In this document: piece after piece, positions 1-64,000 of the stretch
How positions within the stretch are numbered: position 1 is the first letter of the stretch
How the letters are laid out: every line of letters starts with the position of its first letter
IMG/VR virus record: IMGVR_UViG_3300027759_000070
Coordinates: 22,972-86,971 of that record
DNA length: 64,000 nucleotides
Source of the DNA: a virus
Direction: 5' to 3' (one strand)
Notes under the pieces: model-generated
Told to the model about the DNA's origin: nothing
Databases searched by the model: none
Seen by the model: only the letters and a program-made list of their open reading frames with translations
Position numbers and translations under genes: made by a program

Positions 1-92
1 ATTATTAATGGTTATATATAATAAAAATTCTTTATTCATTATTATTATTTATTATCGAGAACAGGAAATCAATCAGGTTATATAATTTAAAC

Positions 93-125
93 AAAAAAGA
101 ACCACAGATTTCTCTGTGGTTCTTT
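93..125 (-). terminator. Intrinsic terminator after major capsid gene
   Basis: Minus strand AAAGAACCACAGA-GAAA-TCTGTGGTTCTTTTTT: 13-bp stem, GNRA loop, U-tract, just past the gp23 stop. Confidence 0.9.
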
Positions 126-152
126 ACAACTGTTTTTATTTTTAGTTTAAAA

Positions 153-1715
153 CTAAAAATATGTAGCTTGGTTCCCGGGAGTAAATGCCACGCCAAGATC
201 CTTGAGGATGATGGTGTGATAATATAGGCTTGCGCCAAAGATATTATCAACAACGCCATAACGGGTCAATAGGCCAACGCGAGGTGCGAAGTCATTTGGT
301 CCAATGGTACGTTGAATCATCACAGGGATGTATGGGCAGTAGATAATGCCAGAATCATAGAACTCAGTTCCTTTGTAGCCTAATAGTGCATATTCAATTC
401 CAGTGGAAGTTCCATTGGAATAGCCATTATCACCATAGACGCCAACATTTTGAGACTCTGTTCTTGTGTCGCGATAGATCTGGAATCTTCCTCCGAGGGA
501 GCCAACTTTAGCAACGCCAGTCTGCTGGGTGGATACGTTACCTTGAACGGTTACCCATTGGAACTCAGGCAACATTTCAAAAATAGCGCACACGCGAGGT
601 GTAGCTACGATGAAGTTTGCTGGTCCACGGCGATTGCGAATAGCAATGCGGTTTGCTTCGATGATTACTCTCTGGTAGAAGTCACGATTACGCTCAACAA
701 GCCAACGGCCATCGGCAGTAGCAGGACGCCAGACAGAATATCCCTTACCAAGACCACCGTTTAAGGAGGTTTGGATCATACGGATAATCATTTCGCGGTC
801 GATTTCGGCTTGGATCTCATATGCCATAGCATTTGTGATCTCAGCATCGATGTCGATACCGTTCATGTTCTTTAAGTCCTGTTCTAATTCGACAGACCAT
901 TTTGCACCTAATCTACGAGTACCAGCTTCAACTGCGGTTTTTTCAAAGCTAACTTCAACAGTAGGGATATTTGCATTGATTTCGAAATTCTTTAGAATTT
1001 CGGCAACGCCTCTATCCTGATCTGCGAAAGCCCATTCAGCATTACCTGAGAGAGCAGCATTTGAGGAACCAGTGAAACGAGAATCGAGATGTTGGAATCC
1101 TAATTCGTTGTCACCACCAGGAGACTTGTTATAAGGAGAAGCAGCAGATCCTGCGTAATTGACTGTAGAAGTCTGGGTTCTATACGGAGCACCAGAGCCA
1201 CTAGCAGAATTACCGGGGGCGGGTGCCCAAGTACCAACAGTAGTACCACTTAAGGTAGTAGCTTGTGAGGTATCTTGGTAAGAACCACCGAGGGTGTCTT
1301 TGCTGTACTTATAACGAAGTGCGAATGCCAATCCAACAGGACCAGACATAGGCTGAACGCCAACGATTTCGTTGGTGATCAATTCGGGGAATGTACGACG
1401 AATCATGGGAATCAAAATCTTAGGAAGACGATGATCTCCAGAAGCATAAAAATCAGAACCACCGGGGAATGCTCCACCAGTTGCTCCATTATTACCACTT
1501 CCGAAAACTCCACCTGTTCCACCAGCTACATTTGCCTCACGGAGACAGTATGCTTCTTGGTTCTCAAGTAGCATTGCAGTGTTTAAACGGGTATGTTCAT
1601 CTTCGATAGGACCAACACTCTTAGAGGTATAATCGAGCACGGGTGCCCATTTTTCCAATAGAGTCTTAGCGCGATCTTGATCGATATACGATTGTGCGGG
1701 TTTAATTTGTTTCAT
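153..1715 (-). CDS. gp23: Major capsid protein (T4 gp23 family)
   Basis: LLEKWAPVLD, GVQPMSGPVGLAFALRY, EIQAEIDRE, YCPYIP, F.PR.G..TRYG motifs; ATG at 1715 (MKQIKP) preferred to the track's TTG at 1778. Confidence 0.97.
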   Translation of the reverse strand: MKQIKPAQSYIDQDRAKTLLEKWAPVLDYTSKSVGPIEDEHTRLNTAMLLENQEAYCLREANVAGGTGGVFGSGNNGATGGAFPGGSDFYASGDHRLPKILIPMIRRTFPELITNEIVGVQPMSGPVGLAFALRYKYSKDTLGGSYQDTSQATTLSGTTVGTWAPAPGNSASGSGAPYRTQTSTVNYAGSAASPYNKSPGGDNELGFQHLDSRFTGSSNAALSGNAEWAFADQDRGVAEILKNFEINANIPTVEVSFEKTAVEAGTRRLGAKWSVELEQDLKNMNGIDIDAEITNAMAYEIQAEIDREMIIRMIQTSLNGGLGKGYSVWRPATADGRWLVERNRDFYQRVIIEANRIAIRNRRGPANFIVATPRVCAIFEMLPEFQWVTVQGNVSTQQTGVAKVGSLGGRFQIYRDTRTESQNVGVYGDNGYSNGTSTGIEYALLGYKGTEFYDSGIIYCPYIPVMIQRTIGPNDFAPRVGLLTRYGVVDNIFGASLYYHTIILKDLGVAFTPGNQATYF

Positions 1716-1817
1716 AATTTGTATTTTTCTTTCTTTTGTTTTTTCGACCTCAAGCACTAACTCAGTGCAGGAACTCAAGTAATATCTACTTCTACCAAAT
1801 TTTTATAAGTAAATATA

Positions 1818-2705
1818 TTAGTATTTACCTAATTCGTTCATATAATTTTGAACGTGTGCAAAATTTTCTTCTTTTTGTTGAACAGTATCTTGTGCGTCTT
1901 CTTCCAACACAATACGATCTTGTTTTACTTTCCTATGTTCATAGGCTTCACCCTTTAAAGTTTTGATTCTTTCTTCTTCCTTCTTATCAAACAAAGAAAG
2001 GGTATAATCAATGTTTTCTACGATAAACTTAGGAGATTTACCTTCAAATACTCTTTGTGCATACTCTTTTTTCTTGGGAGGTAGAACAGAAATTTTTTGT
2101 TCTAAAACTAAATCAGCTTTTGCTTTTGCTAAAGATTCTTTAAGATCTTTAACTTCTGATTCTAATTTTGTGGAAGATTGTTTGAATGAATCAATTTGAG
2201 TTTTACCATCAAGTAAAGCGTCTTTTAATGATTCGTTCATCAAAGCAGAGTTAATAGCCAATGATTCGCGAAGATTGTTTAAGATAGTACGAGCCTTTTG
2301 GTTTTTGACCGCTTCTTCAATTGATTTCTTAGGGATTTTGGATTCAATAAACAAATCCATATAATGAGAAATTCTTTCTACTAAATCTTCTTTAAACTGA
2401 GATGCTTGCTCGTTTACAATGTTTTGGTACTTTTTAATTACCATTTGTAATTTTGCGGTGTTATTAGCATCCATTGCTTCAACAACTCTTTCCAACTTTT
2501 TGCTATGATCTTGATCAATGGCTTCCAACAATTGTTCAGCCTTATCAGTATATTCGGAGTCTTGTTCTGTTAAAGCTTTTTCAACGTGAATTTTAACTCT
2601 TTCGTTTACTGCTGTATCAAAAGCTTCTTGTATTTGATCGAGAGTCTGATCGGTTAGAATTCCTTGGGTTGCTTCTTTTAAAAGATTTGAAATTTCCTTT
2701 GCCAT
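1818..2705 (-). CDS. gp22: Prohead core scaffolding protein (gp22-like)
   Basis: Acidic coiled-coil 295 aa protein between protease and capsid genes. Confidence 0.8.
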   Translation of the reverse strand: MAKEISNLLKEATQGILTDQTLDQIQEAFDTAVNERVKIHVEKALTEQDSEYTDKAEQLLEAIDQDHSKKLERVVEAMDANNTAKLQMVIKKYQNIVNEQASQFKEDLVERISHYMDLFIESKIPKKSIEEAVKNQKARTILNNLRESLAINSALMNESLKDALLDGKTQIDSFKQSSTKLESEVKDLKESLAKAKADLVLEQKISVLPPKKKEYAQRVFEGKSPKFIVENIDYTLSLFDKKEEERIKTLKGEAYEHRKVKQDRIVLEEDAQDTVQQKEENFAHVQNYMNELGKY

Positions 2706-2728
2706 AATATTAGTTATTCTTTTTATAA

Positions 2729-3043
2729 TTATTTACTTGATTTCTTCCCTTGTTTTTTAACAAATTTTGGATTTTTATCATCAGATTTTGGAAATAAATC
2801 TTTTTTTGCTGCCTCTGCAATAGTTTTTTTGATTTTATTTTGAATTACAACTTCAAGTAATGTATGTGCTTTTTTATAATTTTCACAAATCATTAAATCA
2901 ACAAACTTTAAAAGATTTTCGTCAAGTTTCTTTTTGCCCTTCTTTTCAACCTTTTTCTCGTCTTTCTGTTCGTCCTTTTGTTGACCCTTCTTTTTGAATG
3001 GGACAAAACCTTTTGGAAGTTTTTTCTTTTTGTCTTTAGCCAT
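2729..3043 (-). CDS. Small Lys-rich protein, probable prohead core/internal protein
   Basis: 104 aa, very basic, LDE protease-type site, CTAAATA 5 nt before ATG. Confidence 0.55.
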   Translation of the reverse strand: MAKDKKKKLPKGFVPFKKKGQQKDEQKDEKKVEKKGKKKLDENLLKFVDLMICENYKKAHTLLEVVIQNKIKKTIAEAAKKDLFPKSDDKNPKFVKKQGKKSSK

Positions 3044-3051
3044 ATTTTTAT

Positions 3052-3723
3052 TTAGTTAAATTTGATCTTATTTAAGAAATCCAATATAGATTCTTTTAAA
3101 TATTGTTCTACTTCTCTTTTAGGAAGACTACTAATTTTGTTTTCAAAGTCAGCATATAATTCTTCAAATTGACCAGACTCTGCTAAAACCCATTGTTTAG
3201 ATTCTAAAATACCATTTACAAATGCTTTAGGGAATGATGGGTCTGCTACACAGTCTACAGAAATTAAACGCAATTCCTTTACGATGTTTTTACCACCAGC
3301 AGCTTCTTCGAGTTGTCCTAGTGCTCTAGAACTCATACCCACCTTTACACCATCTTGAATTAATGCGCGAACTATGTGTCCACATGGAGTAGTTAATACT
3401 TTACTTTTACCATGAAATACATTACCTTCTTGGTATAAATCTGTAACCAAATGACAAGCTTTATCTAAACTTACTTCAGCAGTACTTTCGTGATTGAGTG
3501 TACCCATTGATCTACCAGTATTAATCATTTCGCTCTTGTATCGATTAACTTCTTTAACCATTTCATCCAATTTATATAAACGATTGTTTCTGTTAAAACT
3601 TTCAGCCATCATATATGGACCTTTAATAAAAAGTGTAGATGGGCTTTTTCTATCTTTTTCTTCAAAGATATACTCAAATTGTTCTTCTGGAGCTGGTTTT
3701 TCTACAATTAAACGTAGTGACAT
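3052..3723 (-). CDS. gp21: Prohead protease (gp21)
   Basis: NRNNRLY, GTLNH, GMSSRALG, DCVADPS motifs. Confidence 0.95.
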   Translation of the reverse strand: MSLRLIVEKPAPEEQFEYIFEEKDRKSPSTLFIKGPYMMAESFNRNNRLYKLDEMVKEVNRYKSEMINTGRSMGTLNHESTAEVSLDKACHLVTDLYQEGNVFHGKSKVLTTPCGHIVRALIQDGVKVGMSSRALGQLEEAAGGKNIVKELRLISVDCVADPSFPKAFVNGILESKQWVLAESGQFEELYADFENKISSLPKREVEQYLKESILDFLNKIKFN

Positions 3724-3797
3724 AAAACTATTTAGATTATTTATTCATTTTTTTAAGAGCAATTAAGTTAAAAAATAATATTTTCCTAAATAATGTT

Positions 3798-4844
3798 ATG
3801 AGTAATGATTCAAATTTAATATTTGAAAGGTATATGGAATCTATTGATGAGGCATTTATGCCTTGGAAAAATGGCAGAAAAGCTGCTGCTGGTTTAGGTA
3901 AAAAAACTTTAGTAAGACACGATACACAAATTCGTGCAAGAAACGACATAAGAGAACAAAACATAAAGATTGCAATTGAAAATGATTCTACTCTTAATAT
4001 TTTGGATGCTCTCTCTGAAAGATTCTACAAAGGCAATGTCAAAAAGGTAAAAACATTAATGGCTGAATATACGGGAGTTGGTAACCCTGAAGTAAAAACA
4101 ATGTTCAATCCACTAGAATATGGTCTAGAACCATACACTATACCATTACACGATATTCCAAATAGAATATTAGCAGTTCAAGCTAGACATCCACAAATCA
4201 CAGGACATACTATAGGTCAAAATTTACAAAGAAATTTATTAAAAAATTATTATGAATTGTTGTGTGATGTTTATCGATCAAAAGGTGGAAATCCAGATGA
4301 CGTAAATGAATTGGAATTGGTTTTATCTTTCCCAACTAGGATACATCACGAATTTAAAAAATGGGGAGATGAACATCGTGATGTATTAAGACCACAAATA
4401 TTTGGTGGAGAATCTGAAGCAGATAGAAATAATCAATTTGTTCACATTACTAATGTTCGTGAATTACAAGGAAGAAATTGGGAAAGATTAAGTAAAGCAG
4501 AAAAGATAGGCAATCTTTTATTTTGGGGTGATCCTAGGACTCCAGAATCTGAATATGATACCACTTACAAACCCGAATCAGCAAAAACTCCAGAAAATTT
4601 AGCAGGAAGAACTTTAGAAAATCCTGATAGAAAACAACTAACCAAAAAAACAAAAGCATGGCCCAAAGCTAAACCATCACCAGAAGAAAAAGAAAAGAAA
4701 AAGAACGAAACATTAGTCCCTGCATTTGGTTCCACCGAAACCAAACAAGAAGAACCAAAACCAGCTAAGAAAAAGAAACCAACAAAAAAACCAACAAAAG
4801 TTAAAGAATCATATCAACCATTTATAAGAGTTATTCCTTTCTAA
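3798..4844 (+). CDS. Hypothetical late protein, possible internal head protein
   Basis: 348 aa ORF with CTAAATA-N5-ATG; N-terminus LIFERYMESIDE; K/P-rich C-terminus. Confidence 0.7.
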   Translation: MSNDSNLIFERYMESIDEAFMPWKNGRKAAAGLGKKTLVRHDTQIRARNDIREQNIKIAIENDSTLNILDALSERFYKGNVKKVKTLMAEYTGVGNPEVKTMFNPLEYGLEPYTIPLHDIPNRILAVQARHPQITGHTIGQNLQRNLLKNYYELLCDVYRSKGGNPDDVNELELVLSFPTRIHHEFKKWGDEHRDVLRPQIFGGESEADRNNQFVHITNVRELQGRNWERLSKAEKIGNLLFWGDPRTPESEYDTTYKPESAKTPENLAGRTLENPDRKQLTKKTKAWPKAKPSPEEKEKKKNETLVPAFGSTETKQEEPKPAKKKKPTKKPTKVKESYQPFIRVIPF

Positions 4845-5292
4845 ATAAATCTTTTTCGGTTATAATTATAAACTCAGCACCTTTGGAAGCCGCGAATTTT
4901 TTCGCGGCTTCCCATTTTGCACTATTAACAGCCCATTGAGTTGTTTCGTATATTATAGTTTGCTTTTTCTTTTTCTTTGTGATGGTTGGTGGTTGTGTTT
5001 GTTTGAATGGTTTAATCTCTATCAAATATTTTTTAATCTTATTTCCTTCTTTAATCACAACATAATTATCCACATAATATCGATGCATACGATTATCTAC
5101 TGGACTTTTATATGGGACTATAATGTTTTCCGATCCCCATTCTAAAACATTGGGATTACTATCAGCCCACAAGAAAAATGTACGTTCAAAAGAAGAACGA
5201 AATATTGCAAACTTCCCTATGAATTTTTGGGGATTTTTTGGTTGAAACACACCCTGTTTATATCTTTCATCTTTTTTAAAAATTGGTGGCAT
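4831..5292 (-). CDS. gp4: Head completion nuclease (gp4, TnsA-like)
   Basis: YKQG.F.PKNP.K, RSS.E, W.SE...VPY, HRYYVD, EIKP, AKWEAA motifs. Confidence 0.93.
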   Translation of the reverse strand: MPPIFKKDERYKQGVFQPKNPQKFIGKFAIFRSSFERTFFLWADSNPNVLEWGSENIIVPYKSPVDNRMHRYYVDNYVVIKEGNKIKKYLIEIKPFKQTQPPTITKKKKKQTIIYETTQWAVNSAKWEAAKKFAASKGAEFIIITEKDLFRKE

Positions 5293-5293
5293 A

Positions 5294-5836
5294 TTATTTT
5301 TTGAATATACTTAGTAATCCTTTACTAGCACCTGATGGAATAAAATACATTGCTGCTGCTACCAATGCTAATATTACTGCACATATTGTATAAAATTTTC
5401 TATTTCTAGCAGCCTGATCTTTTTTTAATGCTTCGAATTCTATATTGGAAGTTACCAATTTACCAACTTCTTCTGCATCTTTTCTCTTTAAATCTGCAAT
5501 AGAATTCTTCTGTTTCTCGTCTTCCAAAATAACTTTTTCAACTGCTTTATCTAATTCTTCTCCATTTAAATTTTTTAATTCTTTTCCATCATCAATATCA
5601 ACACCTAATAGTGATTGTGATTTCTCTAAAAGATCTTTAACTCTTTTAATATCAATAGTTCCAGAATTTACCTGTAACATTTGTGTGGCTTTTACTAAAA
5701 AATCTTTAGCATCATCGGTTAATTTATCTTGTTTTTGTTCTATCTGTTGTTGATATATTGTGTGTTGTACTGCCGTAGTAGCACAACCAGAAAACAACAA
5801 ACATATCGTCAATATAATAGAATGTATATATTTCAT
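5294..5836 (-). CDS. Lipoprotein with C-terminal transmembrane helix (candidate unimolecular spanin)
   Basis: Signal peptide ending LLFSG-C (lipobox-like), helical middle region, C-terminal FYTICAVILALVAAAMYFI. Confidence 0.6.
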   Translation of the reverse strand: MKYIHSIILTICLLFSGCATTAVQHTIYQQQIEQKQDKLTDDAKDFLVKATQMLQVNSGTIDIKRVKDLLEKSQSLLGVDIDDGKELKNLNGEELDKAVEKVILEDEKQKNSIADLKRKDAEEVGKLVTSNIEFEALKKDQAARNRKFYTICAVILALVAAAMYFIPSGASKGLLSIFKK

Positions 5837-5927
5837 TTAATTATTTAACATAATTAAACTTAACTATAGAATTATTCGGAAATGTATGTCCTAATTATTT
5901 AGTCTACTATTAATGGATCTCCATCAC

Positions 5928-7097
5928 CTAACCTACAAAAAATATACAAGGGTCGCTATCGCCCAGGGCAGCAGCATTGGTATATAACTGCTCTTCTAGT
6001 TTATTTTTTTCTTCAATTCCTTGGCTCATGATTTCTGTAGTAAATACCTGACCCCCAAATAAATTTACTTGACTGAATTTACTTCTAGTATGTCCAACCA
6101 TTATTTTTGTTAAAGCTAATGCATATTGATAAACCCAAATTTCTTTTATTAAATCTCTTATTGGCTTTTCTATATAACAATTAATAACTCCATAAAATCT
6201 AACCGAATCGTTTGGTTCTGGATAAATTTTCATATATTGAGTTCTGTCATTAAATTCATAAGATCTTTTAGTTGCCAATACTTTTTCTCTAGTTTCTAAC
6301 CAGTTTTTAACACTATACCAACTTATTAAATCAAATCCATAATTACCCATTGCATAACTAAAATATGTTTGTTGTGCTAATGTTTGTTCTATAGTAAATA
6401 ATGTATTAATTCCAGTCGTGGAACCTTCTTCGAAGTCAGTAACCGCAATTACTTTTCTGTAATCCATCATGTCATAGTCAAACATATTATTGTATATAAC
6501 AGTTTCTTGACCAGTTTTTTCTCCCATTGTTGTTAATTCTTGCTTATAAGATGAAACAAAATATGATGATATTGGTATTACATGTAATACTGGATCAGCA
6601 GCAAATGCTGTTACCATTTGATTATATAAAGAATAGTTTAATATAACATTCTTTTCCAAGCCATCTGTATATTTTGCTGATAATTCTGAATTTAATGCAA
6701 AAAATGCTTTATTTAAAGATGATAAAGAAATATAAAATGTATCAGTATTCTGTAAATATGGCGCAGTATCTACTGATAAAGTTTTATGCGTTACTGCTGA
6801 TCTAGACATGTCAGATTTTGCTAATGTATACAAATGATCTAATCGTATACCTCTACCTCTTTCATATAAAGCCGAATTTATAATCAAATATTCTTTGGTA
6901 TAACCAGCATATTTCGAAAACATTTCACATGCCATCGAAATTGCTTCGAATATTTGATCCTGATGGATCTCTACAGAAATCAATGGTGCTCCGATAGATC
7001 TGACTATACGATCAGCCAGTCTTTGGAAACTATCAATTTTACTATTTAAATTAGTGCTTTGAAATGCAGATATCGGTGTTATTAGACATTGGCTCAT
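5928..7097 (-). CDS. gp13: Neck protein (gp13-like)
   Basis: RIVRSIGAPLISVEIH..QI N-terminus, WVYQYALALTK, KF..V.L.GG, terminal FFVG. Confidence 0.85.
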   Translation of the reverse strand: MSQCLITPISAFQSTNLNSKIDSFQRLADRIVRSIGAPLISVEIHQDQIFEAISMACEMFSKYAGYTKEYLIINSALYERGRGIRLDHLYTLAKSDMSRSAVTHKTLSVDTAPYLQNTDTFYISLSSLNKAFFALNSELSAKYTDGLEKNVILNYSLYNQMVTAFAADPVLHVIPISSYFVSSYKQELTTMGEKTGQETVIYNNMFDYDMMDYRKVIAVTDFEEGSTTGINTLFTIEQTLAQQTYFSYAMGNYGFDLISWYSVKNWLETREKVLATKRSYEFNDRTQYMKIYPEPNDSVRFYGVINCYIEKPIRDLIKEIWVYQYALALTKIMVGHTRSKFSQVNLFGGQVFTTEIMSQGIEEKNKLEEQLYTNAAALGDSDPCIFFVG

Positions 7098-7107
7098 AAA
7101 TATATTA

Positions 7108-7935
7108 ATGAAGAAACATTTTTTGATGATAAAAACTCATAATATAACTAAATTGAAATATCTTTGTTATCATTTTGGTGATAATGCATCTTGTTATATT
7201 TATCCGGGTTCTGGTAAATATTGGAAACTACATATTAAAAAACATGGTAAAAATATTTCCACCGAAATATTAGGAGAATATTCATCATTAGAAGATGCTA
7301 ACATAAATGGATTATTTTATTCAAAATTATATAATGTTGTCGAATCAAAAGATTTCGCAAATATTATAGTTGAAGATGCTAGTCATAATTTTAATCATCT
7401 TACCAAAGAACAAAGAAAAAAATCATTAGAAAATCGAGAAAAAAGAAGAAAAGAAAAAGGATTTACTGAATCCGAAATTTTAAACCACAAAAGATTTAAA
7501 AGTCTTAAATGGAGACTAACAGAAAATAGAGAAACCCATTATAAAAATAGAACAAATCGTTTAAGTAATAAACAATTTACTGAATCAGAATTGGCTGGAT
7601 ATAAAAGAATGAGCAAAAAACAAAAAGGTATATCATCTGCTATAAGATATAATATTGCAGGTTACACCAATCCAACTAAAGGTAAATCATTTAAAGAGAC
7701 TATAGGACCAGATTATATACATCCCAAAAGAAAACAATGGCATTTAATAGTAAATGGAGAATCTAAATTTGTTATAGATAGTACTAAAGAATTACGAAAA
7801 ATTATATCGGATTCTATAATAAAACAAATTAAAAATAATAATTTTTATGAAGTAATTAGATATAATAACACAAAACATCAATTCAAAACTGGAGATATTT
7901 TAGAATTGAAATATATCGGATATTCTGGCGATTAA
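7108..7935 (+). CDS. Free-standing homing endonuclease (Seg/GIY-YIG-like)
   Basis: H.ITKLKYL..., YPGSGKYWKLHIKKHGK, FAN N-terminal domain with basic C-terminal region; inverted between portal and neck genes. Confidence 0.7.
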   Translation: MKKHFLMIKTHNITKLKYLCYHFGDNASCYIYPGSGKYWKLHIKKHGKNISTEILGEYSSLEDANINGLFYSKLYNVVESKDFANIIVEDASHNFNHLTKEQRKKSLENREKRRKEKGFTESEILNHKRFKSLKWRLTENRETHYKNRTNRLSNKQFTESELAGYKRMSKKQKGISSAIRYNIAGYTNPTKGKSFKETIGPDYIHPKRKQWHLIVNGESKFVIDSTKELRKIISDSIIKQIKNNNFYEVIRYNNTKHQFKTGDILELKYIGYSGD

Positions 7936-7943
7936 ATTTAAAT

Positions 7944-9752
7944 TTATTCTGGTGCTGCTTCTGGTGCTGGAGGTGGAGTTCCTGCTCCAGCTTCAGGCGG
8001 TGGTGTTCCACCAGCTTCTGGTCCTACTGCTGCTGGTCCACCAGCAAACGCAGGAGGCATTCCTCCTCCACCACCTCCTCCACCACCACCAGCTTCAGGG
8101 GGAGGACCACCAGCTTCAGCTCCTGCTCCACCAGCTTCAGCTTGAGCGGCCAAGGCTTCTTTCCACTTAGGTCCAAGAGTTTCTATTTGGGTCAATTCCC
8201 ATTTTAGTTCTTTATCTTTTCTTAAGAATTCTCTGTTAGCTTTAATATCAACATCAGTCCAACCCAAATATCTTTTTTGTGCAAAAGTTTGCGATACCGA
8301 TTCATTTGATGCTAGATTTCCAAAATTTGCAACCTTTAATTCTAATTTTTGACTTTCACGAAGTTCATAGAAATTCGTTGGAACATTAAATTCCATTTGA
8401 ATTGATTCTTCATTTAAATCAAATTCTTTCCATAATCCTTTTAATTGTAAATGAGTTATGAAACTGGATTTTATACCATTAGCAAACAATTGTTGTTGGC
8501 GAATAATGAAACGTGCAAACTTTAATTCTTCTCGAAGCATATCTGCTCCATCACGGAATGCATCTTGTGGATCTAAACGAGTAGTAGGAACTTTTAAAGA
8601 TTGATATAATTTCTTGACGAAATACATCAAATCAGTTAATTCACCAAGATTTGCAGCACCTGCTAATTGATCTACGGTTGTACCTTCAGAACCTGCACGT
8701 TTTGCAAACCAAAAGTTATCAAGAATAGATTGTGGATTAAACTTTTGTACGATTCCTCCCTTATCTGGATCGTATGTTTTAGATGACCAATACGAAGAAA
8801 TTAATTTACGAAGATATGCTTCTGCTTTTGGTGCTGGCATATTACCAACATCCACATTGAATACTAGACGTTCTGGTGCTCTGGCAAGACGATATATAAC
8901 AATTGAATCTTCGATCATCGACAACTGACGATATGCTCTACGACAATTTTCCAAAAATGGAAGGCGCATAGTTTTGCTTTCATTCCAAACATCAGAATTA
9001 ATGTAAGTAATCTGATTTTTATCCATAGGAACAAAATCTACACCAATTTGTTTTAATGGATTATTTGGATCAAATTTCGGTTTTCTGAAAAGATATCCTT
9101 TTACTAAAACATTTTGTACATTTGAAAATACTGGATCAATTAACTCTGTCGGAACCTGCACAACACCTAATATGCCTTCATCTGGATAATCTTTGTGTAT
9201 AATATGTTCCCAATAAATTTCACCTTCAACCAATAATTGTCTAAAATAAGACCATCCTTTATGTTCAAGATCAAAGTGAGAAGTAAATTTTAAAAATTCT
9301 TTTTGTAATGCTTCTGATTGAAAATTAGATAAAGCTAAATTCTTAAATTTCAAATTCATACAACTATTTGTATGAGAATCAATGTTTATTATTTCATCAC
9401 ATATTTCATCTAAAGCATTTGCAACTTCGGAAAATGCTCCCATGATTCGATAATCACGAACCCTTGCCAATTTATCCTTTTGGATATTGGCATACATGAC
9501 TTCACTATAACGCTTATCGGCAGTTATGTCTCCAATAGGATTATTGTTATAATCAAAATTTTGTGATATTGAATGTCTAGATAAAACTTCTGCTCTTTTT
9601 GAGCCTGTATCTTCAAAATATTTGTACTTAGGATTTAAATTATTGGTTAAATCCGATACTTCAAAGTTACCATATGGTAACTTTGAAGAGATATATGACA
9701 TTAAATCTCTTCCGAAAGTAGATATTTTTCCATCATCAAAATTTGTCGGCAT
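7944..9752 (-). CDS. gp20: Portal protein (gp20)
   Basis: IEDSIVIYRLARAPERLVFNVDVGNMP..KAE.YL, YFVKKLY.SLKVP..R, REELKF. Confidence 0.97.
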   Translation of the reverse strand: MPTNFDDGKISTFGRDLMSYISSKLPYGNFEVSDLTNNLNPKYKYFEDTGSKRAEVLSRHSISQNFDYNNNPIGDITADKRYSEVMYANIQKDKLARVRDYRIMGAFSEVANALDEICDEIINIDSHTNSCMNLKFKNLALSNFQSEALQKEFLKFTSHFDLEHKGWSYFRQLLVEGEIYWEHIIHKDYPDEGILGVVQVPTELIDPVFSNVQNVLVKGYLFRKPKFDPNNPLKQIGVDFVPMDKNQITYINSDVWNESKTMRLPFLENCRRAYRQLSMIEDSIVIYRLARAPERLVFNVDVGNMPAPKAEAYLRKLISSYWSSKTYDPDKGGIVQKFNPQSILDNFWFAKRAGSEGTTVDQLAGAANLGELTDLMYFVKKLYQSLKVPTTRLDPQDAFRDGADMLREELKFARFIIRQQQLFANGIKSSFITHLQLKGLWKEFDLNEESIQMEFNVPTNFYELRESQKLELKVANFGNLASNESVSQTFAQKRYLGWTDVDIKANREFLRKDKELKWELTQIETLGPKWKEALAAQAEAGGAGAEAGGPPPEAGGGGGGGGGGMPPAFAGGPAAVGPEAGGTPPPEAGAGTPPPAPEAAPE

Positions 9753-9767
9753 GTTGATATTTATCTA

Positions 9768-10919
9768 TTAAAGTCCAGAAAGAAATATTAATTTTGTATT
9801 AATTGAATTGGTGTCTTTCCAACCAACTTCGTTTAATACTGCTAAGTTTATTTCTGAAGACTGAGTTAAATGTGGTAATGATACATGTATTGCGTTCTTA
9901 CTTAAAATTGTATAATTTATTTTTGGGATTATAAATCCACTAACATTTGGATAATAAGTGTATCCAAATCCCGAATAATTGGTATACAAAGTCGAAGATT
10001 TACTGCTGAGTAATATATTACTTGTGTATTGTAAGTTTTTCCCTATTATCGTAAGAGATAAAGGAAAATCCTTCGGTTGTATTATGACTTCGGTTCCTGA
10101 TAATTCTATCATTCTTCCAGAAGAATTTAAATACAAATTAGTTAAATATGGTGCTCCAGAAATAGACACAGTTTCATTTTCGTTTAATAATCCCTTTGCA
10201 GAATCATACACATAATTTTCTGACGATAAACTATCAGTAAAAGAATCGAATAATAATTTGCTAGAAACTCTAAAGTTAGAATCTACAAAATAAATGTTTT
10301 TCGCATAGTCCGAATCAACACTAGGAAATAACCAACCTTTAATTGTAAATGATGTAGTCGCTATGAATCTTGGTTTATCTGCTGATGTTACATCAATTGG
10401 GTATTCTGTACTAATAGTTCCATCCCATAATACTTCTGATCTAATTTCATTTAATGATTCTATTCCAAATGCTGTCGGAATTTTCCAACATATTATAATA
10501 TATGGATTAGAATAAGGAATAAAATTCGACAGTATCTGATCCATGTCACTCTGATAATTTGTTAATATATTAACAGCAACTGTCAAATTTACAGGGACAG
10601 GCATTCTTACATGGGTAGTAAGTTTACCGTAACCGTTATTTTTTACTGGCTGGTAAAAACCATCAATTTTATTGAAAACTCTGGTTTCATCCCTTGCTAT
10701 TGAAGTAATGTTTACGGCTATAACAGGAACTGTGATATTCTGAGCTTTATTAACTATATCATGTATCACCCTTTCTTTGGGTGCATGAACATATCTAACT
10801 CGTATTTGTTCTTTGGCTTCTCTGTTCTTATTATGTCTAGTAATAAGAACATCATCCATCGCAGCAATAAATTGCGTCAATAAATCATGAATTTCAAAAT
10901 GGAATCCATTGTTTTGCAT
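9768..10919 (-). CDS. gp15: Tail terminator/sheath stabiliser (gp15-like) with C-terminal extension
   Basis: YAPKER-like YVHAPKER, MPVPVNL, DMDQIL..FIPY.NPY, FTIKGWLF. Confidence 0.8.
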   Translation of the reverse strand: MQNNGFHFEIHDLLTQFIAAMDDVLITRHNKNREAKEQIRVRYVHAPKERVIHDIVNKAQNITVPVIAVNITSIARDETRVFNKIDGFYQPVKNNGYGKLTTHVRMPVPVNLTVAVNILTNYQSDMDQILSNFIPYSNPYIIICWKIPTAFGIESLNEIRSEVLWDGTISTEYPIDVTSADKPRFIATTSFTIKGWLFPSVDSDYAKNIYFVDSNFRVSSKLLFDSFTDSLSSENYVYDSAKGLLNENETVSISGAPYLTNLYLNSSGRMIELSGTEVIIQPKDFPLSLTIIGKNLQYTSNILLSSKSSTLYTNYSGFGYTYYPNVSGFIIPKINYTILSKNAIHVSLPHLTQSSEINLAVLNEVGWKDTNSINTKLIFLSGL

Positions 10920-13339
10920 TAGGATTTAAGACGGAATGAATTGATATATATTCCTTCACACAATATATCAAATGTAGATTTTCTACTAAATGATTCCTTT
11001 TTAACTGTCTTGGAAGATGCTAAAGAATCAAGAACTACTTTAAGTTCTGGTGAACCAGATAATTGTCTCCTATATTTGTTACAAAGTTTTCTTGCTATGA
11101 CTGCTTGTTTATTAGAAAGTTTATGTTGATTCGCTAGACTATGACCGATAATACCATCAATTTTATTGAATCCGACATTATTCTTTTCTTGTGCAAAATC
11201 TTCATCCATTCCAGCTATTATTTGTAGGAGTTTTAAGCAAGCTTCTTTAACTTCATCGGTTATTGTAGGATCTTGTGCTTCTTTTCTGATTTGTTCTGGT
11301 GTTACATTTTTTGTAACATACTCACCAGCAATATCAACAGGATGATCTACAAATACTATATCTTCCCCAGCAGTTTCTTTCTTGTCTAAAATCTTGTCAT
11401 TAACACCAGCTTTATTAATGAAACTTCTAATCATTATTTCATCGATTGAATCTTTTGCTGCCAAATAATGTATTTCTACGTTTTTGGTCTGCCCAATACG
11501 ATGTGCCCTATCTTCTGCTTGAATAATCGTGGTTGGTCGCCAATCAAATTCACCGAATATAACAGTAGTAGCTGCTGTCAAGGTTAATCCAGTGGCACTT
11601 GCTAATATAGAACCAATAAATACTTTGACATCTGGATTAGTTTGAAATTCATCTACTATGTCCGTAACTTCATCCGCCGCTGCTCCACCAATTAACATTA
11701 CCGATCTTTTTCCAAAATGTTGTTGTAGTCTCTGAACCACTTCTCTGTGGTGAGCAAATATGATAATTTTTTCTCCAGATTTTAATACTTTTTCAGCATG
11801 TTCTATAATATGTGGCAATTTTTGTATACCCAAAAGTGATCTTTGCTGAGAAATAGTTTCAAAGAATATTCTTTGTTTTTGTTCTAATTCTTGTGTATAC
11901 TTATTAAACTGAGAAAGATCATCATTTGATTTTGCTAATTCAATATAAGCAACTAGCTCTTCGGTTTCTTTTCTTAATTCATCTCTTATTTGAAGTTCTT
12001 CTGCTTTTTCTTTTGCTGAAGATTCAAACGTAATAATACTCCTTGTTTTTGGTGGAATATCTTTCAGAACATCCTTTTTCAATCTACGAACCATGATGGT
12101 AGATCTCAAAAGATCCTGTAATGCTTCCATGTCCGAATCTTTTGGAGTATTGTATTCTAATCCATATCGACCTTGTGTTGCACCACAATACTTTGTGATA
12201 AACGTGAAATAGTTATTCCATCTATTTGGATCTAGATAATGTAATAATGCAAACAAATCTTGTGGCTTATTGTCGATGGGTGTACCAGTCAAAAACAAAG
12301 CTCTTTTGGTTTGAACAGGTTTTTTAACATCTTTTGGGTTCATTTTTCTGGCATCGTATGGATGTGTCCCCAAAATTGCCATAGATCTTTTTGCTGTTTT
12401 GTTCTTCATGTAATGAGCTTCATCAGCAATAACCAAATCAAATTCGCCCATTTCATCAATTTGTTTCTTCAAATCATATATTATATCATAATTGACTATG
12501 ATAATTCCTCCCATTTTTGCAGGGAATGCCTTTTTATTATCTACAACGGTTATCTTTCTTTTCGAGATTAACCATTTTTCTAATTCGTTTTTCCAATTGT
12601 ATTTTAATTTCTGAGGACACAAAATTAAAACATTTTGAATATCACTATCATATACATTTATGTAACCGATAGCTTGAATAGTTTTTCCTAAACCCATTTC
12701 ATCTGCAATGAATACTTTGTCTTTACCCATCGCAAATCTAATACCTGATTCTTGGAATGGTAGATATTTTAATCCTTCTGGTGCGGGTATGGGAGAATCA
12801 GGAGAAGCACCTTCGGGTTTTGGTTCTTCACCAGTTGATCTACTAATTTCTTTAGCATCAACATAAGGTTGTAGTTCCTTTTTTAATTCTACATCAGAAT
12901 CTGGAACATATTCAATCAATCTTGCTGCTGTAGCAGCATCACCTGTCCACCAATATTTTCTATCCCTATCAAAAATAAATTTTTTTGATTTGACCATGTC
13001 TTTTACCGCTTCATCATATTTAAATGATATAATATATCTATCTCCATTTTTACTTAAAATGGGTTTAGAAGCGGCTGATGCTACTGTTGATGTAGGTGTA
13101 ACATCAGTATTTCCAGATTTATTCAAATATTCTTTATAGCAATCTTCGTGCATTACTATTTTTGGACTTGAGTTCCAGAAAATTCTCTGCCCAACATTAA
13201 TTTTTACTCCGTGTTTGCAATTTTCATAACCACATCTACCGGGAAATTTACTCGACATAAACCCCTCTTCTAACATACTTAGAAGAGATTCAGATATAGG
13301 TATGAATTTTTTTCTTTTTTTAGACTGTAAACTAGACAT
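10919..13339 (-). CDS. SNF2-family (SMARCAL1/HARP-like) helicase
   Basis: ADEMGLGKT, DEAH, LTGTP..N, RRLK, GLTLTAA, QAEDRAHRIGQ; N-terminal Cys/His motif. Confidence 0.93.
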   Translation of the reverse strand: MSSLQSKKRKKFIPISESLLSMLEEGFMSSKFPGRCGYENCKHGVKINVGQRIFWNSSPKIVMHEDCYKEYLNKSGNTDVTPTSTVASAASKPILSKNGDRYIISFKYDEAVKDMVKSKKFIFDRDRKYWWTGDAATAARLIEYVPDSDVELKKELQPYVDAKEISRSTGEEPKPEGASPDSPIPAPEGLKYLPFQESGIRFAMGKDKVFIADEMGLGKTIQAIGYINVYDSDIQNVLILCPQKLKYNWKNELEKWLISKRKITVVDNKKAFPAKMGGIIIVNYDIIYDLKKQIDEMGEFDLVIADEAHYMKNKTAKRSMAILGTHPYDARKMNPKDVKKPVQTKRALFLTGTPIDNKPQDLFALLHYLDPNRWNNYFTFITKYCGATQGRYGLEYNTPKDSDMEALQDLLRSTIMVRRLKKDVLKDIPPKTRSIITFESSAKEKAEELQIRDELRKETEELVAYIELAKSNDDLSQFNKYTQELEQKQRIFFETISQQRSLLGIQKLPHIIEHAEKVLKSGEKIIIFAHHREVVQRLQQHFGKRSVMLIGGAAADEVTDIVDEFQTNPDVKVFIGSILASATGLTLTAATTVIFGEFDWRPTTIIQAEDRAHRIGQTKNVEIHYLAAKDSIDEIMIRSFINKAGVNDKILDKKETAGEDIVFVDHPVDIAGEYVTKNVTPEQIRKEAQDPTITDEVKEACLKLLQIIAGMDEDFAQEKNNVGFNKIDGIIGHSLANQHKLSNKQAVIARKLCNKYRRQLSGSPELKVVLDSLASSKTVKKESFSRKSTFDILCEGIYINSFRLKS

Positions 13340-13354
13340 ACTTATATTTACCGC

Positions 13355-14983
13355 CTATACAAATCTTTTTAAGAAATATTTTGGTAGTTTTTTAGCATTC
13401 CTAATAACAGCATCAGATATAGATCCATCTAGAATGTAAGTTATACATTTATCCTGTTTTGTTCTTACTCCTCTACCACAGGCTTGAATTAGATGATTCA
13501 GCATCTGATTAACATACCAATTTGGATCATCTTTGAATAACTTTTTGATTCTCTCATCATTTAATGGCATGTATGCAGCCTTTGCTACAATTTGAAACCT
13601 AGCCAAATCTTCTTTCAAATCTACACCATACGTCATTGACGGACTGACCAACACTGTTGGTCCTGTGGATTCTATATGTTGCCTAATAATTTGCTCGTTG
13701 TTTGCACCATCTAATCTGAACAAAAATCTAGGATCATCAATATTATCTTTCAAATATTGAGTAATTTCCATAGTATGAGTATGGATTACACCCTTTACAT
13801 TTTTATGAAAATCACAAATCTTTAAAATATTATCCTTTAATACTGGAAGTTTCTCTTTAAGATTTTTGTAATTTAGTTTATGTGCTGTGGAAACATGAAT
13901 AGGAGCATTTTTAGGATCAAAAGTAGAATCTACTTCAATATATTGATACTTTTCAATTCCCAATGTTTTGGCAAAATTAGCAGGATCAATAATCGTAGCA
14001 GACATTAACAAAATCTTTTTTCCATACTTAAAGATATGCTTTGCCAGATTATCTACCCTTAATGGTTTAAGGGTCACTCCGTCCAAGTTATGTTCAATTA
14101 CATACTCACATTCTTCCCATGTTTCAATTGTTGTTTGAATTTGGGCAAGAAGATTTGTGAACAGTTTAAATCTCTGTACATCAGAATCTGCTGTTGATGT
14201 GTTTCTCTTCTTTTTTCCTAGAATCTTTTTAAGATCTTCGATTTCGTTTCCTAGTTTTAAAGTCAATTCTCCCAACCAGATTCTGAATTTTCCATAATTC
14301 TCCACAGGAACATCTGTAGGTTTATATCCCAAACGCTTTAAAATTTTGTAATTCAAACTTCTGCTGAAGCGTTTAACTAATTCAGACTCCATTTCAGAAG
14401 CTTCATCGCATACAATATATTGCCTATGACGAACATGTTCAGGAAGAGATAAAAACATGCTGTAATTAAGCACTCCAAACTTATTAGTCAACATATCTCT
14501 CCTAGAATTATAATAATCACAGGTAGAATTCAAAATACATGATTCTTTGATCCTTGGATTAAAGTGACAGGGAGCAAAATCTACATTATAACTAGGATCT
14601 ACCCTACAAAGATAATTACTTTTACCTTTCAATGAACACGAATCTTTAAATAATTCAGTGTATTGGTCTTGTAGACTTTTTGTAATAGTCAGAGCAAATG
14701 CTCCAAATGGAGGTTGGTCTTCACATTCTTCAGCCTTTGCAAAGTCTCCAAATTGGTCAACCCTAAATGCATTGTAGGATTCAACTAAACTTTGAAATTT
14801 AGCAGGGACTTCATCCGAATAATTGGATAAAGTTTTAGAGAGGAACGATTTTCCACTTCCAGTCGGAGCACAACAAATTACGAAATCGTAGCCAGAGTTA
14901 AAGGCTAAATCAATTTTATCAAGAAGTTCTACTTGTTGTGTTTGTGGAACGAACCCATTTGGGAAATGATCTAATAGAGGCAT
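13355..14983 (-). CDS. DinG/XPD-family helicase
   Basis: APTGSGKS, DEAS, MSAT, GVD, QACGRGVR; four-Cys segment after LKGKSNY. Confidence 0.9.
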   Translation of the reverse strand: MPLLDHFPNGFVPQTQQVELLDKIDLAFNSGYDFVICCAPTGSGKSFLSKTLSNYSDEVPAKFQSLVESYNAFRVDQFGDFAKAEECEDQPPFGAFALTITKSLQDQYTELFKDSCSLKGKSNYLCRVDPSYNVDFAPCHFNPRIKESCILNSTCDYYNSRRDMLTNKFGVLNYSMFLSLPEHVRHRQYIVCDEASEMESELVKRFSRSLNYKILKRLGYKPTDVPVENYGKFRIWLGELTLKLGNEIEDLKKILGKKKRNTSTADSDVQRFKLFTNLLAQIQTTIETWEECEYVIEHNLDGVTLKPLRVDNLAKHIFKYGKKILLMSATIIDPANFAKTLGIEKYQYIEVDSTFDPKNAPIHVSTAHKLNYKNLKEKLPVLKDNILKICDFHKNVKGVIHTHTMEITQYLKDNIDDPRFLFRLDGANNEQIIRQHIESTGPTVLVSPSMTYGVDLKEDLARFQIVAKAAYMPLNDERIKKLFKDDPNWYVNQMLNHLIQACGRGVRTKQDKCITYILDGSISDAVIRNAKKLPKYFLKRFV

Positions 14984-14989
14984 TAATGG

Positions 14990-15018
14990 ATCATACTACG
15001 GAACCAAGGATAAATCAA
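14990..15018 (-). promoter_or_regulatory. Sigma70-like promoter of DinG gene (leaderless)
   Basis: TTGATT-N17-TATGAT, 6 nt before ATG. Confidence 0.65.
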
Positions 15019-15358
15019 GCTTATTCTTCTCAAATAATATAACTTTAGTGTTATAAAAACGAGAATTATTTTTTTGATTTAAAGACATCAATTTAAAATA
15101 AAGATCGGAATCGTTTTCCGAAATAGCCGATAAAGTATAATCCAATATCAAATAGTTTTTTTCTTTTTTTACTTTAAACGGATATGGTATTTCAACTTTT
15201 TTTTGAGTTACGTTATTTCCTATCTTTAAATATATATAAAAATAATAATCTTTTTTATTAAAAAGTACTAATTTACCTTCTTTTAGAATTTTACTATTCG
15301 AAGATAATACTATATCTCTTTGTAGAAAATATTTAAACTCATTCTCTATGTCTTCCAT
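14996..15358 (-). CDS. Hypothetical protein
   Basis: 120 aa ORF with TTGATA-N16-TAAATA upstream. Confidence 0.7.
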   Translation of the reverse strand: MEDIENEFKYFLQRDIVLSSNSKILKEGKLVLFNKKDYYFYIYLKIGNNVTQKKVEIPYPFKVKKEKNYLILDYTLSAISENDSDLYFKLMSLNQKNNSRFYNTKVILFEKNKLDLSLVP

Positions 15359-15388
15359 TTATTGTATTTAAATGAAAAATACAGAATA

Positions 15389-15805
15389 TCAAGAATCCAT
15401 AAAATATAATTTTTCATTTGGAGTCATTGTTAGATATACTTTATTAAATGTCTTCCAAAATTCTCTTTCTTGTGCTACGGGATATGTAGTTACTAGGTAA
15501 CATTCATTATAGTTTATACACCTAAAATCCATCATTAATATATCCCATGTGATAATTAATTTCTTTTCTCTTGGATTGAATGGTGGTAATCCACTTGGTC
15601 TTTTGTACCCTAAAACTCTTCTTCCATTATTTGAATTCAATAATGCCATTGAGTTAGAACACAACATCCTGCGGAAGGCAGGTCTACCCTCCACAGGATT
15701 TCGGCGTTTTATAAAAAGTTCACAAACATTATTTCTTAAAGCCATTTCTAATTGGCTATAATTAGTTTGTAATACTAAAGGATTTTCGTAATCTCTTCTC
15801 GGCAC
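15389..15805 (-). CDS. Hypothetical protein (possible SH3/WYL-like beta barrel)
   Basis: GTG start after CTAAATA-N5; F.KR....RRMLC ... WD....DFR pattern. Confidence 0.6.
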   Translation of the reverse strand: MPRRDYENPLVLQTNYSQLEMALRNNVCELFIKRRNPVEGRPAFRRMLCSNSMALLNSNNGRRVLGYKRPSGLPPFNPREKKLIITWDILMMDFRCINYNECYLVTTYPVAQEREFWKTFNKVYLTMTPNEKLYFMDS

Positions 15806-15809
15806 CTAA

Positions 15810-16250
15810 TTATTTAGTACCTTTGTCTTTCTTCTTATCTTCTTTTCTTTTAGCAATACCAAACATCCTCTGTTCATTCAAGAACATACCTTTCTTAACC
15901 AAGCCATAGCCTTCTACTTCGATGTTAGCTACACTAACACCTTTATCATTCGGGAATACAATAATGTCATCCTTTTTACAAAATTGAACATTTGGACCCA
16001 TTAAAACCACTTTAGCTTTTCTCCAAGCTTTTGTGTTTATATTTGTGGGAACGAATAAAGATCCCCGCTTTACTACAGATCCTTGTGAATCTTCGACTTC
16101 GTCAACGAATTCAACTAAAACTATATCATCAAAAATAAAAGATAACTGGAAATCGTCTAATCCGAATGATCCTTCTGAATTTGCATTCAAATCGATCATT
16201 CCCTTTTTTTGCTTCACATTATCCATGTGAGATGGTACTTCTATAGGCAT
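15810..16250 (-). CDS. GroES-like co-chaperonin (gp31-like)
   Basis: DDIVLVE, GSLFVP, AKVVLMGP, KKDDIIVFP, FLNEQRMFG match the Cpn10 pattern. Confidence 0.75.
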   Translation of the reverse strand: MPIEVPSHMDNVKQKKGMIDLNANSEGSFGLDDFQLSFIFDDIVLVEFVDEVEDSQGSVVKRGSLFVPTNINTKAWRKAKVVLMGPNVQFCKKDDIIVFPNDKGVSVANIEVEGYGLVKKGMFLNEQRMFGIAKRKEDKKKDKGTK

Positions 16251-16255
16251 ATAAA

Positions 16256-16633
16256 TTAATTATGTTGGTTTTTCAGAAAGTCAACATATTGTTTAATTTC
16301 TCTTTCTGATAATTCAAAATTTTTTGCTAAAATTTTAGTATCAGCATTTTCTTGAATTTTTTCTTCTTTGTTTTTCTTTAAATAACTAATTCTTTTTTTC
16401 TTTACTTTTGGTAAAATATTTAATAAGAATTCGTACTGTTCCTGTTTCGTGGAAAACGTCTTTCCATAGACATTTGTCGTTTGATTAAGTATCTCAGAAA
16501 TGTCGGGAGAATACATGCTACACCAGCGAGCAACCATATAATAATTGAACTGTGTTTCTCCTTCATTTATCGTATTTAGTTTCTTCTTATTGAATAAGAC
16601 AGAATCTATGAAATTAAATATTGTATCTTCCAT
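16256..16633 (-). CDS. gp62: Clamp loader small subunit (gp62-like)
   Basis: FNFIDSV..KK, YMVARWCSM, QYEFLLNILPK, FELSEREIKQY. Confidence 0.7.
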   Translation of the reverse strand: MEDTIFNFIDSVLFNKKKLNTINEGETQFNYYMVARWCSMYSPDISEILNQTTNVYGKTFSTKQEQYEFLLNILPKVKKKRISYLKKNKEEKIQENADTKILAKNFELSEREIKQYVDFLKNQHN

Positions 16634-17625
16634 TATTTTTCTAACTGTTCTTTAATCCACCAGTATACACTACTCAATCCCTTTTGTAAAGGGTAATTTG
16701 GCTTCCAGTTTAACTTCTTGAAAATCAACTCATTGTCGGAATTTCTGCCGCGAACACCAAGGGGTCCACTGATATGCTTTTTAACTAAATTTTTACTTTC
16801 CATCGAAGCCGCAATATCAACAAGTTGATTTATGGTAACCATCTCGTCCGAACCGATATTTACTGGACCAGTAAAATCAGATTCCATTAGTCTTCTTACT
16901 CCTTCAATACATTCGTCAATATACAGAAATGATCTGGTCTGTTTCCCATCACCCCATATTTCGATTTCTCCTCCATCTTTTGCCATTAATACTTTTCTGC
17001 AAATAGCTGCTGGTGCCTTTTCTTTTCCACCGTTCCAAGTTCCCATAGGACCAAAAATATTATGGAAGCGAGCAATACGGACATTCATTCCAAAATTTCT
17101 TGCATATGCCAAATAAAGTCTTTCGCTGAAAAGCTTTTCCCATCCATATTCACTATCTGGTGCAGCAGGATATGCAGACTCTTCTGAGCACTTTGGATTA
17201 TTCGGATCTTCTTGGTTGTATGCTGGGTACATACAGGCACTGCTCGAATAGAACACTTTCTTTACATTAAATTGTTTACAGAGTTCAGCGATGTTCAAAT
17301 TAATTTGAGCCGAATTATGCATCAAAACAGCATCATTATCACCACTAAAGATGTATCCAGCCCCACCCATGTCTGCTGCTAATTGATATACTTCATCAAA
17401 TGCGTTTTCTTTTTCATCCAAACTGTGTTGACCGGGTGCCATCATTAGCAATGAACATTTATTATAATCCGTTAAATCCGCAATCACAAAGTCATCCGCA
17501 GATGTTTTCGAATATTCTGGATACTTTAAATCCGCAGCACGAACCCAATATCCTTCAGACTTTAAACGATTGACCAAATGATTTCCGATAAATCCCCCTG
17601 CTCCTAGTACTAATGCTTTTTTCAT
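16633..17625 (-). CDS. GDP-mannose 3,5-epimerase-like NAD-dependent epimerase
   Basis: GAGGFIG, LAADMGGAGYI, SSACMYP, YGWEK, RFHNIFGP, GKEKAPAAICRK, GVRGRNSDN. Confidence 0.92.
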   Translation of the reverse strand: MKKALVLGAGGFIGNHLVNRLKSEGYWVRAADLKYPEYSKTSADDFVIADLTDYNKCSLLMMAPGQHSLDEKENAFDEVYQLAADMGGAGYIFSGDNDAVLMHNSAQINLNIAELCKQFNVKKVFYSSSACMYPAYNQEDPNNPKCSEESAYPAAPDSEYGWEKLFSERLYLAYARNFGMNVRIARFHNIFGPMGTWNGGKEKAPAAICRKVLMAKDGGEIEIWGDGKQTRSFLYIDECIEGVRRLMESDFTGPVNIGSDEMVTINQLVDIAASMESKNLVKKHISGPLGVRGRNSDNELIFKKLNWKPNYPLQKGLSSVYWWIKEQLEK

Positions 17626-17627
17626 AT

Positions 17628-18350
17628 TTAAATATTTTTTATAAAAATTCTATTGTGTCCAACACATGATAATTCTTCGTAATTCTTGTCAGTTTCCATA
17701 TGATCCTTTATGGCATCACAAACCTCTTTATGTCCCCTAAATATAGGCAATCCACCAAGATCCTTATAACATGATGCATCATCAAACACTATAACTCCTT
17801 TGTTTTTTGTTATTTCTTTAGCTAAAGCTATATCAGAAACTACCGTATCATAATCATGACCACCATCTACATAAATTAGATCAATAGGCCCAATTTTCTT
17901 AATTTCATCTTTTATAGAATTATCCGTAGAAAATCCTCGTATTATTTGTTTATCTAAATCAAATGGCAAAGAAAACTTATCAAATAATCCTTTAACTAAT
18001 TTAGGATAATCAACTTTATCATATGTTGAATATTTGTCTCCTGCATCAGATAATGGAGAAACCCCGTATATTGACGCATTTTTATTGTATTTTTTATTTA
18101 AAAATGTTATTAGATTCAATATCTGTCCTTTAAAAACTCCTATTTCTAGAAATGTAAATACGGAAGGCATTTCTTTTACTAATTCTCTCCACATTACATA
18201 ATGTGCATCATCAACAAACCCATAAGAATTCTGTTTAACATACTCTCTTATTAATTTTAATTTATCGTCACTCCTATATTCGGAATTACACAAATTATAC
18301 AAATCTACTTCGTTTTTATTTTTAAAAAATTCAAACATAATACTAGTCAA
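17628..18350 (-). CDS. Class I SAM-dependent methyltransferase (Methyltransf_24-like)
   Basis: FLEIGVFKG, DLIYVDGGHDY, GVIVFDD. Confidence 0.85.
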   Translation of the reverse strand: MTSIMFEFFKNKNEVDLYNLCNSEYRSDDKLKLIREYVKQNSYGFVDDAHYVMWRELVKEMPSVFTFLEIGVFKGQILNLITFLNKKYNKNASIYGVSPLSDAGDKYSTYDKVDYPKLVKGLFDKFSLPFDLDKQIIRGFSTDNSIKDEIKKIGPIDLIYVDGGHDYDTVVSDIALAKEITKNKGVIVFDDASCYKDLGGLPIFRGHKEVCDAIKDHMETDKNYEELSCVGHNRIFIKNI

Positions 18351-18936
18351 TACAATTTTTAATGATTTCTGTATACTCTGCGTCTTTTGTGATTAACTTT
18401 TCGTATCGTTCTTTTGAAATATATTTTGGATTTATCCACCAATCTTCAAATGGATTTCCAGACAGATGTACATTATCTCCTACCAAAACATATCCTAAAC
18501 TACTTAAAAATTCTCTTTGAGGAATTTTTTCTGAAAGTTCGTATCCTCTGTAAGAATCATGTTCTATAGTCAAAACTTTAAATTCCCTACCAGAAGAAAA
18601 TACGTTTTTTAACGTCCGCACTCTCGTATTATCTCCTTCCAAATCAATAGTCAAATAATCAATTACAGCAGGAAAACCATTATCATCAAATAATTTTTTA
18701 TAGTCTATATTTAGAGCATCATTACAAACAAATTTAGTCTTTCTCTTTTGCCATTCTTTTGACAAATCGGTTATATCTAAAGATAATCCATCCCATCCTT
18801 CGTTTTCTAATTTTAATGTGTTGTTTATATTGTCTGGAACCCAGCATCCAATATCTACAAAAAACTTTTTATCATCAGTTTTTACCAAATACGAAACAAA
18901 TATATCTTGACCAGCTTGTGAAAAACTATCACTCAT
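18343..18936 (-). CDS. FkbM-like methyltransferase
   Basis: SQAGQD, FVDIG, NNT..LE..GW.G, IDYLTIDLEG, TIEHD. Confidence 0.8.
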   Translation of the reverse strand: MSDSFSQAGQDIFVSYLVKTDDKKFFVDIGCWVPDNINNTLKLENEGWDGLSLDITDLSKEWQKRKTKFVCNDALNIDYKKLFDDNGFPAVIDYLTIDLEGDNTRVRTLKNVFSSGREFKVLTIEHDSYRGYELSEKIPQREFLSSLGYVLVGDNVHLSGNPFEDWWINPKYISKERYEKLITKDAEYTEIIKNCID

Positions 18937-18942
18937 ATCAAT

Positions 18943-19704
18943 TTACTTAATTAGATATTTTGCATTTTCAATACAAATTTGTTTATTATCATAATGATGA
19001 GTTACACAATTATAAGTTTGAACCACTTTGTAATTGTGTTTAAAAAATATCCAATTATTTGCAGTTTGTTCACAACAATGCCAAATTTTAGAATTTACGT
19101 CAGTAACATCAGAAATATCAACATTCACCATAGAATCACAAACAGATCTTAATTCTAATTCTGGATAATCATGTGGTATTCCAAGAACACCTAAATTATA
19201 AATTGGTATATCTGTTCTTCCAATAGTATTTTGTGCTACCTTTATTTCACCCATCAAAGGATTTCCTTCCTGTATTCTTCTTTCGTATTTCCATACAAAA
19301 ACTTCATTAGGATTTGGTTCTGGTAAAGCATCATGAAATATCAAATCATTATCAATCTTTACAGTAAATTCTGTACTACTTTTTGCATAATAAATAAAAT
19401 CGGTTAATACATCAAAACAATATTTTAATCCATTGGTATACTTTTTAAACATTGGAATAATGTCATGATATCTTACTCGATCTTGATCAATGTTGTATTT
19501 AAACATTTTTTCTTTCAGATACTCTATATCATCTGTGTATATGTCTAAAATTCTTTTTGGGTTTTTATCCACAAATGTAGCATAAGATGCGGCAGAATAT
19601 TCAAATATATAGTTCTTATTCCCATATACATCCTTTGCCCAAGATCTTCCAATCTCTGCTAATTTGTTTATGTCGTAATTATAAGTTAATGCAATTGTTT
19701 TCAT
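18943..19704 (-). CDS. Putative glycosyltransferase (GT-A-like)
   Basis: IYTDD, KIDNDLIF (DxD), YNLGVLG, EQ; lies in glycan operon. Confidence 0.5.
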   Translation of the reverse strand: MKTIALTYNYDINKLAEIGRSWAKDVYGNKNYIFEYSAASYATFVDKNPKRILDIYTDDIEYLKEKMFKYNIDQDRVRYHDIIPMFKKYTNGLKYCFDVLTDFIYYAKSSTEFTVKIDNDLIFHDALPEPNPNEVFVWKYERRIQEGNPLMGEIKVAQNTIGRTDIPIYNLGVLGIPHDYPELELRSVCDSMVNVDISDVTDVNSKIWHCCEQTANNWIFFKHNYKVVQTYNCVTHHYDNKQICIENAKYLIK

Positions 19705-19705
19705 T

Positions 19706-20320
19706 TTATTTTTTAATGTAAAATCCGTCTCCCCAAGATACCCCAGCCCAATCTTGTTCTACTAATTCAAATCCATATGCTCCCAAAAAATTATTTAATT
19801 CATTTACAGATGGAGCATCTTTATAAACCATTTCTTTGTGTTCTGTGTTTCTGTTTATTTCACACATAATATAATCGATATGATTTAAAGTTTTTTCAGA
19901 ACCTTTCAAAACTTCCAACTCATATCCTTGGACATCAATGTTTAAAAAATTATAAAATGTGTAATTAAAATCATCTAATCGTTTCATTTCGACAATTTCT
20001 TTATTACTAAATCTTGTAGTACCCCAATCTAAATTAAAATTGGGTTCCAATATAGACGAACATCCACAAGCATCAACATCCTCTATAAACATTTCTATAG
20101 ATTTTGTTTCATTTCCTAATGCACAATTATGCAAAATAGCATCAGATATTTTACTTCTTAAAACGTCAAAAGTTTTTTTAACTGGTTCAAAATAAACAAG
20201 ATTTGATACATTTAAATTTTTGTATAATTCATGTTCTCCTCCATGATGGGCACCAATATGAATTATTCCATTTATTTTTAAGTTATATTTCTGATTAATC
20301 TGTGCTAAATCCAATATCAT
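19706..20320 (-). CDS. FkbM family methyltransferase
   Basis: IHIGAHHG, FEP, SSILEP, RLDD, IDVQGYELEVLKG, WGDGFY. Confidence 0.9.
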   Translation of the reverse strand: MILDLAQINQKYNLKINGIIHIGAHHGGEHELYKNLNVSNLVYFEPVKKTFDVLRSKISDAILHNCALGNETKSIEMFIEDVDACGCSSILEPNFNLDWGTTRFSNKEIVEMKRLDDFNYTFYNFLNIDVQGYELEVLKGSEKTLNHIDYIMCEINRNTEHKEMVYKDAPSVNELNNFLGAYGFELVEQDWAGVSWGDGFYIKK

Positions 20321-21015
20321 ATTGTACCTCTAATATCTTTATTAATCCCGTATTCCTGTAGTAATGGATTTAATTCGTCTGGATATTCTGATGTATTCCA
20401 TTTACCTTTGACCAAAGCTGTTGCTATATACGGATAAACGTCCGAATCATAATGATTCTGTCCTCTTTTTGATTCGTTGTCATAATGATATAGTCCTTTT
20501 AAATTTAGCTCTATGCATTTTTGTACATAAGTTTCGTTCTCAAACCATTTCGAAGCCTTTACCTCTTTATATAGTTTTATAAAATCTGATGTTCTCCATA
20601 TAGTAGGTTGCATCGAAAATATGTTTTGATTATCAGACTCAATCTCATACAAAGTATTTGAAAGCTGAATCTTATTCAAAGCTCCAGACTTTATCAACCT
20701 GATAAATGAATATTCTGGATTTTCTTTTAAAAATTCTTTATACTCATTCAACTTATCTTCGTTTACCTTATTATACAAAACAAAATCTTCTTGTAGATAT
20801 ATAAAAAATTCTGGGTTTATGTCTTCTAAAGTTTGAACCCATGTTTGCCAATAAGGTTGAGAATTTTTGTAAATATAAATGTTTTTATATTTTTTATCAT
20901 TATGGGGAACATCAGATAATAGATATAATCGGTATGAACAAAATTTTTTGTTTTGTTCATAAAACATATCCCATACATCAGACGTATTACTATTGGTATA
21001 ACATACTTGTATCAT
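20317..21015 (-). CDS. Putative glycosyltransferase
   Basis: YLQEDFVLY, QPTIWR, KGKW; ATG at 21015 overlaps upstream TGA (ATGA). Confidence 0.55.
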   Translation of the reverse strand: MIQVCYTNSNTSDVWDMFYEQNKKFCSYRLYLLSDVPHNDKKYKNIYIYKNSQPYWQTWVQTLEDINPEFFIYLQEDFVLYNKVNEDKLNEYKEFLKENPEYSFIRLIKSGALNKIQLSNTLYEIESDNQNIFSMQPTIWRTSDFIKLYKEVKASKWFENETYVQKCIELNLKGLYHYDNESKRGQNHYDSDVYPYIATALVKGKWNTSEYPDELNPLLQEYGINKDIRGTI

Positions 21016-21431
21016 AAATAATCTACACAAACTCCGTAACAGTTGTAATTTTTACTTTTCCAATCTTTATCAAAATCTACTATAATTGATCTATCAACAA
21101 CATCTTTATTAGGATATGTCCATATATATCCAGATGATGTTAATGTACAATCATCTTCTTGATGCCAAAAACAATTTTTAATGTTATATTTCAACATGTA
21201 ATGCAATGCATCTAAATTCTTTGCGTGGCACCACAACCCATACTTTTGAAGGAATTCGTGATTAACAATATATGTTGGTTTGTCATGTCCCAAAATAATA
21301 AGTCCATCTTGAAACCAAACATCAATTTCTACTTCAATGTTTTTATCAAGCAATGAACTGATGTGATTTGGGTTATTTTCTAAATATTCGTTAGTACCAC
21401 TAACATTTCCTCTATGAGATATTATCAACAT
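21012..21431 (-). CDS. Short glycerophosphodiester phosphodiesterase-like protein
   Basis: IISHRGN, ENNP, VEIDVW, LGHD, WCHAKN, GVC.D. Confidence 0.75.
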   Translation of the reverse strand: MLIISHRGNVSGTNEYLENNPNHISSLLDKNIEVEIDVWFQDGLIILGHDKPTYIVNHEFLQKYGLWCHAKNLDALHYMLKYNIKNCFWHQEDDCTLTSSGYIWTYPNKDVVDRSIIVDFDKDWKSKNYNCYGVCVDYL

Positions 21432-22059
21432 AATCTTTATTGACTGCTAATATGTCTCCTTCTCCATATGGATGGGGGCATGGAATGAATTCAACTTTAA
21501 AATTATTTTGTGTTAAAAATTCTTCCAGATCTGTTTTTAATATATGACCCTCATAATAAGGAGAAACCGATGCTTCACAATGGATGAATTTTACATTTTT
21601 TAGGAAATCCCCCATACCTTTCAAAGCCAAAAGCTCGACACCCTGCGTATCCATCCACAATACATCAACAGATTCTATATTGTTTTCTATTAACCATTCA
21701 TCTAATCTTACACAATCTACTGATATCTTTTTACAGTCTTGTGTACTGGCAAAAGGAACATCTATTGGTTTTAATAATGATGAGGCACCGATATTTCCTA
21801 AAGTCAAATAAAAATCTAATTGTCCCTTTACGTCACCTACAGCAAATTGATACACATAAACATTTGGACATGTTTTTGATTTTTTTTCACATATATCAAA
21901 CTGACTTGGATTCGGCTCAAATGCATGTATGGTCGAAGTTGGAAAAGTTTTAGAGAATTCTATGCTTTGATCTAAATCCCTAGATCCAACATCCAATATT
22001 ATTTTTGGATTTATTCCCCCATGAGAATTTATAAATGATATGAAGTTATCTATTAGCAT
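21412..22059 (-). CDS. FkbM family methyltransferase
   Basis: LDVGS, HAFEPNP, ASSLL, RLDEW, MDTQGVELLALKG. Confidence 0.9.
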   Translation of the reverse strand: MLIDNFISFINSHGGINPKIILDVGSRDLDQSIEFSKTFPTSTIHAFEPNPSQFDICEKKSKTCPNVYVYQFAVGDVKGQLDFYLTLGNIGASSLLKPIDVPFASTQDCKKISVDCVRLDEWLIENNIESVDVLWMDTQGVELLALKGMGDFLKNVKFIHCEASVSPYYEGHILKTDLEEFLTQNNFKVEFIPCPHPYGEGDILAVNKDYVDNIS

Positions 22060-23243
22060 TTAATTACACCCCATTTTTCTATAGCTTGATGATATTCATC
22101 ACCATACTCTTTATCTATGCTCTGTCTCATAGATTTTGCTCCAGCTAATGTTCCATTTGGATGTCCATGAATACCACCACCAACATTAGCCATATAATCA
22201 ACACCTAATCGGCTATTAACCATTTCTGTCAGCCCAGCATTGAATCCACAGCTTATAGCTGGCATTACATTTAATTCCGTAAGAATCTTACAAGAATCAA
22301 TTACTTCCTGTTCGTCCCACTTATAATACCCTCCAATCATACCAGCATGTATGAAATCCACGCCACTTAATCCTGCAATCTTACAAATTACTCTCCAATC
22401 AATATGGAATGCATGGGATTTGTTTGTAAAAATTTTGTCTCCACTTTTTTGGAAGTGAATGAAAATCGGCAAGTCCAATTCTCTAATTGATCTGTACACA
22501 CCTAACCCACACCAAAAATTAACATGAACAGAATTCCCCCCTAAAGAATGTACTAGTTTTACTCTTTCCAAAATCTTGTCTGGGTCACAATGAATTGATA
22601 CCGAATAAATTACATTCTTATCTTTTAAATAATCCATTATCAAAGGGACACGTTCTTCAAGAGGACACAAGTCAAACTCAGACATAATTTCGTCCTCCTT
22701 AATAAAGTTGACACCACCATCAACTAATTCTTTCACCATTTCTAATAAAACTTGGGGTGTTACACCAATTTTAGGTTTAACTATTGCTCCTAATACTGGT
22801 TTATCGTATGAATTTACAAACTTCCTAATTCCAGATATTCCATACTTTGGCCCTTTGAATTCAGATAAAATAGAATCAGGAAATTCTATGTCTAATACAT
22901 GACATTGGTCAACTACATCAATATCCAGTTGCCCACCCATTAAATTTACTAGCAAATGAGATATTCCGTTGTTTTTAAAGTTGATGTTTACGGTTGGGAA
23001 CGCAATATCGACAATACCTTCAACTCTAGATTCTAGATTTTTTTTATCATCCAAAATGATACAAGAATATTTTTCAAACAATTCTTCGGTTTCCCATTTG
23101 TTTCGTACTTTAGGATTTCCTACAGACTGTCCAATCGCCAATGCCCATGCGGCATCATTTAAATTTGTTGTTGACTTTATGTAGTACTTAACAATCAAAT
23201 AATCATCTTTGTTTATATCTTCTAATTTTTTATAGATGTTCAT
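22053..23243 (-). CDS. RuBisCO-like protein (form IV RLP)
   Basis: F.GPKYGISGIR, GAIVKPKIG, GGVNFIKEDE, GVDFIHAG, GGGIHGHP.G..AGA. Confidence 0.93.
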   Translation of the reverse strand: MNIYKKLEDINKDDYLIVKYYIKSTTNLNDAAWALAIGQSVGNPKVRNKWETEELFEKYSCIILDDKKNLESRVEGIVDIAFPTVNINFKNNGISHLLVNLMGGQLDIDVVDQCHVLDIEFPDSILSEFKGPKYGISGIRKFVNSYDKPVLGAIVKPKIGVTPQVLLEMVKELVDGGVNFIKEDEIMSEFDLCPLEERVPLIMDYLKDKNVIYSVSIHCDPDKILERVKLVHSLGGNSVHVNFWCGLGVYRSIRELDLPIFIHFQKSGDKIFTNKSHAFHIDWRVICKIAGLSGVDFIHAGMIGGYYKWDEQEVIDSCKILTELNVMPAISCGFNAGLTEMVNSRLGVDYMANVGGGIHGHPNGTLAGAKSMRQSIDKEYGDEYHQAIEKWGVIKC

Positions 23244-23279
23244 TGAACTTATTTAAAATTTAATTTAGTAAAATCAAGA

Positions 23280-23600
23280 TTAAATTAAAATTTTATCCCC
23301 AACAACACTAGGAGTTTTAACTACACACAAATAACAGTCTTCTAGGAAGACTGGATCAGCTATTTCATTTGGAAAAATCACAAATACATCCCCAGAATTT
23401 AATTCTTGACCTTGTATAGTCATTTTTCCAGAGATTAAAAAATTAATTTCTGTTAATTTTTCGTGATAATGTGCTTCCCAAAATTCTCCTTTTTTATGAA
23501 CTTTATACCCTACTTCAAAATCTTGGGTTTTGTAACAACTAGGTTCAAAATTTCCCACAAACCATCCACCCTTATAATCTTCGATTTTTGTTATTTTCAT
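23280..23600 (-). CDS. Cupin-domain protein
   Basis: GWFVGNFEP, HYH...EINFLISGKM, GDVFVI.P.E. Confidence 0.8.
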   Translation of the reverse strand: MKITKIEDYKGGWFVGNFEPSCYKTQDFEVGYKVHKKGEFWEAHYHEKLTEINFLISGKMTIQGQELNSGDVFVIFPNEIADPVFLEDCYLCVVKTPSVVGDKILI

Positions 23601-24355
23601 AAAATAAACTTACACTTTTCTAATAAATTCTTTTTATATAAATGGTATTTATATATGTAATGATGATTTAAAATACATAAGATATTACCAATTACTAGAT
23701 TAGTAGATCTTTCATTTATTGGTTTTAATATCTCATTACTAAATTCGTTATGTGTATTTGATATAGGCCAACCTTCAACAAAAAGTTTTTTAAAATAATC
23801 ACTATCATCCATCAAGTATTCAAAAAGATCATCATATAATTCACAAATAAGTTTTATATTTTCATAAGAAGAATAAAACCAATGTTCAGTCATACCAGAA
23901 TTTAATTGATTCCATGTCTTACAGTATACTAAATTTGTGTCAATATTTTCTTCAAAATTTAAAACACAAAGATGATCCTGTGGAGCATTATATATTCCGT
24001 GCCAATTGAATACATCAAACCTACAAATTATTACACAATCATATTTGTCTTGTATAAAATCAAAACATTGTTTTCTAGAATAAGTGTAACTAAACAGTTT
24101 ATATAATGATGTTCCTCCAGATTCTAGTTTTTCTGGATTAAACATTTTTATTTCTTCGCTGAAATCTTTTTGTACTTCAAATTTATGATTTACTGGTTTA
24201 TACTTTTTTAGTATATCATTTATTATTTCAGTATTAGTCTCCCATGCGTGTATGTACACATCCACATCATATTTTGATAATATATGATCGTTTAATATCT
24301 CAAATGATCTAGAATAATCATTGGTCAGACCACATATACATAACGCAATTTTCAT
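23597..24355 (-). CDS. Glycan-locus hypothetical protein (possible glycosyltransferase)
   Basis: MKIALCICG, DVYIHAW, YDCVIICRFD pattern typical of polysaccharide-locus proteins. Confidence 0.55.
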   Translation of the reverse strand: MKIALCICGLTNDYSRSFEILNDHILSKYDVDVYIHAWETNTEIINDILKKYKPVNHKFEVQKDFSEEIKMFNPEKLESGGTSLYKLFSYTYSRKQCFDFIQDKYDCVIICRFDVFNWHGIYNAPQDHLCVLNFEENIDTNLVYCKTWNQLNSGMTEHWFYSSYENIKLICELYDDLFEYLMDDSDYFKKLFVEGWPISNTHNEFSNEILKPINERSTNLVIGNILCILNHHYIYKYHLYKKNLLEKCKFIL

Positions 24356-25078
24356 TTATAACAAAATGTATTTATTTAAATCTTCGGGGGTTCCTATAGG
24401 GAAATGCAAATTAAAATAATAGGGATGAATTTTTTTATTATTTTTAATCAAATAATTATAAGTAGGTGCTACATAAAATTCATTATTATATCTTTCATTA
24501 TTTTCTATCATAATTTTTGCAGAATCTACGAAAAGTGATCCGTGTTTCCAAAAGTGGAACCCATTAGTAGCTATGTTGCTTATAACAACTTTTTCTTTAA
24601 CATCGACTATTTCAAAGTTATCATTTAGTTTGACATAACTATTTTTATTTGAAACTGAATTAAACACACCTAAAATTCCATCACTATTATTGCGATTGGA
24701 ATATTTTATGATCGTATTTATATTTAAATCTTCTGTTATTTGATCACAGTTTGTTATTACCAAAGGAGTTTCATTATCAATTAAGTGCTGAGATAACAAG
24801 CAAGTACAAGCAGATCCTTCTGTTAGATAATCTATTGATATAATTTCAAAATTTACATTCAATCTTTTGCATATGCTTTGTAAATTATGAATTGGTAATT
24901 CCTTTCTAGTTATAAAAATAAACCTAGTATTTTTGAGTTGATTATTATTCTCTATAACACGTTCTATCATTGGCTTCCCATTTACATCTATAAATGGTTT
25001 AAATTCATTTGGATGTGTTTTTTGGAACCTTGATCCTAAACCAGCCATAGGTATCAATATGTTTAAATTTTCATTCAT
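24356..25078 (-). CDS. Sugar-phosphate nucleotidyltransferase
   Basis: NILIPMAGLGSRF, KPFIDVNGKPMI, TEGSACT, NCDQ, EK..IS, EFYVAPTYN, GTPEDL. Confidence 0.88.
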   Translation of the reverse strand: MNENLNILIPMAGLGSRFQKTHPNEFKPFIDVNGKPMIERVIENNNQLKNTRFIFITRKELPIHNLQSICKRLNVNFEIISIDYLTEGSACTCLLSQHLIDNETPLVITNCDQITEDLNINTIIKYSNRNNSDGILGVFNSVSNKNSYVKLNDNFEIVDVKEKVVISNIATNGFHFWKHGSLFVDSAKIMIENNERYNNEFYVAPTYNYLIKNNKKIHPYYFNLHFPIGTPEDLNKYILL

Positions 25079-25674
25079 AATTTATAGCAATCGTGTTTTT
25101 TATATTCGCTTATTCTTGTGTTGTATTTTATCCAATGTAGATCATTGTTGTCGTTTAAATCATTTAATATAAAATTAACAGGAACACCATCTAAGTAATT
25201 ATAAAATCTTCTAGTTAAAATTTGTTCCACAAAATCAGTAGTTCTTACATCATCAATTTCCCATAATTTTATTAGATCTTCCGTTTTGGCAGACATAAAA
25301 TAATCAATAAAATATTTTCCTGATTGTGGGCTACCCACATGTTGTCCTATAAAATTAAATTTATGAAAATCTATTATCTTCATAAATTCATTAAAATTAG
25401 TAGGAATCAAGTCGTTTCTTAATTTTAAAATATATTCGTATCCCTTTTCTTTGCAAAGATATAATCCATTTAAGCTACATACTTTTTGATAGTAAAAAAG
25501 ATGAGGACCAGCTTCTATTGGAGGTTCATTAAACAAAACAATATCATTACTGTGGTATTTCTGCTCATCACCTTTCCATGTAGAAAAAATTAAATTAAAC
25601 CCAGAAAATGCTTTTTTAATTTCTGGAATATTTGTGCTTTTTCCTGTAATTAAAATTACAAAATTAAAATTCAC
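25075..25674 (-). CDS. WavE-like lipopolysaccharide synthesis protein
   Basis: LIFSTW, YQ....LNGL, LKLRND, DYF, EQ; GTG at 25674 preferred because it removes a long overlap. Confidence 0.6.
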   Translation of the reverse strand: MNFNFVILITGKSTNIPEIKKAFSGFNLIFSTWKGDEQKYHSNDIVLFNEPPIEAGPHLFYYQKVCSLNGLYLCKEKGYEYILKLRNDLIPTNFNEFMKIIDFHKFNFIGQHVGSPQSGKYFIDYFMSAKTEDLIKLWEIDDVRTTDFVEQILTRRFYNYLDGVPVNFILNDLNDNNDLHWIKYNTRISEYKKHDCYKL

Positions 25675-26401
25675 AATTTTTATTATAATATAGTTGATTT
25701 TCGAACATGTAAGACCTAGTCTTACTTCCTTTGGTATACTCATCCAAAGCAGATCCAATATCAATGTATCTTCCAACTTTTTGAGTATCTAATCCTGATA
25801 AGAAATCGATAATAACTTCACTCATCGGACCAGCAGATATCAAATATAATTCAGGTCTTAATGCAATTTTAGACAATTCATTCAAGAATTCATTCTTTTT
25901 GTCTTCCCAAAAATTTACACAATCATCATTAACAGGTATAAAATCTAAAACATCAAATGGATATTTTCTATTAGATCCTTCTTTGTTTGCTATCAAAATA
26001 ACCTTTTCATCTATATTTTGAATTACATTTTTAAATTTTTTGTAATTTCCGTTAATCCATAAATTCGAATATGTTATGTTTTCCATATCAACTCCAGCAA
26101 TTTTTAAATTATCTAGAATGATTTTTTTCCCATAAGGATCACAACATCCACAAGAAATTCCATAAAATTTATCTGGGCTTTTGTTTTTTAAACTATTTGC
26201 GAGATCTTTTCCTAATTTAGTTTTGTGTGATGGAGCATTCCACTTGTCCTTTTGGAACGCTTGTGTGTGGTTTCCCACTTCTTTACCCATCATTAAGGCC
26301 AATTCACCATCGGCGTATCTAGAAAATATCGTGTGTTGTTTTTTTACGAAAATTCTATCAATCAAGTATTCGAAATCTTTACTAAAATCTTGTGTCATCA
26401 T
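25664..26401 (-). CDS. GT-D fold (DUF1792-like) glycosyltransferase
   Basis: FSRYADGE, LISAGP, IDIGSALD. Confidence 0.65.
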   Translation of the reverse strand: MMTQDFSKDFEYLIDRIFVKKQHTIFSRYADGELALMMGKEVGNHTQAFQKDKWNAPSHKTKLGKDLANSLKNKSPDKFYGISCGCCDPYGKKIILDNLKIAGVDMENITYSNLWINGNYKKFKNVIQNIDEKVILIANKEGSNRKYPFDVLDFIPVNDDCVNFWEDKKNEFLNELSKIALRPELYLISAGPMSEVIIDFLSGLDTQKVGRYIDIGSALDEYTKGSKTRSYMFENQLYYNKNCEF

Positions 26402-27396
26402 ATATTCTTTAATAGTTTTGCTATCTTTTTTGCTGAATTTCCGTCACCAAAAGGGCATGGATAACTTATTTGATAATCTTTACTTATTTTTGAAACCAAA
26501 GAACTCAAATTTTTTGGAGACATACAAAGGATTCCATGATAATGGAGACATTCTGCTCTTTCTGTGGTTTCTCTACAGATGATAATTTTCTTATTTAAGA
26601 AAGATGCTTCTTCTTGAATGCCACCACTATCAGTAATAACAAATCTACAATCTTTTAAAATATCAATCAAATCCGAATGATTCAAAGAATCAACAACTTT
26701 TACATGCTTGAAAATGTTTTTGTGTTTAATCACATTTGGATTTGGATGTATGGGAAGTATAAATTCCAAATCATTATATTGTTCTGCTAATTTATCTATT
26801 TCTGTAAACCATTCCTCTATAATGTCGTGGTTTTCTCTCCTGTGAAGAGTTACCAAAACTTTGTTTCCATACGAAGGAACTACATGAGTAATATTATCTA
26901 GTACAGTATTACCAACTACATATACATGATTATAGTTTGTTATTTTTTCTGCCTCCAGACAAGCCGCATTATCATTAGTTGCACACAAATGAATGTCGGC
27001 AATTCTACTAATTAATTGCCGATTTGCTTCTTCTGGATATGGATGATTTAGATCATATGTTCTCAACCCAGCTTCCAAATGAATGATCTTTATTTTGTTA
27101 TTAAAAGCCCACAATGCCACCGCAAAAGCTGAAGATGTATCTCCTTGGACTAATACATGAGTGAAGCATTCTATGGGTATAGAACAAGTTAATACATTTG
27201 CAATAACAGAATTTAATCTATTATCACTTAATTGCTTTTGTTCTATACTGTAATCGACCTTTATATCTTTTAGAAGATCCGTATGTTGTCCAGTAAAGAA
27301 TAAAGAATACTCAATATTATTACTATTAAATTCTTGGAGCAATGGCTTTATCTTCAGCCATTCTGGTCTTGTTCCAAATGATACTAATACATTCAT
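26398..27396 (-). CDS. wecB: UDP-N-acetylglucosamine 2-epimerase
   Basis: FGTRPE..K, TGQH, VQGDT, HLEAGLR, PEE.NR, TLHRREN, TDSGGIQEEA, PFGDG. Confidence 0.95.
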   Translation of the reverse strand: MNVLVSFGTRPEWLKIKPLLQEFNSNNIEYSLFFTGQHTDLLKDIKVDYSIEQKQLSDNRLNSVIANVLTCSIPIECFTHVLVQGDTSSAFAVALWAFNNKIKIIHLEAGLRTYDLNHPYPEEANRQLISRIADIHLCATNDNAACLEAEKITNYNHVYVVGNTVLDNITHVVPSYGNKVLVTLHRRENHDIIEEWFTEIDKLAEQYNDLEFILPIHPNPNVIKHKNIFKHVKVVDSLNHSDLIDILKDCRFVITDSGGIQEEASFLNKKIIICRETTERAECLHYHGILCMSPKNLSSLVSKISKDYQISYPCPFGDGNSAKKIAKLLKNI

Positions 27397-28124
27397 TAAC
27401 CTCTTAGTAATTTAAATCCTTTATTTTTATATTCGGTTAAAGCAATCCCAAACATATTTAAATGATCTGGCTTTTGAGAAATTGCATTATTATCCGCTCC
27501 AAACTGCCATCCATAACTAGGAATACTCCCCCACATTTCCATATCTTCTTTTGGATGTGGTGGTACTAATGTTCTTGTATTCAAATACTTCTGAATTGAA
27601 TAGGAAAAATGTGTATCTTCTCCACAAAGTAAAGAATTCGGAACAGTTGCTTCCTGCCAAAAAGCTGTGATAAACTTTCTAGGGAAAAACCAAGAATGCC
27701 CCACAATATCAACTTGTGTGGTTTCTGAATTGGCCGAGTGCCACCCAACATCTTCTGCTATGCTATAGTTATAATCATTAAATATAACCCCTCTCGTACC
27801 ATAAAGTGCTTCTTCATTTTTCATTTCATTCATACAATTCTCAAACCACTTTTTACCCGGTATTGTGTCATCATCAAATACACATATATAATCACCTGTT
27901 GTATTTAACACATGAGAAAATCTAGACCAAACTCCAAAATTGTAATTTGATATAACGGTTCTATACTTATTAAAGATTGATTTGTCAAACTTATCAAATT
28001 TATCGGATGCGTTTACCCACAACATTATTTCGTGTGGTTTTATTGTTTGATTCTCGATTGCTTCTATTTGAAGTTTTAAACTTTCATAACGTCTAAAACA
28101 ATTAATTATAACGCTTATTTTCAT
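27396..28124 (-). CDS. Glycosyltransferase family 2
   Basis: ISVII, QT..P.EI, FDDDTIPG, GED. Confidence 0.85.
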   Translation of the reverse strand: MKISVIINCFRRYESLKLQIEAIENQTIKPHEIMLWVNASDKFDKFDKSIFNKYRTVISNYNFGVWSRFSHVLNTTGDYICVFDDDTIPGKKWFENCMNEMKNEEALYGTRGVIFNDYNYSIAEDVGWHSANSETTQVDIVGHSWFFPRKFITAFWQEATVPNSLLCGEDTHFSYSIQKYLNTRTLVPPHPKEDMEMWGSIPSYGWQFGADNNAISQKPDHLNMFGIALTEYKNKGFKLLRG

Positions 28125-28125
28125 A

Positions 28126-29007
28126 TTAAATTTTATGATACAACTCTTTAACTTTTTTTGCTACATTTGATGCATGAAATTTATCCAAATCATCAGGGGG
28201 ATTATGTAATTTTTTGTTTAAAATATCGCCTTTGCTGTTAACATCGTAAATCCATCCAGACTTACCACACAACCATCCTTCAATAGTGGTTCTTCCTAAA
28301 AGGATTCCAGCAGTCTCATCACATCTTTGGACATATTTTTGTACATCGTCTACTGCATTAGAGTGTTTAACATGTTTATGTTTTAATAATTCTCCCAAAT
28401 AATTATCTGAATTATTTCCCACCAACCAAAAATCTTTGTTTATACTCTTAGTATATTCGACTAAATCAAATATTGTATTCTTTCTTAAATAATCTATAGT
28501 CCCAACAAATAGCACAGCATTGTGATCCTTTGTTTCTATTTTTTTAAATCTGGTTTCATCGATTGGATTGTATATAATTTCAATAGAAGATGAAGAAATT
28601 TTAAAATTATTGATTAAATGATCTTTTATTTCTGGTCTTATTGCGATATATTTTTTAATAGATTCGTGAATAACAGGATCTTCTAAAGATATGACTTCTG
28701 AGTGAATCGTACAGATCTTTTTTGTTTTTGGGTATACCTTAATTAATTCTTGTACTACGGGTTTATGCTGACAATGTATTATATCATACTGATCTGTCCC
28801 CCTGATGCTAGAAAATTCTTGAACCTTTATACCACACTTTAATGCCAAATCTGTCAATTTACCACCAATATAAGGGGATACTACAGTTACATCACAATTT
28901 AACTGTAGTAAATTTCTCGCCAATTCATACACATACATCTCAGATCCTGTAAAATCCTTAAAAAGTAGACACCCAATAAGTACTTTGGTTTTTTTCTCTT
29001 CGGTCAT
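28126..29007 (-). CDS. GT-B (family 4-like) glycosyltransferase
   Basis: TGSEMYVYELA, DIIHCQH, IIYNPIDETRF, LFVG, GRTTIEG. Confidence 0.8.
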   Translation of the reverse strand: MTEEKKTKVLIGCLLFKDFTGSEMYVYELARNLLQLNCDVTVVSPYIGGKLTDLALKCGIKVQEFSSIRGTDQYDIIHCQHKPVVQELIKVYPKTKKICTIHSEVISLEDPVIHESIKKYIAIRPEIKDHLINNFKISSSSIEIIYNPIDETRFKKIETKDHNAVLFVGTIDYLRKNTIFDLVEYTKSINKDFWLVGNNSDNYLGELLKHKHVKHSNAVDDVQKYVQRCDETAGILLGRTTIEGWLCGKSGWIYDVNSKGDILNKKLHNPPDDLDKFHASNVAKKVKELYHKI

Positions 29008-29014
29008 AATATTT

Positions 29015-29042
29015 ATTTTACCACACTTTAAAAAAAAATCAA
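29015..29042 (-). promoter_or_regulatory. Sigma70-like promoter heading the glycan operon
   Basis: TTGATT-N16-TAAAAT with upstream TG, 7 nt before ATG at 29007. Confidence 0.6.
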
Positions 29043-29059
29043 TTGACTAAATACTTAAA

Positions 29060-29776
29060 ATGGCTGATGTATTCATTAATATTAAAGATTTACCAGAGTT
29101 AAGCGAAGTCAGAAATGGTGATTATATAATCGTCGAATCTACTACTGGAACACATTTAATTGATTTTAAAAATCTTATAATGCCAATAGATAATACGGTA
29201 ATTTCAAGCACGGTAACACAAAACACCAATGCTATACTAAGTTTATCTACTTCAAAGGATACATCTGCTACTACATTATCTTCTGATTTGGATGCAGCAA
29301 AAACAAACATAGCATCTCTTTCTGATAAAGTTACCAACATTTTAGGTAAAAATGCATTAAACTTGAGTGTGGGGAAGGCTCAAGTTACCATTTCACCTGG
29401 TAATAAAATGGGTACAGGCACTCTTTCTCAAACAGGAACTTGGGCACTAACCGATATTATGATAACTCCAGCCAATGAATATGCAGCTAAGTTCGGAGCG
29501 TATCCAATTTCGGTAACCCAAAAAGGAGAAATAACCATACAAGGCACATTCACCAGAACATCATTAATATTGAGAAATACTCCAACAGTTTCTGTCGAAT
29601 CTTCTCTTAGACCAAGCACTAATATTTTATCTTCTTATACCGTTTCGGAATATAGTAACAGCTTAAGTCTAAATCCTTCAGATTTAGATAATTTTGTTAC
29701 ATCATTTTCTATAAGCGGAATAGAAATACCAGCAGAAGAAGATGCTATATATAATGTTTATGCTATTAAGCTCTAA
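29060..29776 (+). CDS. Putative virion structural protein
   Basis: INIKDLPEL...GDYIIVE fibre-like N-terminus; S/T-rich; CTAAATA-N6-ATG. Confidence 0.6.
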   Translation: MADVFINIKDLPELSEVRNGDYIIVESTTGTHLIDFKNLIMPIDNTVISSTVTQNTNAILSLSTSKDTSATTLSSDLDAAKTNIASLSDKVTNILGKNALNLSVGKAQVTISPGNKMGTGTLSQTGTWALTDIMITPANEYAAKFGAYPISVTQKGEITIQGTFTRTSLILRNTPTVSVESSLRPSTNILSSYTVSEYSNSLSLNPSDLDNFVTSFSISGIEIPAEEDAIYNVYAIKL

Positions 29777-30527
29777 GATTCTTTTTCGAGAATTTCTTGA
29801 TTAATTCTTCTTGGTGCTTGATGGATTTTTCTTTTTCGTGTGATTCTTCTTCTGATTTCAATAATTCCTCCATCTCTGCTAAAGATTTTGGATTTAAAAT
29901 AGAATCTTCTTCTTCTCCATATACAGTACCACTATCATCTAAATATTGTTGGATTAGTAATACCCTTTCTTCTGGACTCCCAAAAATTTCAATAATTGCA
30001 GGACAATTATCAGCATCAAAAAATGGTGTTTTCCCCAAATTGTGCTGATACTGATAGAATAAGGCTTTAAATATGTTATCAATTTCTTCAATATAAACTG
30101 GATCTGTCTCTCTTTTCCCGTCTTCGACAATATCTACAGGAGATGCTTTAGTGATAGGCAGAAAAAATATTAAATCAATATGCTTTAACGATTCTTTAAC
30201 CAACGGTATCATTTTATCAATAAATGCTTTATTGATATTTGAAGACTTTTTTTCGTATGCCCATAATGTATATACCAAACAATCTAATGGGCCTCTATCG
30301 ATAATCACATTATCGTCTTTACTGTATTTTTGTAACTCATCAATCATGTGATTAATGATTGCCCATTGACCATCCTTGTTACATTTCTTGCTGTGAGGGT
30401 GGTTTTGAGACTTTAAAACATCTCTATAGGATGATGATGGAGTGGAGTAATTTCCCCATTTTTCTAAAAAATCATTAATTAATGTCGTTTTACCCGTGTT
30501 GGCTGTTCCTGAAATACAAATACGCAT
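29766..30527 (-). CDS. P-loop nucleotide kinase (AAA_28/NadR-like)
   Basis: ICISGTANTGKTT, IIDRGPLD. Confidence 0.8.
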   Translation of the reverse strand: MRICISGTANTGKTTLINDFLEKWGNYSTPSSSYRDVLKSQNHPHSKKCNKDGQWAIINHMIDELQKYSKDDNVIIDRGPLDCLVYTLWAYEKKSSNINKAFIDKMIPLVKESLKHIDLIFFLPITKASPVDIVEDGKRETDPVYIEEIDNIFKALFYQYQHNLGKTPFFDADNCPAIIEIFGSPEERVLLIQQYLDDSGTVYGEEEDSILNPKSLAEMEELLKSEEESHEKEKSIKHQEELIKKFSKKNLRA

Positions 30528-30543
30528 ATTATTATTGTATTAA

Positions 30544-30963
30544 TTATACTGATTCATCCTCATTATCAAGTGATTTTTTTCTAGATTTTATTAGTTCCCA
30601 CTCATAACTTAATCTTTTCAAACCGTCATATGTAAATCTACAAACAGGAAATCTTATGTGTGCATCTTCTATTTTAGCCCATACAAAATCAGAATGTTCA
30701 TCACTCAATTTAACATTTCCTACATATGTCCATCCCTTAAATAGACAAAAATTTGGTTTTTTTTGAATTATTTTACAAGATGATATATTTAAATTTGTTT
30801 CTTCTTTAACTTCTCTGATTAATCCTGTGGTGAATGTTTCGTTTATCTTGATATGACCACCAGGAAAATGATATTTATTTAATGTTTTTGACTTTAACAA
30901 CAAAACCCTCCCACTTCTCAAGATCATTATTTTAGAAACTTTATTTGTGTCGTTTTTATCCAT
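30544..30963 (-). CDS. Nudix hydrolase
   Basis: FPGGHI...E....GLIREVKEETNL Nudix box, LSDEH; ATG 30963 follows CTAAGTA-N5. Confidence 0.88.
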   Translation of the reverse strand: MDKNDTNKVSKIMILRSGRVLLLKSKTLNKYHFPGGHIKINETFTTGLIREVKEETNLNISSCKIIQKKPNFCLFKGWTYVGNVKLSDEHSDFVWAKIEDAHIRFPVCRFTYDGLKRLSYEWELIKSRKKSLDNEDESV

Positions 30964-31025
30964 GATAATACTTAGTATATCATGGAATGTATTGAAAGGC
31001 AAACAAAAGCTGATAAATAACATTG

Positions 31026-31793
31026 ATGGCAAAAAAACTTCGTAAAAAAGAGGTTGTCGATAGCAATATCGACGAATATGTTATATTAAACAACATAGAA
31101 ACTAGCACAAAAAAAGAATGGTTTTTGAACTATAAAATACACAATCAATTTAAATTAAATGATGTCCACAACTCTTTTATGGAATTGTTACTGTACAAAG
31201 ATACTAAAATGGTATTTGTGGACGGCCCAGCAGGGTCTGGTAAGTCTTATTTGGCTGTATATGGTGCATTACAAATGCTCCTAAAGAAACAAATAAACCA
31301 AATTGTATATATTCGTTCTATTGTTGAAAGTGCTTCTAAGAGTATGGGGAGTTTACCCGGTGAACTACAAGATAAATTCCAACCTTGGTCACTGCCTTTA
31401 ATAGAAAAATTGGACGAATTAGTTGGATCTAAGATTGGAGGGGAGTTGATCCGTAACAACTATATCAAATGTATGCCTGTGAACTTTGTTAGAGGTCTTA
31501 CATTTAGAGACAGTGTAGTTATTGTAGACGAATCTCAAAATCTTACTACTGCCGAATTAACTACTATTTTAACTCGTTTTGGAGAAAATACCAAATATAT
31601 TGTAATTGGTGATAGCTTTCAATCTGATATTGGAGCATCCAAGAATGGATTTACAAAAATCCGCAATGTGTTTGATAATGCGGATAGTGAAGAAAAGGGA
31701 ATACACAACTTTATTTTTAGTGAAAATGAAGTTGTGCGTTCGCAAATCCTCAAATTTATAGTAAAGAAGTTAGAAACTATCCAGATCCATTAG
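31026..31793 (+). CDS. phoH: PhoH-like ATPase
   Basis: GPAGSGKS, G.LPG, RGLTF, DESQN, LTRFG, GD..QSD, VVRS. Confidence 0.95.
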   Translation: MAKKLRKKEVVDSNIDEYVILNNIETSTKKEWFLNYKIHNQFKLNDVHNSFMELLLYKDTKMVFVDGPAGSGKSYLAVYGALQMLLKKQINQIVYIRSIVESASKSMGSLPGELQDKFQPWSLPLIEKLDELVGSKIGGELIRNNYIKCMPVNFVRGLTFRDSVVIVDESQNLTTAELTTILTRFGENTKYIVIGDSFQSDIGASKNGFTKIRNVFDNADSEEKGIHNFIFSENEVVRSQILKFIVKKLETIQIH

Positions 31794-32049
31794 CTTCTAA
31801 CATTTGCAATTCTCTAATTGCATCTTCGACAGAAACAGTCCGTAAACCATTTGCTTTATTCTCTGGTTTACGGACTGTTTCGTTTTCTTTTGTAAGTTCA
31901 GATATTTTTGAAAATACAGATTGTTCCAAATTTACGAAATGAGGATCTCTTTCAAATGATGTTCCACCAAAAGATCCTCCACCAGACATTCTAACTTGTC
32001 CTCTGGGTCTTACTGTACTAGAATACAAATTTGCTAGTTCTGGTTCCAT
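31777..32049 (-). CDS. Hypothetical protein
   Basis: 90 aa ORF coupled to upstream stop. Confidence 0.65.
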   Translation of the reverse strand: MEPELANLYSSTVRPRGQVRMSGGGSFGGTSFERDPHFVNLEQSVFSKISELTKENETVRKPENKANGLRTVSVEDAIRELQMLEANGSG

Positions 32050-32780
32050 TATCTCTTAACATGAAGGCTGGTTTTTCCTCCTAAATATGCTAAAATAAAA
32101 AGCCAATCTCGCTTTTCTGTGTTTGATTTTCCTACACCCAAAGGTTTTAGATATTTTTGTAAATCTTGTTGAACCCCAATAAAAACTTTCTCTGTTTCTG
32201 CTTGCCTTTTTTTGTAATCTTCTCCTTGAGTATTTTTTAATTTATCTTCGGCTTCTTTAGAAGTTTTTTGAATTTCTTCTTTTATTTTATTTTGAGTTTC
32301 TGTATCGAATAAATTTAATGTATTTAAATCCATTTCAGAAATTAATTTTTCAATTCCTTCTAGTTGATCTAAATCAACACCTCTTGTTTGCATTCTTTTT
32401 TCTCCTAACTTAGGATCATTAACTAGATCATAATATGATATTTTTGTATTGTTTATATATTTGCGTCCTGAAGATAACGGTACATACGAACTATCTGTAA
32501 ATGTAATTTCAGTTCTAATAAACATTGGATCATTTTTTAAATCATCTTTAACTCCTTGTAATACTTCTGCATTTTTAGCTCTTACTTCAGATCTTTGTCC
32601 TTGTTGATCTTGGCGGACCTGACCAAATGCCTGCACATAAGGATTGTCAGCATATGCCTGCTTTACTACATTTCCTACGGCTTTACCTATTGTTTTTGGA
32701 ATAGCAGCAGCTATAGAACCTAATAGTCCTTCAACTACAAATTGTTCCATGTATTGTTTATATGTTTTTTCAAATTTCAT
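32049..32780 (-). CDS. Hypothetical protein, possible internal head protein
   Basis: N-terminus MKFEKTYKQYMEQFVVEG. Confidence 0.7.
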   Translation of the reverse strand: MKFEKTYKQYMEQFVVEGLLGSIAAAIPKTIGKAVGNVVKQAYADNPYVQAFGQVRQDQQGQRSEVRAKNAEVLQGVKDDLKNDPMFIRTEITFTDSSYVPLSSGRKYINNTKISYYDLVNDPKLGEKRMQTRGVDLDQLEGIEKLISEMDLNTLNLFDTETQNKIKEEIQKTSKEAEDKLKNTQGEDYKKRQAETEKVFIGVQQDLQKYLKPLGVGKSNTEKRDWLFILAYLGGKTSLHVKR

Positions 32781-33205
32781 TATAGATACTCCGTTCTATA
32801 TATATCCAAAAGATCTTGATCTGTGCATCCATTATCTTTTAAAAATGATTCCAGCATTTGTATGTTTGAACTGTTCATCACCAATTGGACTAAAGGGCTA
32901 TCGAACTTCATACCTTTTTCTTCCTTCAAAAATACCAAGACATTAAGTTTAAATTTTTCAAGTTTGGTTAATCCACTCTCCACATCAATCATCCCACATG
33001 GAATAGTTGCTACTAGTCCACCGTCAATTTCTTCAAAATACATTTTAGCATTAACCCCATCTTCGGCTATAATGAATCCTTCATAACCTTGAAATTTAGA
33101 TATTTCACCTTTTTCGCAATATGCTGGATCTACTTTTAATCTAACTTTTCGTAAATTTACGGTTCTAAAAGAATTTTCTAGAAATTTATTGAAACGGCTG
33201 CTCAT
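32780..33205 (-). CDS. Hypothetical protein
   Basis: TTAAATA-N6-ATG; MSSRFNKFLE. Confidence 0.7.
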   Translation of the reverse strand: MSSRFNKFLENSFRTVNLRKVRLKVDPAYCEKGEISKFQGYEGFIIAEDGVNAKMYFEEIDGGLVATIPCGMIDVESGLTKLEKFKLNVLVFLKEEKGMKFDSPLVQLVMNSSNIQMLESFLKDNGCTDQDLLDIYRTEYL

Positions 33206-33210
33206 AATGA

Positions 33211-33618
33211 TTATTTAACTTTCACCACCGCATTTATAAGTTTTAAGAACTCCAAGCCCAATAAAACCTTTTCATCATTATCTTTTCTATCACAGATGCT
33301 AAATTTTACATTCTTGTAGATTTTACCTTTAAGTTTAAAATCAAATTTAACTATTGGTCTATCTTCTACAGTAGAAGCACCAACATTAATTTTAATCGTA
33401 TCTACTAAAGGCTTTTGTATTTCTTTGCCTTTATCTGTTTTGAATGTGACAATATCCCCTTGGATCTTTATATCTTCACCATGCAAAGCATTATATGCAT
33501 CATTTCCTGTATCTACTTTTGCGACATAATCACCAACATCTCTTATTACAACTGGTTCTTTAGGTAAGAAAGTAGTAGAGTTTTCGGATTTTGAATAAAA
33601 TTCCTTGAATAGGATCAT
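33211..33618 (-). CDS. Retropepsin-like aspartic protease (RimK-associated type)
   Basis: AKVDTGN...ALH, E.RPIV, DR, VLLG..FL. Confidence 0.85.
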   Translation of the reverse strand: MILFKEFYSKSENSTTFLPKEPVVIRDVGDYVAKVDTGNDAYNALHGEDIKIQGDIVTFKTDKGKEIQKPLVDTIKINVGASTVEDRPIVKFDFKLKGKIYKNVKFSICDRKDNDEKVLLGLEFLKLINAVVKVK

Positions 33619-33633
33619 TCAATTATTTAGTCA

Positions 33634-33903
33634 TTATAGAGTAGAAGTAAGAGAAGGCTTCTTATTCTTATCAGTTTTAGCACCCCCAACAGCAGCAATT
33701 GCTTTTGCTTCAGGAGAATTAGGGTTGGATGCTTTCTTCAAAGCATTGATTTCATCCTGTTTTTGTTTGATTGCTTTTTGTTGATCTACTGGAGAAAGTC
33801 CCTCTGCATCTTCGTCTTTAATTTTATCTTCAAAAATGTATCTTTTTAGATATGCATTAATTTTATCATCATAAGATTCTTTTTTTACAGATTTTACAGA
33901 CAT
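33634..33903 (-). CDS. Hypothetical protein
   Basis: ATAAATA-N5-ATG; 89 aa. Confidence 0.65.
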   Translation of the reverse strand: MSVKSVKKESYDDKINAYLKRYIFEDKIKDEDAEGLSPVDQQKAIKQKQDEINALKKASNPNSPEAKAIAAVGGAKTDKNKKPSLTSTL

Positions 33904-33907
33904 AAAA

Positions 33908-34366
33908 TTATTTATCTTTCTTTATATACTTTTTGTAAAAGTATCCTTCTTGGACGGGTTCTTCTGATTTTTTATTGTAAAAATCATCAACCTCTTGTAC
34001 CGCATCTTCGATTTCTCCTAAACCTTGGGCAGAAGTCTGTGATAAAGATGCTTTTTTAATTGTGTTTAATAGTGTAGATATCTTTGGTGGATATTTTGCC
34101 TGACCCATTCTTTGTTCATTTCTTAAAAAGTCTACAATTTTACCCAACAAAGTAACCATTTCGTCCATTGCTGTTTCCACTTGATTGGACATTTTTTCTC
34201 CAGCTTTTTCTATGTCATCCCCAGCTTTCTGTTGATCTGGTGTTGGTCCCCCTACACCCCCAGAAGAACCAGCCTGTGCTTCTGGGGGAGGCATAGCAGC
34301 ATCTTCTGGAGGAGGTGCTTGTTCTAACAATTTGTATGATTTTTTAACTAACTTAGAAAACTTCAT
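33908..34366 (-). CDS. Hypothetical protein, possible internal head protein
   Basis: MKFSKLVKKSYKLLEQ followed by P/G-rich linker; ATAAATA-N5-ATG. Confidence 0.7.
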   Translation of the reverse strand: MKFSKLVKKSYKLLEQAPPPEDAAMPPPEAQAGSSGGVGGPTPDQQKAGDDIEKAGEKMSNQVETAMDEMVTLLGKIVDFLRNEQRMGQAKYPPKISTLLNTIKKASLSQTSAQGLGEIEDAVQEVDDFYNKKSEEPVQEGYFYKKYIKKDK

Positions 34367-34370
34367 ACGA

Positions 34371-34883
34371 TTATTTATTTAATAGTAACTTAGTTTGTAA
34401 ACTATTTTTAATTTTTGCCTCTAAATGCTTTAAATTATTTTTTTCTGTGTATTCTTTAATTTTTTTAAAATTTGTCTCTGGTTTGTTTTGTAATATTTTT
34501 TTAAGTTTGTAAATTAATTGAGTGTCAACACTTAACTCTTCCGAAATTACAAATACGTTAAAATTAAATATTTTTATTGACTTATTTAAAATTTTATGTA
34601 TAATTGCTTTACAAGCTTCTTCCTCAAATGTTAAATTTAATATTTTTAAATTTAATTCTTGGTTAAAAACTAAAACATTGTCTATGTTTTGTTTAAAATG
34701 AGATAAAATTTCATTTATTATAAAATGTTTAAATATATTATTAAGATCTCTAGAATTAATATTTATTTTTAAATTATTCTCGTACAAGAAATTAGAAATC
34801 TCTAATTCTATTTTTTCTGATAAAAGTAAATTTAAACTTATAAGATTTAAATTATATTCTTTAATCTCATGATTGAAAATCAT
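34371..34883 (-). CDS. Hypothetical protein
   Basis: ATG 5 nt downstream of a consensus promoter; very AT-rich. Confidence 0.65.
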   Translation of the reverse strand: MIFNHEIKEYNLNLISLNLLLSEKIELEISNFLYENNLKININSRDLNNIFKHFIINEILSHFKQNIDNVLVFNQELNLKILNLTFEEEACKAIIHKILNKSIKIFNFNVFVISEELSVDTQLIYKLKKILQNKPETNFKKIKEYTEKNNLKHLEAKIKNSLQTKLLLNK

Positions 34884-34888
34884 TATCA

Positions 34889-34917
34889 ATTATAACACAT
34901 CTACTATTCATTGTCAA
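34889..34917 (-). promoter_or_regulatory. Consensus sigma70 promoter
   Basis: TTGACA-N17-TATAAT with extended -10 TG. Confidence 0.85.
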
Positions 34918-35313
34918 CTACAATTTTACTTTTCCTAGTCGAAGATTTATAATTCCATTATAATAATCTTCTTTGAGGAGAACTTCTCTATCAAATTGTT
35001 CCTTTGCTTCGTAATAAGCCATTTGACTTTTATTTGCACAGAACCTTAATATTTCAAAAGTAAACTGGTCTTTACCGTGTTTTAGAATATCTTCGTTAAG
35101 TTCTTTAGAAGAACTTGTGTACGTTCTCCATTTTGATTCTTTTGTATCTCTTCTAGCCCGTGTTTTTCCTTTTAAAGGCTTTCTTTTAATATTAGATATC
35201 ATTTGTTTTTTACCTATATACTTTTTATTCGTAACCGTATTGGTTATTATGTATATAAATCCAAATGAGTTTTCGGGAATTTCTTGATTAGTAATCCAAT
35301 GACCTAGATCCAT
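34918..35313 (-). CDS. GIY-YIG endonuclease, T4 endonuclease II (DenA)-like
   Basis: FGFIYIITN...KKYIGKKQ, ESKWRTYTSSS, F.FEIL, YYNG.I. Confidence 0.85.
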   Translation of the reverse strand: MDLGHWITNQEIPENSFGFIYIITNTVTNKKYIGKKQMISNIKRKPLKGKTRARRDTKESKWRTYTSSSKELNEDILKHGKDQFTFEILRFCANKSQMAYYEAKEQFDREVLLKEDYYNGIINLRLGKVKL

Positions 35314-35321
35314 TCAACTAC

Positions 35322-35567
35322 TTACTTCTTAGATTTGCTTTTTCTATCTTTTTTAGATTCTTTATTAAAGTTTAAATTTCTTTTAATCGGTCCACCAAAA
35401 ATAGATTTCGGCATAACATTACTTCCTGTTGCATAACTATCCGTATTACCAAAAGATCCACCAGTATTTCCAATTGGACCAGAAGCAGGAGAACCCATCA
35501 CACTACCCAATCCACCAGCAGTCATCATTTCCATTAATTGAGTGTATAATTTATCAAACTTATTCAT
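35322..35567 (-). CDS. Hypothetical protein, possible internal head protein
   Basis: MNKFDKLYTQLME, Gly-rich middle, basic tail; TTAAATA-N5-ATG. Confidence 0.65.
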   Translation of the reverse strand: MNKFDKLYTQLMEMMTAGGLGSVMGSPASGPIGNTGGSFGNTDSYATGSNVMPKSIFGGPIKRNLNFNKESKKDRKSKSKK

Positions 35568-35595
35568 TGAATTATTTAACTAAATATGGTATAAT
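35567..35595 (+). promoter_or_regulatory. Sigma70-like promoter of uvsY-uvsW
   Basis: TTGAAT-N17-TATAAT with TG, 5 nt before ATG. Confidence 0.7.
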
Positions 35596-35600
35596 GTATT

Positions 35601-35996
35601 ATGAATTTATATTCTAGATATAAGAAGGAAATATCTGATGATTTAAAATTTGATGCTTTTAATTTAAAGGAAACTGCAATGTTGGTTCCTTCTAAAAAGC
35701 ATTTTTGGATAGCAAGATTAAATGATCATAGAATCGAAGTTGCAGATCTCAAATCTAAAAAAATTAAGATCATAAAAACTTTGATGCAAAAAGCCGAACA
35801 AGCATCTCCAGTAAAATTATCCAAAGCTAATTTGGAAAAAATGTTAGAAGAGATGCCAGAAATGTTGGAGTTGGACGCAAAAATAGCCGAACAAGAACAT
35901 TTGGTTAAATACCTTGAAGATTCTAAATGGGTTTTTGCATCATTTACAGATGATGTTAAAAACGCGATAGAAACTACCAAGTTAGAACAAATGTAA
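35601..35996 (+). CDS. uvsY: Recombination mediator UvsY
   Basis: Helical 131 aa; DLKFD..NL, P.KKHFW, DVKNAIE; adjacent to uvsW. Confidence 0.75.
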   Translation: MNLYSRYKKEISDDLKFDAFNLKETAMLVPSKKHFWIARLNDHRIEVADLKSKKIKIIKTLMQKAEQASPVKLSKANLEKMLEEMPEMLELDAKIAEQEHLVKYLEDSKWVFASFTDDVKNAIETTKLEQM

Positions 35997-37444
35997 TGAT
36001 TAAGTTAGATTTTGATACAAAAAAATGCAAGGCAATTATTTCTGGAGATAGATTTTTGGAAATAAAAGAGCATTTTTCTGTGGAAAATCCAGCAGCAAAA
36101 TTTAATCGATCTTTTTATATACCTAAAAGATTGTATGCCATAGCTTCTAATGGATACTTTGATATTGGATTATTTGATGAAATAAAAGCATTTTTATTTG
36201 AAAAACAATACAAAGTAGAATATGAATACACTCAACCATTTCTTGATGAGTTAACTCCTAAATTGGACAAGCCTTTAATAAAAAGATTGTCTTTGAAGCT
36301 TAGAGATTATCAAGAAGAAACTGTTAAAAGATGCATGTCAGAAGGAAGAGGTATTGCACTATTGGGTACAGGAGCAGGGAAGACGTTAACTATAGCTACT
36401 TTGATAGAAAATTTCTATTTGTATGCAAAAGACGTTAAAAAATTTAAGTGTCTTATTATAGTACCAGATTTGGGTCTTGTCAACCAAACATATAAAGATT
36501 TTGAAACTTATAATGTAAGTTTTACACAATCAAGATGGACAGGATCAATCAAGCCAGATTTTGAGGCCAACGTGATTATAGCAAATATTGATATCTTACG
36601 AAGTAAATTTGATCAAAATGATTGGATCAAGGACATTGATATCTTAATCGTAGATGAAGCCCATAAAATGGGAAAGGGTAATAAGTCGTCTAAAATTTTA
36701 GATAAGATAAAAACTCCAAATAAATTTGGATTTACTGGCACACTCCCAACAGATAACATAGACAAATGGAATGTCACGGGAAAAATTGGAGGAGTTCTAA
36801 TAATTAAAAGTTCATACGAACTAAGAGAAGAAAAATTCTTAACAACAGTACATGTTAAGATGTTAAATCTTTTATATAGAGATGTTCCAAAACCTATAAT
36901 TAATACAGGAAATACTACTGATGATTATCATAATGAATTAATTTTTATATCAAATAATGAATTTAGAAATAAAGTAATACAGACTACATGTAATAACTTT
37001 AAAAATAATATATTAATATTGATTAATAATATTAATCATGGTCAGCATTTGTTTGATTTGTTTTCTAAAAATCTACCAGATAAACAAGTATATTTTATCA
37101 GAGGAGAAGTGGATGTAGAAGACAGAGATAAGGTTAAAGCAATAATGGAAACCTCAAATAATGTAGTTTGTATTGCTATAAGTGCGATATTTTCTACTGG
37201 AGTGAATATTAAAAACATTCACATGATTATTTTTGCTGCTGGTGGAAAAAGTTTCATCAGAACAGTCCAAAGCATAGGTCGTGGACTTCGTCTAAATGAA
37301 AATAAAGACGAATTAATCATTATAGATATATGTGATTTATTAGATTATGGTTCAAATCATGCTGAAAAACGCAAAGAGATATATAATAAAGAAAAAATTA
37401 CATTTAGTCAACATTTAATTAAAGAAAAACAGTTGATAAATTAA
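35996..37444 (+). CDS. uvsW: UvsW helicase
   Basis: LRDYQ, GTGAGKT, DEAH, GFTGTL, FSTGVNIKN, QSIGRGLR. Confidence 0.93.
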   Translation: MIKLDFDTKKCKAIISGDRFLEIKEHFSVENPAAKFNRSFYIPKRLYAIASNGYFDIGLFDEIKAFLFEKQYKVEYEYTQPFLDELTPKLDKPLIKRLSLKLRDYQEETVKRCMSEGRGIALLGTGAGKTLTIATLIENFYLYAKDVKKFKCLIIVPDLGLVNQTYKDFETYNVSFTQSRWTGSIKPDFEANVIIANIDILRSKFDQNDWIKDIDILIVDEAHKMGKGNKSSKILDKIKTPNKFGFTGTLPTDNIDKWNVTGKIGGVLIIKSSYELREEKFLTTVHVKMLNLLYRDVPKPIINTGNTTDDYHNELIFISNNEFRNKVIQTTCNNFKNNILILINNINHGQHLFDLFSKNLPDKQVYFIRGEVDVEDRDKVKAIMETSNNVVCIAISAIFSTGVNIKNIHMIIFAAGGKSFIRTVQSIGRGLRLNENKDELIIIDICDLLDYGSNHAEKRKEIYNKEKITFSQHLIKEKQLIN

Positions 37445-37467
37445 AAACATAATGTATAATGTTTTTA

Positions 37468-37926
37468 ATGTCAAATGAAGAAAATGTAAAACCAAAAAAG
37501 AACAAAGATGCATATTATGTAGATCCCGTTGTTTTTAAAAATGAAATCAAAGAGTACTATAACACTGCTGTTTGTAATGACTTCTTGGGAGAATGTTTGA
37601 ATAAAATTGCCGAAGGACTTGGATATAATCCCAAATTTATCAATTATTCATACAAAGAAGAAATGATTGGGGATGCATTAATTAAAATGTTCAGCGCATT
37701 AAAAAGAAAAAAATTTGACGTTACAACCGACACATCACCTTTTGGATATTTCACTACTATAGCATTTCATGCATTCATTAATCGAATTAAAAAGGAAAAG
37801 AAACACCATGATACAATTAATGAATACAAACAAAGAAAATACGAAGAAGAGATGTCTTCTTCTGAAGGTCATATATACGTCAAGCCGATTTTAGATTCTA
37901 CTGAAGAAGATCCATTTTGGGATTGA
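37468..37926 (+). CDS. gp55: Late sigma factor (gp55)
   Basis: YYVD, KIAEGL...PKFINYSYKEEMIGDA, PFGYFTTIAFHAFINRIKKEKK; start placed after TTGATA-N16-TATAAT (track ATG 37459 overlaps the -10). Confidence 0.93.
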   Translation: MSNEENVKPKKNKDAYYVDPVVFKNEIKEYYNTAVCNDFLGECLNKIAEGLGYNPKFINYSYKEEMIGDALIKMFSALKRKKFDVTTDTSPFGYFTTIAFHAFINRIKKEKKHHDTINEYKQRKYEEEMSSSEGHIYVKPILDSTEEDPFWD

Positions 37927-37956
37927 CGAATGGAATTTTTAGTGTATGATATAAGG

Positions 37957-39009
37957 ATGTCGTATTTTAAAAAATCAGAGGTAGCAATATTTTCTGATAT
38001 CCACATTGGTCTACAGCAGAATTCTAAGTTTTGGCACGATGTCTCTTGGAAGTGGGCTGAATGGTTCATTCAGGATATCAAGAAAAAGGGTATAAAAGAT
38101 GTAGTTTTTTGTGGAGATTATTTCCACACTAGAGACGAAGTGTCAGTAGACACATTGCACTTCGGTTCTAAACTTTTAGAATTGTTCAAAGATTTTAACG
38201 TAATCATGCTGGTTGGAAACCATGATTGCTTTCTTAAGGATAGTTCTGAAGTAAATTCTATTTCACCATACTCCCAATGGAGTAATATTAAGATTATAGA
38301 TAAGCTTTGCACAACAGAAGCTTACGACAAAAGAATTAACTTTGTCCCTTGGGGTACAAAGTACGAAGATATACCGAATGCTGACATTACATTTGGTCAT
38401 TTTGAAATTAATCTTTATAAAATGAATACCTTTGCCATATGTCATGATGGCATTGAAGATGAAGACTTCGTAGAAAAGTCTCCATTAATTATTTCTGGTC
38501 ACTTCCATTTAAGAGATGAAAGAAATTATTCCAATGGTGGGAAGATAATGTATGTAGGGAATCCATTCCAGATGGATTTTAATGATGCGGGTACAGTAAA
38601 AGGATACTATACATTAGACTTAAAAACTGGAAAAACTAATTTTACAGAAAATACACATTCACCAAAACACCAGAGTGTATTACTTTCTGATTTGATTATA
38701 GAGAAAACTGTAAACGATAAAGTTAGAAAATTATTCCATAACAATTTAGTAAAATTAAAGGTTGATAGGAGAGTAACCCATGATGATATGGAGTTTCTTA
38801 TTAATGTATTCAAAGGATTAAACCCATCCCAGTTCAACATCGAATATGAATCCAATTTTTCTGAATTTGATTTAGAAGAAGAAAAGAAAGATTTTTCTGG
38901 AATTGATATCCAACAAGCAATAATAGATTTTATCGAAATGATGGACGCAAACAATAAAAAAGATTTGATTGATTATACTGTAGATTTGTATCAAAAGGTT
39001 GCAAAATGA
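37957..39009 (+). CDS. gp47: Recombination nuclease subunit gp47 (Mre11/SbcD-like)
   Basis: SDIHIG, GD.F, GNHD, GHFE, SGHFH, YVGNP; start after TTGACG-N16-TATGAT. Confidence 0.93.
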   Translation: MSYFKKSEVAIFSDIHIGLQQNSKFWHDVSWKWAEWFIQDIKKKGIKDVVFCGDYFHTRDEVSVDTLHFGSKLLELFKDFNVIMLVGNHDCFLKDSSEVNSISPYSQWSNIKIIDKLCTTEAYDKRINFVPWGTKYEDIPNADITFGHFEINLYKMNTFAICHDGIEDEDFVEKSPLIISGHFHLRDERNYSNGGKIMYVGNPFQMDFNDAGTVKGYYTLDLKTGKTNFTENTHSPKHQSVLLSDLIIEKTVNDKVRKLFHNNLVKLKVDRRVTHDDMEFLINVFKGLNPSQFNIEYESNFSEFDLEEEKKDFSGIDIQQAIIDFIEMMDANNKKDLIDYTVDLYQKVAK

Positions 39010-40814
39010 AAAAAATTAATTTCCAAAAAATAAGTATTAAAAACTTTTTATCTTTTGGTGAAATCCCTGTAGTCCTAGAGTTTAAAACTGGATTACATAT
39101 TATTACTGGGATAAACAGAGATAAATCTGATAGACAAAATGGATTAGGAAAATCTGCAATGATGGAATCATTGTATTTTTGTATTTTCGGGACAACTATA
39201 CGAGACTTGAAAAAGGATTTAATTCCAAATGCATTTACTAATGGTGTTTGTGAAGTTATATTAGATTTTGAAGTAGTGTCTGGTAAAAAGAAAGATTCGT
39301 ATAAAGTCATTAGAACTTTGAATCCTTCTAAATTATATTTTTATAAAAATGATCAAGATGTAACAAGAGATTCAATCAAAAATACTGAAGAAGATTTGCA
39401 TACTATATTACATGCTTCTCCTAGTGTTTTTGAAAATTGTGTTATTATGACCCTTAATAACACAATTCCATTCATGGCTAAGGCCAAAGCAGATAAAAGA
39501 AAGTTCATTGAAAGTATTTTCAATTTGGATATTTTCAGTAAAATGCTTTCAAAAATTAAAGAAGAACATACAGAAAAAAAGAAAGAGTATGAAATTGAAC
39601 TTACAAAGATGGAAGAGTCGGAACGATCTTTGAAGAATTTAACTATACAACGAGATACTATTCTATCCAATCGTAAAAATAAAAATTTAATTTATGAAAA
39701 AAGAAAAGTAGATAATCTGGAAGAAAAACAAAGATTTTCGGAAGAACTGGATAAACATGAAGTTTGTAATTTAGAAGAAATTAAAACTAATCTCAAGAAT
39801 CTGAAAAAAGCTAAACTTTCAGTAGAAGAAAATATCGATAAATTGAATGATGAACGGTCTTCGTTGAGAGCAACAGCAAGTCATAACGAGAAACTTTTGC
39901 CTAAAATTGGTGTGTCTGGATCTTCTTGTCCAGTATGTCTGCGTTCTGTTAATGAGCATGATAAAGAATACATAAAAGAAGAGAAGTTAAAGATTAACGA
40001 TATCATTATTAAATTAAATAATGATATTAAAGTTCTTGATGAAAAAATAGAAACACTGAAGTCTAATAAAAGTAAATTAGAAAAGGCATACGAGAAGTAT
40101 AATAAAAAGATCAGTCAAATAGAAGTGGCTGAACAAAAAAAGAAAAGCATAAAGGATAGAATCAAACAATTAGATACTTGGTTAATTCAACTTGATTCTG
40201 ACATAGAAGAATTGAAGTCTGAAAAAACTGAAGCAGATCCATTTCTAAAAACACAAATAGACATCATACAAACCATCAAGGATTCTGTTAATAAATGCAG
40301 ATATGATTTAAATTTGATGGATACGGTAAAATTTATTGTATCTGAAGATGGTGTAAAATCTTATATAGTTAAAAAGATTTTACAGATGTTTAATGATAGA
40401 CTTAGATATTATCTATCAAAGATGGATGCAAACTGTATCTGTAATTTTAATGAATACTTCGAAGAGGAAATTGTAAACGAAAAGAATAAAATTTGTTCTT
40501 ATTTTAATTTTTCTGGTGCAGAAAGAAAAAATATTGATTTCTCATGTTTGTTTACTTTCATGGATATCAGAAGACTCCAAGGAAATGTTACATATAATAT
40601 TAGTATATATGATGAATTATTTGATAGTTGTTTAGATGAAAAAGGTATCGATCTTGTTACCAAAATAATTAAAGAACGAGTAGAAAAATATAATGAATGC
40701 GTTCTGGTTATCTCACACAGAAAAGAAAGCGTGAAATCATCTACGGGGGATGTTATATTTTTAGAGAAAAAAGACGGGATTACATCAAGGATAGATTATA
40801 ATCCATTCTTGTAA
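39006..40814 (+). CDS. gp46: Recombination ATPase gp46 (Rad50/SbcC-like)
   Basis: KNFLSFG, NGLGKS, CPVC zinc hook, FSGAE, DELFD, ISH. Confidence 0.95.
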   Translation: MKKINFQKISIKNFLSFGEIPVVLEFKTGLHIITGINRDKSDRQNGLGKSAMMESLYFCIFGTTIRDLKKDLIPNAFTNGVCEVILDFEVVSGKKKDSYKVIRTLNPSKLYFYKNDQDVTRDSIKNTEEDLHTILHASPSVFENCVIMTLNNTIPFMAKAKADKRKFIESIFNLDIFSKMLSKIKEEHTEKKKEYEIELTKMEESERSLKNLTIQRDTILSNRKNKNLIYEKRKVDNLEEKQRFSEELDKHEVCNLEEIKTNLKNLKKAKLSVEENIDKLNDERSSLRATASHNEKLLPKIGVSGSSCPVCLRSVNEHDKEYIKEEKLKINDIIIKLNNDIKVLDEKIETLKSNKSKLEKAYEKYNKKISQIEVAEQKKKSIKDRIKQLDTWLIQLDSDIEELKSEKTEADPFLKTQIDIIQTIKDSVNKCRYDLNLMDTVKFIVSEDGVKSYIVKKILQMFNDRLRYYLSKMDANCICNFNEYFEEEIVNEKNKICSYFNFSGAERKNIDFSCLFTFMDIRRLQGNVTYNISIYDELFDSCLDEKGIDLVTKIIKERVEKYNECVLVISHRKESVKSSTGDVIFLEKKDGITSRIDYNPFL

Positions 40815-40817
40815 AAG

Positions 40818-40852
40818 AAAAAGGGAGCAGAAATAAATCTGCTCCCTTTTTT
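40818..40852 (+). terminator. Bidirectional intrinsic terminator
   Basis: AAAAAGGGAGCAGA-aataaa-TCTGCTCCCTTTTTT between convergent genes. Confidence 0.9.
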
Positions 40853-40866
40853 AATGTCTTAATAGT

Positions 40867-41085
40867 TTATGTCTGTGATACAAATGAGTAGAGTTCTTCG
40901 GCTCTAGCCAAGATATCCGAAGTCTTCGGATATAAAGAATCTACTAATGTAACATCATAAACTTCATTTTTTTTGTCTGCGTTTACTCTATGTGTGTCTA
41001 GCTTTTGGTGGTACGTTCCAACCAAATCGCTATGTGCCATAGATAAAACGTCCAGACGAATTTCGTATGCGTTTTTATTGCTCAT
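40867..41085 (-). CDS. Small hypothetical protein
   Basis: 72 aa, AYEIRLDVL.MA ... YP....IL..AEELYSFV; GAAAGGAG Shine-Dalgarno and ATAAATA upstream. Confidence 0.8.
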   Translation of the reverse strand: MSNKNAYEIRLDVLSMAHSDLVGTYHQKLDTHRVNADKKNEVYDVTLVDSLYPKTSDILARAEELYSFVSQT

Positions 41086-41183
41086 ATGTGTGTATGTCTC
41101 CTTTCTACAAATTTATTTATATTGTAAATATTTTTTTTCAACAAATTATTGAATTTTTTTTAAATAGATATAAATCTATTTAA

Positions 41184-42392
41184 ATGATAACATCCTTTAC
41201 ACCTCCTAAACCATTTCAAGGATTTACTCCTGTTGTTCCTCAATCACCAACACCACAACAAAACTCTTTACCCCAAGAACCATCAGAAACACAATTACCG
41301 AGAGTTATCCAGTTTGGTGCAGATTTGAGTGGTTGTGGGTTATATCGTCTAGGGTGGGTTAGTCATCTTTTAAATTATCAAGGATCTATGATGGTTACAG
41401 ACACTACCGTAATGGTATTAGATCCTAGATGGTATGTTAATGTAAAAGCTGTCAGATTACAAAGACAAGCTACATCAGCTCAATTGGAGTTTGTTAAATT
41501 TTTAAAAGATGTTCAAAAAAAAGTTGGATTTAAGATCATTTACGAAGTTGATGATGTAGTTTTTAGAGAAGATATTCCCGATTATAATAAATTTAAAACC
41601 GCATTTACATCTGATGAAATTAGAAATAATGTAAAAGAAATTATAAATCTTTGTGATGAAGTTAGTGTAACTTGTGATTACATGAGAAATTTATACACAG
41701 AAAGAGTTGGAAAGAAAGAGATTACTGTTATTCCTAATTTTCCTGCTAAATTTTGGATAGGTAATTATTTTAATCCTAATAGAATAAATGATTTATATGA
41801 CAAAAATAAAAAGAAGCCTCGTGTCCTTTATGCTGGTAGTGGTGCTCATTTTGATGTCGAAAATCGAGTGGGTCAAAAAGACGATTTCGAACATGTCATC
41901 AAAGCAATAATCGACTCCAGACACAAATATCAGTGGGTGTTTTTGGGTGCTTTCCCTCCCCCAATCAGACCATACATTGAAAACGGAGACATTGAATTTC
42001 ACCAATGGCAGAGACTCTACGATTATCCGCAAAAGATTTATGATTTGGGAGTACAGATGATGGTTGCGCCTTTGCAGGACAATTCATTCAATAGATCCAA
42101 GAGTGATTTGAAATATATCGAAGCATGTGCATACGGATTACCTGTTGCGTGTCAAGATATGTGTACATATAAAGATGCTGAACTTAAATTCAAAACAGGC
42201 GATGAAATGTTATATCGCATGGAATATGAACTCAGCAGAGCAGGACATTACAAGAATAGCACATATAAGAGACGAAAAGTTGCAGAAGATCGCTTCTTGG
42301 AATTGGATCGTAACTTAGGTTGTTATAATGAATTGTTCTTGACTCCATATGGGTCACCCGAAAGAAAGAATCTAAAACGATACAATCCTTGA
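41184..42392 (+). CDS. GT-B glycosyltransferase upstream of DNA polymerase
   Basis: GCGLYR, YEVDD, VIPN, YAGS..H, APLQDNSFNRSKSDLKYIEA. Confidence 0.8.
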   Translation: MITSFTPPKPFQGFTPVVPQSPTPQQNSLPQEPSETQLPRVIQFGADLSGCGLYRLGWVSHLLNYQGSMMVTDTTVMVLDPRWYVNVKAVRLQRQATSAQLEFVKFLKDVQKKVGFKIIYEVDDVVFREDIPDYNKFKTAFTSDEIRNNVKEIINLCDEVSVTCDYMRNLYTERVGKKEITVIPNFPAKFWIGNYFNPNRINDLYDKNKKKPRVLYAGSGAHFDVENRVGQKDDFEHVIKAIIDSRHKYQWVFLGAFPPPIRPYIENGDIEFHQWQRLYDYPQKIYDLGVQMMVAPLQDNSFNRSKSDLKYIEACAYGLPVACQDMCTYKDAELKFKTGDEMLYRMEYELSRAGHYKNSTYKRRKVAEDRFLELDRNLGCYNELFLTPYGSPERKNLKRYNP

Positions 42393-42417
42393 TTTGTTGT
42401 AAAATGTGTGGTATCAT
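42389..42417 (+). promoter_or_regulatory. Sigma70-like promoter of DNA polymerase
   Basis: TTGATT-N17-TATCAT with TG, 6 nt before ATG. Confidence 0.65.
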
Positions 42418-42423
42418 AGATAA

Positions 42424-44985
42424 ATGGTAGGATATCGTAATGCTGTATACAATTATAAAGATAAAGTAGTTGACATTTTTACTTGGGACGAGGAAGGTAA
42501 ACGCATAGTTACTTCTGTCGAATGTCATCCATATTTCTTTTATGAGGATAATAGTGGATTAGATTTTAGTATTTTTAATACTAATCTCAGAAAAAAAGAA
42601 TTTGGTAATGTCTTTGATAAAAATAAATTTATCAAAGAACGTGGTCTTAAAAGAATTTTTGACAACTACAATCCAGTACAACAATCATTGATTGATATGT
42701 ATTGGAGTCATAATGATGACGAAGATTTTACTAAATTTGGATTAAAAATATATTTTGTTGACATCGAAGCTGTTGGCGAAAACGGATTTTCGTCTCCTCA
42801 TGATCCAAACGATGAGATCAACGTAATCACAGTTTACAATTCTATCTCAAAGAAGTATTATGTTTGGGGAACACAACCATATACCGCGAAAAATGATGAC
42901 GTAGTATACATTTATTGTGGTTCGGAATACGTCCTTTTGAAGAAATTTTTAGATTTTATGAAGTCAGATCCACCAGATATTTTGTCTGGATGGAATAGTG
43001 ACAGGTATGATGTACCATATATCATAAACAGGTTAGAAAAAATATTAGGGGCTGAAGAAACTAATAGTATATCTCCATACAGCAGAAGATATACTAAAAT
43101 GTTTAATGGTAAATTTGGCAAAAAAGAAATTGTCCACAGAATTGATGGGGTGTCTTGTGTTGATTACATGGATATCTACAAGAAATTCTGCCCTGTTAAT
43201 AGGGAAAGTTATAAATTAGATTATATTGGTCAAGTAGAATTGGATGAATTCAAAGTAGATTATGGCGATAAGAGTCTATATGAATTCATGTCGAGCGATT
43301 GGGACACATTTGTAGATTACAACATACAAGACGTTAGACTATTGGTGAATCTCGAAAAAAAACTTCAGTATATTGAGTTATTAAGAATGCTATCATATAC
43401 TGGATGTACTACATTTGAGTCTGCGTTGGGTACTGTGAGTGTGGTTACGGGAGCAGCAGGTATAGAGGCAAGAAAGCGCAACCAAAGGCTATATACAGCA
43501 GTAGTAGATGATGACCAGCAGAAAGAATTTAAGGGTGGATTTGTATTTCATCCTGTAGCTGGACATCATACATCAATAGTTAGTTTTGATGCGAATTCGC
43601 TGTATCCTAATACAATGATTACATTGAATACTTCACCAGAAACCAAGGTAGGGAAAATCATTGGAATAGAAAATAATAAGATTTCTATTAGAACGGTAGA
43701 TGGTGTCATTGTTGAAATGACCGTTTCCGAATTCAACAAATATATTAAAAAGGAAAAGATTTCTATTTCCAGAGCTAAAGTTTTGTTTTCTCAAAAAAAG
43801 AAAGGTGTTCTTTCTGAATTAGTGGATCAATACTACAAAAAACGTGTAAAAACCAGAAAAGAGATTAAAAAACTGGAAGACGGTATGCATGATCTTTCTT
43901 TAGAGGAACTTGAAAGAAGAGAGACAAAAATCAGTCAGTTAGAAACCAAACAACAATCTATTAAGATTTTCATTAATAGTGTTTATGGTGCTTGTGGTAA
44001 TGAATATTGTGCGATTGCTGATACCGACATTGCAGAATCAATTACGTTGACTGGACAGGCAGTAATCAAACAATCCAGAGAAATATTTAAAAATTTTGTT
44101 TCGGAAAAAACTGGAGAAACAGATATAAAGTTTTTAGAAAAAGGGCTTATAGCAGGAGATACTGACAGTATGTATGTATCTGTTGATCAGCTTATTACAA
44201 AATTTTCTGAAAATGGAAAAGTTTTAAAAGATGTATATAAGATTGTAGATGAGTTTCAAAAATATTTAAACGACAATATTAAGTCATGGGCACAAAAAAC
44301 TCTTAATACACTAGATTGTCGATTTGAATTCAAAAGAGAAAACATGTGTGATGCTGGAATTTTTCTTGAAAAGAAACGATATGTGTTACATGTTTTGGAT
44401 AAAGAAGGGAAAAAGTGTGACAGTTGGAAGTATACTGGTGTTGAGGTAGTCAGTACTACAATGCCAAAGGCTATTAAGCCTTATGTTAAAGAAATCATAC
44501 AGAATATCATTCTAACAAAATCGGAAGAATCTACAAATAGGATTTTCAAAGAAGCATATGATAAATTTTTAGAAATGGATGTGACAGACATTTCAGTTGT
44601 TAAAGGCATTAGGAATCTAGAAAAATACGAGGCACTTTCAGATGGATTTAATACGGTAAAGGGTATGCCGTGTCATGTTAAATCTGCTTACTATTATAAT
44701 TTATTATTAGAAGAATTAGGATTGAATAAAAAATATGAAAAGATTTCCAGCGGAGATAAAATAAAATATTTTTATGTTGAAACACCAAATAAATACGCAA
44801 TAGAAACAATCGCATTTAAAACTAGATATCCTGTAGAGTTTAAAAGTTTTCTTAAACCAGATACACAAATTATGTTTGAAAAAGATATGTATATGTGTAT
44901 TGAAAGATTTTATAATGTTATGAAATGGGTTATCAGAAAACCAACAGAACAATTGAGATGTACGTTAGACGATCTTTTTAGTTGA
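42424..44985 (+). CDS. gp43: Family B DNA polymerase (gp43)
   Basis: DIE, GWN...YD, YNIQD exonuclease motifs; SFDANSLYP, KIFINSVYG, GDTDS, KKRY polymerase motifs; no intein evident. Confidence 0.97.
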   Translation: MVGYRNAVYNYKDKVVDIFTWDEEGKRIVTSVECHPYFFYEDNSGLDFSIFNTNLRKKEFGNVFDKNKFIKERGLKRIFDNYNPVQQSLIDMYWSHNDDEDFTKFGLKIYFVDIEAVGENGFSSPHDPNDEINVITVYNSISKKYYVWGTQPYTAKNDDVVYIYCGSEYVLLKKFLDFMKSDPPDILSGWNSDRYDVPYIINRLEKILGAEETNSISPYSRRYTKMFNGKFGKKEIVHRIDGVSCVDYMDIYKKFCPVNRESYKLDYIGQVELDEFKVDYGDKSLYEFMSSDWDTFVDYNIQDVRLLVNLEKKLQYIELLRMLSYTGCTTFESALGTVSVVTGAAGIEARKRNQRLYTAVVDDDQQKEFKGGFVFHPVAGHHTSIVSFDANSLYPNTMITLNTSPETKVGKIIGIENNKISIRTVDGVIVEMTVSEFNKYIKKEKISISRAKVLFSQKKKGVLSELVDQYYKKRVKTRKEIKKLEDGMHDLSLEELERRETKISQLETKQQSIKIFINSVYGACGNEYCAIADTDIAESITLTGQAVIKQSREIFKNFVSEKTGETDIKFLEKGLIAGDTDSMYVSVDQLITKFSENGKVLKDVYKIVDEFQKYLNDNIKSWAQKTLNTLDCRFEFKRENMCDAGIFLEKKRYVLHVLDKEGKKCDSWKYTGVEVVSTTMPKAIKPYVKEIIQNIILTKSEESTNRIFKEAYDKFLEMDVTDISVVKGIRNLEKYEALSDGFNTVKGMPCHVKSAYYYNLLLEELGLNKKYEKISSGDKIKYFYVETPNKYAIETIAFKTRYPVEFKSFLKPDTQIMFEKDMYMCIERFYNVMKWVIRKPTEQLRCTLDDLFS

Positions 44986-45016
44986 AAATTTTAATAGGTT
45001 TCATAAATATTTTTTT

Positions 45017-45373
45017 ATGAAACTTATTACATTCATTGATTCAATTGGTAGAAATATTATTGGCGAGGAACTTTCTAGTTCTGAAGGTAAAATTTCTGTG
45101 AAGAACCCTGCTATGATTAATGTGGCTCAGGCCCAAAATGGACAATTGCAAGTGCAGTTAATTCCATTGTTCTTTGCGGAATTTATCGCAACTTCTAGTA
45201 GAACAGAAGGAAGCGCATGGACATTTAACACTGGTAGCATTACCTTGGGTGATGTTACGGTGGATGATCGTCTTCAAGAGCAGTATGTCAAAGTATTCTC
45301 TGCCGCATCGTCTGCTCCCCAAGATGAATCTGGAAAAAGTGATGAGAGTGTAATTAAATTGTTTGATGAATAA
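45017..45373 (+). CDS. Hypothetical protein (Sm-like beta fold possible)
   Basis: 118 aa, IIGE, VKNPA; located after polymerase. Confidence 0.75.
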   Translation: MKLITFIDSIGRNIIGEELSSSEGKISVKNPAMINVAQAQNGQLQVQLIPLFFAEFIATSSRTEGSAWTFNTGSITLGDVTVDDRLQEQYVKVFSAASSAPQDESGKSDESVIKLFDE

Positions 45374-45400
45374 TAAACCGTAAGAGATTGTTTGCATAAT

Positions 45401-45432
45401 AAAAAACCCCGAATAAAAGTTCGGGGTTTTTT
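45401..45432 (+). terminator. Intrinsic terminator
   Basis: AAAAAACCCCGAA-taaaag-TTCGGGGTTTTTT. Confidence 0.9.
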
Positions 45433-45433
45433 A

Positions 45434-45461
45434 TTGATTTTATACAAACTTATGTTATAAT
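45434..45461 (+). promoter_or_regulatory. Sigma70-like promoter of uvsX
   Basis: TTGATT-N16-TATAAT with TG, 6 nt before ATG. Confidence 0.7.
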
Positions 45462-45467
45462 CCAAAG

Positions 45468-46574
45468 ATGGATAAAGATATTCTTAAAGTTTTAGAAGTA
45501 TTGGAAGAGGGAAACCCGTTTGTTTCTTTTTTAAAAGATTCAACTCTAAGCAGAGTTGACAAGTGGTTCAGTACAGGAAGTTATGCATTGGATGCTATTA
45601 TTAGTGGAAGGATGAGAAATGGTGGCGTTCCTAGTGGTCGCTTGACTATGTTTTATGGTGAGAGTATGACGTACAAATCTTCGGTTGTCCAAAAGATTTT
45701 AGCGAATGCTCAGAAGGAAGGACTCATTCCTGTGATTTTCGATTCCGAAAATGCTATTGACCCAGAGGGTGCTGAACGTCTAGGTTTGGATACATCAAAG
45801 GTAAAATATGTTCCTATTTTTAATATAGAGCAATGTCGAAACAGTTTACATAAGTTCTTGATGAATGTTAAGGAGAAGGGACTAGAAGGAAAATTTATCG
45901 TGGCTATTGATTCTCTTGGAAACTTGGAGAGTGCTCTAGAGACTGCTAGAATTGAAAAAGATTCCCACAGTATTGATATGGGGACCAGAGCAAGAGCAAT
46001 TAAATCATTGCTGCGTACATGCACACAATTGTCCGCTATGACAAAGACATCCATTATTATTACGAATCATTTGTATGATAACCCTGGTGATCTACATCCA
46101 ACTTTAGTTAAAAATATGCCTGGTGGTAAGGCTTGTGTGTACCTTCCTTCCGTTTCGGTTCAATTCATGAGGAAGCCAGTAAAGGAAGATGTTGTCAAAT
46201 CTGAAAATAATGGATTGGCAGTTGGACAAAGAAATTATGTGGGTATTATTATCAGAGCACTGACAGCAAAAAATAGGTTCATTAAGCAATACTTGGAGAG
46301 TGAACTTTATATTTCGTTTGCTGGTGGAGCAGATAAGTATCATGGATTACTAGACTTAGCTGTAGGTTTAGGCATCATCGAACAAACTGGATCGACATAT
46401 AGTTTCAATGGAGAAAAACTTGGATATGCTAAATCCTTTATCAACAAAACTGCATTTTGGGATGGTATTATTCCCTTAATTGATGAAAAGATAAAGATTG
46501 AATGGGCATATTCATCAAATCAAGCAAAAGAAAATACTGCATTGGAAAGTGAAATAGAAGAAGAACAAGAATAA
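45468..46574 (+). CDS. uvsX: RecA-like recombinase UvsX
   Basis: STGSYALDAIISG, GESMTYKS (variant Walker A), FDSENA, IDSLGNL, TNH.Y, GG, KNRF. Confidence 0.93.
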   Translation: MDKDILKVLEVLEEGNPFVSFLKDSTLSRVDKWFSTGSYALDAIISGRMRNGGVPSGRLTMFYGESMTYKSSVVQKILANAQKEGLIPVIFDSENAIDPEGAERLGLDTSKVKYVPIFNIEQCRNSLHKFLMNVKEKGLEGKFIVAIDSLGNLESALETARIEKDSHSIDMGTRARAIKSLLRTCTQLSAMTKTSIIITNHLYDNPGDLHPTLVKNMPGGKACVYLPSVSVQFMRKPVKEDVVKSENNGLAVGQRNYVGIIIRALTAKNRFIKQYLESELYISFAGGADKYHGLLDLAVGLGIIEQTGSTYSFNGEKLGYAKSFINKTAFWDGIIPLIDEKIKIEWAYSSNQAKENTALESEIEEEQE

Positions 46575-46582
46575 ATAGACTT

Positions 46583-46807
46583 ATGAATAATATAAATTCA
46601 ATATCTTCGGTTTTGTTTACAGAGTTTGCTAAAATGGGTAAATATGTTGCTGTACATGCAGAAGGAAATATACTAGTAGTAAAAGTTGGAGATGCTGATA
46701 CCAGAATAATGAACTGGGAAACAATGCCAGCTACTTCTATATTAGAAATAGCAAAAGGTCTTACAATAAAAGAGAGTTTTAGAGGAAGTACATTACTTCA
46801 TGGATAA
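46583..46807 (+). CDS. Hypothetical protein
   Basis: 74 aa ORF between uvsX and a terminator. Confidence 0.6.
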   Translation: MNNINSISSVLFTEFAKMGKYVAVHAEGNILVVKVGDADTRIMNWETMPATSILEIAKGLTIKESFRGSTLLHG

Positions 46808-46808
46808 T

Positions 46809-46847
46809 AAAAAAGCCCCTTTTAAGGGGCTTTTAAGGGGCTTTTTT
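46809..46847 (+). terminator. Bidirectional terminator with duplicated arm
   Basis: AAAAAAGCCCCTTTTAAGGGGCTTTTAAGGGGCTTTTTT between convergent genes. Confidence 0.85.
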
Positions 46848-46848
46848 A

Positions 46849-47460
46849 TTAATATCTTCTGTATCTTTCTTCCATCATAAATCTATGCTGACGAGATTTA
46901 TGATAATTTTCCTTTAATAGTTTATCAACAGCTTTTGGTGACAATTTAATACTTTCTTTCTTTAAAATGTTATTTATGTGCGGTTCTGCTACTGGTCTTT
47001 GTGATTCGCATTCTTCGTCTTCTTCACTCATATCTCCCTCTAGACTCCCCATGTCTTCTTCTTGTCCTTCATGCTCTTCGTGTTCTTGATAGTCCGATTC
47101 TTCGCTTTCGTGGTCTTTATCTGAAGGTAATCCGTCCTCTACTCCAGACATATTATCTTCGGATTCTTGTCTTGCATCCGAAATTGAATTTTTCAATTCT
47201 GGTTTAAATTTTCCATTAGTAACTTCATCATCACTTGCAACTCTGATGATGTCTTCGTCAGCAACATCATTAATATCTACGTCATCACCTTTTTCTCTCC
47301 TTAGAAGGTCTGCTATTTTACCTACTGCATAAGTGGGTGAGTTACCCAATGATGTGCGTACAAACAAATTTGATATTCTTTGTTTCAATTCATCCGAATG
47401 AAGTCTTCCTTCTGTTAAAACTGAACGATTAGCCCAACCTGGACGATTTAAAATACTCAT
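46849..47460 (-). CDS. Acidic hypothetical late protein
   Basis: ATAAATA-N5-ATG at 47460 (MSILNRPGW); E/D-rich tract; LTE, LKE sites. Confidence 0.7.
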   Translation of the reverse strand: MSILNRPGWANRSVLTEGRLHSDELKQRISNLFVRTSLGNSPTYAVGKIADLLRREKGDDVDINDVADEDIIRVASDDEVTNGKFKPELKNSISDARQESEDNMSGVEDGLPSDKDHESEESDYQEHEEHEGQEEDMGSLEGDMSEEDEECESQRPVAEPHINNILKKESIKLSPKAVDKLLKENYHKSRQHRFMMEERYRRY

Positions 47461-47507
47461 ATTACTATTTATTGATTTTAAAACAATTTGTAATAAATTT
47501 ATTACAA

Positions 47508-48194
47508 ATGATACCAAAATTAGTTATAACCGCATGTACTAGGAAAACTGAACAAGAAGCATTAAATTTGCCGATATTTCGTTCTTGGAGGGATGGTCTT
47601 AATACCCCGAATTACAAATTGGATATAGTTTGGGGAAACACGGAAGGATTATCAAAAGTATACAATCAAAAAATAGAAGAATACAAAGACACTCAAGTTG
47701 AATTTTTGGTTTGTGTTCATGATGATGTATATATTGATGATTTAAAACTTTACGAAAAACTATCACAAGGACATAAATTGGGATATAACATAATTGGATT
47801 AGCAGGTGGACTAAATCCTAAATTGACAAACCCCGCATTATGGCATATAATGACCGAAAGAAATCAGCAAAGAGGACAGGTTGCTCATCCAGCAGGAAGT
47901 CCAAATCAAAATATGGTGACTCCTTTTGGCCCAACACCATCTAGAGTTGCGATAGCTGATGGGTTATTTTTAGCAATACATCTACCATCAGTTACAAAAA
48001 CAAAATGGAAATTTAACGAAAATTATACATTTCATCACTATGATATCGCAAGTTGTATTGATGCAAATAGAGAAAAATTAAAAATTGGTGTATACCCAAT
48101 TCATGTCATACATAGCTCACCAGGTTTAATGTCTATTCATGATAAAATGTGGTCTGATAGTAATGAAACATTTCTAAAAGAATATCAACAGTAG
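47508..48194 (+). CDS. GT-A glycosyltransferase (Glyco_tranf_2_5-like)
   Basis: GLSKVYN, VCVHDDVYIDD, IIGLAG, DGLFLA, FHHYD, HSSPG. Confidence 0.8.
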   Translation: MIPKLVITACTRKTEQEALNLPIFRSWRDGLNTPNYKLDIVWGNTEGLSKVYNQKIEEYKDTQVEFLVCVHDDVYIDDLKLYEKLSQGHKLGYNIIGLAGGLNPKLTNPALWHIMTERNQQRGQVAHPAGSPNQNMVTPFGPTPSRVAIADGLFLAIHLPSVTKTKWKFNENYTFHHYDIASCIDANREKLKIGVYPIHVIHSSPGLMSIHDKMWSDSNETFLKEYQQ

Positions 48195-48225
48195 ACTTTT
48201 TTAACATTTTAATTAAATGTTAAAG

Positions 48226-48639
48226 ATGGAATTAGATACAGACAAGAAAGAAAATAATCATAATTTTTTATGTTTTTGTAGTTTAGTGTGTATTATAAAT
48301 GGTAAAAAATTAAATTTACCAAATATATTTTTATTGGTTCTTAAAAATGAGACATATAAAACTTTATTAAAATATTTGCTAACAATAGATAACGATTATG
48401 ATCTTTTTAAGTTTTTTATAGACTACGATTCCACCATATCAAAAAGTAAATATATTTCAAAATATTTAAATTCATCACAAGGAGTAAGAATAAAGAAAAA
48501 TGTATACGGATTTAGAAAAGACAATTTACAACGAGCATCTAAAAGAATCAAGAAAGTCAAAAAACAAACCGTACAAAATAAGGAAGGATTTCTCAAAGAT
48601 AACCAACCAAACGGGGTTAATCCTGAAAAGATTATCTAG
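48226..48639 (+). CDS. Hypothetical protein
   Basis: ORF after TAGACT-N16-TAAATG; 3' end overlaps next ORF. Confidence 0.55.
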   Translation: MELDTDKKENNHNFLCFCSLVCIINGKKLNLPNIFLLVLKNETYKTLLKYLLTIDNDYDLFKFFIDYDSTISKSKYISKYLNSSQGVRIKKNVYGFRKDNLQRASKRIKKVKKQTVQNKEGFLKDNQPNGVNPEKII

Positions 48640-48796
48640 TCTTTTTCAAAAGCATAAAGAAATTAATCTTTCTGATTTTTTTAGAGCACCATATTCAGTA
48701 TATTCCGATTCCGAAAATTTTCCTTTAAAGTTCTACACATCACAAAAAGCAATTTCTATTTATAAAATTTACATGGAGTCGAAAAAAGACTCTTGA
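48500..48796 (+). CDS. Hypothetical protein (position of gp59 loader in T4)
   Basis: 98 aa basic/aromatic protein immediately before gp32; gp59 identity not established. Confidence 0.55.
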   Translation: MYTDLEKTIYNEHLKESRKSKNKPYKIRKDFSKITNQTGLILKRLSSLFQKHKEINLSDFFRAPYSVYSDSENFPLKFYTSQKAISIYKIYMESKKDS

Positions 48797-48870
48797 CTAA
48801 AACAAAAAACAATGCTAATATACCAACGTAAATTAACAAAACCAAAACAAACCAAAAACTAAAATAACCC

Positions 48871-49719
48871 ATGATTACATCATCAATGTTCCAATCCATC
48901 AAAGAAGCTCTTGCTAAGAGCGAATCGTCAACAGGAAATCCCCTTTATAAGGAAATCCTAAAGTTTAAAGAAGGCAACACATATGTTCTTCGCCTTCTTC
49001 CAAATGTTAAAGAACCATCCAAAACATTTTACCACTTCTTCACGCATGGGTGGAATAGTTTTTCTACTGGGCAGTATGTGTCTGCATTGAGCCTACAGAC
49101 TGTAGGACAACCTGATCCAATTGGCAGGGAACGCTATCGCCTGTCTAAGACGGGAACTTCTGAAGAGAAGAAGAAGGTCGAAGCAGTCAAGTGGCAGGAA
49201 CAGTGGTATGTGAATGTCTATGTGATTGATGATCCAGTTAATCCACAAAACAATGGAACAGTTAAAATCTTTCGCTACGGAAAGAAGCTAGATCAAAAGA
49301 TTACATCTGCAATTAGTGGAGATGATTCTGATGAGTTTGGAGCAAAGGTTTTTGATCTTTCTTCTTCTGGTGTCAACTTTAAGTTGAAGGTTGAAAAGAA
49401 CCAAGGTGGATACATTACTTATGATAGCAGTAGATTTACATCTCCTGTTGATCTAGGGTTAACGAAAGATCAACAGAAGGAAGTTTATGATTCTGTTTTT
49501 GATTTGTCTTCGGTTAATCAGTTGAAGACTGAAGAAGACCTGATGAAGATGTGGAATCTACACTTTCTTTGTGTTGATGAATCCAAATCTGTTAGTGTCC
49601 CAACAGAAACATTTACACCAAAACCTGTTGTTGTTGAAAAGGCAAAGAATACCCAATCGGAAGATGATGGTGAAATCTCTGATGAAATGGTTGAAGAACT
49701 ATTGAAGGGTCTTGAATAG
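48871..49719 (+). CDS. gp32: Single-stranded DNA-binding protein (gp32)
   Basis: LRLLP, YVNVYVIDDP.NP.NNG.VKIFRYGKK, G.NFKLKV, YD.S.F, acidic tail. Confidence 0.93.
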   Translation: MITSSMFQSIKEALAKSESSTGNPLYKEILKFKEGNTYVLRLLPNVKEPSKTFYHFFTHGWNSFSTGQYVSALSLQTVGQPDPIGRERYRLSKTGTSEEKKKVEAVKWQEQWYVNVYVIDDPVNPQNNGTVKIFRYGKKLDQKITSAISGDDSDEFGAKVFDLSSSGVNFKLKVEKNQGGYITYDSSRFTSPVDLGLTKDQQKEVYDSVFDLSSVNQLKTEEDLMKMWNLHFLCVDESKSVSVPTETFTPKPVVVEKAKNTQSEDDGEISDEMVEELLKGLE

Positions 49720-49736
49720 AAAAGATTAAAAATTTA

Positions 49737-49773
49737 TAAAAAACCCTGAGTATAGACAACTCAGGGTTTTTTT
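49737..49773 (+). terminator. Intrinsic terminator after gp32
   Basis: AAAAAACCCTGAGT-atagaca-ACTCAGGGTTTTTTT. Confidence 0.9.
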
Positions 49774-49785
49774 ATAAGTATTCAT

Positions 49786-50250
49786 ATGTCCGAAAACTTT
49801 TTACAAGAAAATACTGATATTGATCCAAGAGAATTACAAGATATTTTAATTGGATTTTTGGGGAGTACTTATGGCGAAGTTGCAAAATTTGATAATAATT
49901 TAATAAATGCAAATTCTACTTTATCTCATAAGAAACACGAATTTGAAAAATTAGCCGAAAGGGTACTGCATGAAGCAGCACCACGACAAAATAGAATGCA
50001 GGGGTCACCACCAAACCCCAATGCACATATACAACAATATCCTGTACAACCACATCAACCACCACCTGTACAAATTCCACAACATGTTATTGATACAAAT
50101 CAGATGGAATTTTCTTTTGATAATAGTATCACTGCTATAACAATAAATACAAAATTAGAAGACATCGAAAAGAGATTAAAAAGACTAGACAAAGCTATAG
50201 AGAATGTGATATCATTACTAGAAAAGCATGAGATTAAAGATAAACAATAA
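49786..50250 (+). CDS. Hypothetical protein
   Basis: 154 aa, P/Q-rich linker, C-terminal coiled coil. Confidence 0.7.
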   Translation: MSENFLQENTDIDPRELQDILIGFLGSTYGEVAKFDNNLINANSTLSHKKHEFEKLAERVLHEAAPRQNRMQGSPPNPNAHIQQYPVQPHQPPPVQIPQHVIDTNQMEFSFDNSITAITINTKLEDIEKRLKRLDKAIENVISLLEKHEIKDKQ

Positions 50251-50968
50251 AGTAGATTTTGTTCAAAAGTTTCTTAGTCCTATTTCTAGGATTAATGATT
50301 TGTGTACTTTAAAAATACAAGCTGACGGAATTTCCAATTTGAGTAGAACTTCTGATAATAGTTTTGCATTGTATGCAAATTGTTTAGATGTTGAAGTTTT
50401 AGATTATGAAGTAGATCAGAATGTAAGTTTTTCTGATGTCAAGAAATTTATAAAGGCTTTTGATTGTGTTCAAACACCATCTGTTGAATTGGTGATAAGT
50501 AAAAATAAAATTGAATATACATCATCAGATATTAAGTTTAAGTTCCATTTAATAGATGATAACATAATCAAATCTCCAAATTTTACGGTGGATAAGATAA
50601 ATTCATTTACATATGATACAGAATTTAGATTGTATCCACCAGTTATAACATCTTTAATAAAAAGCAGTACATTTATTACTGATAGTAATAAAATATATAT
50701 CCAGACAAACGAATCTAAAGTTTTTGGAGAATTATCTGATAAAACCAGAGACAATATAGATAGTTTCACTACAGTATTGTCTGAGGAATATACTGGAGAA
50801 GATGTTAATCCTCCTTTGGTTTTTAATTTTGATGTATTTAGGAATATTTCAATACTAAAGGTTCAAGAGATGGATGTTAAATTAAATACTGAAAGAGGGT
50901 TTATTGCTTTCGATGTCAAAGAAGATAAGTATAATCTTAAATATATAGCAACAGCAATGGTATCTTGA
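50228..50968 (+). CDS. gp45: Sliding clamp (gp45/PCNA-like)
   Basis: 246 aa with two-domain clamp-like pattern, ends LKYIATAM; replication context. Confidence 0.7.
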   Translation: MRLKINNKVDFVQKFLSPISRINDLCTLKIQADGISNLSRTSDNSFALYANCLDVEVLDYEVDQNVSFSDVKKFIKAFDCVQTPSVELVISKNKIEYTSSDIKFKFHLIDDNIIKSPNFTVDKINSFTYDTEFRLYPPVITSLIKSSTFITDSNKIYIQTNESKVFGELSDKTRDNIDSFTTVLSEEYTGEDVNPPLVFNFDVFRNISILKVQEMDVKLNTERGFIAFDVKEDKYNLKYIATAMVS

Positions 50969-50969
50969 T

Positions 50970-51326
50970 ATGAATTTAAATAAAAGACAACAGAATAAAA
51001 TTAAGACTCCTGGTTACTTTATAAAAAGACTAAGAGATTGTAAATTTGGTGTCTTGAGAGTATTCCAACAATATGGAATACAAGACCATAGAAGATGGAC
51101 AGTAATGATTGACCCTGGTGGTTGTTCTATTTTTGTAACTTGTTATAATAATAGAAGTTTTAATGATGAGATTATGTTTGAATTTAATGATGGTGGAAAT
51201 TATTTTCCTAAAAATTTTTCTATTAGCACAGAATCAATAGAAGTTATAGTACAATTATTGATAGATAAAAAGGTTCCATCATTAGATAATGATAGTAAAT
51301 TTTACAAGGAAAAATCAAATGATTGA
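50970..51326 (+). CDS. Hypothetical protein
   Basis: 118 aa ORF in operon. Confidence 0.7.
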   Translation: MNLNKRQQNKIKTPGYFIKRLRDCKFGVLRVFQQYGIQDHRRWTVMIDPGGCSIFVTCYNNRSFNDEIMFEFNDGGNYFPKNFSISTESIEVIVQLLIDKKVPSLDNDSKFYKEKSND

Positions 51327-51663
51327 AAATAGTGATGAAACACCTAACCCAAAAAAGAAAAAAGTTGTAAGTAAGAAAAAAATAACTTCCTCTTCGATTT
51401 CTTCTGAACAGATTCAACGTCTTCTAAAAGAAGCTTTGATGAAAAATATGGAAGAAAGATTTAAGAGAAGTGATGTTGAGGTGGATGCATTGATTTCCAC
51501 TATGGAAGAGTTTCTTAGATCATTTATAGTAATAGGTTATAACATGAACAATGAACCAATAGTGATTACAAATGCAAAATCACAATTAGATGCTGATGCA
51601 TTATATACTTCATTAGGAAGGTTGTTTTATTCGATAAATAATGGTGGAGGAAATAGTTTATAA
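51319..51663 (+). CDS. Hypothetical protein
   Basis: ATG overlapping upstream stop region. Confidence 0.65.
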   Translation: MIENSDETPNPKKKKVVSKKKITSSSISSEQIQRLLKEALMKNMEERFKRSDVEVDALISTMEEFLRSFIVIGYNMNNEPIVITNAKSQLDADALYTSLGRLFYSINNGGGNSL

Positions 51664-51935
51664 TGAAAAAGGATGAAGAAAATCACCCAATAGTAGGTCA
51701 CTCTTATGCCATCTTAACTGGAGGGTATGTTGGTGAAATTTTTGTTTTTATTGAAGAACAAGAGCATGGATACGGTTTTATATCTATACCAAAAAATATA
51801 AACAGAAGTGTACCAAAAGATAAGTTTCATTATGGTTTATCACATAATATTGTTGAGCATGTTGAGAAGATACAGACCAAAGTTTTCAATCTATTGAAAA
51901 AACAACATGCATTTAACCTGAATAGTGATAAATAG
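51663..51935 (+). CDS. Hypothetical protein
   Basis: TAATG coupling; 90 aa. Confidence 0.65.
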   Translation: MKKDEENHPIVGHSYAILTGGYVGEIFVFIEEQEHGYGFISIPKNINRSVPKDKFHYGLSHNIVEHVEKIQTKVFNLLKKQHAFNLNSDK

Positions 51936-51939
51936 TATT

Positions 51940-52143
51940 ATGGAAATAGTAAGACCAATACAAATAACTTCCCCTATTAGCGGAGAACCAGTTAACCCCC
52001 GTATTGTTGAGCGTATGTATGGGGATAAAATATATGTGGAAGCACATTGGATATGCCCTAAGTCTGGTTCTTTTATCAGAAAAGGAATGGTAAAGATTTT
52101 GGATGCAGTTACAAAAGAAGATATCACTTCTCAATGTAGGTAA
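51940..52143 (+). CDS. Small hypothetical protein
   Basis: ATAAATA-N5-ATG; SPISGEP and CPKSG knuckle-like motifs. Confidence 0.6.
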   Translation: MEIVRPIQITSPISGEPVNPRIVERMYGDKIYVEAHWICPKSGSFIRKGMVKILDAVTKEDITSQCR

Positions 52144-52182
52144 GTGTTGTGTTTTTTGAGTTTTATGGTATAATCTCTTATT

Positions 52183-53181
52183 GTGAGAAACTTACCAGAA
52201 GATTATGTTGTAAATAAATTCTTTCAGTTTGTCGGTGCTCCTGAAAGAAATAAATACAATAATACATATCAAGGATCTTGTCCTATATGCAGAGAAGGAT
52301 CAAGTTGGCTTAAAAAAAGAAGATTCTATTATATTCCAAAAAATAATAGAATCTTTTGCCATAATTGTGGATATAACAAATCTCCTGTAAGCTGGATATC
52401 AGAAATTACTGGATCTAGCATAAGTGAGATACTGCTAGAGTCTAATGATTCGGCAACAGAATTAAATTTTGAAGATGAACCACTTCATAAAGGTTTAGTT
52501 TATACGGAAACTTTACCAAAAGACTGCATCAATCTTTTCAATAAAAACCAATTAAATTTTTACAGAAATGATAGAATTGTCCAAAAAGCATTGGACTTCA
52601 TGAATCGACGTTTATTGGGATTATCAATTAATAAACCACAAGGGTTGTACTTGTCTTTAACGGATAAAGTACATAAAAATAGATTGGTCATACCATTTTA
52701 TGATGAGAACAACAAAATTGTTTATTATCAAACAAGAACAATTCTGGAAACCGATGAATTATGTAAACCAAGATATCTATCTAAGATTGGGAGTGACAAA
52801 ACTATATTTAACATTAATAATATTGATGTATCATTAGATAATATTTTTATATTTGAAGGTCCGATAAATTCTTGTTTTATGAAAAATGGGGTAGCAATAG
52901 GAGGCATACAAGAGAATTCATATCAACTGTTTACTACAAGACAACAAGAACAGATTGATAAGTATCCGTTTCACAAAAAAATATGGATACTCGATTCGCA
53001 ATGGAAAGATAAAGCATCTTTAAATAAAACAAAAAAATTGTTAGAATTGAAACAAAATGTTTTTATTTGGCCCAAAGAAATTGGAAAAAGATATAAGGAT
53101 TTTAATGATATAACGATATCACTAAACAAAACTGAAATATCTCCAGAATTTGTATTAAAATATACAATAAAAGGAAGTTAA
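52183..53181 (+). CDS. gp61: DNA primase (gp61)
   Basis: CPIC...CHNCG zinc finger, RLVIPFYD, YQTR, FEGPINS, KDFND; GTG after TGGTATAAT. Confidence 0.92.
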   Translation: MRNLPEDYVVNKFFQFVGAPERNKYNNTYQGSCPICREGSSWLKKRRFYYIPKNNRIFCHNCGYNKSPVSWISEITGSSISEILLESNDSATELNFEDEPLHKGLVYTETLPKDCINLFNKNQLNFYRNDRIVQKALDFMNRRLLGLSINKPQGLYLSLTDKVHKNRLVIPFYDENNKIVYYQTRTILETDELCKPRYLSKIGSDKTIFNINNIDVSLDNIFIFEGPINSCFMKNGVAIGGIQENSYQLFTTRQQEQIDKYPFHKKIWILDSQWKDKASLNKTKKLLELKQNVFIWPKEIGKRYKDFNDITISLNKTEISPEFVLKYTIKGS

Positions 53182-53603
53182 ACTCCCTTATATTTGGGAT
53201 CAGAAGCACTGGCTAGATAACCTTTTAACATTTCGTTCAAGGACGTAACTTCCATAGAAACACGAGCAATTTTTTTAGTTTCTGCTACTCTAATTTTGTC
53301 GAAAAGAGAATCTGGAATACAATTTTTTAATTTAGATTGCATAGATTCTGGTCCAGTACCATTCAAAGAATCGGAGAATTGTTCTAAACTTGAAATCCAA
53401 GTTTGTAAAGATGCAACCATTTGTTGTTGCATTTTAGATGTGGCTGCAAGATGATCTGCTGCCGCACCACCATCAACATCAAAATCTGCTGGATTTGTCC
53501 CTTTATCTAGGCTTTGTTCCATTGCCTGACCATCTGTCATCTCTTCTGGGGTGGGTTGTTCGCGTAATACACGGACAAATGCTTTTTGGAATATATTATT
53601 CAT
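53178..53603 (-). CDS. Hypothetical late protein, possible internal head protein
   Basis: MNNIFQKAFVRVLREQ; CTAAATA-N5-ATG. Confidence 0.75.
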   Translation of the reverse strand: MNNIFQKAFVRVLREQPTPEEMTDGQAMEQSLDKGTNPADFDVDGGAAADHLAATSKMQQQMVASLQTWISSLEQFSDSLNGTGPESMQSKLKNCIPDSLFDKIRVAETKKIARVSMEVTSLNEMLKGYLASASDPKYKGV

Positions 53604-53637
53604 GTGATTATTTAGTCGAAAATAGTAAATAATTACA

Positions 53638-54000
53638 GTGAAACCTAAAAATTTAAGAGAAGATATAATGGCTAATTCTGAAAGGCAGGTGGCGGGTGTT
53701 GGACCCGGTGCAACAGATCAACCATTCTACCAGATGGCAATACCAAAACCTGATGAAGGTCATATCAAATCTGGTAATATAAATTATCCATTTGAGATGG
53801 CACGATTTAAGGAAGAAATATTTAATATATTTGAGAAGATGGTAATTCTTCGAAATGAATTTGAGAAAGCAAAAGAAAATCCATCTGTAACCGATTCACA
53901 AAAAATAGGGTTAGATAAATCAATTAAAAGAATGGATTTGATAAATCAAAAATTAATACAAATACCCGATTTTTTAACTATTTTTAGTGTTGAAATTTAA
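53638..54000 (+). CDS. Hypothetical late protein
   Basis: GTAAATA-N6-GTG; NLRED. Confidence 0.65.
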   Translation: MKPKNLREDIMANSERQVAGVGPGATDQPFYQMAIPKPDEGHIKSGNINYPFEMARFKEEIFNIFEKMVILRNEFEKAKENPSVTDSQKIGLDKSIKRMDLINQKLIQIPDFLTIFSVEI

Positions 54001-54023
54001 TAATATTGTGGTATAATATAATG

Positions 54024-54446
54024 ATGTGGTTGAATTTTTTAAAACCTATATTAACACTATTTTCTATTAGTTCTATATTCGCATTATCATTTTCAAATGA
54101 TTGGGTTTCATTTTTAAAATTATTTTTAGTTTCATGCTTAACTCAAGTATTTGTTTATAATGTCTATAAACACATTCTACATCTTTCTGCTGAAAGAATA
54201 AAAAATGATAGAATTAAAGAGTTTTCTAAACAAGGCATGGATATTGTTTGTCCTTGTTATTTAGAAAAGAGAATGTTTGTACCAGTTGAATTGAATACGA
54301 CAAATACATTCAATTGTGATGAATGTAAAAAGGATTGTATAATTCAAATTACTGCAAAAACTTTTAATAAAACGGATATAATTGATTTAGACGGAGCGGA
54401 TGCTGCTCTTATTGAAGTCTACAATAAAATACAAAGCGCACCATAA
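54024..54446 (+). CDS. Membrane protein with zinc-ribbon-like domain
   Basis: Two N-terminal hydrophobic helices, CPC and CDEC; TTGAAA-N16-TATAAT upstream. Confidence 0.7.
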   Translation: MWLNFLKPILTLFSISSIFALSFSNDWVSFLKLFLVSCLTQVFVYNVYKHILHLSAERIKNDRIKEFSKQGMDIVCPCYLEKRMFVPVELNTTNTFNCDECKKDCIIQITAKTFNKTDIIDLDGADAALIEVYNKIQSAP

Positions 54447-54449
54447 TAT

Positions 54450-54845
54450 ATGGAGTTTCAATCAAAAGAGTTGATGTCTGCCGTTGATGTGGATTCGTCT
54501 ATAACATACTCGAAACCAATATCTTTGGATGTAAAATCATTAAAAGATGATATTAGAATTTTTATCTTATCGAAAGATAAAGCACTTTTAAATGCCTTCG
54601 AGGAAGCATCTTTAAAAAGATCGCCAACTATATACGGAAATGACACTTTAAAGAATATTTTAAATATATTAAAGGATAATTTGTGTTCAAAATATAAACA
54701 CGATAATGTTAAACAATTAACATTGAGAAAGAATTTTGATATTATTTTTTCTGTATTAGATACACTTACAATTAATGGTATTGGTTGTACGTCTGATGAA
54801 CTAAATACCATTATTTTGGGATTTTTGAGTAATAATTTTATATGA
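54450..54845 (+). CDS. Hypothetical protein
   Basis: 131 aa ORF in operon. Confidence 0.6.
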   Translation: MEFQSKELMSAVDVDSSITYSKPISLDVKSLKDDIRIFILSKDKALLNAFEEASLKRSPTIYGNDTLKNILNILKDNLCSKYKHDNVKQLTLRKNFDIIFSVLDTLTINGIGCTSDELNTIILGFLSNNFI

Positions 54846-55084
54846 TAAACCGTGTTTCGGTGAAAACTAAATCAAACAAAGAGCATGTAATGGATGTCGA
54901 AACCTATGCTAGATGGTTGTGCTTGGTTGAAGCATTGGAATTTATAAATCAAAAAGCAAAACATAGCAAAATTGACTTAGATAAAGATGATAAATGGATT
55001 AAGCCACTAGCTATACAAAAATACATAAAACAACGATATCCGAGTATGTTTCATGATTTTAGGATAGAAGAGTATTTGGTTTAG
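54842..55084 (+). CDS. Hypothetical protein
   Basis: 80 aa, ATGA overlap. Confidence 0.65.
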   Translation: MINRVSVKTKSNKEHVMDVETYARWLCLVEALEFINQKAKHSKIDLDKDDKWIKPLAIQKYIKQRYPSMFHDFRIEEYLV

Positions 55085-56343
55085 ATTATAGATATAAATG
55101 CAGGTGTAGCGGTTCCAGTGTACATATTACTATAATCGTTTACTGTATTATTGAATGGAGCTTTTCCTACATCATTTAAACAAGCTAAAACTTCAGCATT
55201 AGTTGGTCTAGTTAAGGGATCTGTAAAATATCTATCAGGATCATCAACATCTGTTATGGCTGGTTTATAAGCTTGTGTGCATCCAATTTGATATCCACTA
55301 GATCCAGCATCAGTTTTTCCCCATATATTTAAATCACAACCAAAAGGTTTCCAAAATATAAATCTACCATTTCCATCGTGTGCATCATCTAAATCATCAC
55401 CAATAGGACCAATTAATCCATGAAAAAATGAATCAGTAGTCCACACACCTAAAGAATTTTGGTATGGTTTGCTTATCATACTGATATAGTATTGATCTGG
55501 AACATTATATGCATCAAAACAAAATATAAACCATCCTTCGGATTTAAATGGATAATCGTTTGTAACAGTATCATACATAGGATACTTAGAAAAAGCTTTT
55601 GGTACATTATTTTCATTTATAGTTCTTCCTAAAAAGCCTTGCACTATTCTAATAAGACTATCATTTATACTACCACCAACAGAGGCTTTTTCTGTATTTT
55701 TGATGCCACATATACTATTTTGTATTTCATAATTTATAAATGATATTCCAGCAGAAGCTCCAAGTGGTAAAGCCGAAGTTGTAAATTTAATAACAGTATC
55801 TGTAACACTATCTATAGTTATATTTGGTGATGCAACCACACTACCAGTTACTATACTTATGTTTTGTGCTGGAACATTAACATCTCTGTCAGGAACACCA
55901 TTATTGAAGGTAATTGCTCCTGGTGCTGTGTTGGTTTTTGTTATATCAAATGTATAAGAAGTGCTTTCAGTTAAATTTAAAGATTTTGGTTCTTGTTTAG
56001 GTGGTAAACATTTTACAGCAACTTTTACTGTACCAGTATTTGATGATGCCATACCATCTGTAACATTATAAGTAAACATATCATTACCAAACCAATTAGT
56101 CTTTGGTGTATATGTAAATGTTTTTTTGTCCCCACTTCTGGTTATAGTAGATCCTCCCAAAGACGTACTATCAAAAGTGTTTATGGTTATATTTCCATCT
56201 GGAAAAGAATCTTGGTCAAAATCATTAATTAAAGCATTAATATTAATTGGTATCCCCATGTTTGTTTCATAAGAATCATCAAAAACTACTGGTGGTAAGT
56301 TTTTGACACTAATTGTGATTGCATATCCAACTCCTATAGCCAT
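55081..56343 (-). CDS. Virion protein with cadherin/Big_9 Ig-like domain
   Basis: PPVVFDDSY, LINDFD.D, TYTP..NWFGNDMFTYNVTDG; ATG 56343 follows upstream stop. Confidence 0.75.
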   Translation of the reverse strand: MAIGVGYAITISVKNLPPVVFDDSYETNMGIPININALINDFDQDSFPDGNITINTFDSTSLGGSTITRSGDKKTFTYTPKTNWFGNDMFTYNVTDGMASSNTGTVKVAVKCLPPKQEPKSLNLTESTSYTFDITKTNTAPGAITFNNGVPDRDVNVPAQNISIVTGSVVASPNITIDSVTDTVIKFTTSALPLGASAGISFINYEIQNSICGIKNTEKASVGGSINDSLIRIVQGFLGRTINENNVPKAFSKYPMYDTVTNDYPFKSEGWFIFCFDAYNVPDQYYISMISKPYQNSLGVWTTDSFFHGLIGPIGDDLDDAHDGNGRFIFWKPFGCDLNIWGKTDAGSSGYQIGCTQAYKPAITDVDDPDRYFTDPLTRPTNAEVLACLNDVGKAPFNNTVNDYSNMYTGTATPAFISII

Positions 56344-56345
56344 AA

Positions 56346-57881
56346 TTAATAGTTTTGTCCTCCAATAAACCCATACCAAGTAGTACCGACTTTAGTTAAA
56401 CAAAATATGTCAACTTTATCTTGTACTTTAGTTATTTCTGGAGTTCTTGTTGCTGCCCATTTTACTGGAGTATTATTTATTTTCCAATTAGTTACATTAA
56501 AAGGAGCTATATTAGTTCCTTTTTGGGTTATAAAAAGAGATACGGTATATGAATCTGCTGGTTCATCAGTAAATGTAAATTCGGTTATATTTCCTGTCAT
56601 ATTTATTGTAAATATGTTTGAGGATTTTATGGATAATGATACATTTCCACTAGATCCTCCAACAGTATATTTTTCCGAATGATTTTTTATTATTAATCTT
56701 CCTGACATTTCTCCACCAGAAAGTGGTAAAAAATTGTCATCTACATAAGATTTTTTAGCTAAATTACCAGATGTGTTTGATACCAAAGTATCAACATAAA
56801 CTTTAGTAACAAGATTTCTAGCAACTGCTGGATTATCATAAGGTGCTGTAATATAACCTTGAGTCATTGTGCCACCAGATAATGGCAAATAGTTCGAAAG
56901 ATTACTAAATTTAACATCTACATAATTTTTAGTTGAAGCTTGTTTTGGATCTGATAACAATACTGGATCTTCGTTTAAGATCAATTTTCCAGTCATTGTA
57001 TCATTTCCAGAAATATGTACAAAATTGCTATTTACATATGATTGTTTCGCTAAAAGTCCAGAAACCCCACTTAATGTAGTATCAACATAATTTTTATTGG
57101 TTGCATGACCAGATAAAGTAGGTAATCCACCTAGTGTCAAATAACTACCAACTTCCATCGAATCGGTAGATTTTTTTAAATATGTGGTATTATTGGTATT
57201 TCCAGCATTTGTTAATTTTGTTGTTATCTGGTCATCAACATATTTTTTATTTGCTGCTACGTTATCACCCTGTCCAGTTACATCACCAACGAGATACAAA
57301 TATCCCGTCATTGGTTTGGAAGCTCCACCAGATAGAGGAACAAATTTATCTACATAATTTTTATTGGCTGCTTGTTCTGCTGATATTGGATCATTATACA
57401 AATGTAAATATCCAGACATTTTTTTAGACTGTCCTCCAGATAAAGGAACATAAGCACCAGATAATTTGTCTACATATTGTTTATTCACCGCATCATTTGC
57501 AGATAATGGTGTATCTAGATTCTTGATTCTGTAATTGTGCATGTCCACAATACTATAAAATTCAGAAGTTCCGCTAACTGTCAGTGTATTGTTGAGATAC
57601 AATGGACCCGCCATTTTTTCTGTTTGTAGATAATTTAATCCTCCTTTATCTAATTTTGATTGAAGTTGTTGGTTTGCGGTATTTACTGAATTTTGTAATG
57701 TAGTTAATCTTGTGTTTAAACCAGCTAAAACATCACCGCTAATTTTTTTAGACAATGTATCTAATCTTATCTTTTTAGTAAAATATGTTCCTCTATTGCT
57801 ATCACCAACATCAAATACAGTATAATCCGTATCTTTGATAACAGATGATTCGTCTAGTCTATTTATAAAAGAATCTGGCAT
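56346..57881 (-). CDS. Tail fibre protein with K.YVD / LPLSGG repeats
   Basis: Repeated A.NK.YVD...(Y/F)(V/L)PLSGG..M.G.L units; C-terminal WAA...P.IT...KVDIF domain. Confidence 0.8.
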   Translation of the reverse strand: MPDSFINRLDESSVIKDTDYTVFDVGDSNRGTYFTKKIRLDTLSKKISGDVLAGLNTRLTTLQNSVNTANQQLQSKLDKGGLNYLQTEKMAGPLYLNNTLTVSGTSEFYSIVDMHNYRIKNLDTPLSANDAVNKQYVDKLSGAYVPLSGGQSKKMSGYLHLYNDPISAEQAANKNYVDKFVPLSGGASKPMTGYLYLVGDVTGQGDNVAANKKYVDDQITTKLTNAGNTNNTTYLKKSTDSMEVGSYLTLGGLPTLSGHATNKNYVDTTLSGVSGLLAKQSYVNSNFVHISGNDTMTGKLILNEDPVLLSDPKQASTKNYVDVKFSNLSNYLPLSGGTMTQGYITAPYDNPAVARNLVTKVYVDTLVSNTSGNLAKKSYVDDNFLPLSGGEMSGRLIIKNHSEKYTVGGSSGNVSLSIKSSNIFTINMTGNITEFTFTDEPADSYTVSLFITQKGTNIAPFNVTNWKINNTPVKWAATRTPEITKVQDKVDIFCLTKVGTTWYGFIGGQNY

Positions 57882-57890
57882 ACAAATTAT

Positions 57891-58583
57891 TTATGGTTTT
57901 TGTGCTATTAATGCTCCTACTGAGTTGTTATTAATTGATATTTGTATCTTTGAACTTAACGGTGACTGTATAATATAATTAGTATTTAATACTGGCCTTG
58001 CTGTATATCTTGTTGTTGGTTGTACAGTACTTCCCTGAACATGTATATCTTTTAATAAAAGTTTAATGTTTTTATCTGCTGATGCAAGTGGTGTCGAATA
58101 ACCAAATCCAACTCTATAAAAATCAAAATCTTGGGGATATGGTATATCGGTTTTTAGCTTAAGTACATCATAATACCTATCATTTATATCCTTTATCGAA
58201 ATTACCAGATTTTGAGCAAAATTAGTTAAATTAAATCTAATCGTGTTGTATTTCTCTGTTGGTTTTACTAAGGGTGATAATTGTTGATATAAAGGGAATG
58301 ATGTTAATGTATCAAAAGTGATACCTTTAACCGTTACTCGATTATTACTATCAAACATTATACCAATAAGTGAATTTACAACACCATAATCACCTTGGTA
58401 TGGTGCATATCCAAGTCCATCATATTTACCCCCTCCATCTAATGTGGGGTTATTGTATAAAAATGTAGAGAATCCACCAGAAGATCCTGCTCCACCTGAT
58501 ACACAATATTGGAAGGACCATGTAATATCAAAATTTGCATTTACTTGTTGGTTTACAGAAAAATTAAAAGTAGAATCTGCCAT
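57891..58583 (-). CDS. ConA/L-type lectin-like virion protein
   Basis: FDITWSF, GGFSTFL, GLGY, IGIMFD, VGFGYST pattern of the legume-lectin fold; late promoter. Confidence 0.55.
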   Translation of the reverse strand: MADSTFNFSVNQQVNANFDITWSFQYCVSGGAGSSGGFSTFLYNNPTLDGGGKYDGLGYAPYQGDYGVVNSLIGIMFDSNNRVTVKGITFDTLTSFPLYQQLSPLVKPTEKYNTIRFNLTNFAQNLVISIKDINDRYYDVLKLKTDIPYPQDFDFYRVGFGYSTPLASADKNIKLLLKDIHVQGSTVQPTTRYTARPVLNTNYIIQSPLSSKIQISINNNSVGALIAQKP

Positions 58584-58614
58584 TCTAATTATTTAGGATA
58601 CACTAAATACTTTA
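58584..58614. promoter_or_regulatory. Back-to-back late promoters
   Basis: CTAAATA on each strand, 6 and 5 nt before the divergent ATGs. Confidence 0.7.
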
Positions 58615-61600
58615 ATGGCAGGAAATGCACGTTTTCATGATAAACTTCACAGAAAAAATCACCATACATTACCAACTGTAGGATATCCCGACAGTGCTAA
58701 TGATCCGATTGCTTCTGCTTCGGAGCCATTTCAGGGAGATTTTGTAGTTAATGGTAGATTAAGCGCAAGTTCTGGGATAAGCATTCTTTCTGCACACATT
58801 GAACAGGATCTAGATTGCGAAAATGCATATGTAAGAGACACCACATATACTAATTTTATATCTGGATATGGAACAGAAACGATTATAAGTGACGGAGCAT
58901 TAACTGGATATGGGGATAAAACATTAACAATGGACTACAGAAAAGCTGTTTATGTTAAAACTCCAGTATTTAATATATTGGGTAATGTATCTGCTACTTC
59001 TGCTTTATATGTTGACGAGAATGCAACGATTAAAAATAAATTGGTAGCAGATAATATTGGCGTTGCGATGAGTTCTCCTAATGAGAAATTAACTATTAAT
59101 GGGAATGTATCTTTTTATGGGACATCTGCACATTATATTAAATCTCCTTACGGAAGTGATAACGGATTGATGGTATTTGGGGGTTCAAATACTGGGGCTA
59201 ATTCATATCTGGTCCACTTATTTTATAGTTTAAGTACACGGACTGGTGGAAGAATTGATGCAGACGGATCACACGATATCATACTACCATATCAACAAAG
59301 AAACGTAGTATACGGATCAGAAAATGTAACAAGATACTTTTTAGTTAGCGGTACAACGGCAAGCCCATCAGCAGTAGCATCAGATTCTGTTGTTGGTGGA
59401 ATTAGAGCATTCGCATATTCTGGAGGTAATAAATTTAATACTTATGGTGGTGGTGGAAATGCATCAATTGATTTAAAAACTTCTGGAGAACAATCATTAA
59501 CAAATGGTGGTGGATATATTATATTTAATACCATGCCTATGAATAGTGGTAACACAGTAGGAGCATCAGAAAGAATGCGTATTACTTCGGAAGGCAAAGT
59601 GGGAATTGGTACTACAACACCTACTGGTAGTGCTACTCCATTATCTGCTGAAGGTAGATCATTGCATGTATATAATAATACAAATGATAACACATCTACG
59701 AATTCTGATACTGTAGTTGTTGCTGAAAGTGTTAATAGAAATGCTTATTTCTTAGCATCTGTTGGTGTAGATGGTGGATTATCAATAAAAAGGAGTTCTG
59801 ATGCAAAACATTTAGGAAGAATAATAATGAATCAAACAAATGACACCATTTTTCAAGCTGGAGATGGTAGTTATGGATTGAACGAAACCATGCGTATTCT
59901 TTCTGGTGGAAATGTTGGGATTGGTACAATCACCCCAAATCAAAAATTAACTGTAAATGGTGTTATAAGTTCTAATAATTACATATATTCTCAAGATATT
60001 TGGCTTAATAGAGGAAACACTGATCGTGAAGGTGGACAAATTAATTTCAATAGATCGTATGACAATGCCCTTGCGTGGGCTATAGATACATATACTGATG
60101 TTATCGGTTCTTTGAGTAGTAGATTGAGGTTTATAGATACTAATTCTAACACAGAAAGAGTAACAATATTAAGTAGTGGAAATGTTGGTATAGGAACTCA
60201 TAATCCTACAGAGAGATTACATGTAATTGGAAATGTACTAATATCAGGAAATTTATCGGCATTGGGAGACACAACACAAATAGATACAGCTATAGTAACA
60301 ACCAGTGCAATGGTTATTGATATGCTGGGAAGTGCCAATGCATTAAGAATAACCCAAAGAGGAACAGGAAATGCCTTGTTGGTTGAAGATGAATCATCCG
60401 ATAGTACTGCTTTTGTAATTAATAGTGCTGGTGATGTCGGTATAGGTCACAACACACCAAGCAGTAAATTACATGTTGTTGGGTCTATTACAATACCATA
60501 TGATAATTATTTAAATTTTTCAGAAAATGGTAATGGTCACACTTCAATAAAAAGAAATGGTGCGGATAACGGAATGGAGTTTTTTACTAATTCTAATTCC
60601 AGAATGTTTATTTCTGATGCGGGAAATGTTGGGATAGGAACTAAGACTCAATTACACTCTCCAAATGATAAATTAGAAGTTGCTGGTAATGTGGGTGCAT
60701 ATGGTTATAGAGCAAAACAGCAAAAACCGAGCGGAAATCCGTTAACTGATTCGTCTCCTAATGGTTATGCTTTTGGTGATGACGGAGATACTGGAATGTT
60801 TTCACCACTTAACACAGGAGATACTGAAAATGAATCAGTAGGTAAAATTGGATGGTATTGTAATAATATTGAAACCGCAAGAACATTTATAAATTCTCAA
60901 CCAATATTCACAATAGGTGGATTGTCGGCAGCTTCTGAAACATATGGAAGAACTACATTAGTAGTGGGAGACGGTAATAATGGAGGTTTAATGGAATTGA
61001 GAGATGGTGCTGGCGGTCATAGCATCATATATCGTGATGCATTTACAAATTCTCTTTGGTTAGAAGGCAGAACCAATAATTCAAATATAGTATTATCAAC
61101 CATTGGTACAGGATCAATAACAATGGCGGTAACTGGTTCTTCGACTGGATTGTTTTTAGGTTCTAATGGTAATATAGGAATGGGAACAAACGCCCCAGAA
61201 TCCAAATTACATGTTAATGGTGGATTGACTTTAGATGCATGGAATCCAAGCGCACCAGCAAGTGTAGAATCTACTAATTTATCTTCTGTTTATATAAAAT
61301 TTAATTCTGGTGGTGCGGCTACAGATTGGGCATATTTAAGACAGATTGGAAATTCCGACGAATTATCTCTTGCATTAGATTTGCACGATAACGAAAATGT
61401 AACATCAGGTGGACAATCATTTTGTATAAGAAACATTAAGAGCACAGCTACTCCAGATATCATATATACTAATTTTATAGTAACTATGTCGGGCGGTGTT
61501 GGTGCTCCTTATTCTCTATCTGGAACAGGAAATCGTGCAGTTTATTCTGATGGAAATGGGATATTAACAAATACAGCATCTGATAGTACTTTAAAGAAAG

Positions 61601-61887
61601 ATGTATCAATAATTTCTCAAGGATTAAACGAAGTTTTACAACTAAATCCTGTATCATTTAATTGGAAAAATACTCAAAAATATGGAGAACAAAGAGAAAT
61701 AGGCTTTCTTGCACAAGAGGTACAACCGATTGTTCCAGAAGTAATAGGATCTAATAGTGATGGAACATTATCGTTGGATTATTCGAAAATGATTGCAGTT
61801 TTAACTAAAGCTATTCAAGAACTTAACACCAAAGTTGATGCTCAGGCATTAGAAATTGCAAAATTAAAAAATAATCAATCCAAATAA
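58615..61887 (+). CDS. Long tail fibre with C-terminal intramolecular chaperone (peptidase S74)
   Basis: Repeated R.TS.GNVGIGT..P..KLHV.G units; SD.TLKK, LNPVSFNW, GFLAQEV, LDYS, AIQEL. Confidence 0.9.
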   Translation: MAGNARFHDKLHRKNHHTLPTVGYPDSANDPIASASEPFQGDFVVNGRLSASSGISILSAHIEQDLDCENAYVRDTTYTNFISGYGTETIISDGALTGYGDKTLTMDYRKAVYVKTPVFNILGNVSATSALYVDENATIKNKLVADNIGVAMSSPNEKLTINGNVSFYGTSAHYIKSPYGSDNGLMVFGGSNTGANSYLVHLFYSLSTRTGGRIDADGSHDIILPYQQRNVVYGSENVTRYFLVSGTTASPSAVASDSVVGGIRAFAYSGGNKFNTYGGGGNASIDLKTSGEQSLTNGGGYIIFNTMPMNSGNTVGASERMRITSEGKVGIGTTTPTGSATPLSAEGRSLHVYNNTNDNTSTNSDTVVVAESVNRNAYFLASVGVDGGLSIKRSSDAKHLGRIIMNQTNDTIFQAGDGSYGLNETMRILSGGNVGIGTITPNQKLTVNGVISSNNYIYSQDIWLNRGNTDREGGQINFNRSYDNALAWAIDTYTDVIGSLSSRLRFIDTNSNTERVTILSSGNVGIGTHNPTERLHVIGNVLISGNLSALGDTTQIDTAIVTTSAMVIDMLGSANALRITQRGTGNALLVEDESSDSTAFVINSAGDVGIGHNTPSSKLHVVGSITIPYDNYLNFSENGNGHTSIKRNGADNGMEFFTNSNSRMFISDAGNVGIGTKTQLHSPNDKLEVAGNVGAYGYRAKQQKPSGNPLTDSSPNGYAFGDDGDTGMFSPLNTGDTENESVGKIGWYCNNIETARTFINSQPIFTIGGLSAASETYGRTTLVVGDGNNGGLMELRDGAGGHSIIYRDAFTNSLWLEGRTNNSNIVLSTIGTGSITMAVTGSSTGLFLGSNGNIGMGTNAPESKLHVNGGLTLDAWNPSAPASVESTNLSSVYIKFNSGGAATDWAYLRQIGNSDELSLALDLHDNENVTSGGQSFCIRNIKSTATPDIIYTNFIVTMSGGVGAPYSLSGTGNRAVYSDGNGILTNTASDSTLKKDVSIISQGLNEVLQLNPVSFNWKNTQKYGEQREIGFLAQEVQPIVPEVIGSNSDGTLSLDYSKMIAVLTKAIQELNTKVDAQALEIAKLKNNQSK

Positions 61888-61892
61888 CAAAC

Positions 61893-63059
61893 ATGTTCAT
61901 TAAAAATGGGAGTTTTAAAAATATAACGCACATAATTTCTTATGTGCCTCCCTTTATTACTGTACAATTACTTTCTGGTACTGCTTTTTCTGGACAAGAT
62001 TATACTTTTAAAATTAAAGTTAGAGGAAGTAAACCTATAACATATCAATGGTATAAAAATAATTTTCCATTAATAAATAAAACTAATAGTGAATTATTGA
62101 TAGAGGATGTCACCTCATCTGATCAAGCATATTATTATTGTAAAATATCAAATAATGGACATTATGTAGAAAGTAATGTAGTACCATTAAGCGTAATCGA
62201 ATCTCCATATATTGTAACACAACCAGTATCTGTATTATCGGCTATAGGAAGTAATATTTTGTTGAGCGTTTCGGCAACAGGTACAGAACCATTAACATAT
62301 GAATGGTATAAAAATAATTTAATATATCAAGATAGTACTTCTAAAAATTTATATATTAATAACATAAATTATATAAATGAAGGTAGTTATTATGTGATAG
62401 TAACAAATGAATTTGGTAGTGCAACTAGTTTATCAGCTTCGGTTAGAATTATAGAACCTTTAATAATAAGAACTCAGCCAACAAATTTAAATGTTAATAA
62501 AAATAATAATGCACAATTTTCTTTATCCTGTACTGGATATTTCCCTGTAAGTTCTCAATGGAGAAAGGATGGATCTTTATATGGAGATTTATCATCAAAT
62601 AATAATGGTATTATTACTTTAAATATAAACACAACAAAATTGTCAGATATAGGATACTATGATTGTGTTTTAAGTAGTAAATACGATTCGGTAACTAGTG
62701 AAAAAGTTTATTTACAAGTTAATGAAAAACCAGTATTTACATTAAATCCATTATCAGCAGAAATACCAATGACTCAAACGGTAACATTTATGGTGGACGC
62801 ATCGGGTACAGACCCAATAACATACCAATGGATAAAAATTGGTACTGGTAATGTTTTAAACGAGAAAACAAAATTATATACAATACAAAATGTGGTTTTA
62901 TCGGATCAAGCTGAATATGCATGTGTCGCCACTAATTTAGTGGGAAGTACTACCAGTTTATATGCAGCACTTTCGATAACACAACAGGAATTGATATTGT
63001 CCGATTCAAATCCGTATGAGTTTATATTATTAGATCAAAATGTTTATTGGTCTTTTTAA
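61893..63059 (+). CDS. Tandem immunoglobulin (I-set-like) domain virion protein
   Basis: Four repeats of P.I..QP ... G..P.TYQW.K ... D.G.Y.C...N..G. Confidence 0.88.
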   Translation: MFIKNGSFKNITHIISYVPPFITVQLLSGTAFSGQDYTFKIKVRGSKPITYQWYKNNFPLINKTNSELLIEDVTSSDQAYYYCKISNNGHYVESNVVPLSVIESPYIVTQPVSVLSAIGSNILLSVSATGTEPLTYEWYKNNLIYQDSTSKNLYINNINYINEGSYYVIVTNEFGSATSLSASVRIIEPLIIRTQPTNLNVNKNNNAQFSLSCTGYFPVSSQWRKDGSLYGDLSSNNNGIITLNINTTKLSDIGYYDCVLSSKYDSVTSEKVYLQVNEKPVFTLNPLSAEIPMTQTVTFMVDASGTDPITYQWIKIGTGNVLNEKTKLYTIQNVVLSDQAEYACVATNLVGSTTSLYAALSITQQELILSDSNPYEFILLDQNVYWSF

Positions 63060-63071
63060 ATAAATAAATAT

Positions 63072-64000
63072 ATGTCTTACAAAAGAATATTAGAGTTTAC
63101 AAATTATAAAGATTTATCTGGATACGATAATATTCTTATTGATCATGATAATACAACATACAGAACAGAATTAAGTTCTTTTGTATCGTATGTTTCAAAT
63201 CAAGCTAAAGATACACCAAGTATATTGATAATATCTACTAATAATATAGCAGATAATTCAATAACTTTAAATAAATTAAATACTAATAGTGTAACCACTG
63301 AAAAAATATTAAATTCTAATGTTACTACAGAAAAAATAGCAGATAATTCAATTACTTCTTTTAAATTATCTACAAATAGTGTTACTACAGAAAAAATTAA
63401 TGACGGAGCAGTTACAGCATTAAAATTGGCAGATAATGTTTTTAATGCATCAAAATTACAAGATTTATCAATTACAAATGCTAAATTAGCAGACGATTCT
63501 GTTACTGCAATTAAAATATCAAACAATTCTGTAACTTCAGCAAAAATAAATGACTCTGCTGTTACTGCTAGTAAAATAGCAGACGGAAATGTTACAACAA
63601 TTAAAATAGTTAATTCTGCTGTTACTACAGATAAGTTAGCTGATGGTAGTGTTACTACTATAAAACTTGCAAACTCTGCTGTTAATACAGATAAGTTAGC
63701 TGATGGTAGTGTTACCACGATTAAAATAGCTAATTCGGCAATAACAACTGATAAATTAACTGACGGATCAGTAACAACAATTAAAATAGCTAATTCAGCA
63801 GTAACTACTGATAAGTTAGAGGATTCTTCTGTTACTACAATAAAAATAAATAACTCTTCTGTTACTACAGATAAGTTAACTGATTCTGCTGTCATTACTT
63901 CAAAGCTAAATAACTCTTCTGTTATTACTGATAAATTAGCAGACTCTTCGGTTACTACTGCTAAAATAGGAAATAATTCAATTACTACAGAAAAATTATC
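63072..64000 (+). CDS. Repeat-rich fibre-like protein, runs off window end
   Basis: TAAATA-N5-ATG at 63072; open frame MSYKRILEF... into tandem (N/D)(S/G)(S/A)VTT.K(L/I)A decapeptides; missing from track because no stop in window. Confidence 0.85.
   Translation, partial: MSYKRILEFTNYKDLSGYDNILIDHDNTTYRTELSSFVSYVSNQAKDTPSILIISTNNIADNSITLNKLNTNSVTTEKILNSNVTTEKIADNSITSFKLSTNSVTTEKINDGAVTALKLADNVFNASKLQDLSITNAKLADDSVTAIKISNNSVTSAKINDSAVTASKIADGNVTTIKIVNSAVTTDKLADGSVTTIKLANSAVNTDKLADGSVTTIKIANSAITTDKLTDGSVTTIKIANSAVTTDKLEDSSVTTIKINNSSVTTDKLTDSAVITSKLNNSSVITDKLADSSVTTAKIGNNSITTEKL
63241..64000 (+). repeat. 30-bp (10-aa) coding tandem repeat with 60-bp superperiod
   Basis: e.g. GTTACTACAGATAAGTTAGCTGATGGTAGT recurring at 60-nt spacing (63621, 63681). 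Confidence 0.9.

What the first reader, a model, noticed from the sequence alone, without database searches (positions are those of the whole stretch)
21012..25078. Phage-encoded RuBisCO-like protein in a nucleotidyltransferase / cupin / phosphodiesterase module
Seen: a 396 aa RuBisCO-fold protein keeping the equivalents of K175/K177 (VKPK), the carbamylated Lys and Mg ligands (KEDE for KDDE), H294, H327 and the GGG phosphate loop. By eye it lacks E60 (AIGQSVG), N123, R295 (HFQK) and loop-6 K334 (GGYY). It is co-oriented with a cupin, a sugar-phosphate nucleotidyltransferase and a short GDPD-like protein inside a glycan operon. Established: characterised form IV RLPs do enolase, isomerase or decarboxylase/transcarboxylase chemistry in methionine salvage or sugar-acid/apiose catabolism, not CO2 fixation. 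Inference: this RLP acts biosynthetically, making an unusual (branched or shortened) sugar/polyol phosphate that is NDP-activated for a phage-made glycan. This is the best candidate for an undescribed pathway here.
Basis: partly seen in the sequence, partly recalled or inferred. Interest (0 to 1): 0.88.

Follow-up and report, generated by a model that had tools for sequence, protein, structure and literature searches.

The report
Phage RuBisCO-like enzyme in sugar-activation cassette
A freshwater T4-like phage carries an intact RuBisCO relative that cannot fix CO2 and is tied, and elsewhere fused, to a sugar-activating enzyme, so it probably helps build an unusual activated sugar unit, a job never tested for this enzyme family.

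Summary
Window 22053-23243(-) encodes a 396-aa RuBisCO large-subunit homologue in a minus-strand glycan island of a T4-like phage. It keeps K175, K177, K201, D203, E204 and the glycine phosphate loop. It has E60G, N123G, H294Q, H298D and K334Y.

It is not MtnW-like, by curated score cut-offs, residue signature and tree. The neighbourhood is strongly conserved: of 80 viral loci, 79 have the nucleotidyltransferase (NT), 69 the mini-GDPD and 55 the cupin. In 48 cellular loci (SAR11, CPR, DPANN, Legionella, Nonomuraea, Azospirillum) the NT is present in 43. Natural RLP-NT and RLP-NT-cupin fusions exist.

New here:
- The NT is the hub. NT plus mini-GDPD occurs without the RLP in 59 of 79 NT-anchored loci.
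- In cyanophage S-SKS1 the same NT is fused to DHBP synthase (RibB), a ribulose-5-phosphate enzyme.

Best reading: the RLP enolises a pentulose-phosphate-type ketose to make a non-standard NDP-activated glycan unit. The substrate is unknown.

Phage RLPs were already published (Jaffe 2019), with function unknown. This scan also found the same cassette earlier on other DNA.

The parts
22053..23243 (-). RuBisCO-like protein (396 aa), phage/CPR 'form IV-like' clade. The Mg/carbamate triad and both Lys are kept. E60G, N123G, H294Q, H298D, K334Y.
   Evidence: Pfam; NCBIfam scores all below cut-off; alignment to 8dht; clade signature and tree
24356..25078 (-). Sugar-phosphate nucleotidyltransferase (240 aa) of a distinct 4EVW-like family; the hub of the cassette
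   Evidence: Pfam PF00483 1.8e-8; profile against PDB 4evw 2.2e-35, next best about 1e-9; present in 79 of 80 viral and 43 of 48 cellular RLP loci
23280..23600 (-). Small metal-binding cupin (106 aa), an optional member of the cassette
   Evidence: H44, H46, E51 invariant; profile hits cupins in PDB; in 55 of 80 viral loci; fused to the NT in L040, L066, L078 and to RLP-NT in P0121 and P0122
21012..21431 (-). Miniature GDPD-like phosphodiesterase (139 aa) with a complete catalytic motif set
   Evidence: Invariant H6 R7 E18 N19 E35 D37 H49; GDPD profile hit; AF2 pLDDT 95.4; Foldseek GDPDs; in 69 of 80 RLP loci and 64 of 79 NT-anchored loci
23597..24355 (-). 252-aa protein of family 'c5', with a GT-A-like glycosyltransferase fold; candidate transferase for the NT product
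   Evidence: No Pfam hit; family present in 62 of 207 loci; AF2 pLDDT 80.1; Foldseek GT8/GT6 at E about 3e-4, TMq 0.33-0.42; also directly upstream of NT-RibB in S-SKS1
21412..22059 (-). FkbM-family methyltransferase inserted between the RLP and the mini-GDPD (lineage-specific)
   Evidence: Pfam 3.5e-19, TIGR01444 2.8e-23; absent at this position in the closest relative L001, where NT-cupin-RLP-GDPD are contiguous
16633..17625 (-). NAD-dependent epimerase/dehydratase (SDR) in the same island; a possible reductase or epimerase of the activated unit (inferred)
   Evidence: Pfam 2.1e-40; the SDR family is the fifth commonest neighbour, in 63 of 207 loci

Best explanation
The gene encodes an active, non-carboxylating RuBisCO-superfamily enzyme. 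It belongs to a mobile sugar-activation cassette built around one particular nucleotidyltransferase (NT).

Shown:
- The RLP keeps the enolisation machinery (carbamylatable Lys, Mg ligands, K175, K177, the glycine phosphate loop). It lacks the residues needed for carboxylation.
- It is locked to the NT by gene order in viruses, bacteria and archaea, and by natural RLP-NT and RLP-NT-cupin fusions.
- The cassette lies among glycosyltransferases and methyltransferases.

Inferred:
- The RLP binds a 2-keto-3-hydroxy sugar phosphate of the pentulose-phosphate type and abstracts the C3 proton. It then isomerises, epimerises or dehydrates the substrate.
- The NT joins the phosphate ester to a nucleotide. 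This may happen before or after the RLP step.
- The metal cupin, where present, does a further isomerisation.
- The GT-A-like neighbour (23597-24355) transfers the unit to a glycan.
- The mini-GDPD processes a phosphodiester made along the way.
- The target glycan (host surface or virion) is unknown.
For: Catalytic residues:
- The catalytic core is kept and invariant in 56 family members: K156, K158, K182, D184, E185, G333, G355, G356. There is also a 7-residue invariant N-domain loop, GQSVGNP.

Gene neighbourhood:
- An IMG/VR scan found 185 relatives, of which 80 were kept. NT is present in 79 of 80, mini-GDPD in 69 of 80, cupin in 55 of 80. No other window gene exceeds 17 of 80.
- A GTDB scan gave 48 cellular loci. 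NT is in 43, mini-GDPD in 22, cupin in 15. These include Pelagibacter, CPR, DPANN, three Legionella species, Azospirillum oleiclasticum and Nonomuraea rosea.

Fusions:
- P0121 and P0122 are RLP(1-391)-NT(396-634)-cupin(711-815).
- P0124 is RLP-NT.
- NT-cupin fusions occur in 3 loci.

Glycan context:
- GT2, GT4, WecB, two FkbM methyltransferases and an SDR lie in the window.
- LicD sits beside RLP-NT in 4 Legionellaceae loci. Weak, below-cut-off Wzy_C- and Wzz-like hits lie nearby in L123 and L122.
- The 252-aa neighbour has a GT-A-like fold.

Pentulose-phosphate lead:
- The same NT family is fused to a full DHBP synthase domain in Synechococcus phage S-SKS1 (PF00926, 5.4e-65) and in 10 related IMG/VR loci. 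DHBP synthase takes ribulose 5-phosphate through a 2,3-enediol (established knowledge, recalled).
- A free-standing RibB lies about 1 kb downstream of the RLP cassette in L034 and L038.
Against: - There is no biochemical evidence for any member.
- NT plus mini-GDPD occurs without the RLP in 59 of 79 NT-anchored viral loci. The RLP is in only 8 of 79, so it is dispensable for the core.
- Of 33 residue columns conserved at 80% or more in both RLP-associated and HAD-fused NTs, 32 carry the same residue. This argues that the NT substrate does not change when an RLP is present, which weakens 'the RLP feeds the NT'.
- The hints on donor type conflict. LicD (phospho-alcohol transfer) is seen only in 4 of 207 loci. 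The common neighbour is GT-A-like (glycosyl transfer), on weak fold scores (TMq 0.33-0.42).
- RibB and the RLP co-occur in 2 loci, so they are not simple alternatives.
- The cupin is absent from 25 of 80 viral loci.
- The phage record is only 41% complete.
Confidence: 0.55

Rival explanations
1. The RLP works after activation. The NT first makes an NDP-pentulose from a common metabolite such as ribulose or xylulose 5-phosphate. This would parallel the pneumococcal CDP-xylulose to CDP-arabinitol route (recalled, not checked here). The RLP then epimerises or isomerises the nucleotide-linked ketose. The beta-phosphate would sit in the retained glycine loop, and the nucleotide would exit through the remodelled loop 6 and N-domain.
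For: - The NT's conserved residues are the same with or without an RLP: 32 of 33 columns.
- NT plus mini-GDPD cassettes work without any dedicated supplier: 59 of 79.
- Exactly the residues that close the RuBisCO active site are replaced and then fixed: K334Y, E60G, T65N, W66P.
- The domain order in the fusions is RLP-NT-cupin.
Against: - No RuBisCO-superfamily enzyme is known to take a nucleotide-linked substrate (recalled).
- The NT tree shows RLP-associated NTs clustered apart from HAD-fused ones: 8 label changes on 197 rows against a shuffled mean of 60.5. That would also fit co-adaptation of NT and RLP, although relatives share labels in any case.
Confidence: 0.2
2. The cassette supplies a sugar donor for hypermodification of the phage's own DNA rather than for a surface or virion glycan. 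T4-like phages are known to glycosylate DNA (recalled).
For: The host genome is T4-like. Phage sugar-nucleotide modules for DNA glycosylation are known (recalled, not checked).
Against: - The same cassette sits in cellular genomes beside LicD and GT2 genes, with weak sub-cut-off Wzy_C- and Wzz-like hits.
- Sugar O-methyltransferase-type FkbM genes, GT2, GT4 and WecB surround it.
- No thymidylate-synthase/dCMP-hydroxymethylase family gene is in the 87-kb record. That record is only 41% complete, so this is weak evidence.
Confidence: 0.08
3. The RLP is an auxiliary catabolic or salvage enzyme (methionine salvage, nucleotide/pentose bisphosphate or sugar-acid breakdown), and its neighbours are coincidental.
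For: All characterised RLPs are catabolic or salvage enzymes (recalled). The best NCBIfam scores are to form III RuBisCO and MtnW models.
Against: - All curated cut-offs are missed by wide margins: form III 189 against 497, MtnW 157 against 409 and 130 against 514, OiaX 142 against 700.
- N123 is Gly here. It is Lys in the five MtnW-like rows, which form a separate starred clade.
- No salvage genes were seen among the families clustered or scanned within 6 kb of the RLP. Not every neighbour was annotated.
- The linkage and fusions are to an NT.
Confidence: 0.07

Closest known systems
'Form IV-like' RuBisCO-related proteins of phages (some Myoviridae) and Beckwithbacteria (Jaffe, Castelle, Dupont & Banfield, Mol Biol Evol 2019, PMC6389311; abstract and passages read)
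   Same: A divergent RLP on large myovirus-type contigs from IMG/VR, with relatives in Beckwithbacteria (L092, 52% identity). Key residues diverge from canonical form IV.
   Different: That paper leaves the function 'unclear'. Its main text has no occurrence of nucleotidyl, glycosyl or cupin. Its supplementary gene map could not be seen. I did not compare with their sequences directly, so identity of the clades is inferred.
MtnW/YkrW 2,3-diketo-5-methylthiopentyl-1-phosphate enolase (form IV RLP)
   Same: The same fold. K175, K201, D203 and E204 are kept. It is an enolisation-type, non-carboxylating enzyme. Best PDB RLP hit: 2oek, 4.1e-35.
   Different: It scores far below both curated cut-offs. 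The N123 column is Gly, not the Lys seen in MtnW-like rows. H294 is Gln. It falls in a separate clade. No methionine-salvage neighbours were seen.
Bifunctional GDP-mannose pyrophosphorylase / type II phosphomannose isomerase (NT domain fused to a metal cupin; recalled)
   Same: Here too, NT-cupin fusions occur (L040, L066, L078; P0121 and P0122). The cupin keeps a His-His-Glu metal motif.
   Different: The cupin here is only about 106 aa, and its Pfam score is below cut-off. The NT family is different (nearest is 4evw, uncharacterised). An RLP is added.
DHBP synthase (RibB) fused to the same NT family in Synechococcus phage S-SKS1 (SWZG_00042)
   Same: The same NT family (35% identity), next to the same c5 GT-A-like family. 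It is partnered with a Mg-dependent enzyme that enolises a pentulose phosphate (RibB chemistry recalled).
   Different: RibB has an unrelated fold. It comes with an APH-like kinase lead, a small HAD and a TAL-like gene, and has no mini-GDPD. It co-occurs with the RLP in L034 and L038.

Membership tests
RuBisCO large-subunit superfamily | N-terminal alpha/beta domain plus C-terminal TIM-barrel domain recognised by PF02788 and PF00016 | tested here: met
   PF00016 125.7 bits (cut-off 30.1). PF02788 20.9 bits (cut-off 20.7), which is marginal. 97 PDB RuBisCO/RLP sequences match at E<=1e-10.
Bona fide RuBisCO (forms I-III) | Full catalytic set: E60, N123, K175, K177, K201, D203, E204, H294, R295, H298, H327, K334 | tested here: not met
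   E60G, N123G, H294Q, R295K, H298D, K334Y. TIGR03326 189 bits against a cut-off of 497.
MtnW/YkrW enolase | Score above the NCBIfam equivalog cut-offs | tested here: not met
   NF007095 156.9 bits against 409. TIGR03332 130.3 bits against 513.6.
MtnW/YkrW enolase | Lys in the N123 column (the role as catalytic base is recalled) and clustering with MtnW-like sequences | tested here: not met
   Gly in the window and in all but one (P0136, Ser) of its 21 closest full-length representatives. The five N123K rows form a separate clade (99*).
OiaX 3-oxo-isoapionate-4-phosphate decarboxylase | Score above the NCBIfam equivalog cut-off | tested here: not met
   142.1 bits against 700.
Phage/Beckwithbacteria 'form IV-like' clade (Jaffe 2019) | Divergent RLPs on IMG/VR myovirus contigs that group with Beckwithbacteria sequences | tested here: inconclusive
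   185 IMG/VR relatives and a Beckwithbacteria MAG at 52% identity with the same cassette. The window sits in a starred set of 21-22 rows.
Glycerophosphodiester phosphodiesterase (GDPD), for the 139-aa protein | Catalytic motifs HR(G), E(N), ExD, H(D) | tested here: met
   H6 R7 E18 N19 E35 D37 H49 are invariant in 51 sequences (D50 in at least 90%) and align to 7e0v.
Glycerophosphodiester phosphodiesterase (GDPD), for the 139-aa protein | Full-length (beta/alpha)8 barrel recognised by the Pfam GDPD model | tested here: not met
   No Pfam family at E<=0.01. 139 aa against 217-295 aa for the GDPD chains matched. Foldseek TMq 0.36-0.61, TMt 0.22-0.41.
Sugar-phosphate nucleotidyltransferase (PF00483) | Score above the Pfam cut-off, plus the GxGxR...K loop and EK motif | tested here: met
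   34.7 bits against 21.2. G13 G15 R17 K27 D112 E162 K163 are invariant. Substrate specificity is not testable here.

The most novel reading that the evidence does not exclude
This RLP clade is the first RuBisCO-superfamily enzyme recruited to glycan precursor biosynthesis. It would work on a pentulose-phosphate-derived unit that is nucleotide-activated, possibly on the NDP-linked ketose itself. Together with the metal cupin it may do RibB-like skeleton-shortening chemistry. The result would be a family of unrecognised deoxy-keto or polyol phosphate decorations on the surfaces of SAR11, Legionella, CPR/DPANN cells and the phages that infect such hosts.
Probability: 0.22. Interest if true: 0.85.

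Novelty: new variant of a known kind. Interest (0 to 1): 0.68.

Why it matters
All assigned RLP functions are salvage or catabolic. A large clade spans phages, SAR11, CPR, DPANN and Legionella: 185 or more viral contigs, and about 20 clusters at 50% identity. It is hard-wired to a nucleotidyltransferase, which would give the RuBisCO fold a biosynthetic role in surface-glycan diversity. That trait decides phage-host recognition in some of the most abundant aquatic bacteria.

The question is directly testable. Cultured carriers exist (Legionella nautarum, L. drozanskii, L. maceachernii, Nonomuraea rosea, Azospirillum oleiclasticum), and natural single-chain RLP-NT-cupin fusions are available for expression.

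Tried and rejected
Searches that found nothing or failed:
I used the search for related loci instead.
- INPHARED phages hold no RLP relative by tblastn and no near-identical DNA. Only the NT has cultured-phage relatives (22 records).
- No tRNAs in the window.
- LicD, TagF-type, thymidylate-synthase-family and RibB genes are absent from the phage record. The record is 41% complete, so absence means little.

Weak or limited results:
- LicD as a general partner is rejected. It is found only in 4 Legionellaceae loci out of 207.
- 'RibB replaces the RLP' as a strict alternative is rejected. Both occur in L034 and L038.
- The HAD domain fused to most RLP-less NTs scores best as beta-phosphoglucomutase-family (100-106 bits, cut-off 153), with pyrophosphatase models also hit. 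I could not decide between mutase, phosphatase and pyrophosphatase.
- The first NT tree held only 9 RLP-less rows, because my length filter dropped the fused NTs. It was redone on the NT domain alone.
- The AU test of the RLP clade could not be run on a FastTree tree. Support values are SH-like only.
- One search was an empty script.

Sequencing runs:
- Two freshwater metagenome runs from two studies hold the stretch (0.77 and 0.56 of the sampled words). One of them may be the source sample.
- One lake metatranscriptome library holds two 151-nt contigs identical to 21025-21175 and 21398-21548. This does not show transcription.

Literature searches that found no functional study:
- 'rubisco-like' + nucleotidyltransferase + polysaccharide: 0 papers.
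- 'rubisco-like' + cytidylyltransferase: 2 unrelated papers.
- 'rubisco-like protein' + Myoviridae, 2019 onward: 0 papers.
- rubisco + 'form IV-like' + phage: 0 papers.
- 'rubisco-like' + Pelagibacter + hypervariable: none relevant in the 10 listed.
- 4-dihydroxy-2-butanone + cyanophage: 1 unrelated paper.
Supplements of Jaffe 2019 (fig.

Full report
CONTEXT. The window comes from an 87-kb viral record rated 41% complete. It encodes the T4 gp23 capsid protein, gp20 portal, gp15, a family B DNA polymerase, a RecA/UvsX-like protein and an SbcCD-like pair. GC content is about 30%. The portal is only about 32% identical to any cultured phage; the nearest are cyanomyophages. The DNA recurs in two freshwater metagenome runs. 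From about 15.0 to 29.0 kb every gene is on the minus strand, packed or overlapping. That block includes an SDR epimerase/dehydratase, methyltransferases (two of them FkbM), a UDP-GlcNAc 2-epimerase, a GT2 and a GT4. 'Phage-encoded' and 'glycan operon' are therefore sound.

THE RLP. The ORF 22053-23243(-) gives 396 aa, which matches the length of its relatives (391-400 aa). Pfam recognises both RuBisCO domains. NCBIfam's best models are form III RuBisCO (189 bits, cut-off 497), MtnW (157 against 409; 130 against 514) and OiaX (142 against 700). None is reached. I mapped residues through the alignment to form III chain 8dht and a 111-row alignment of representatives.
- Kept: K175, K177, K201, D203, E204, H327, S379, G381, G403, G404.
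- Replaced: E60G, T65N, W66P, N123G, H294Q, R295K, H298D, K334Y, G380C.

The true H294 column is Gln. The window and its 21 closest full-length representatives share the signature G-N-P-G / K-K-K-D-E / Q-(K/R) / Y / S-C-G-G-G. The two exceptions are P0136 (PLS in place of NPG, and G in place of C) and P0141 (His in the H294 column). Carboxylase-like rows read E-T-W-N ... H-R-H-H-K, and MtnW-like rows have Lys at N123. On a FastTree tree the window lies in a starred (99-100) set of 21-22 rows. Nineteen of these meet the strict G/Q/Y rule. The five MtnW-like rows form their own clade. Within 56 family members the Mg/carbamate triad, both lysines, the glycine loop and a GQSVGNP loop in the N-domain are invariant. 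This argues for a working active site that enolises but does not carboxylate.

THE NEIGHBOURS.
- The 240-aa NT passes PF00483. Its family profile hits one uncharacterised PDB entry, 4evw, at 2.2e-35. All characterised NTs (GMPP, HddC, RmlA, GlmU) score about 1e-9 or worse.
- The 106-aa cupin is below Pfam's cut-off. It has an invariant His-His-Glu motif and hits cupins by profile.
- The 139-aa protein carries the GDPD catalytic motifs in an invariant form. Its profile matches GDPD 7e0v at 9.2e-5. It folds with pLDDT 95.4 into a cut-down barrel whose best Foldseek matches are GDPDs (14 of the top 15 rows, best E 6.7e-4).
- Two further genes lie inside the finding: an FkbM methyltransferase, and a 252-aa protein whose model (pLDDT 80) weakly matches GT-A glycosyltransferases of the GT8/GT6 type.
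- In the closest relative (L001; RLP 91% identical) NT, cupin, RLP and GDPD are contiguous. These two extra genes are therefore lineage-specific inserts.

CONSERVATION.
- IMG/VR holds 185 RLP relatives. In the 80 kept, tblastn finds the NT in 79, the mini-GDPD in 69 and the cupin in 55. No other window gene exceeds 17.
- Two layouts recur: NT-cupin-RLP-GDPD and GDPD-NT-RLP.
- GTDB species genomes give 48 loci. These include Pelagibacter (among them a complete chromosome), Patescibacteria including Beckwithbacteria and Saccharibacteria, DPANN archaea, Verrucomicrobia, Legionella nautarum, L. drozanskii and L. maceachernii, Azospirillum oleiclasticum and Nonomuraea rosea.
- In those 48 loci the NT is present in 43, the mini-GDPD in 22 and the cupin in 15.
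- De novo clustering of all ORFs within 6 kb of the RLP in the 128 loci ranks RLP (123 loci), NT (121), mini-GDPD (87), cupin (64) and SDR (42) first.

FUSIONS.
- Three viral loci fuse NT and cupin.
- Two metagenomic proteins are RLP-NT-cupin in one chain.
- The representative of the nearest 50% cluster is an RLP-NT fusion.
- The mini-GDPD is fused to a c5-like domain in L015. In 14 loci it is fused to a further unassigned C-terminal domain.

WHAT IS NEW RELATIVE TO A PLAIN 'RLP + NT' READING.
1. The NT is the hub. Of 79 new loci, only 8 have the RLP and 64 have the mini-GDPD, 59 of those without an RLP. In 68 of the 79, a beta-phosphoglucomutase-like HAD domain is present, fused to the N-terminus of the NT. 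In the RLP-anchored set it is present in 8 of 80.
2. On an NT-domain tree of 197 rows the 'RLP nearby' label needs 8 changes, against a shuffled mean of 60.5. Yet of 33 residue columns conserved at 80% or more in both groups, 32 are identical. The NT substrate is probably similar whichever partner is present.
3. In the cultured cyanophage S-SKS1 the same NT (35% identity) is fused to a complete DHBP synthase domain (5.4e-65). The fusion recurs in 10 IMG/VR loci. It is preceded by the same c5 GT-A-like family. It is followed by a protein the ESM Atlas places among APH-type kinases often fused to NTs (a lead only), then a small HAD and a TAL-like gene. The same RibB/kinase/HAD/TAL block lies just downstream of the RLP cassette in L034 and L038.
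4. Four Legionellaceae loci place a LicD-family gene beside RLP-NT.

MECHANISM.
- Shown: an intact enolisation-type active site, loss of the carboxylation residues, and obligate linkage or fusion to a sugar-phosphate NT inside glycan islands.
- From established knowledge (recalled): RuBisCO-family enzymes abstract the C3 proton of a Mg-bound 2-keto-3-hydroxy phosphate ester. RibB starts from the same kind of 2,3-enediol of ribulose 5-phosphate. Ketose 5-phosphates can be cytidylylated and then reduced to CDP-alditols.
- Inferred: the RLP isomerises, epimerises or dehydrates a pentulose-phosphate-type unit that is nucleotide-activated by the NT and passed to a glycan by the GT-A-like or other transferases. 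The mini-GDPD handles a phosphodiester.
- Not resolved: whether the RLP acts before or after the NT. Point 2 above favours 'after' or 'same substrate class'. The fusion order and the RibB analogy are neutral.
- Confidence: about 0.55 for the general statement, and about 0.2-0.3 for the pentulose-specific version.

KNOWN OR NEW.
- Jaffe et al. 2019 reported about 80 phage RLPs from IMG/VR, some on Myoviridae, grouping with Beckwithbacteria. They left the function open. Their main text never mentions nucleotidyltransferases, glycosyl genes or cupins.
- The GOS paper had already noted unplaced RuBisCO homologues.
- My literature searches found no functional study.
- The gene is thus a new member of a published clade. 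The cassette logic and a biosynthetic role would be a new variant of RLP function.
- Earlier agents of this scan reached the same general reading on other genomes. I re-derived the conservation before seeing those notes. I tested two of their leads here: fusion to the NT, and other sugar-phosphate enzymes in the RLP's place.

Noticed in passing
L210:6004-7428 (Synechococcus phage S-SKS1, SWZG_00042): A single 475-aa protein joins the cassette's NT family to a full DHBP synthase (RibB) domain. The record names it only as DHBP synthase. The neighbouring 'phosphoheptose isomerase' (SWZG_00040) scores as a small HAD phosphatase in Pfam, not as a SIS isomerase.
   Followed up: partly
P0230 (583 aa, representative protein library): An N-terminal TIR domain (PF13676, 3.3e-13) is fused to a complete RuBisCO-like protein. 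This architecture suggests a defence or signalling role for another RLP lineage.
   Followed up: no
P0169, P0182 (726 and 742 aa): IF-2B-family (ribose-1,5-bisphosphate isomerase/MtnA-like) domains are fused to carboxylase-type RuBisCO. These look like single-chain versions of the archaeal nucleotide-salvage pair.
   Followed up: no
L131-L209 (NT-anchored viral loci); cultured cyanophages S-CAM9, S-PRM1, B3, B23: A fusion of a beta-phosphoglucomutase-like HAD to the NT (about 455 aa), usually with the mini-GDPD next to it, is far commoner in phages than the RLP version. It is present in isolated cyanophages and has no assigned product.
   Followed up: partly
window 61893-63059 (+) and 58615-61887 (+): A 388-aa protein made of four immunoglobulin I-set/Ig_3 domains (3.9e-39) follows a 1090-aa fibre protein with an endosialidase-chaperone (Peptidase_S74) C-terminus. 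These are probably host-recognition genes.
   Followed up: no
window 10919-13339 (-) and 13355-14983 (-): An 806-aa SNF2-family helicase and a DEAD/Helicase_C_2 protein sit between the tail-sheath stabiliser gene and the glycan island of this T4-like phage.
   Followed up: no
window 21025-21175 and 21398-21548: Two 151-nt contigs from a lake metatranscriptome library are identical to the mini-GDPD gene and its junction with the FkbM gene. DNA carry-over cannot be excluded.
   Followed up: partly
L102, L104, L106, L110, L115 (SAR11 single-cell genomes): A second SAR11 RLP lineage (about 42% identical to the window) is flanked by two NT paralogues, in the order GDPD-NT-RLP-NT, followed by a c5-family gene.
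   Followed up: no
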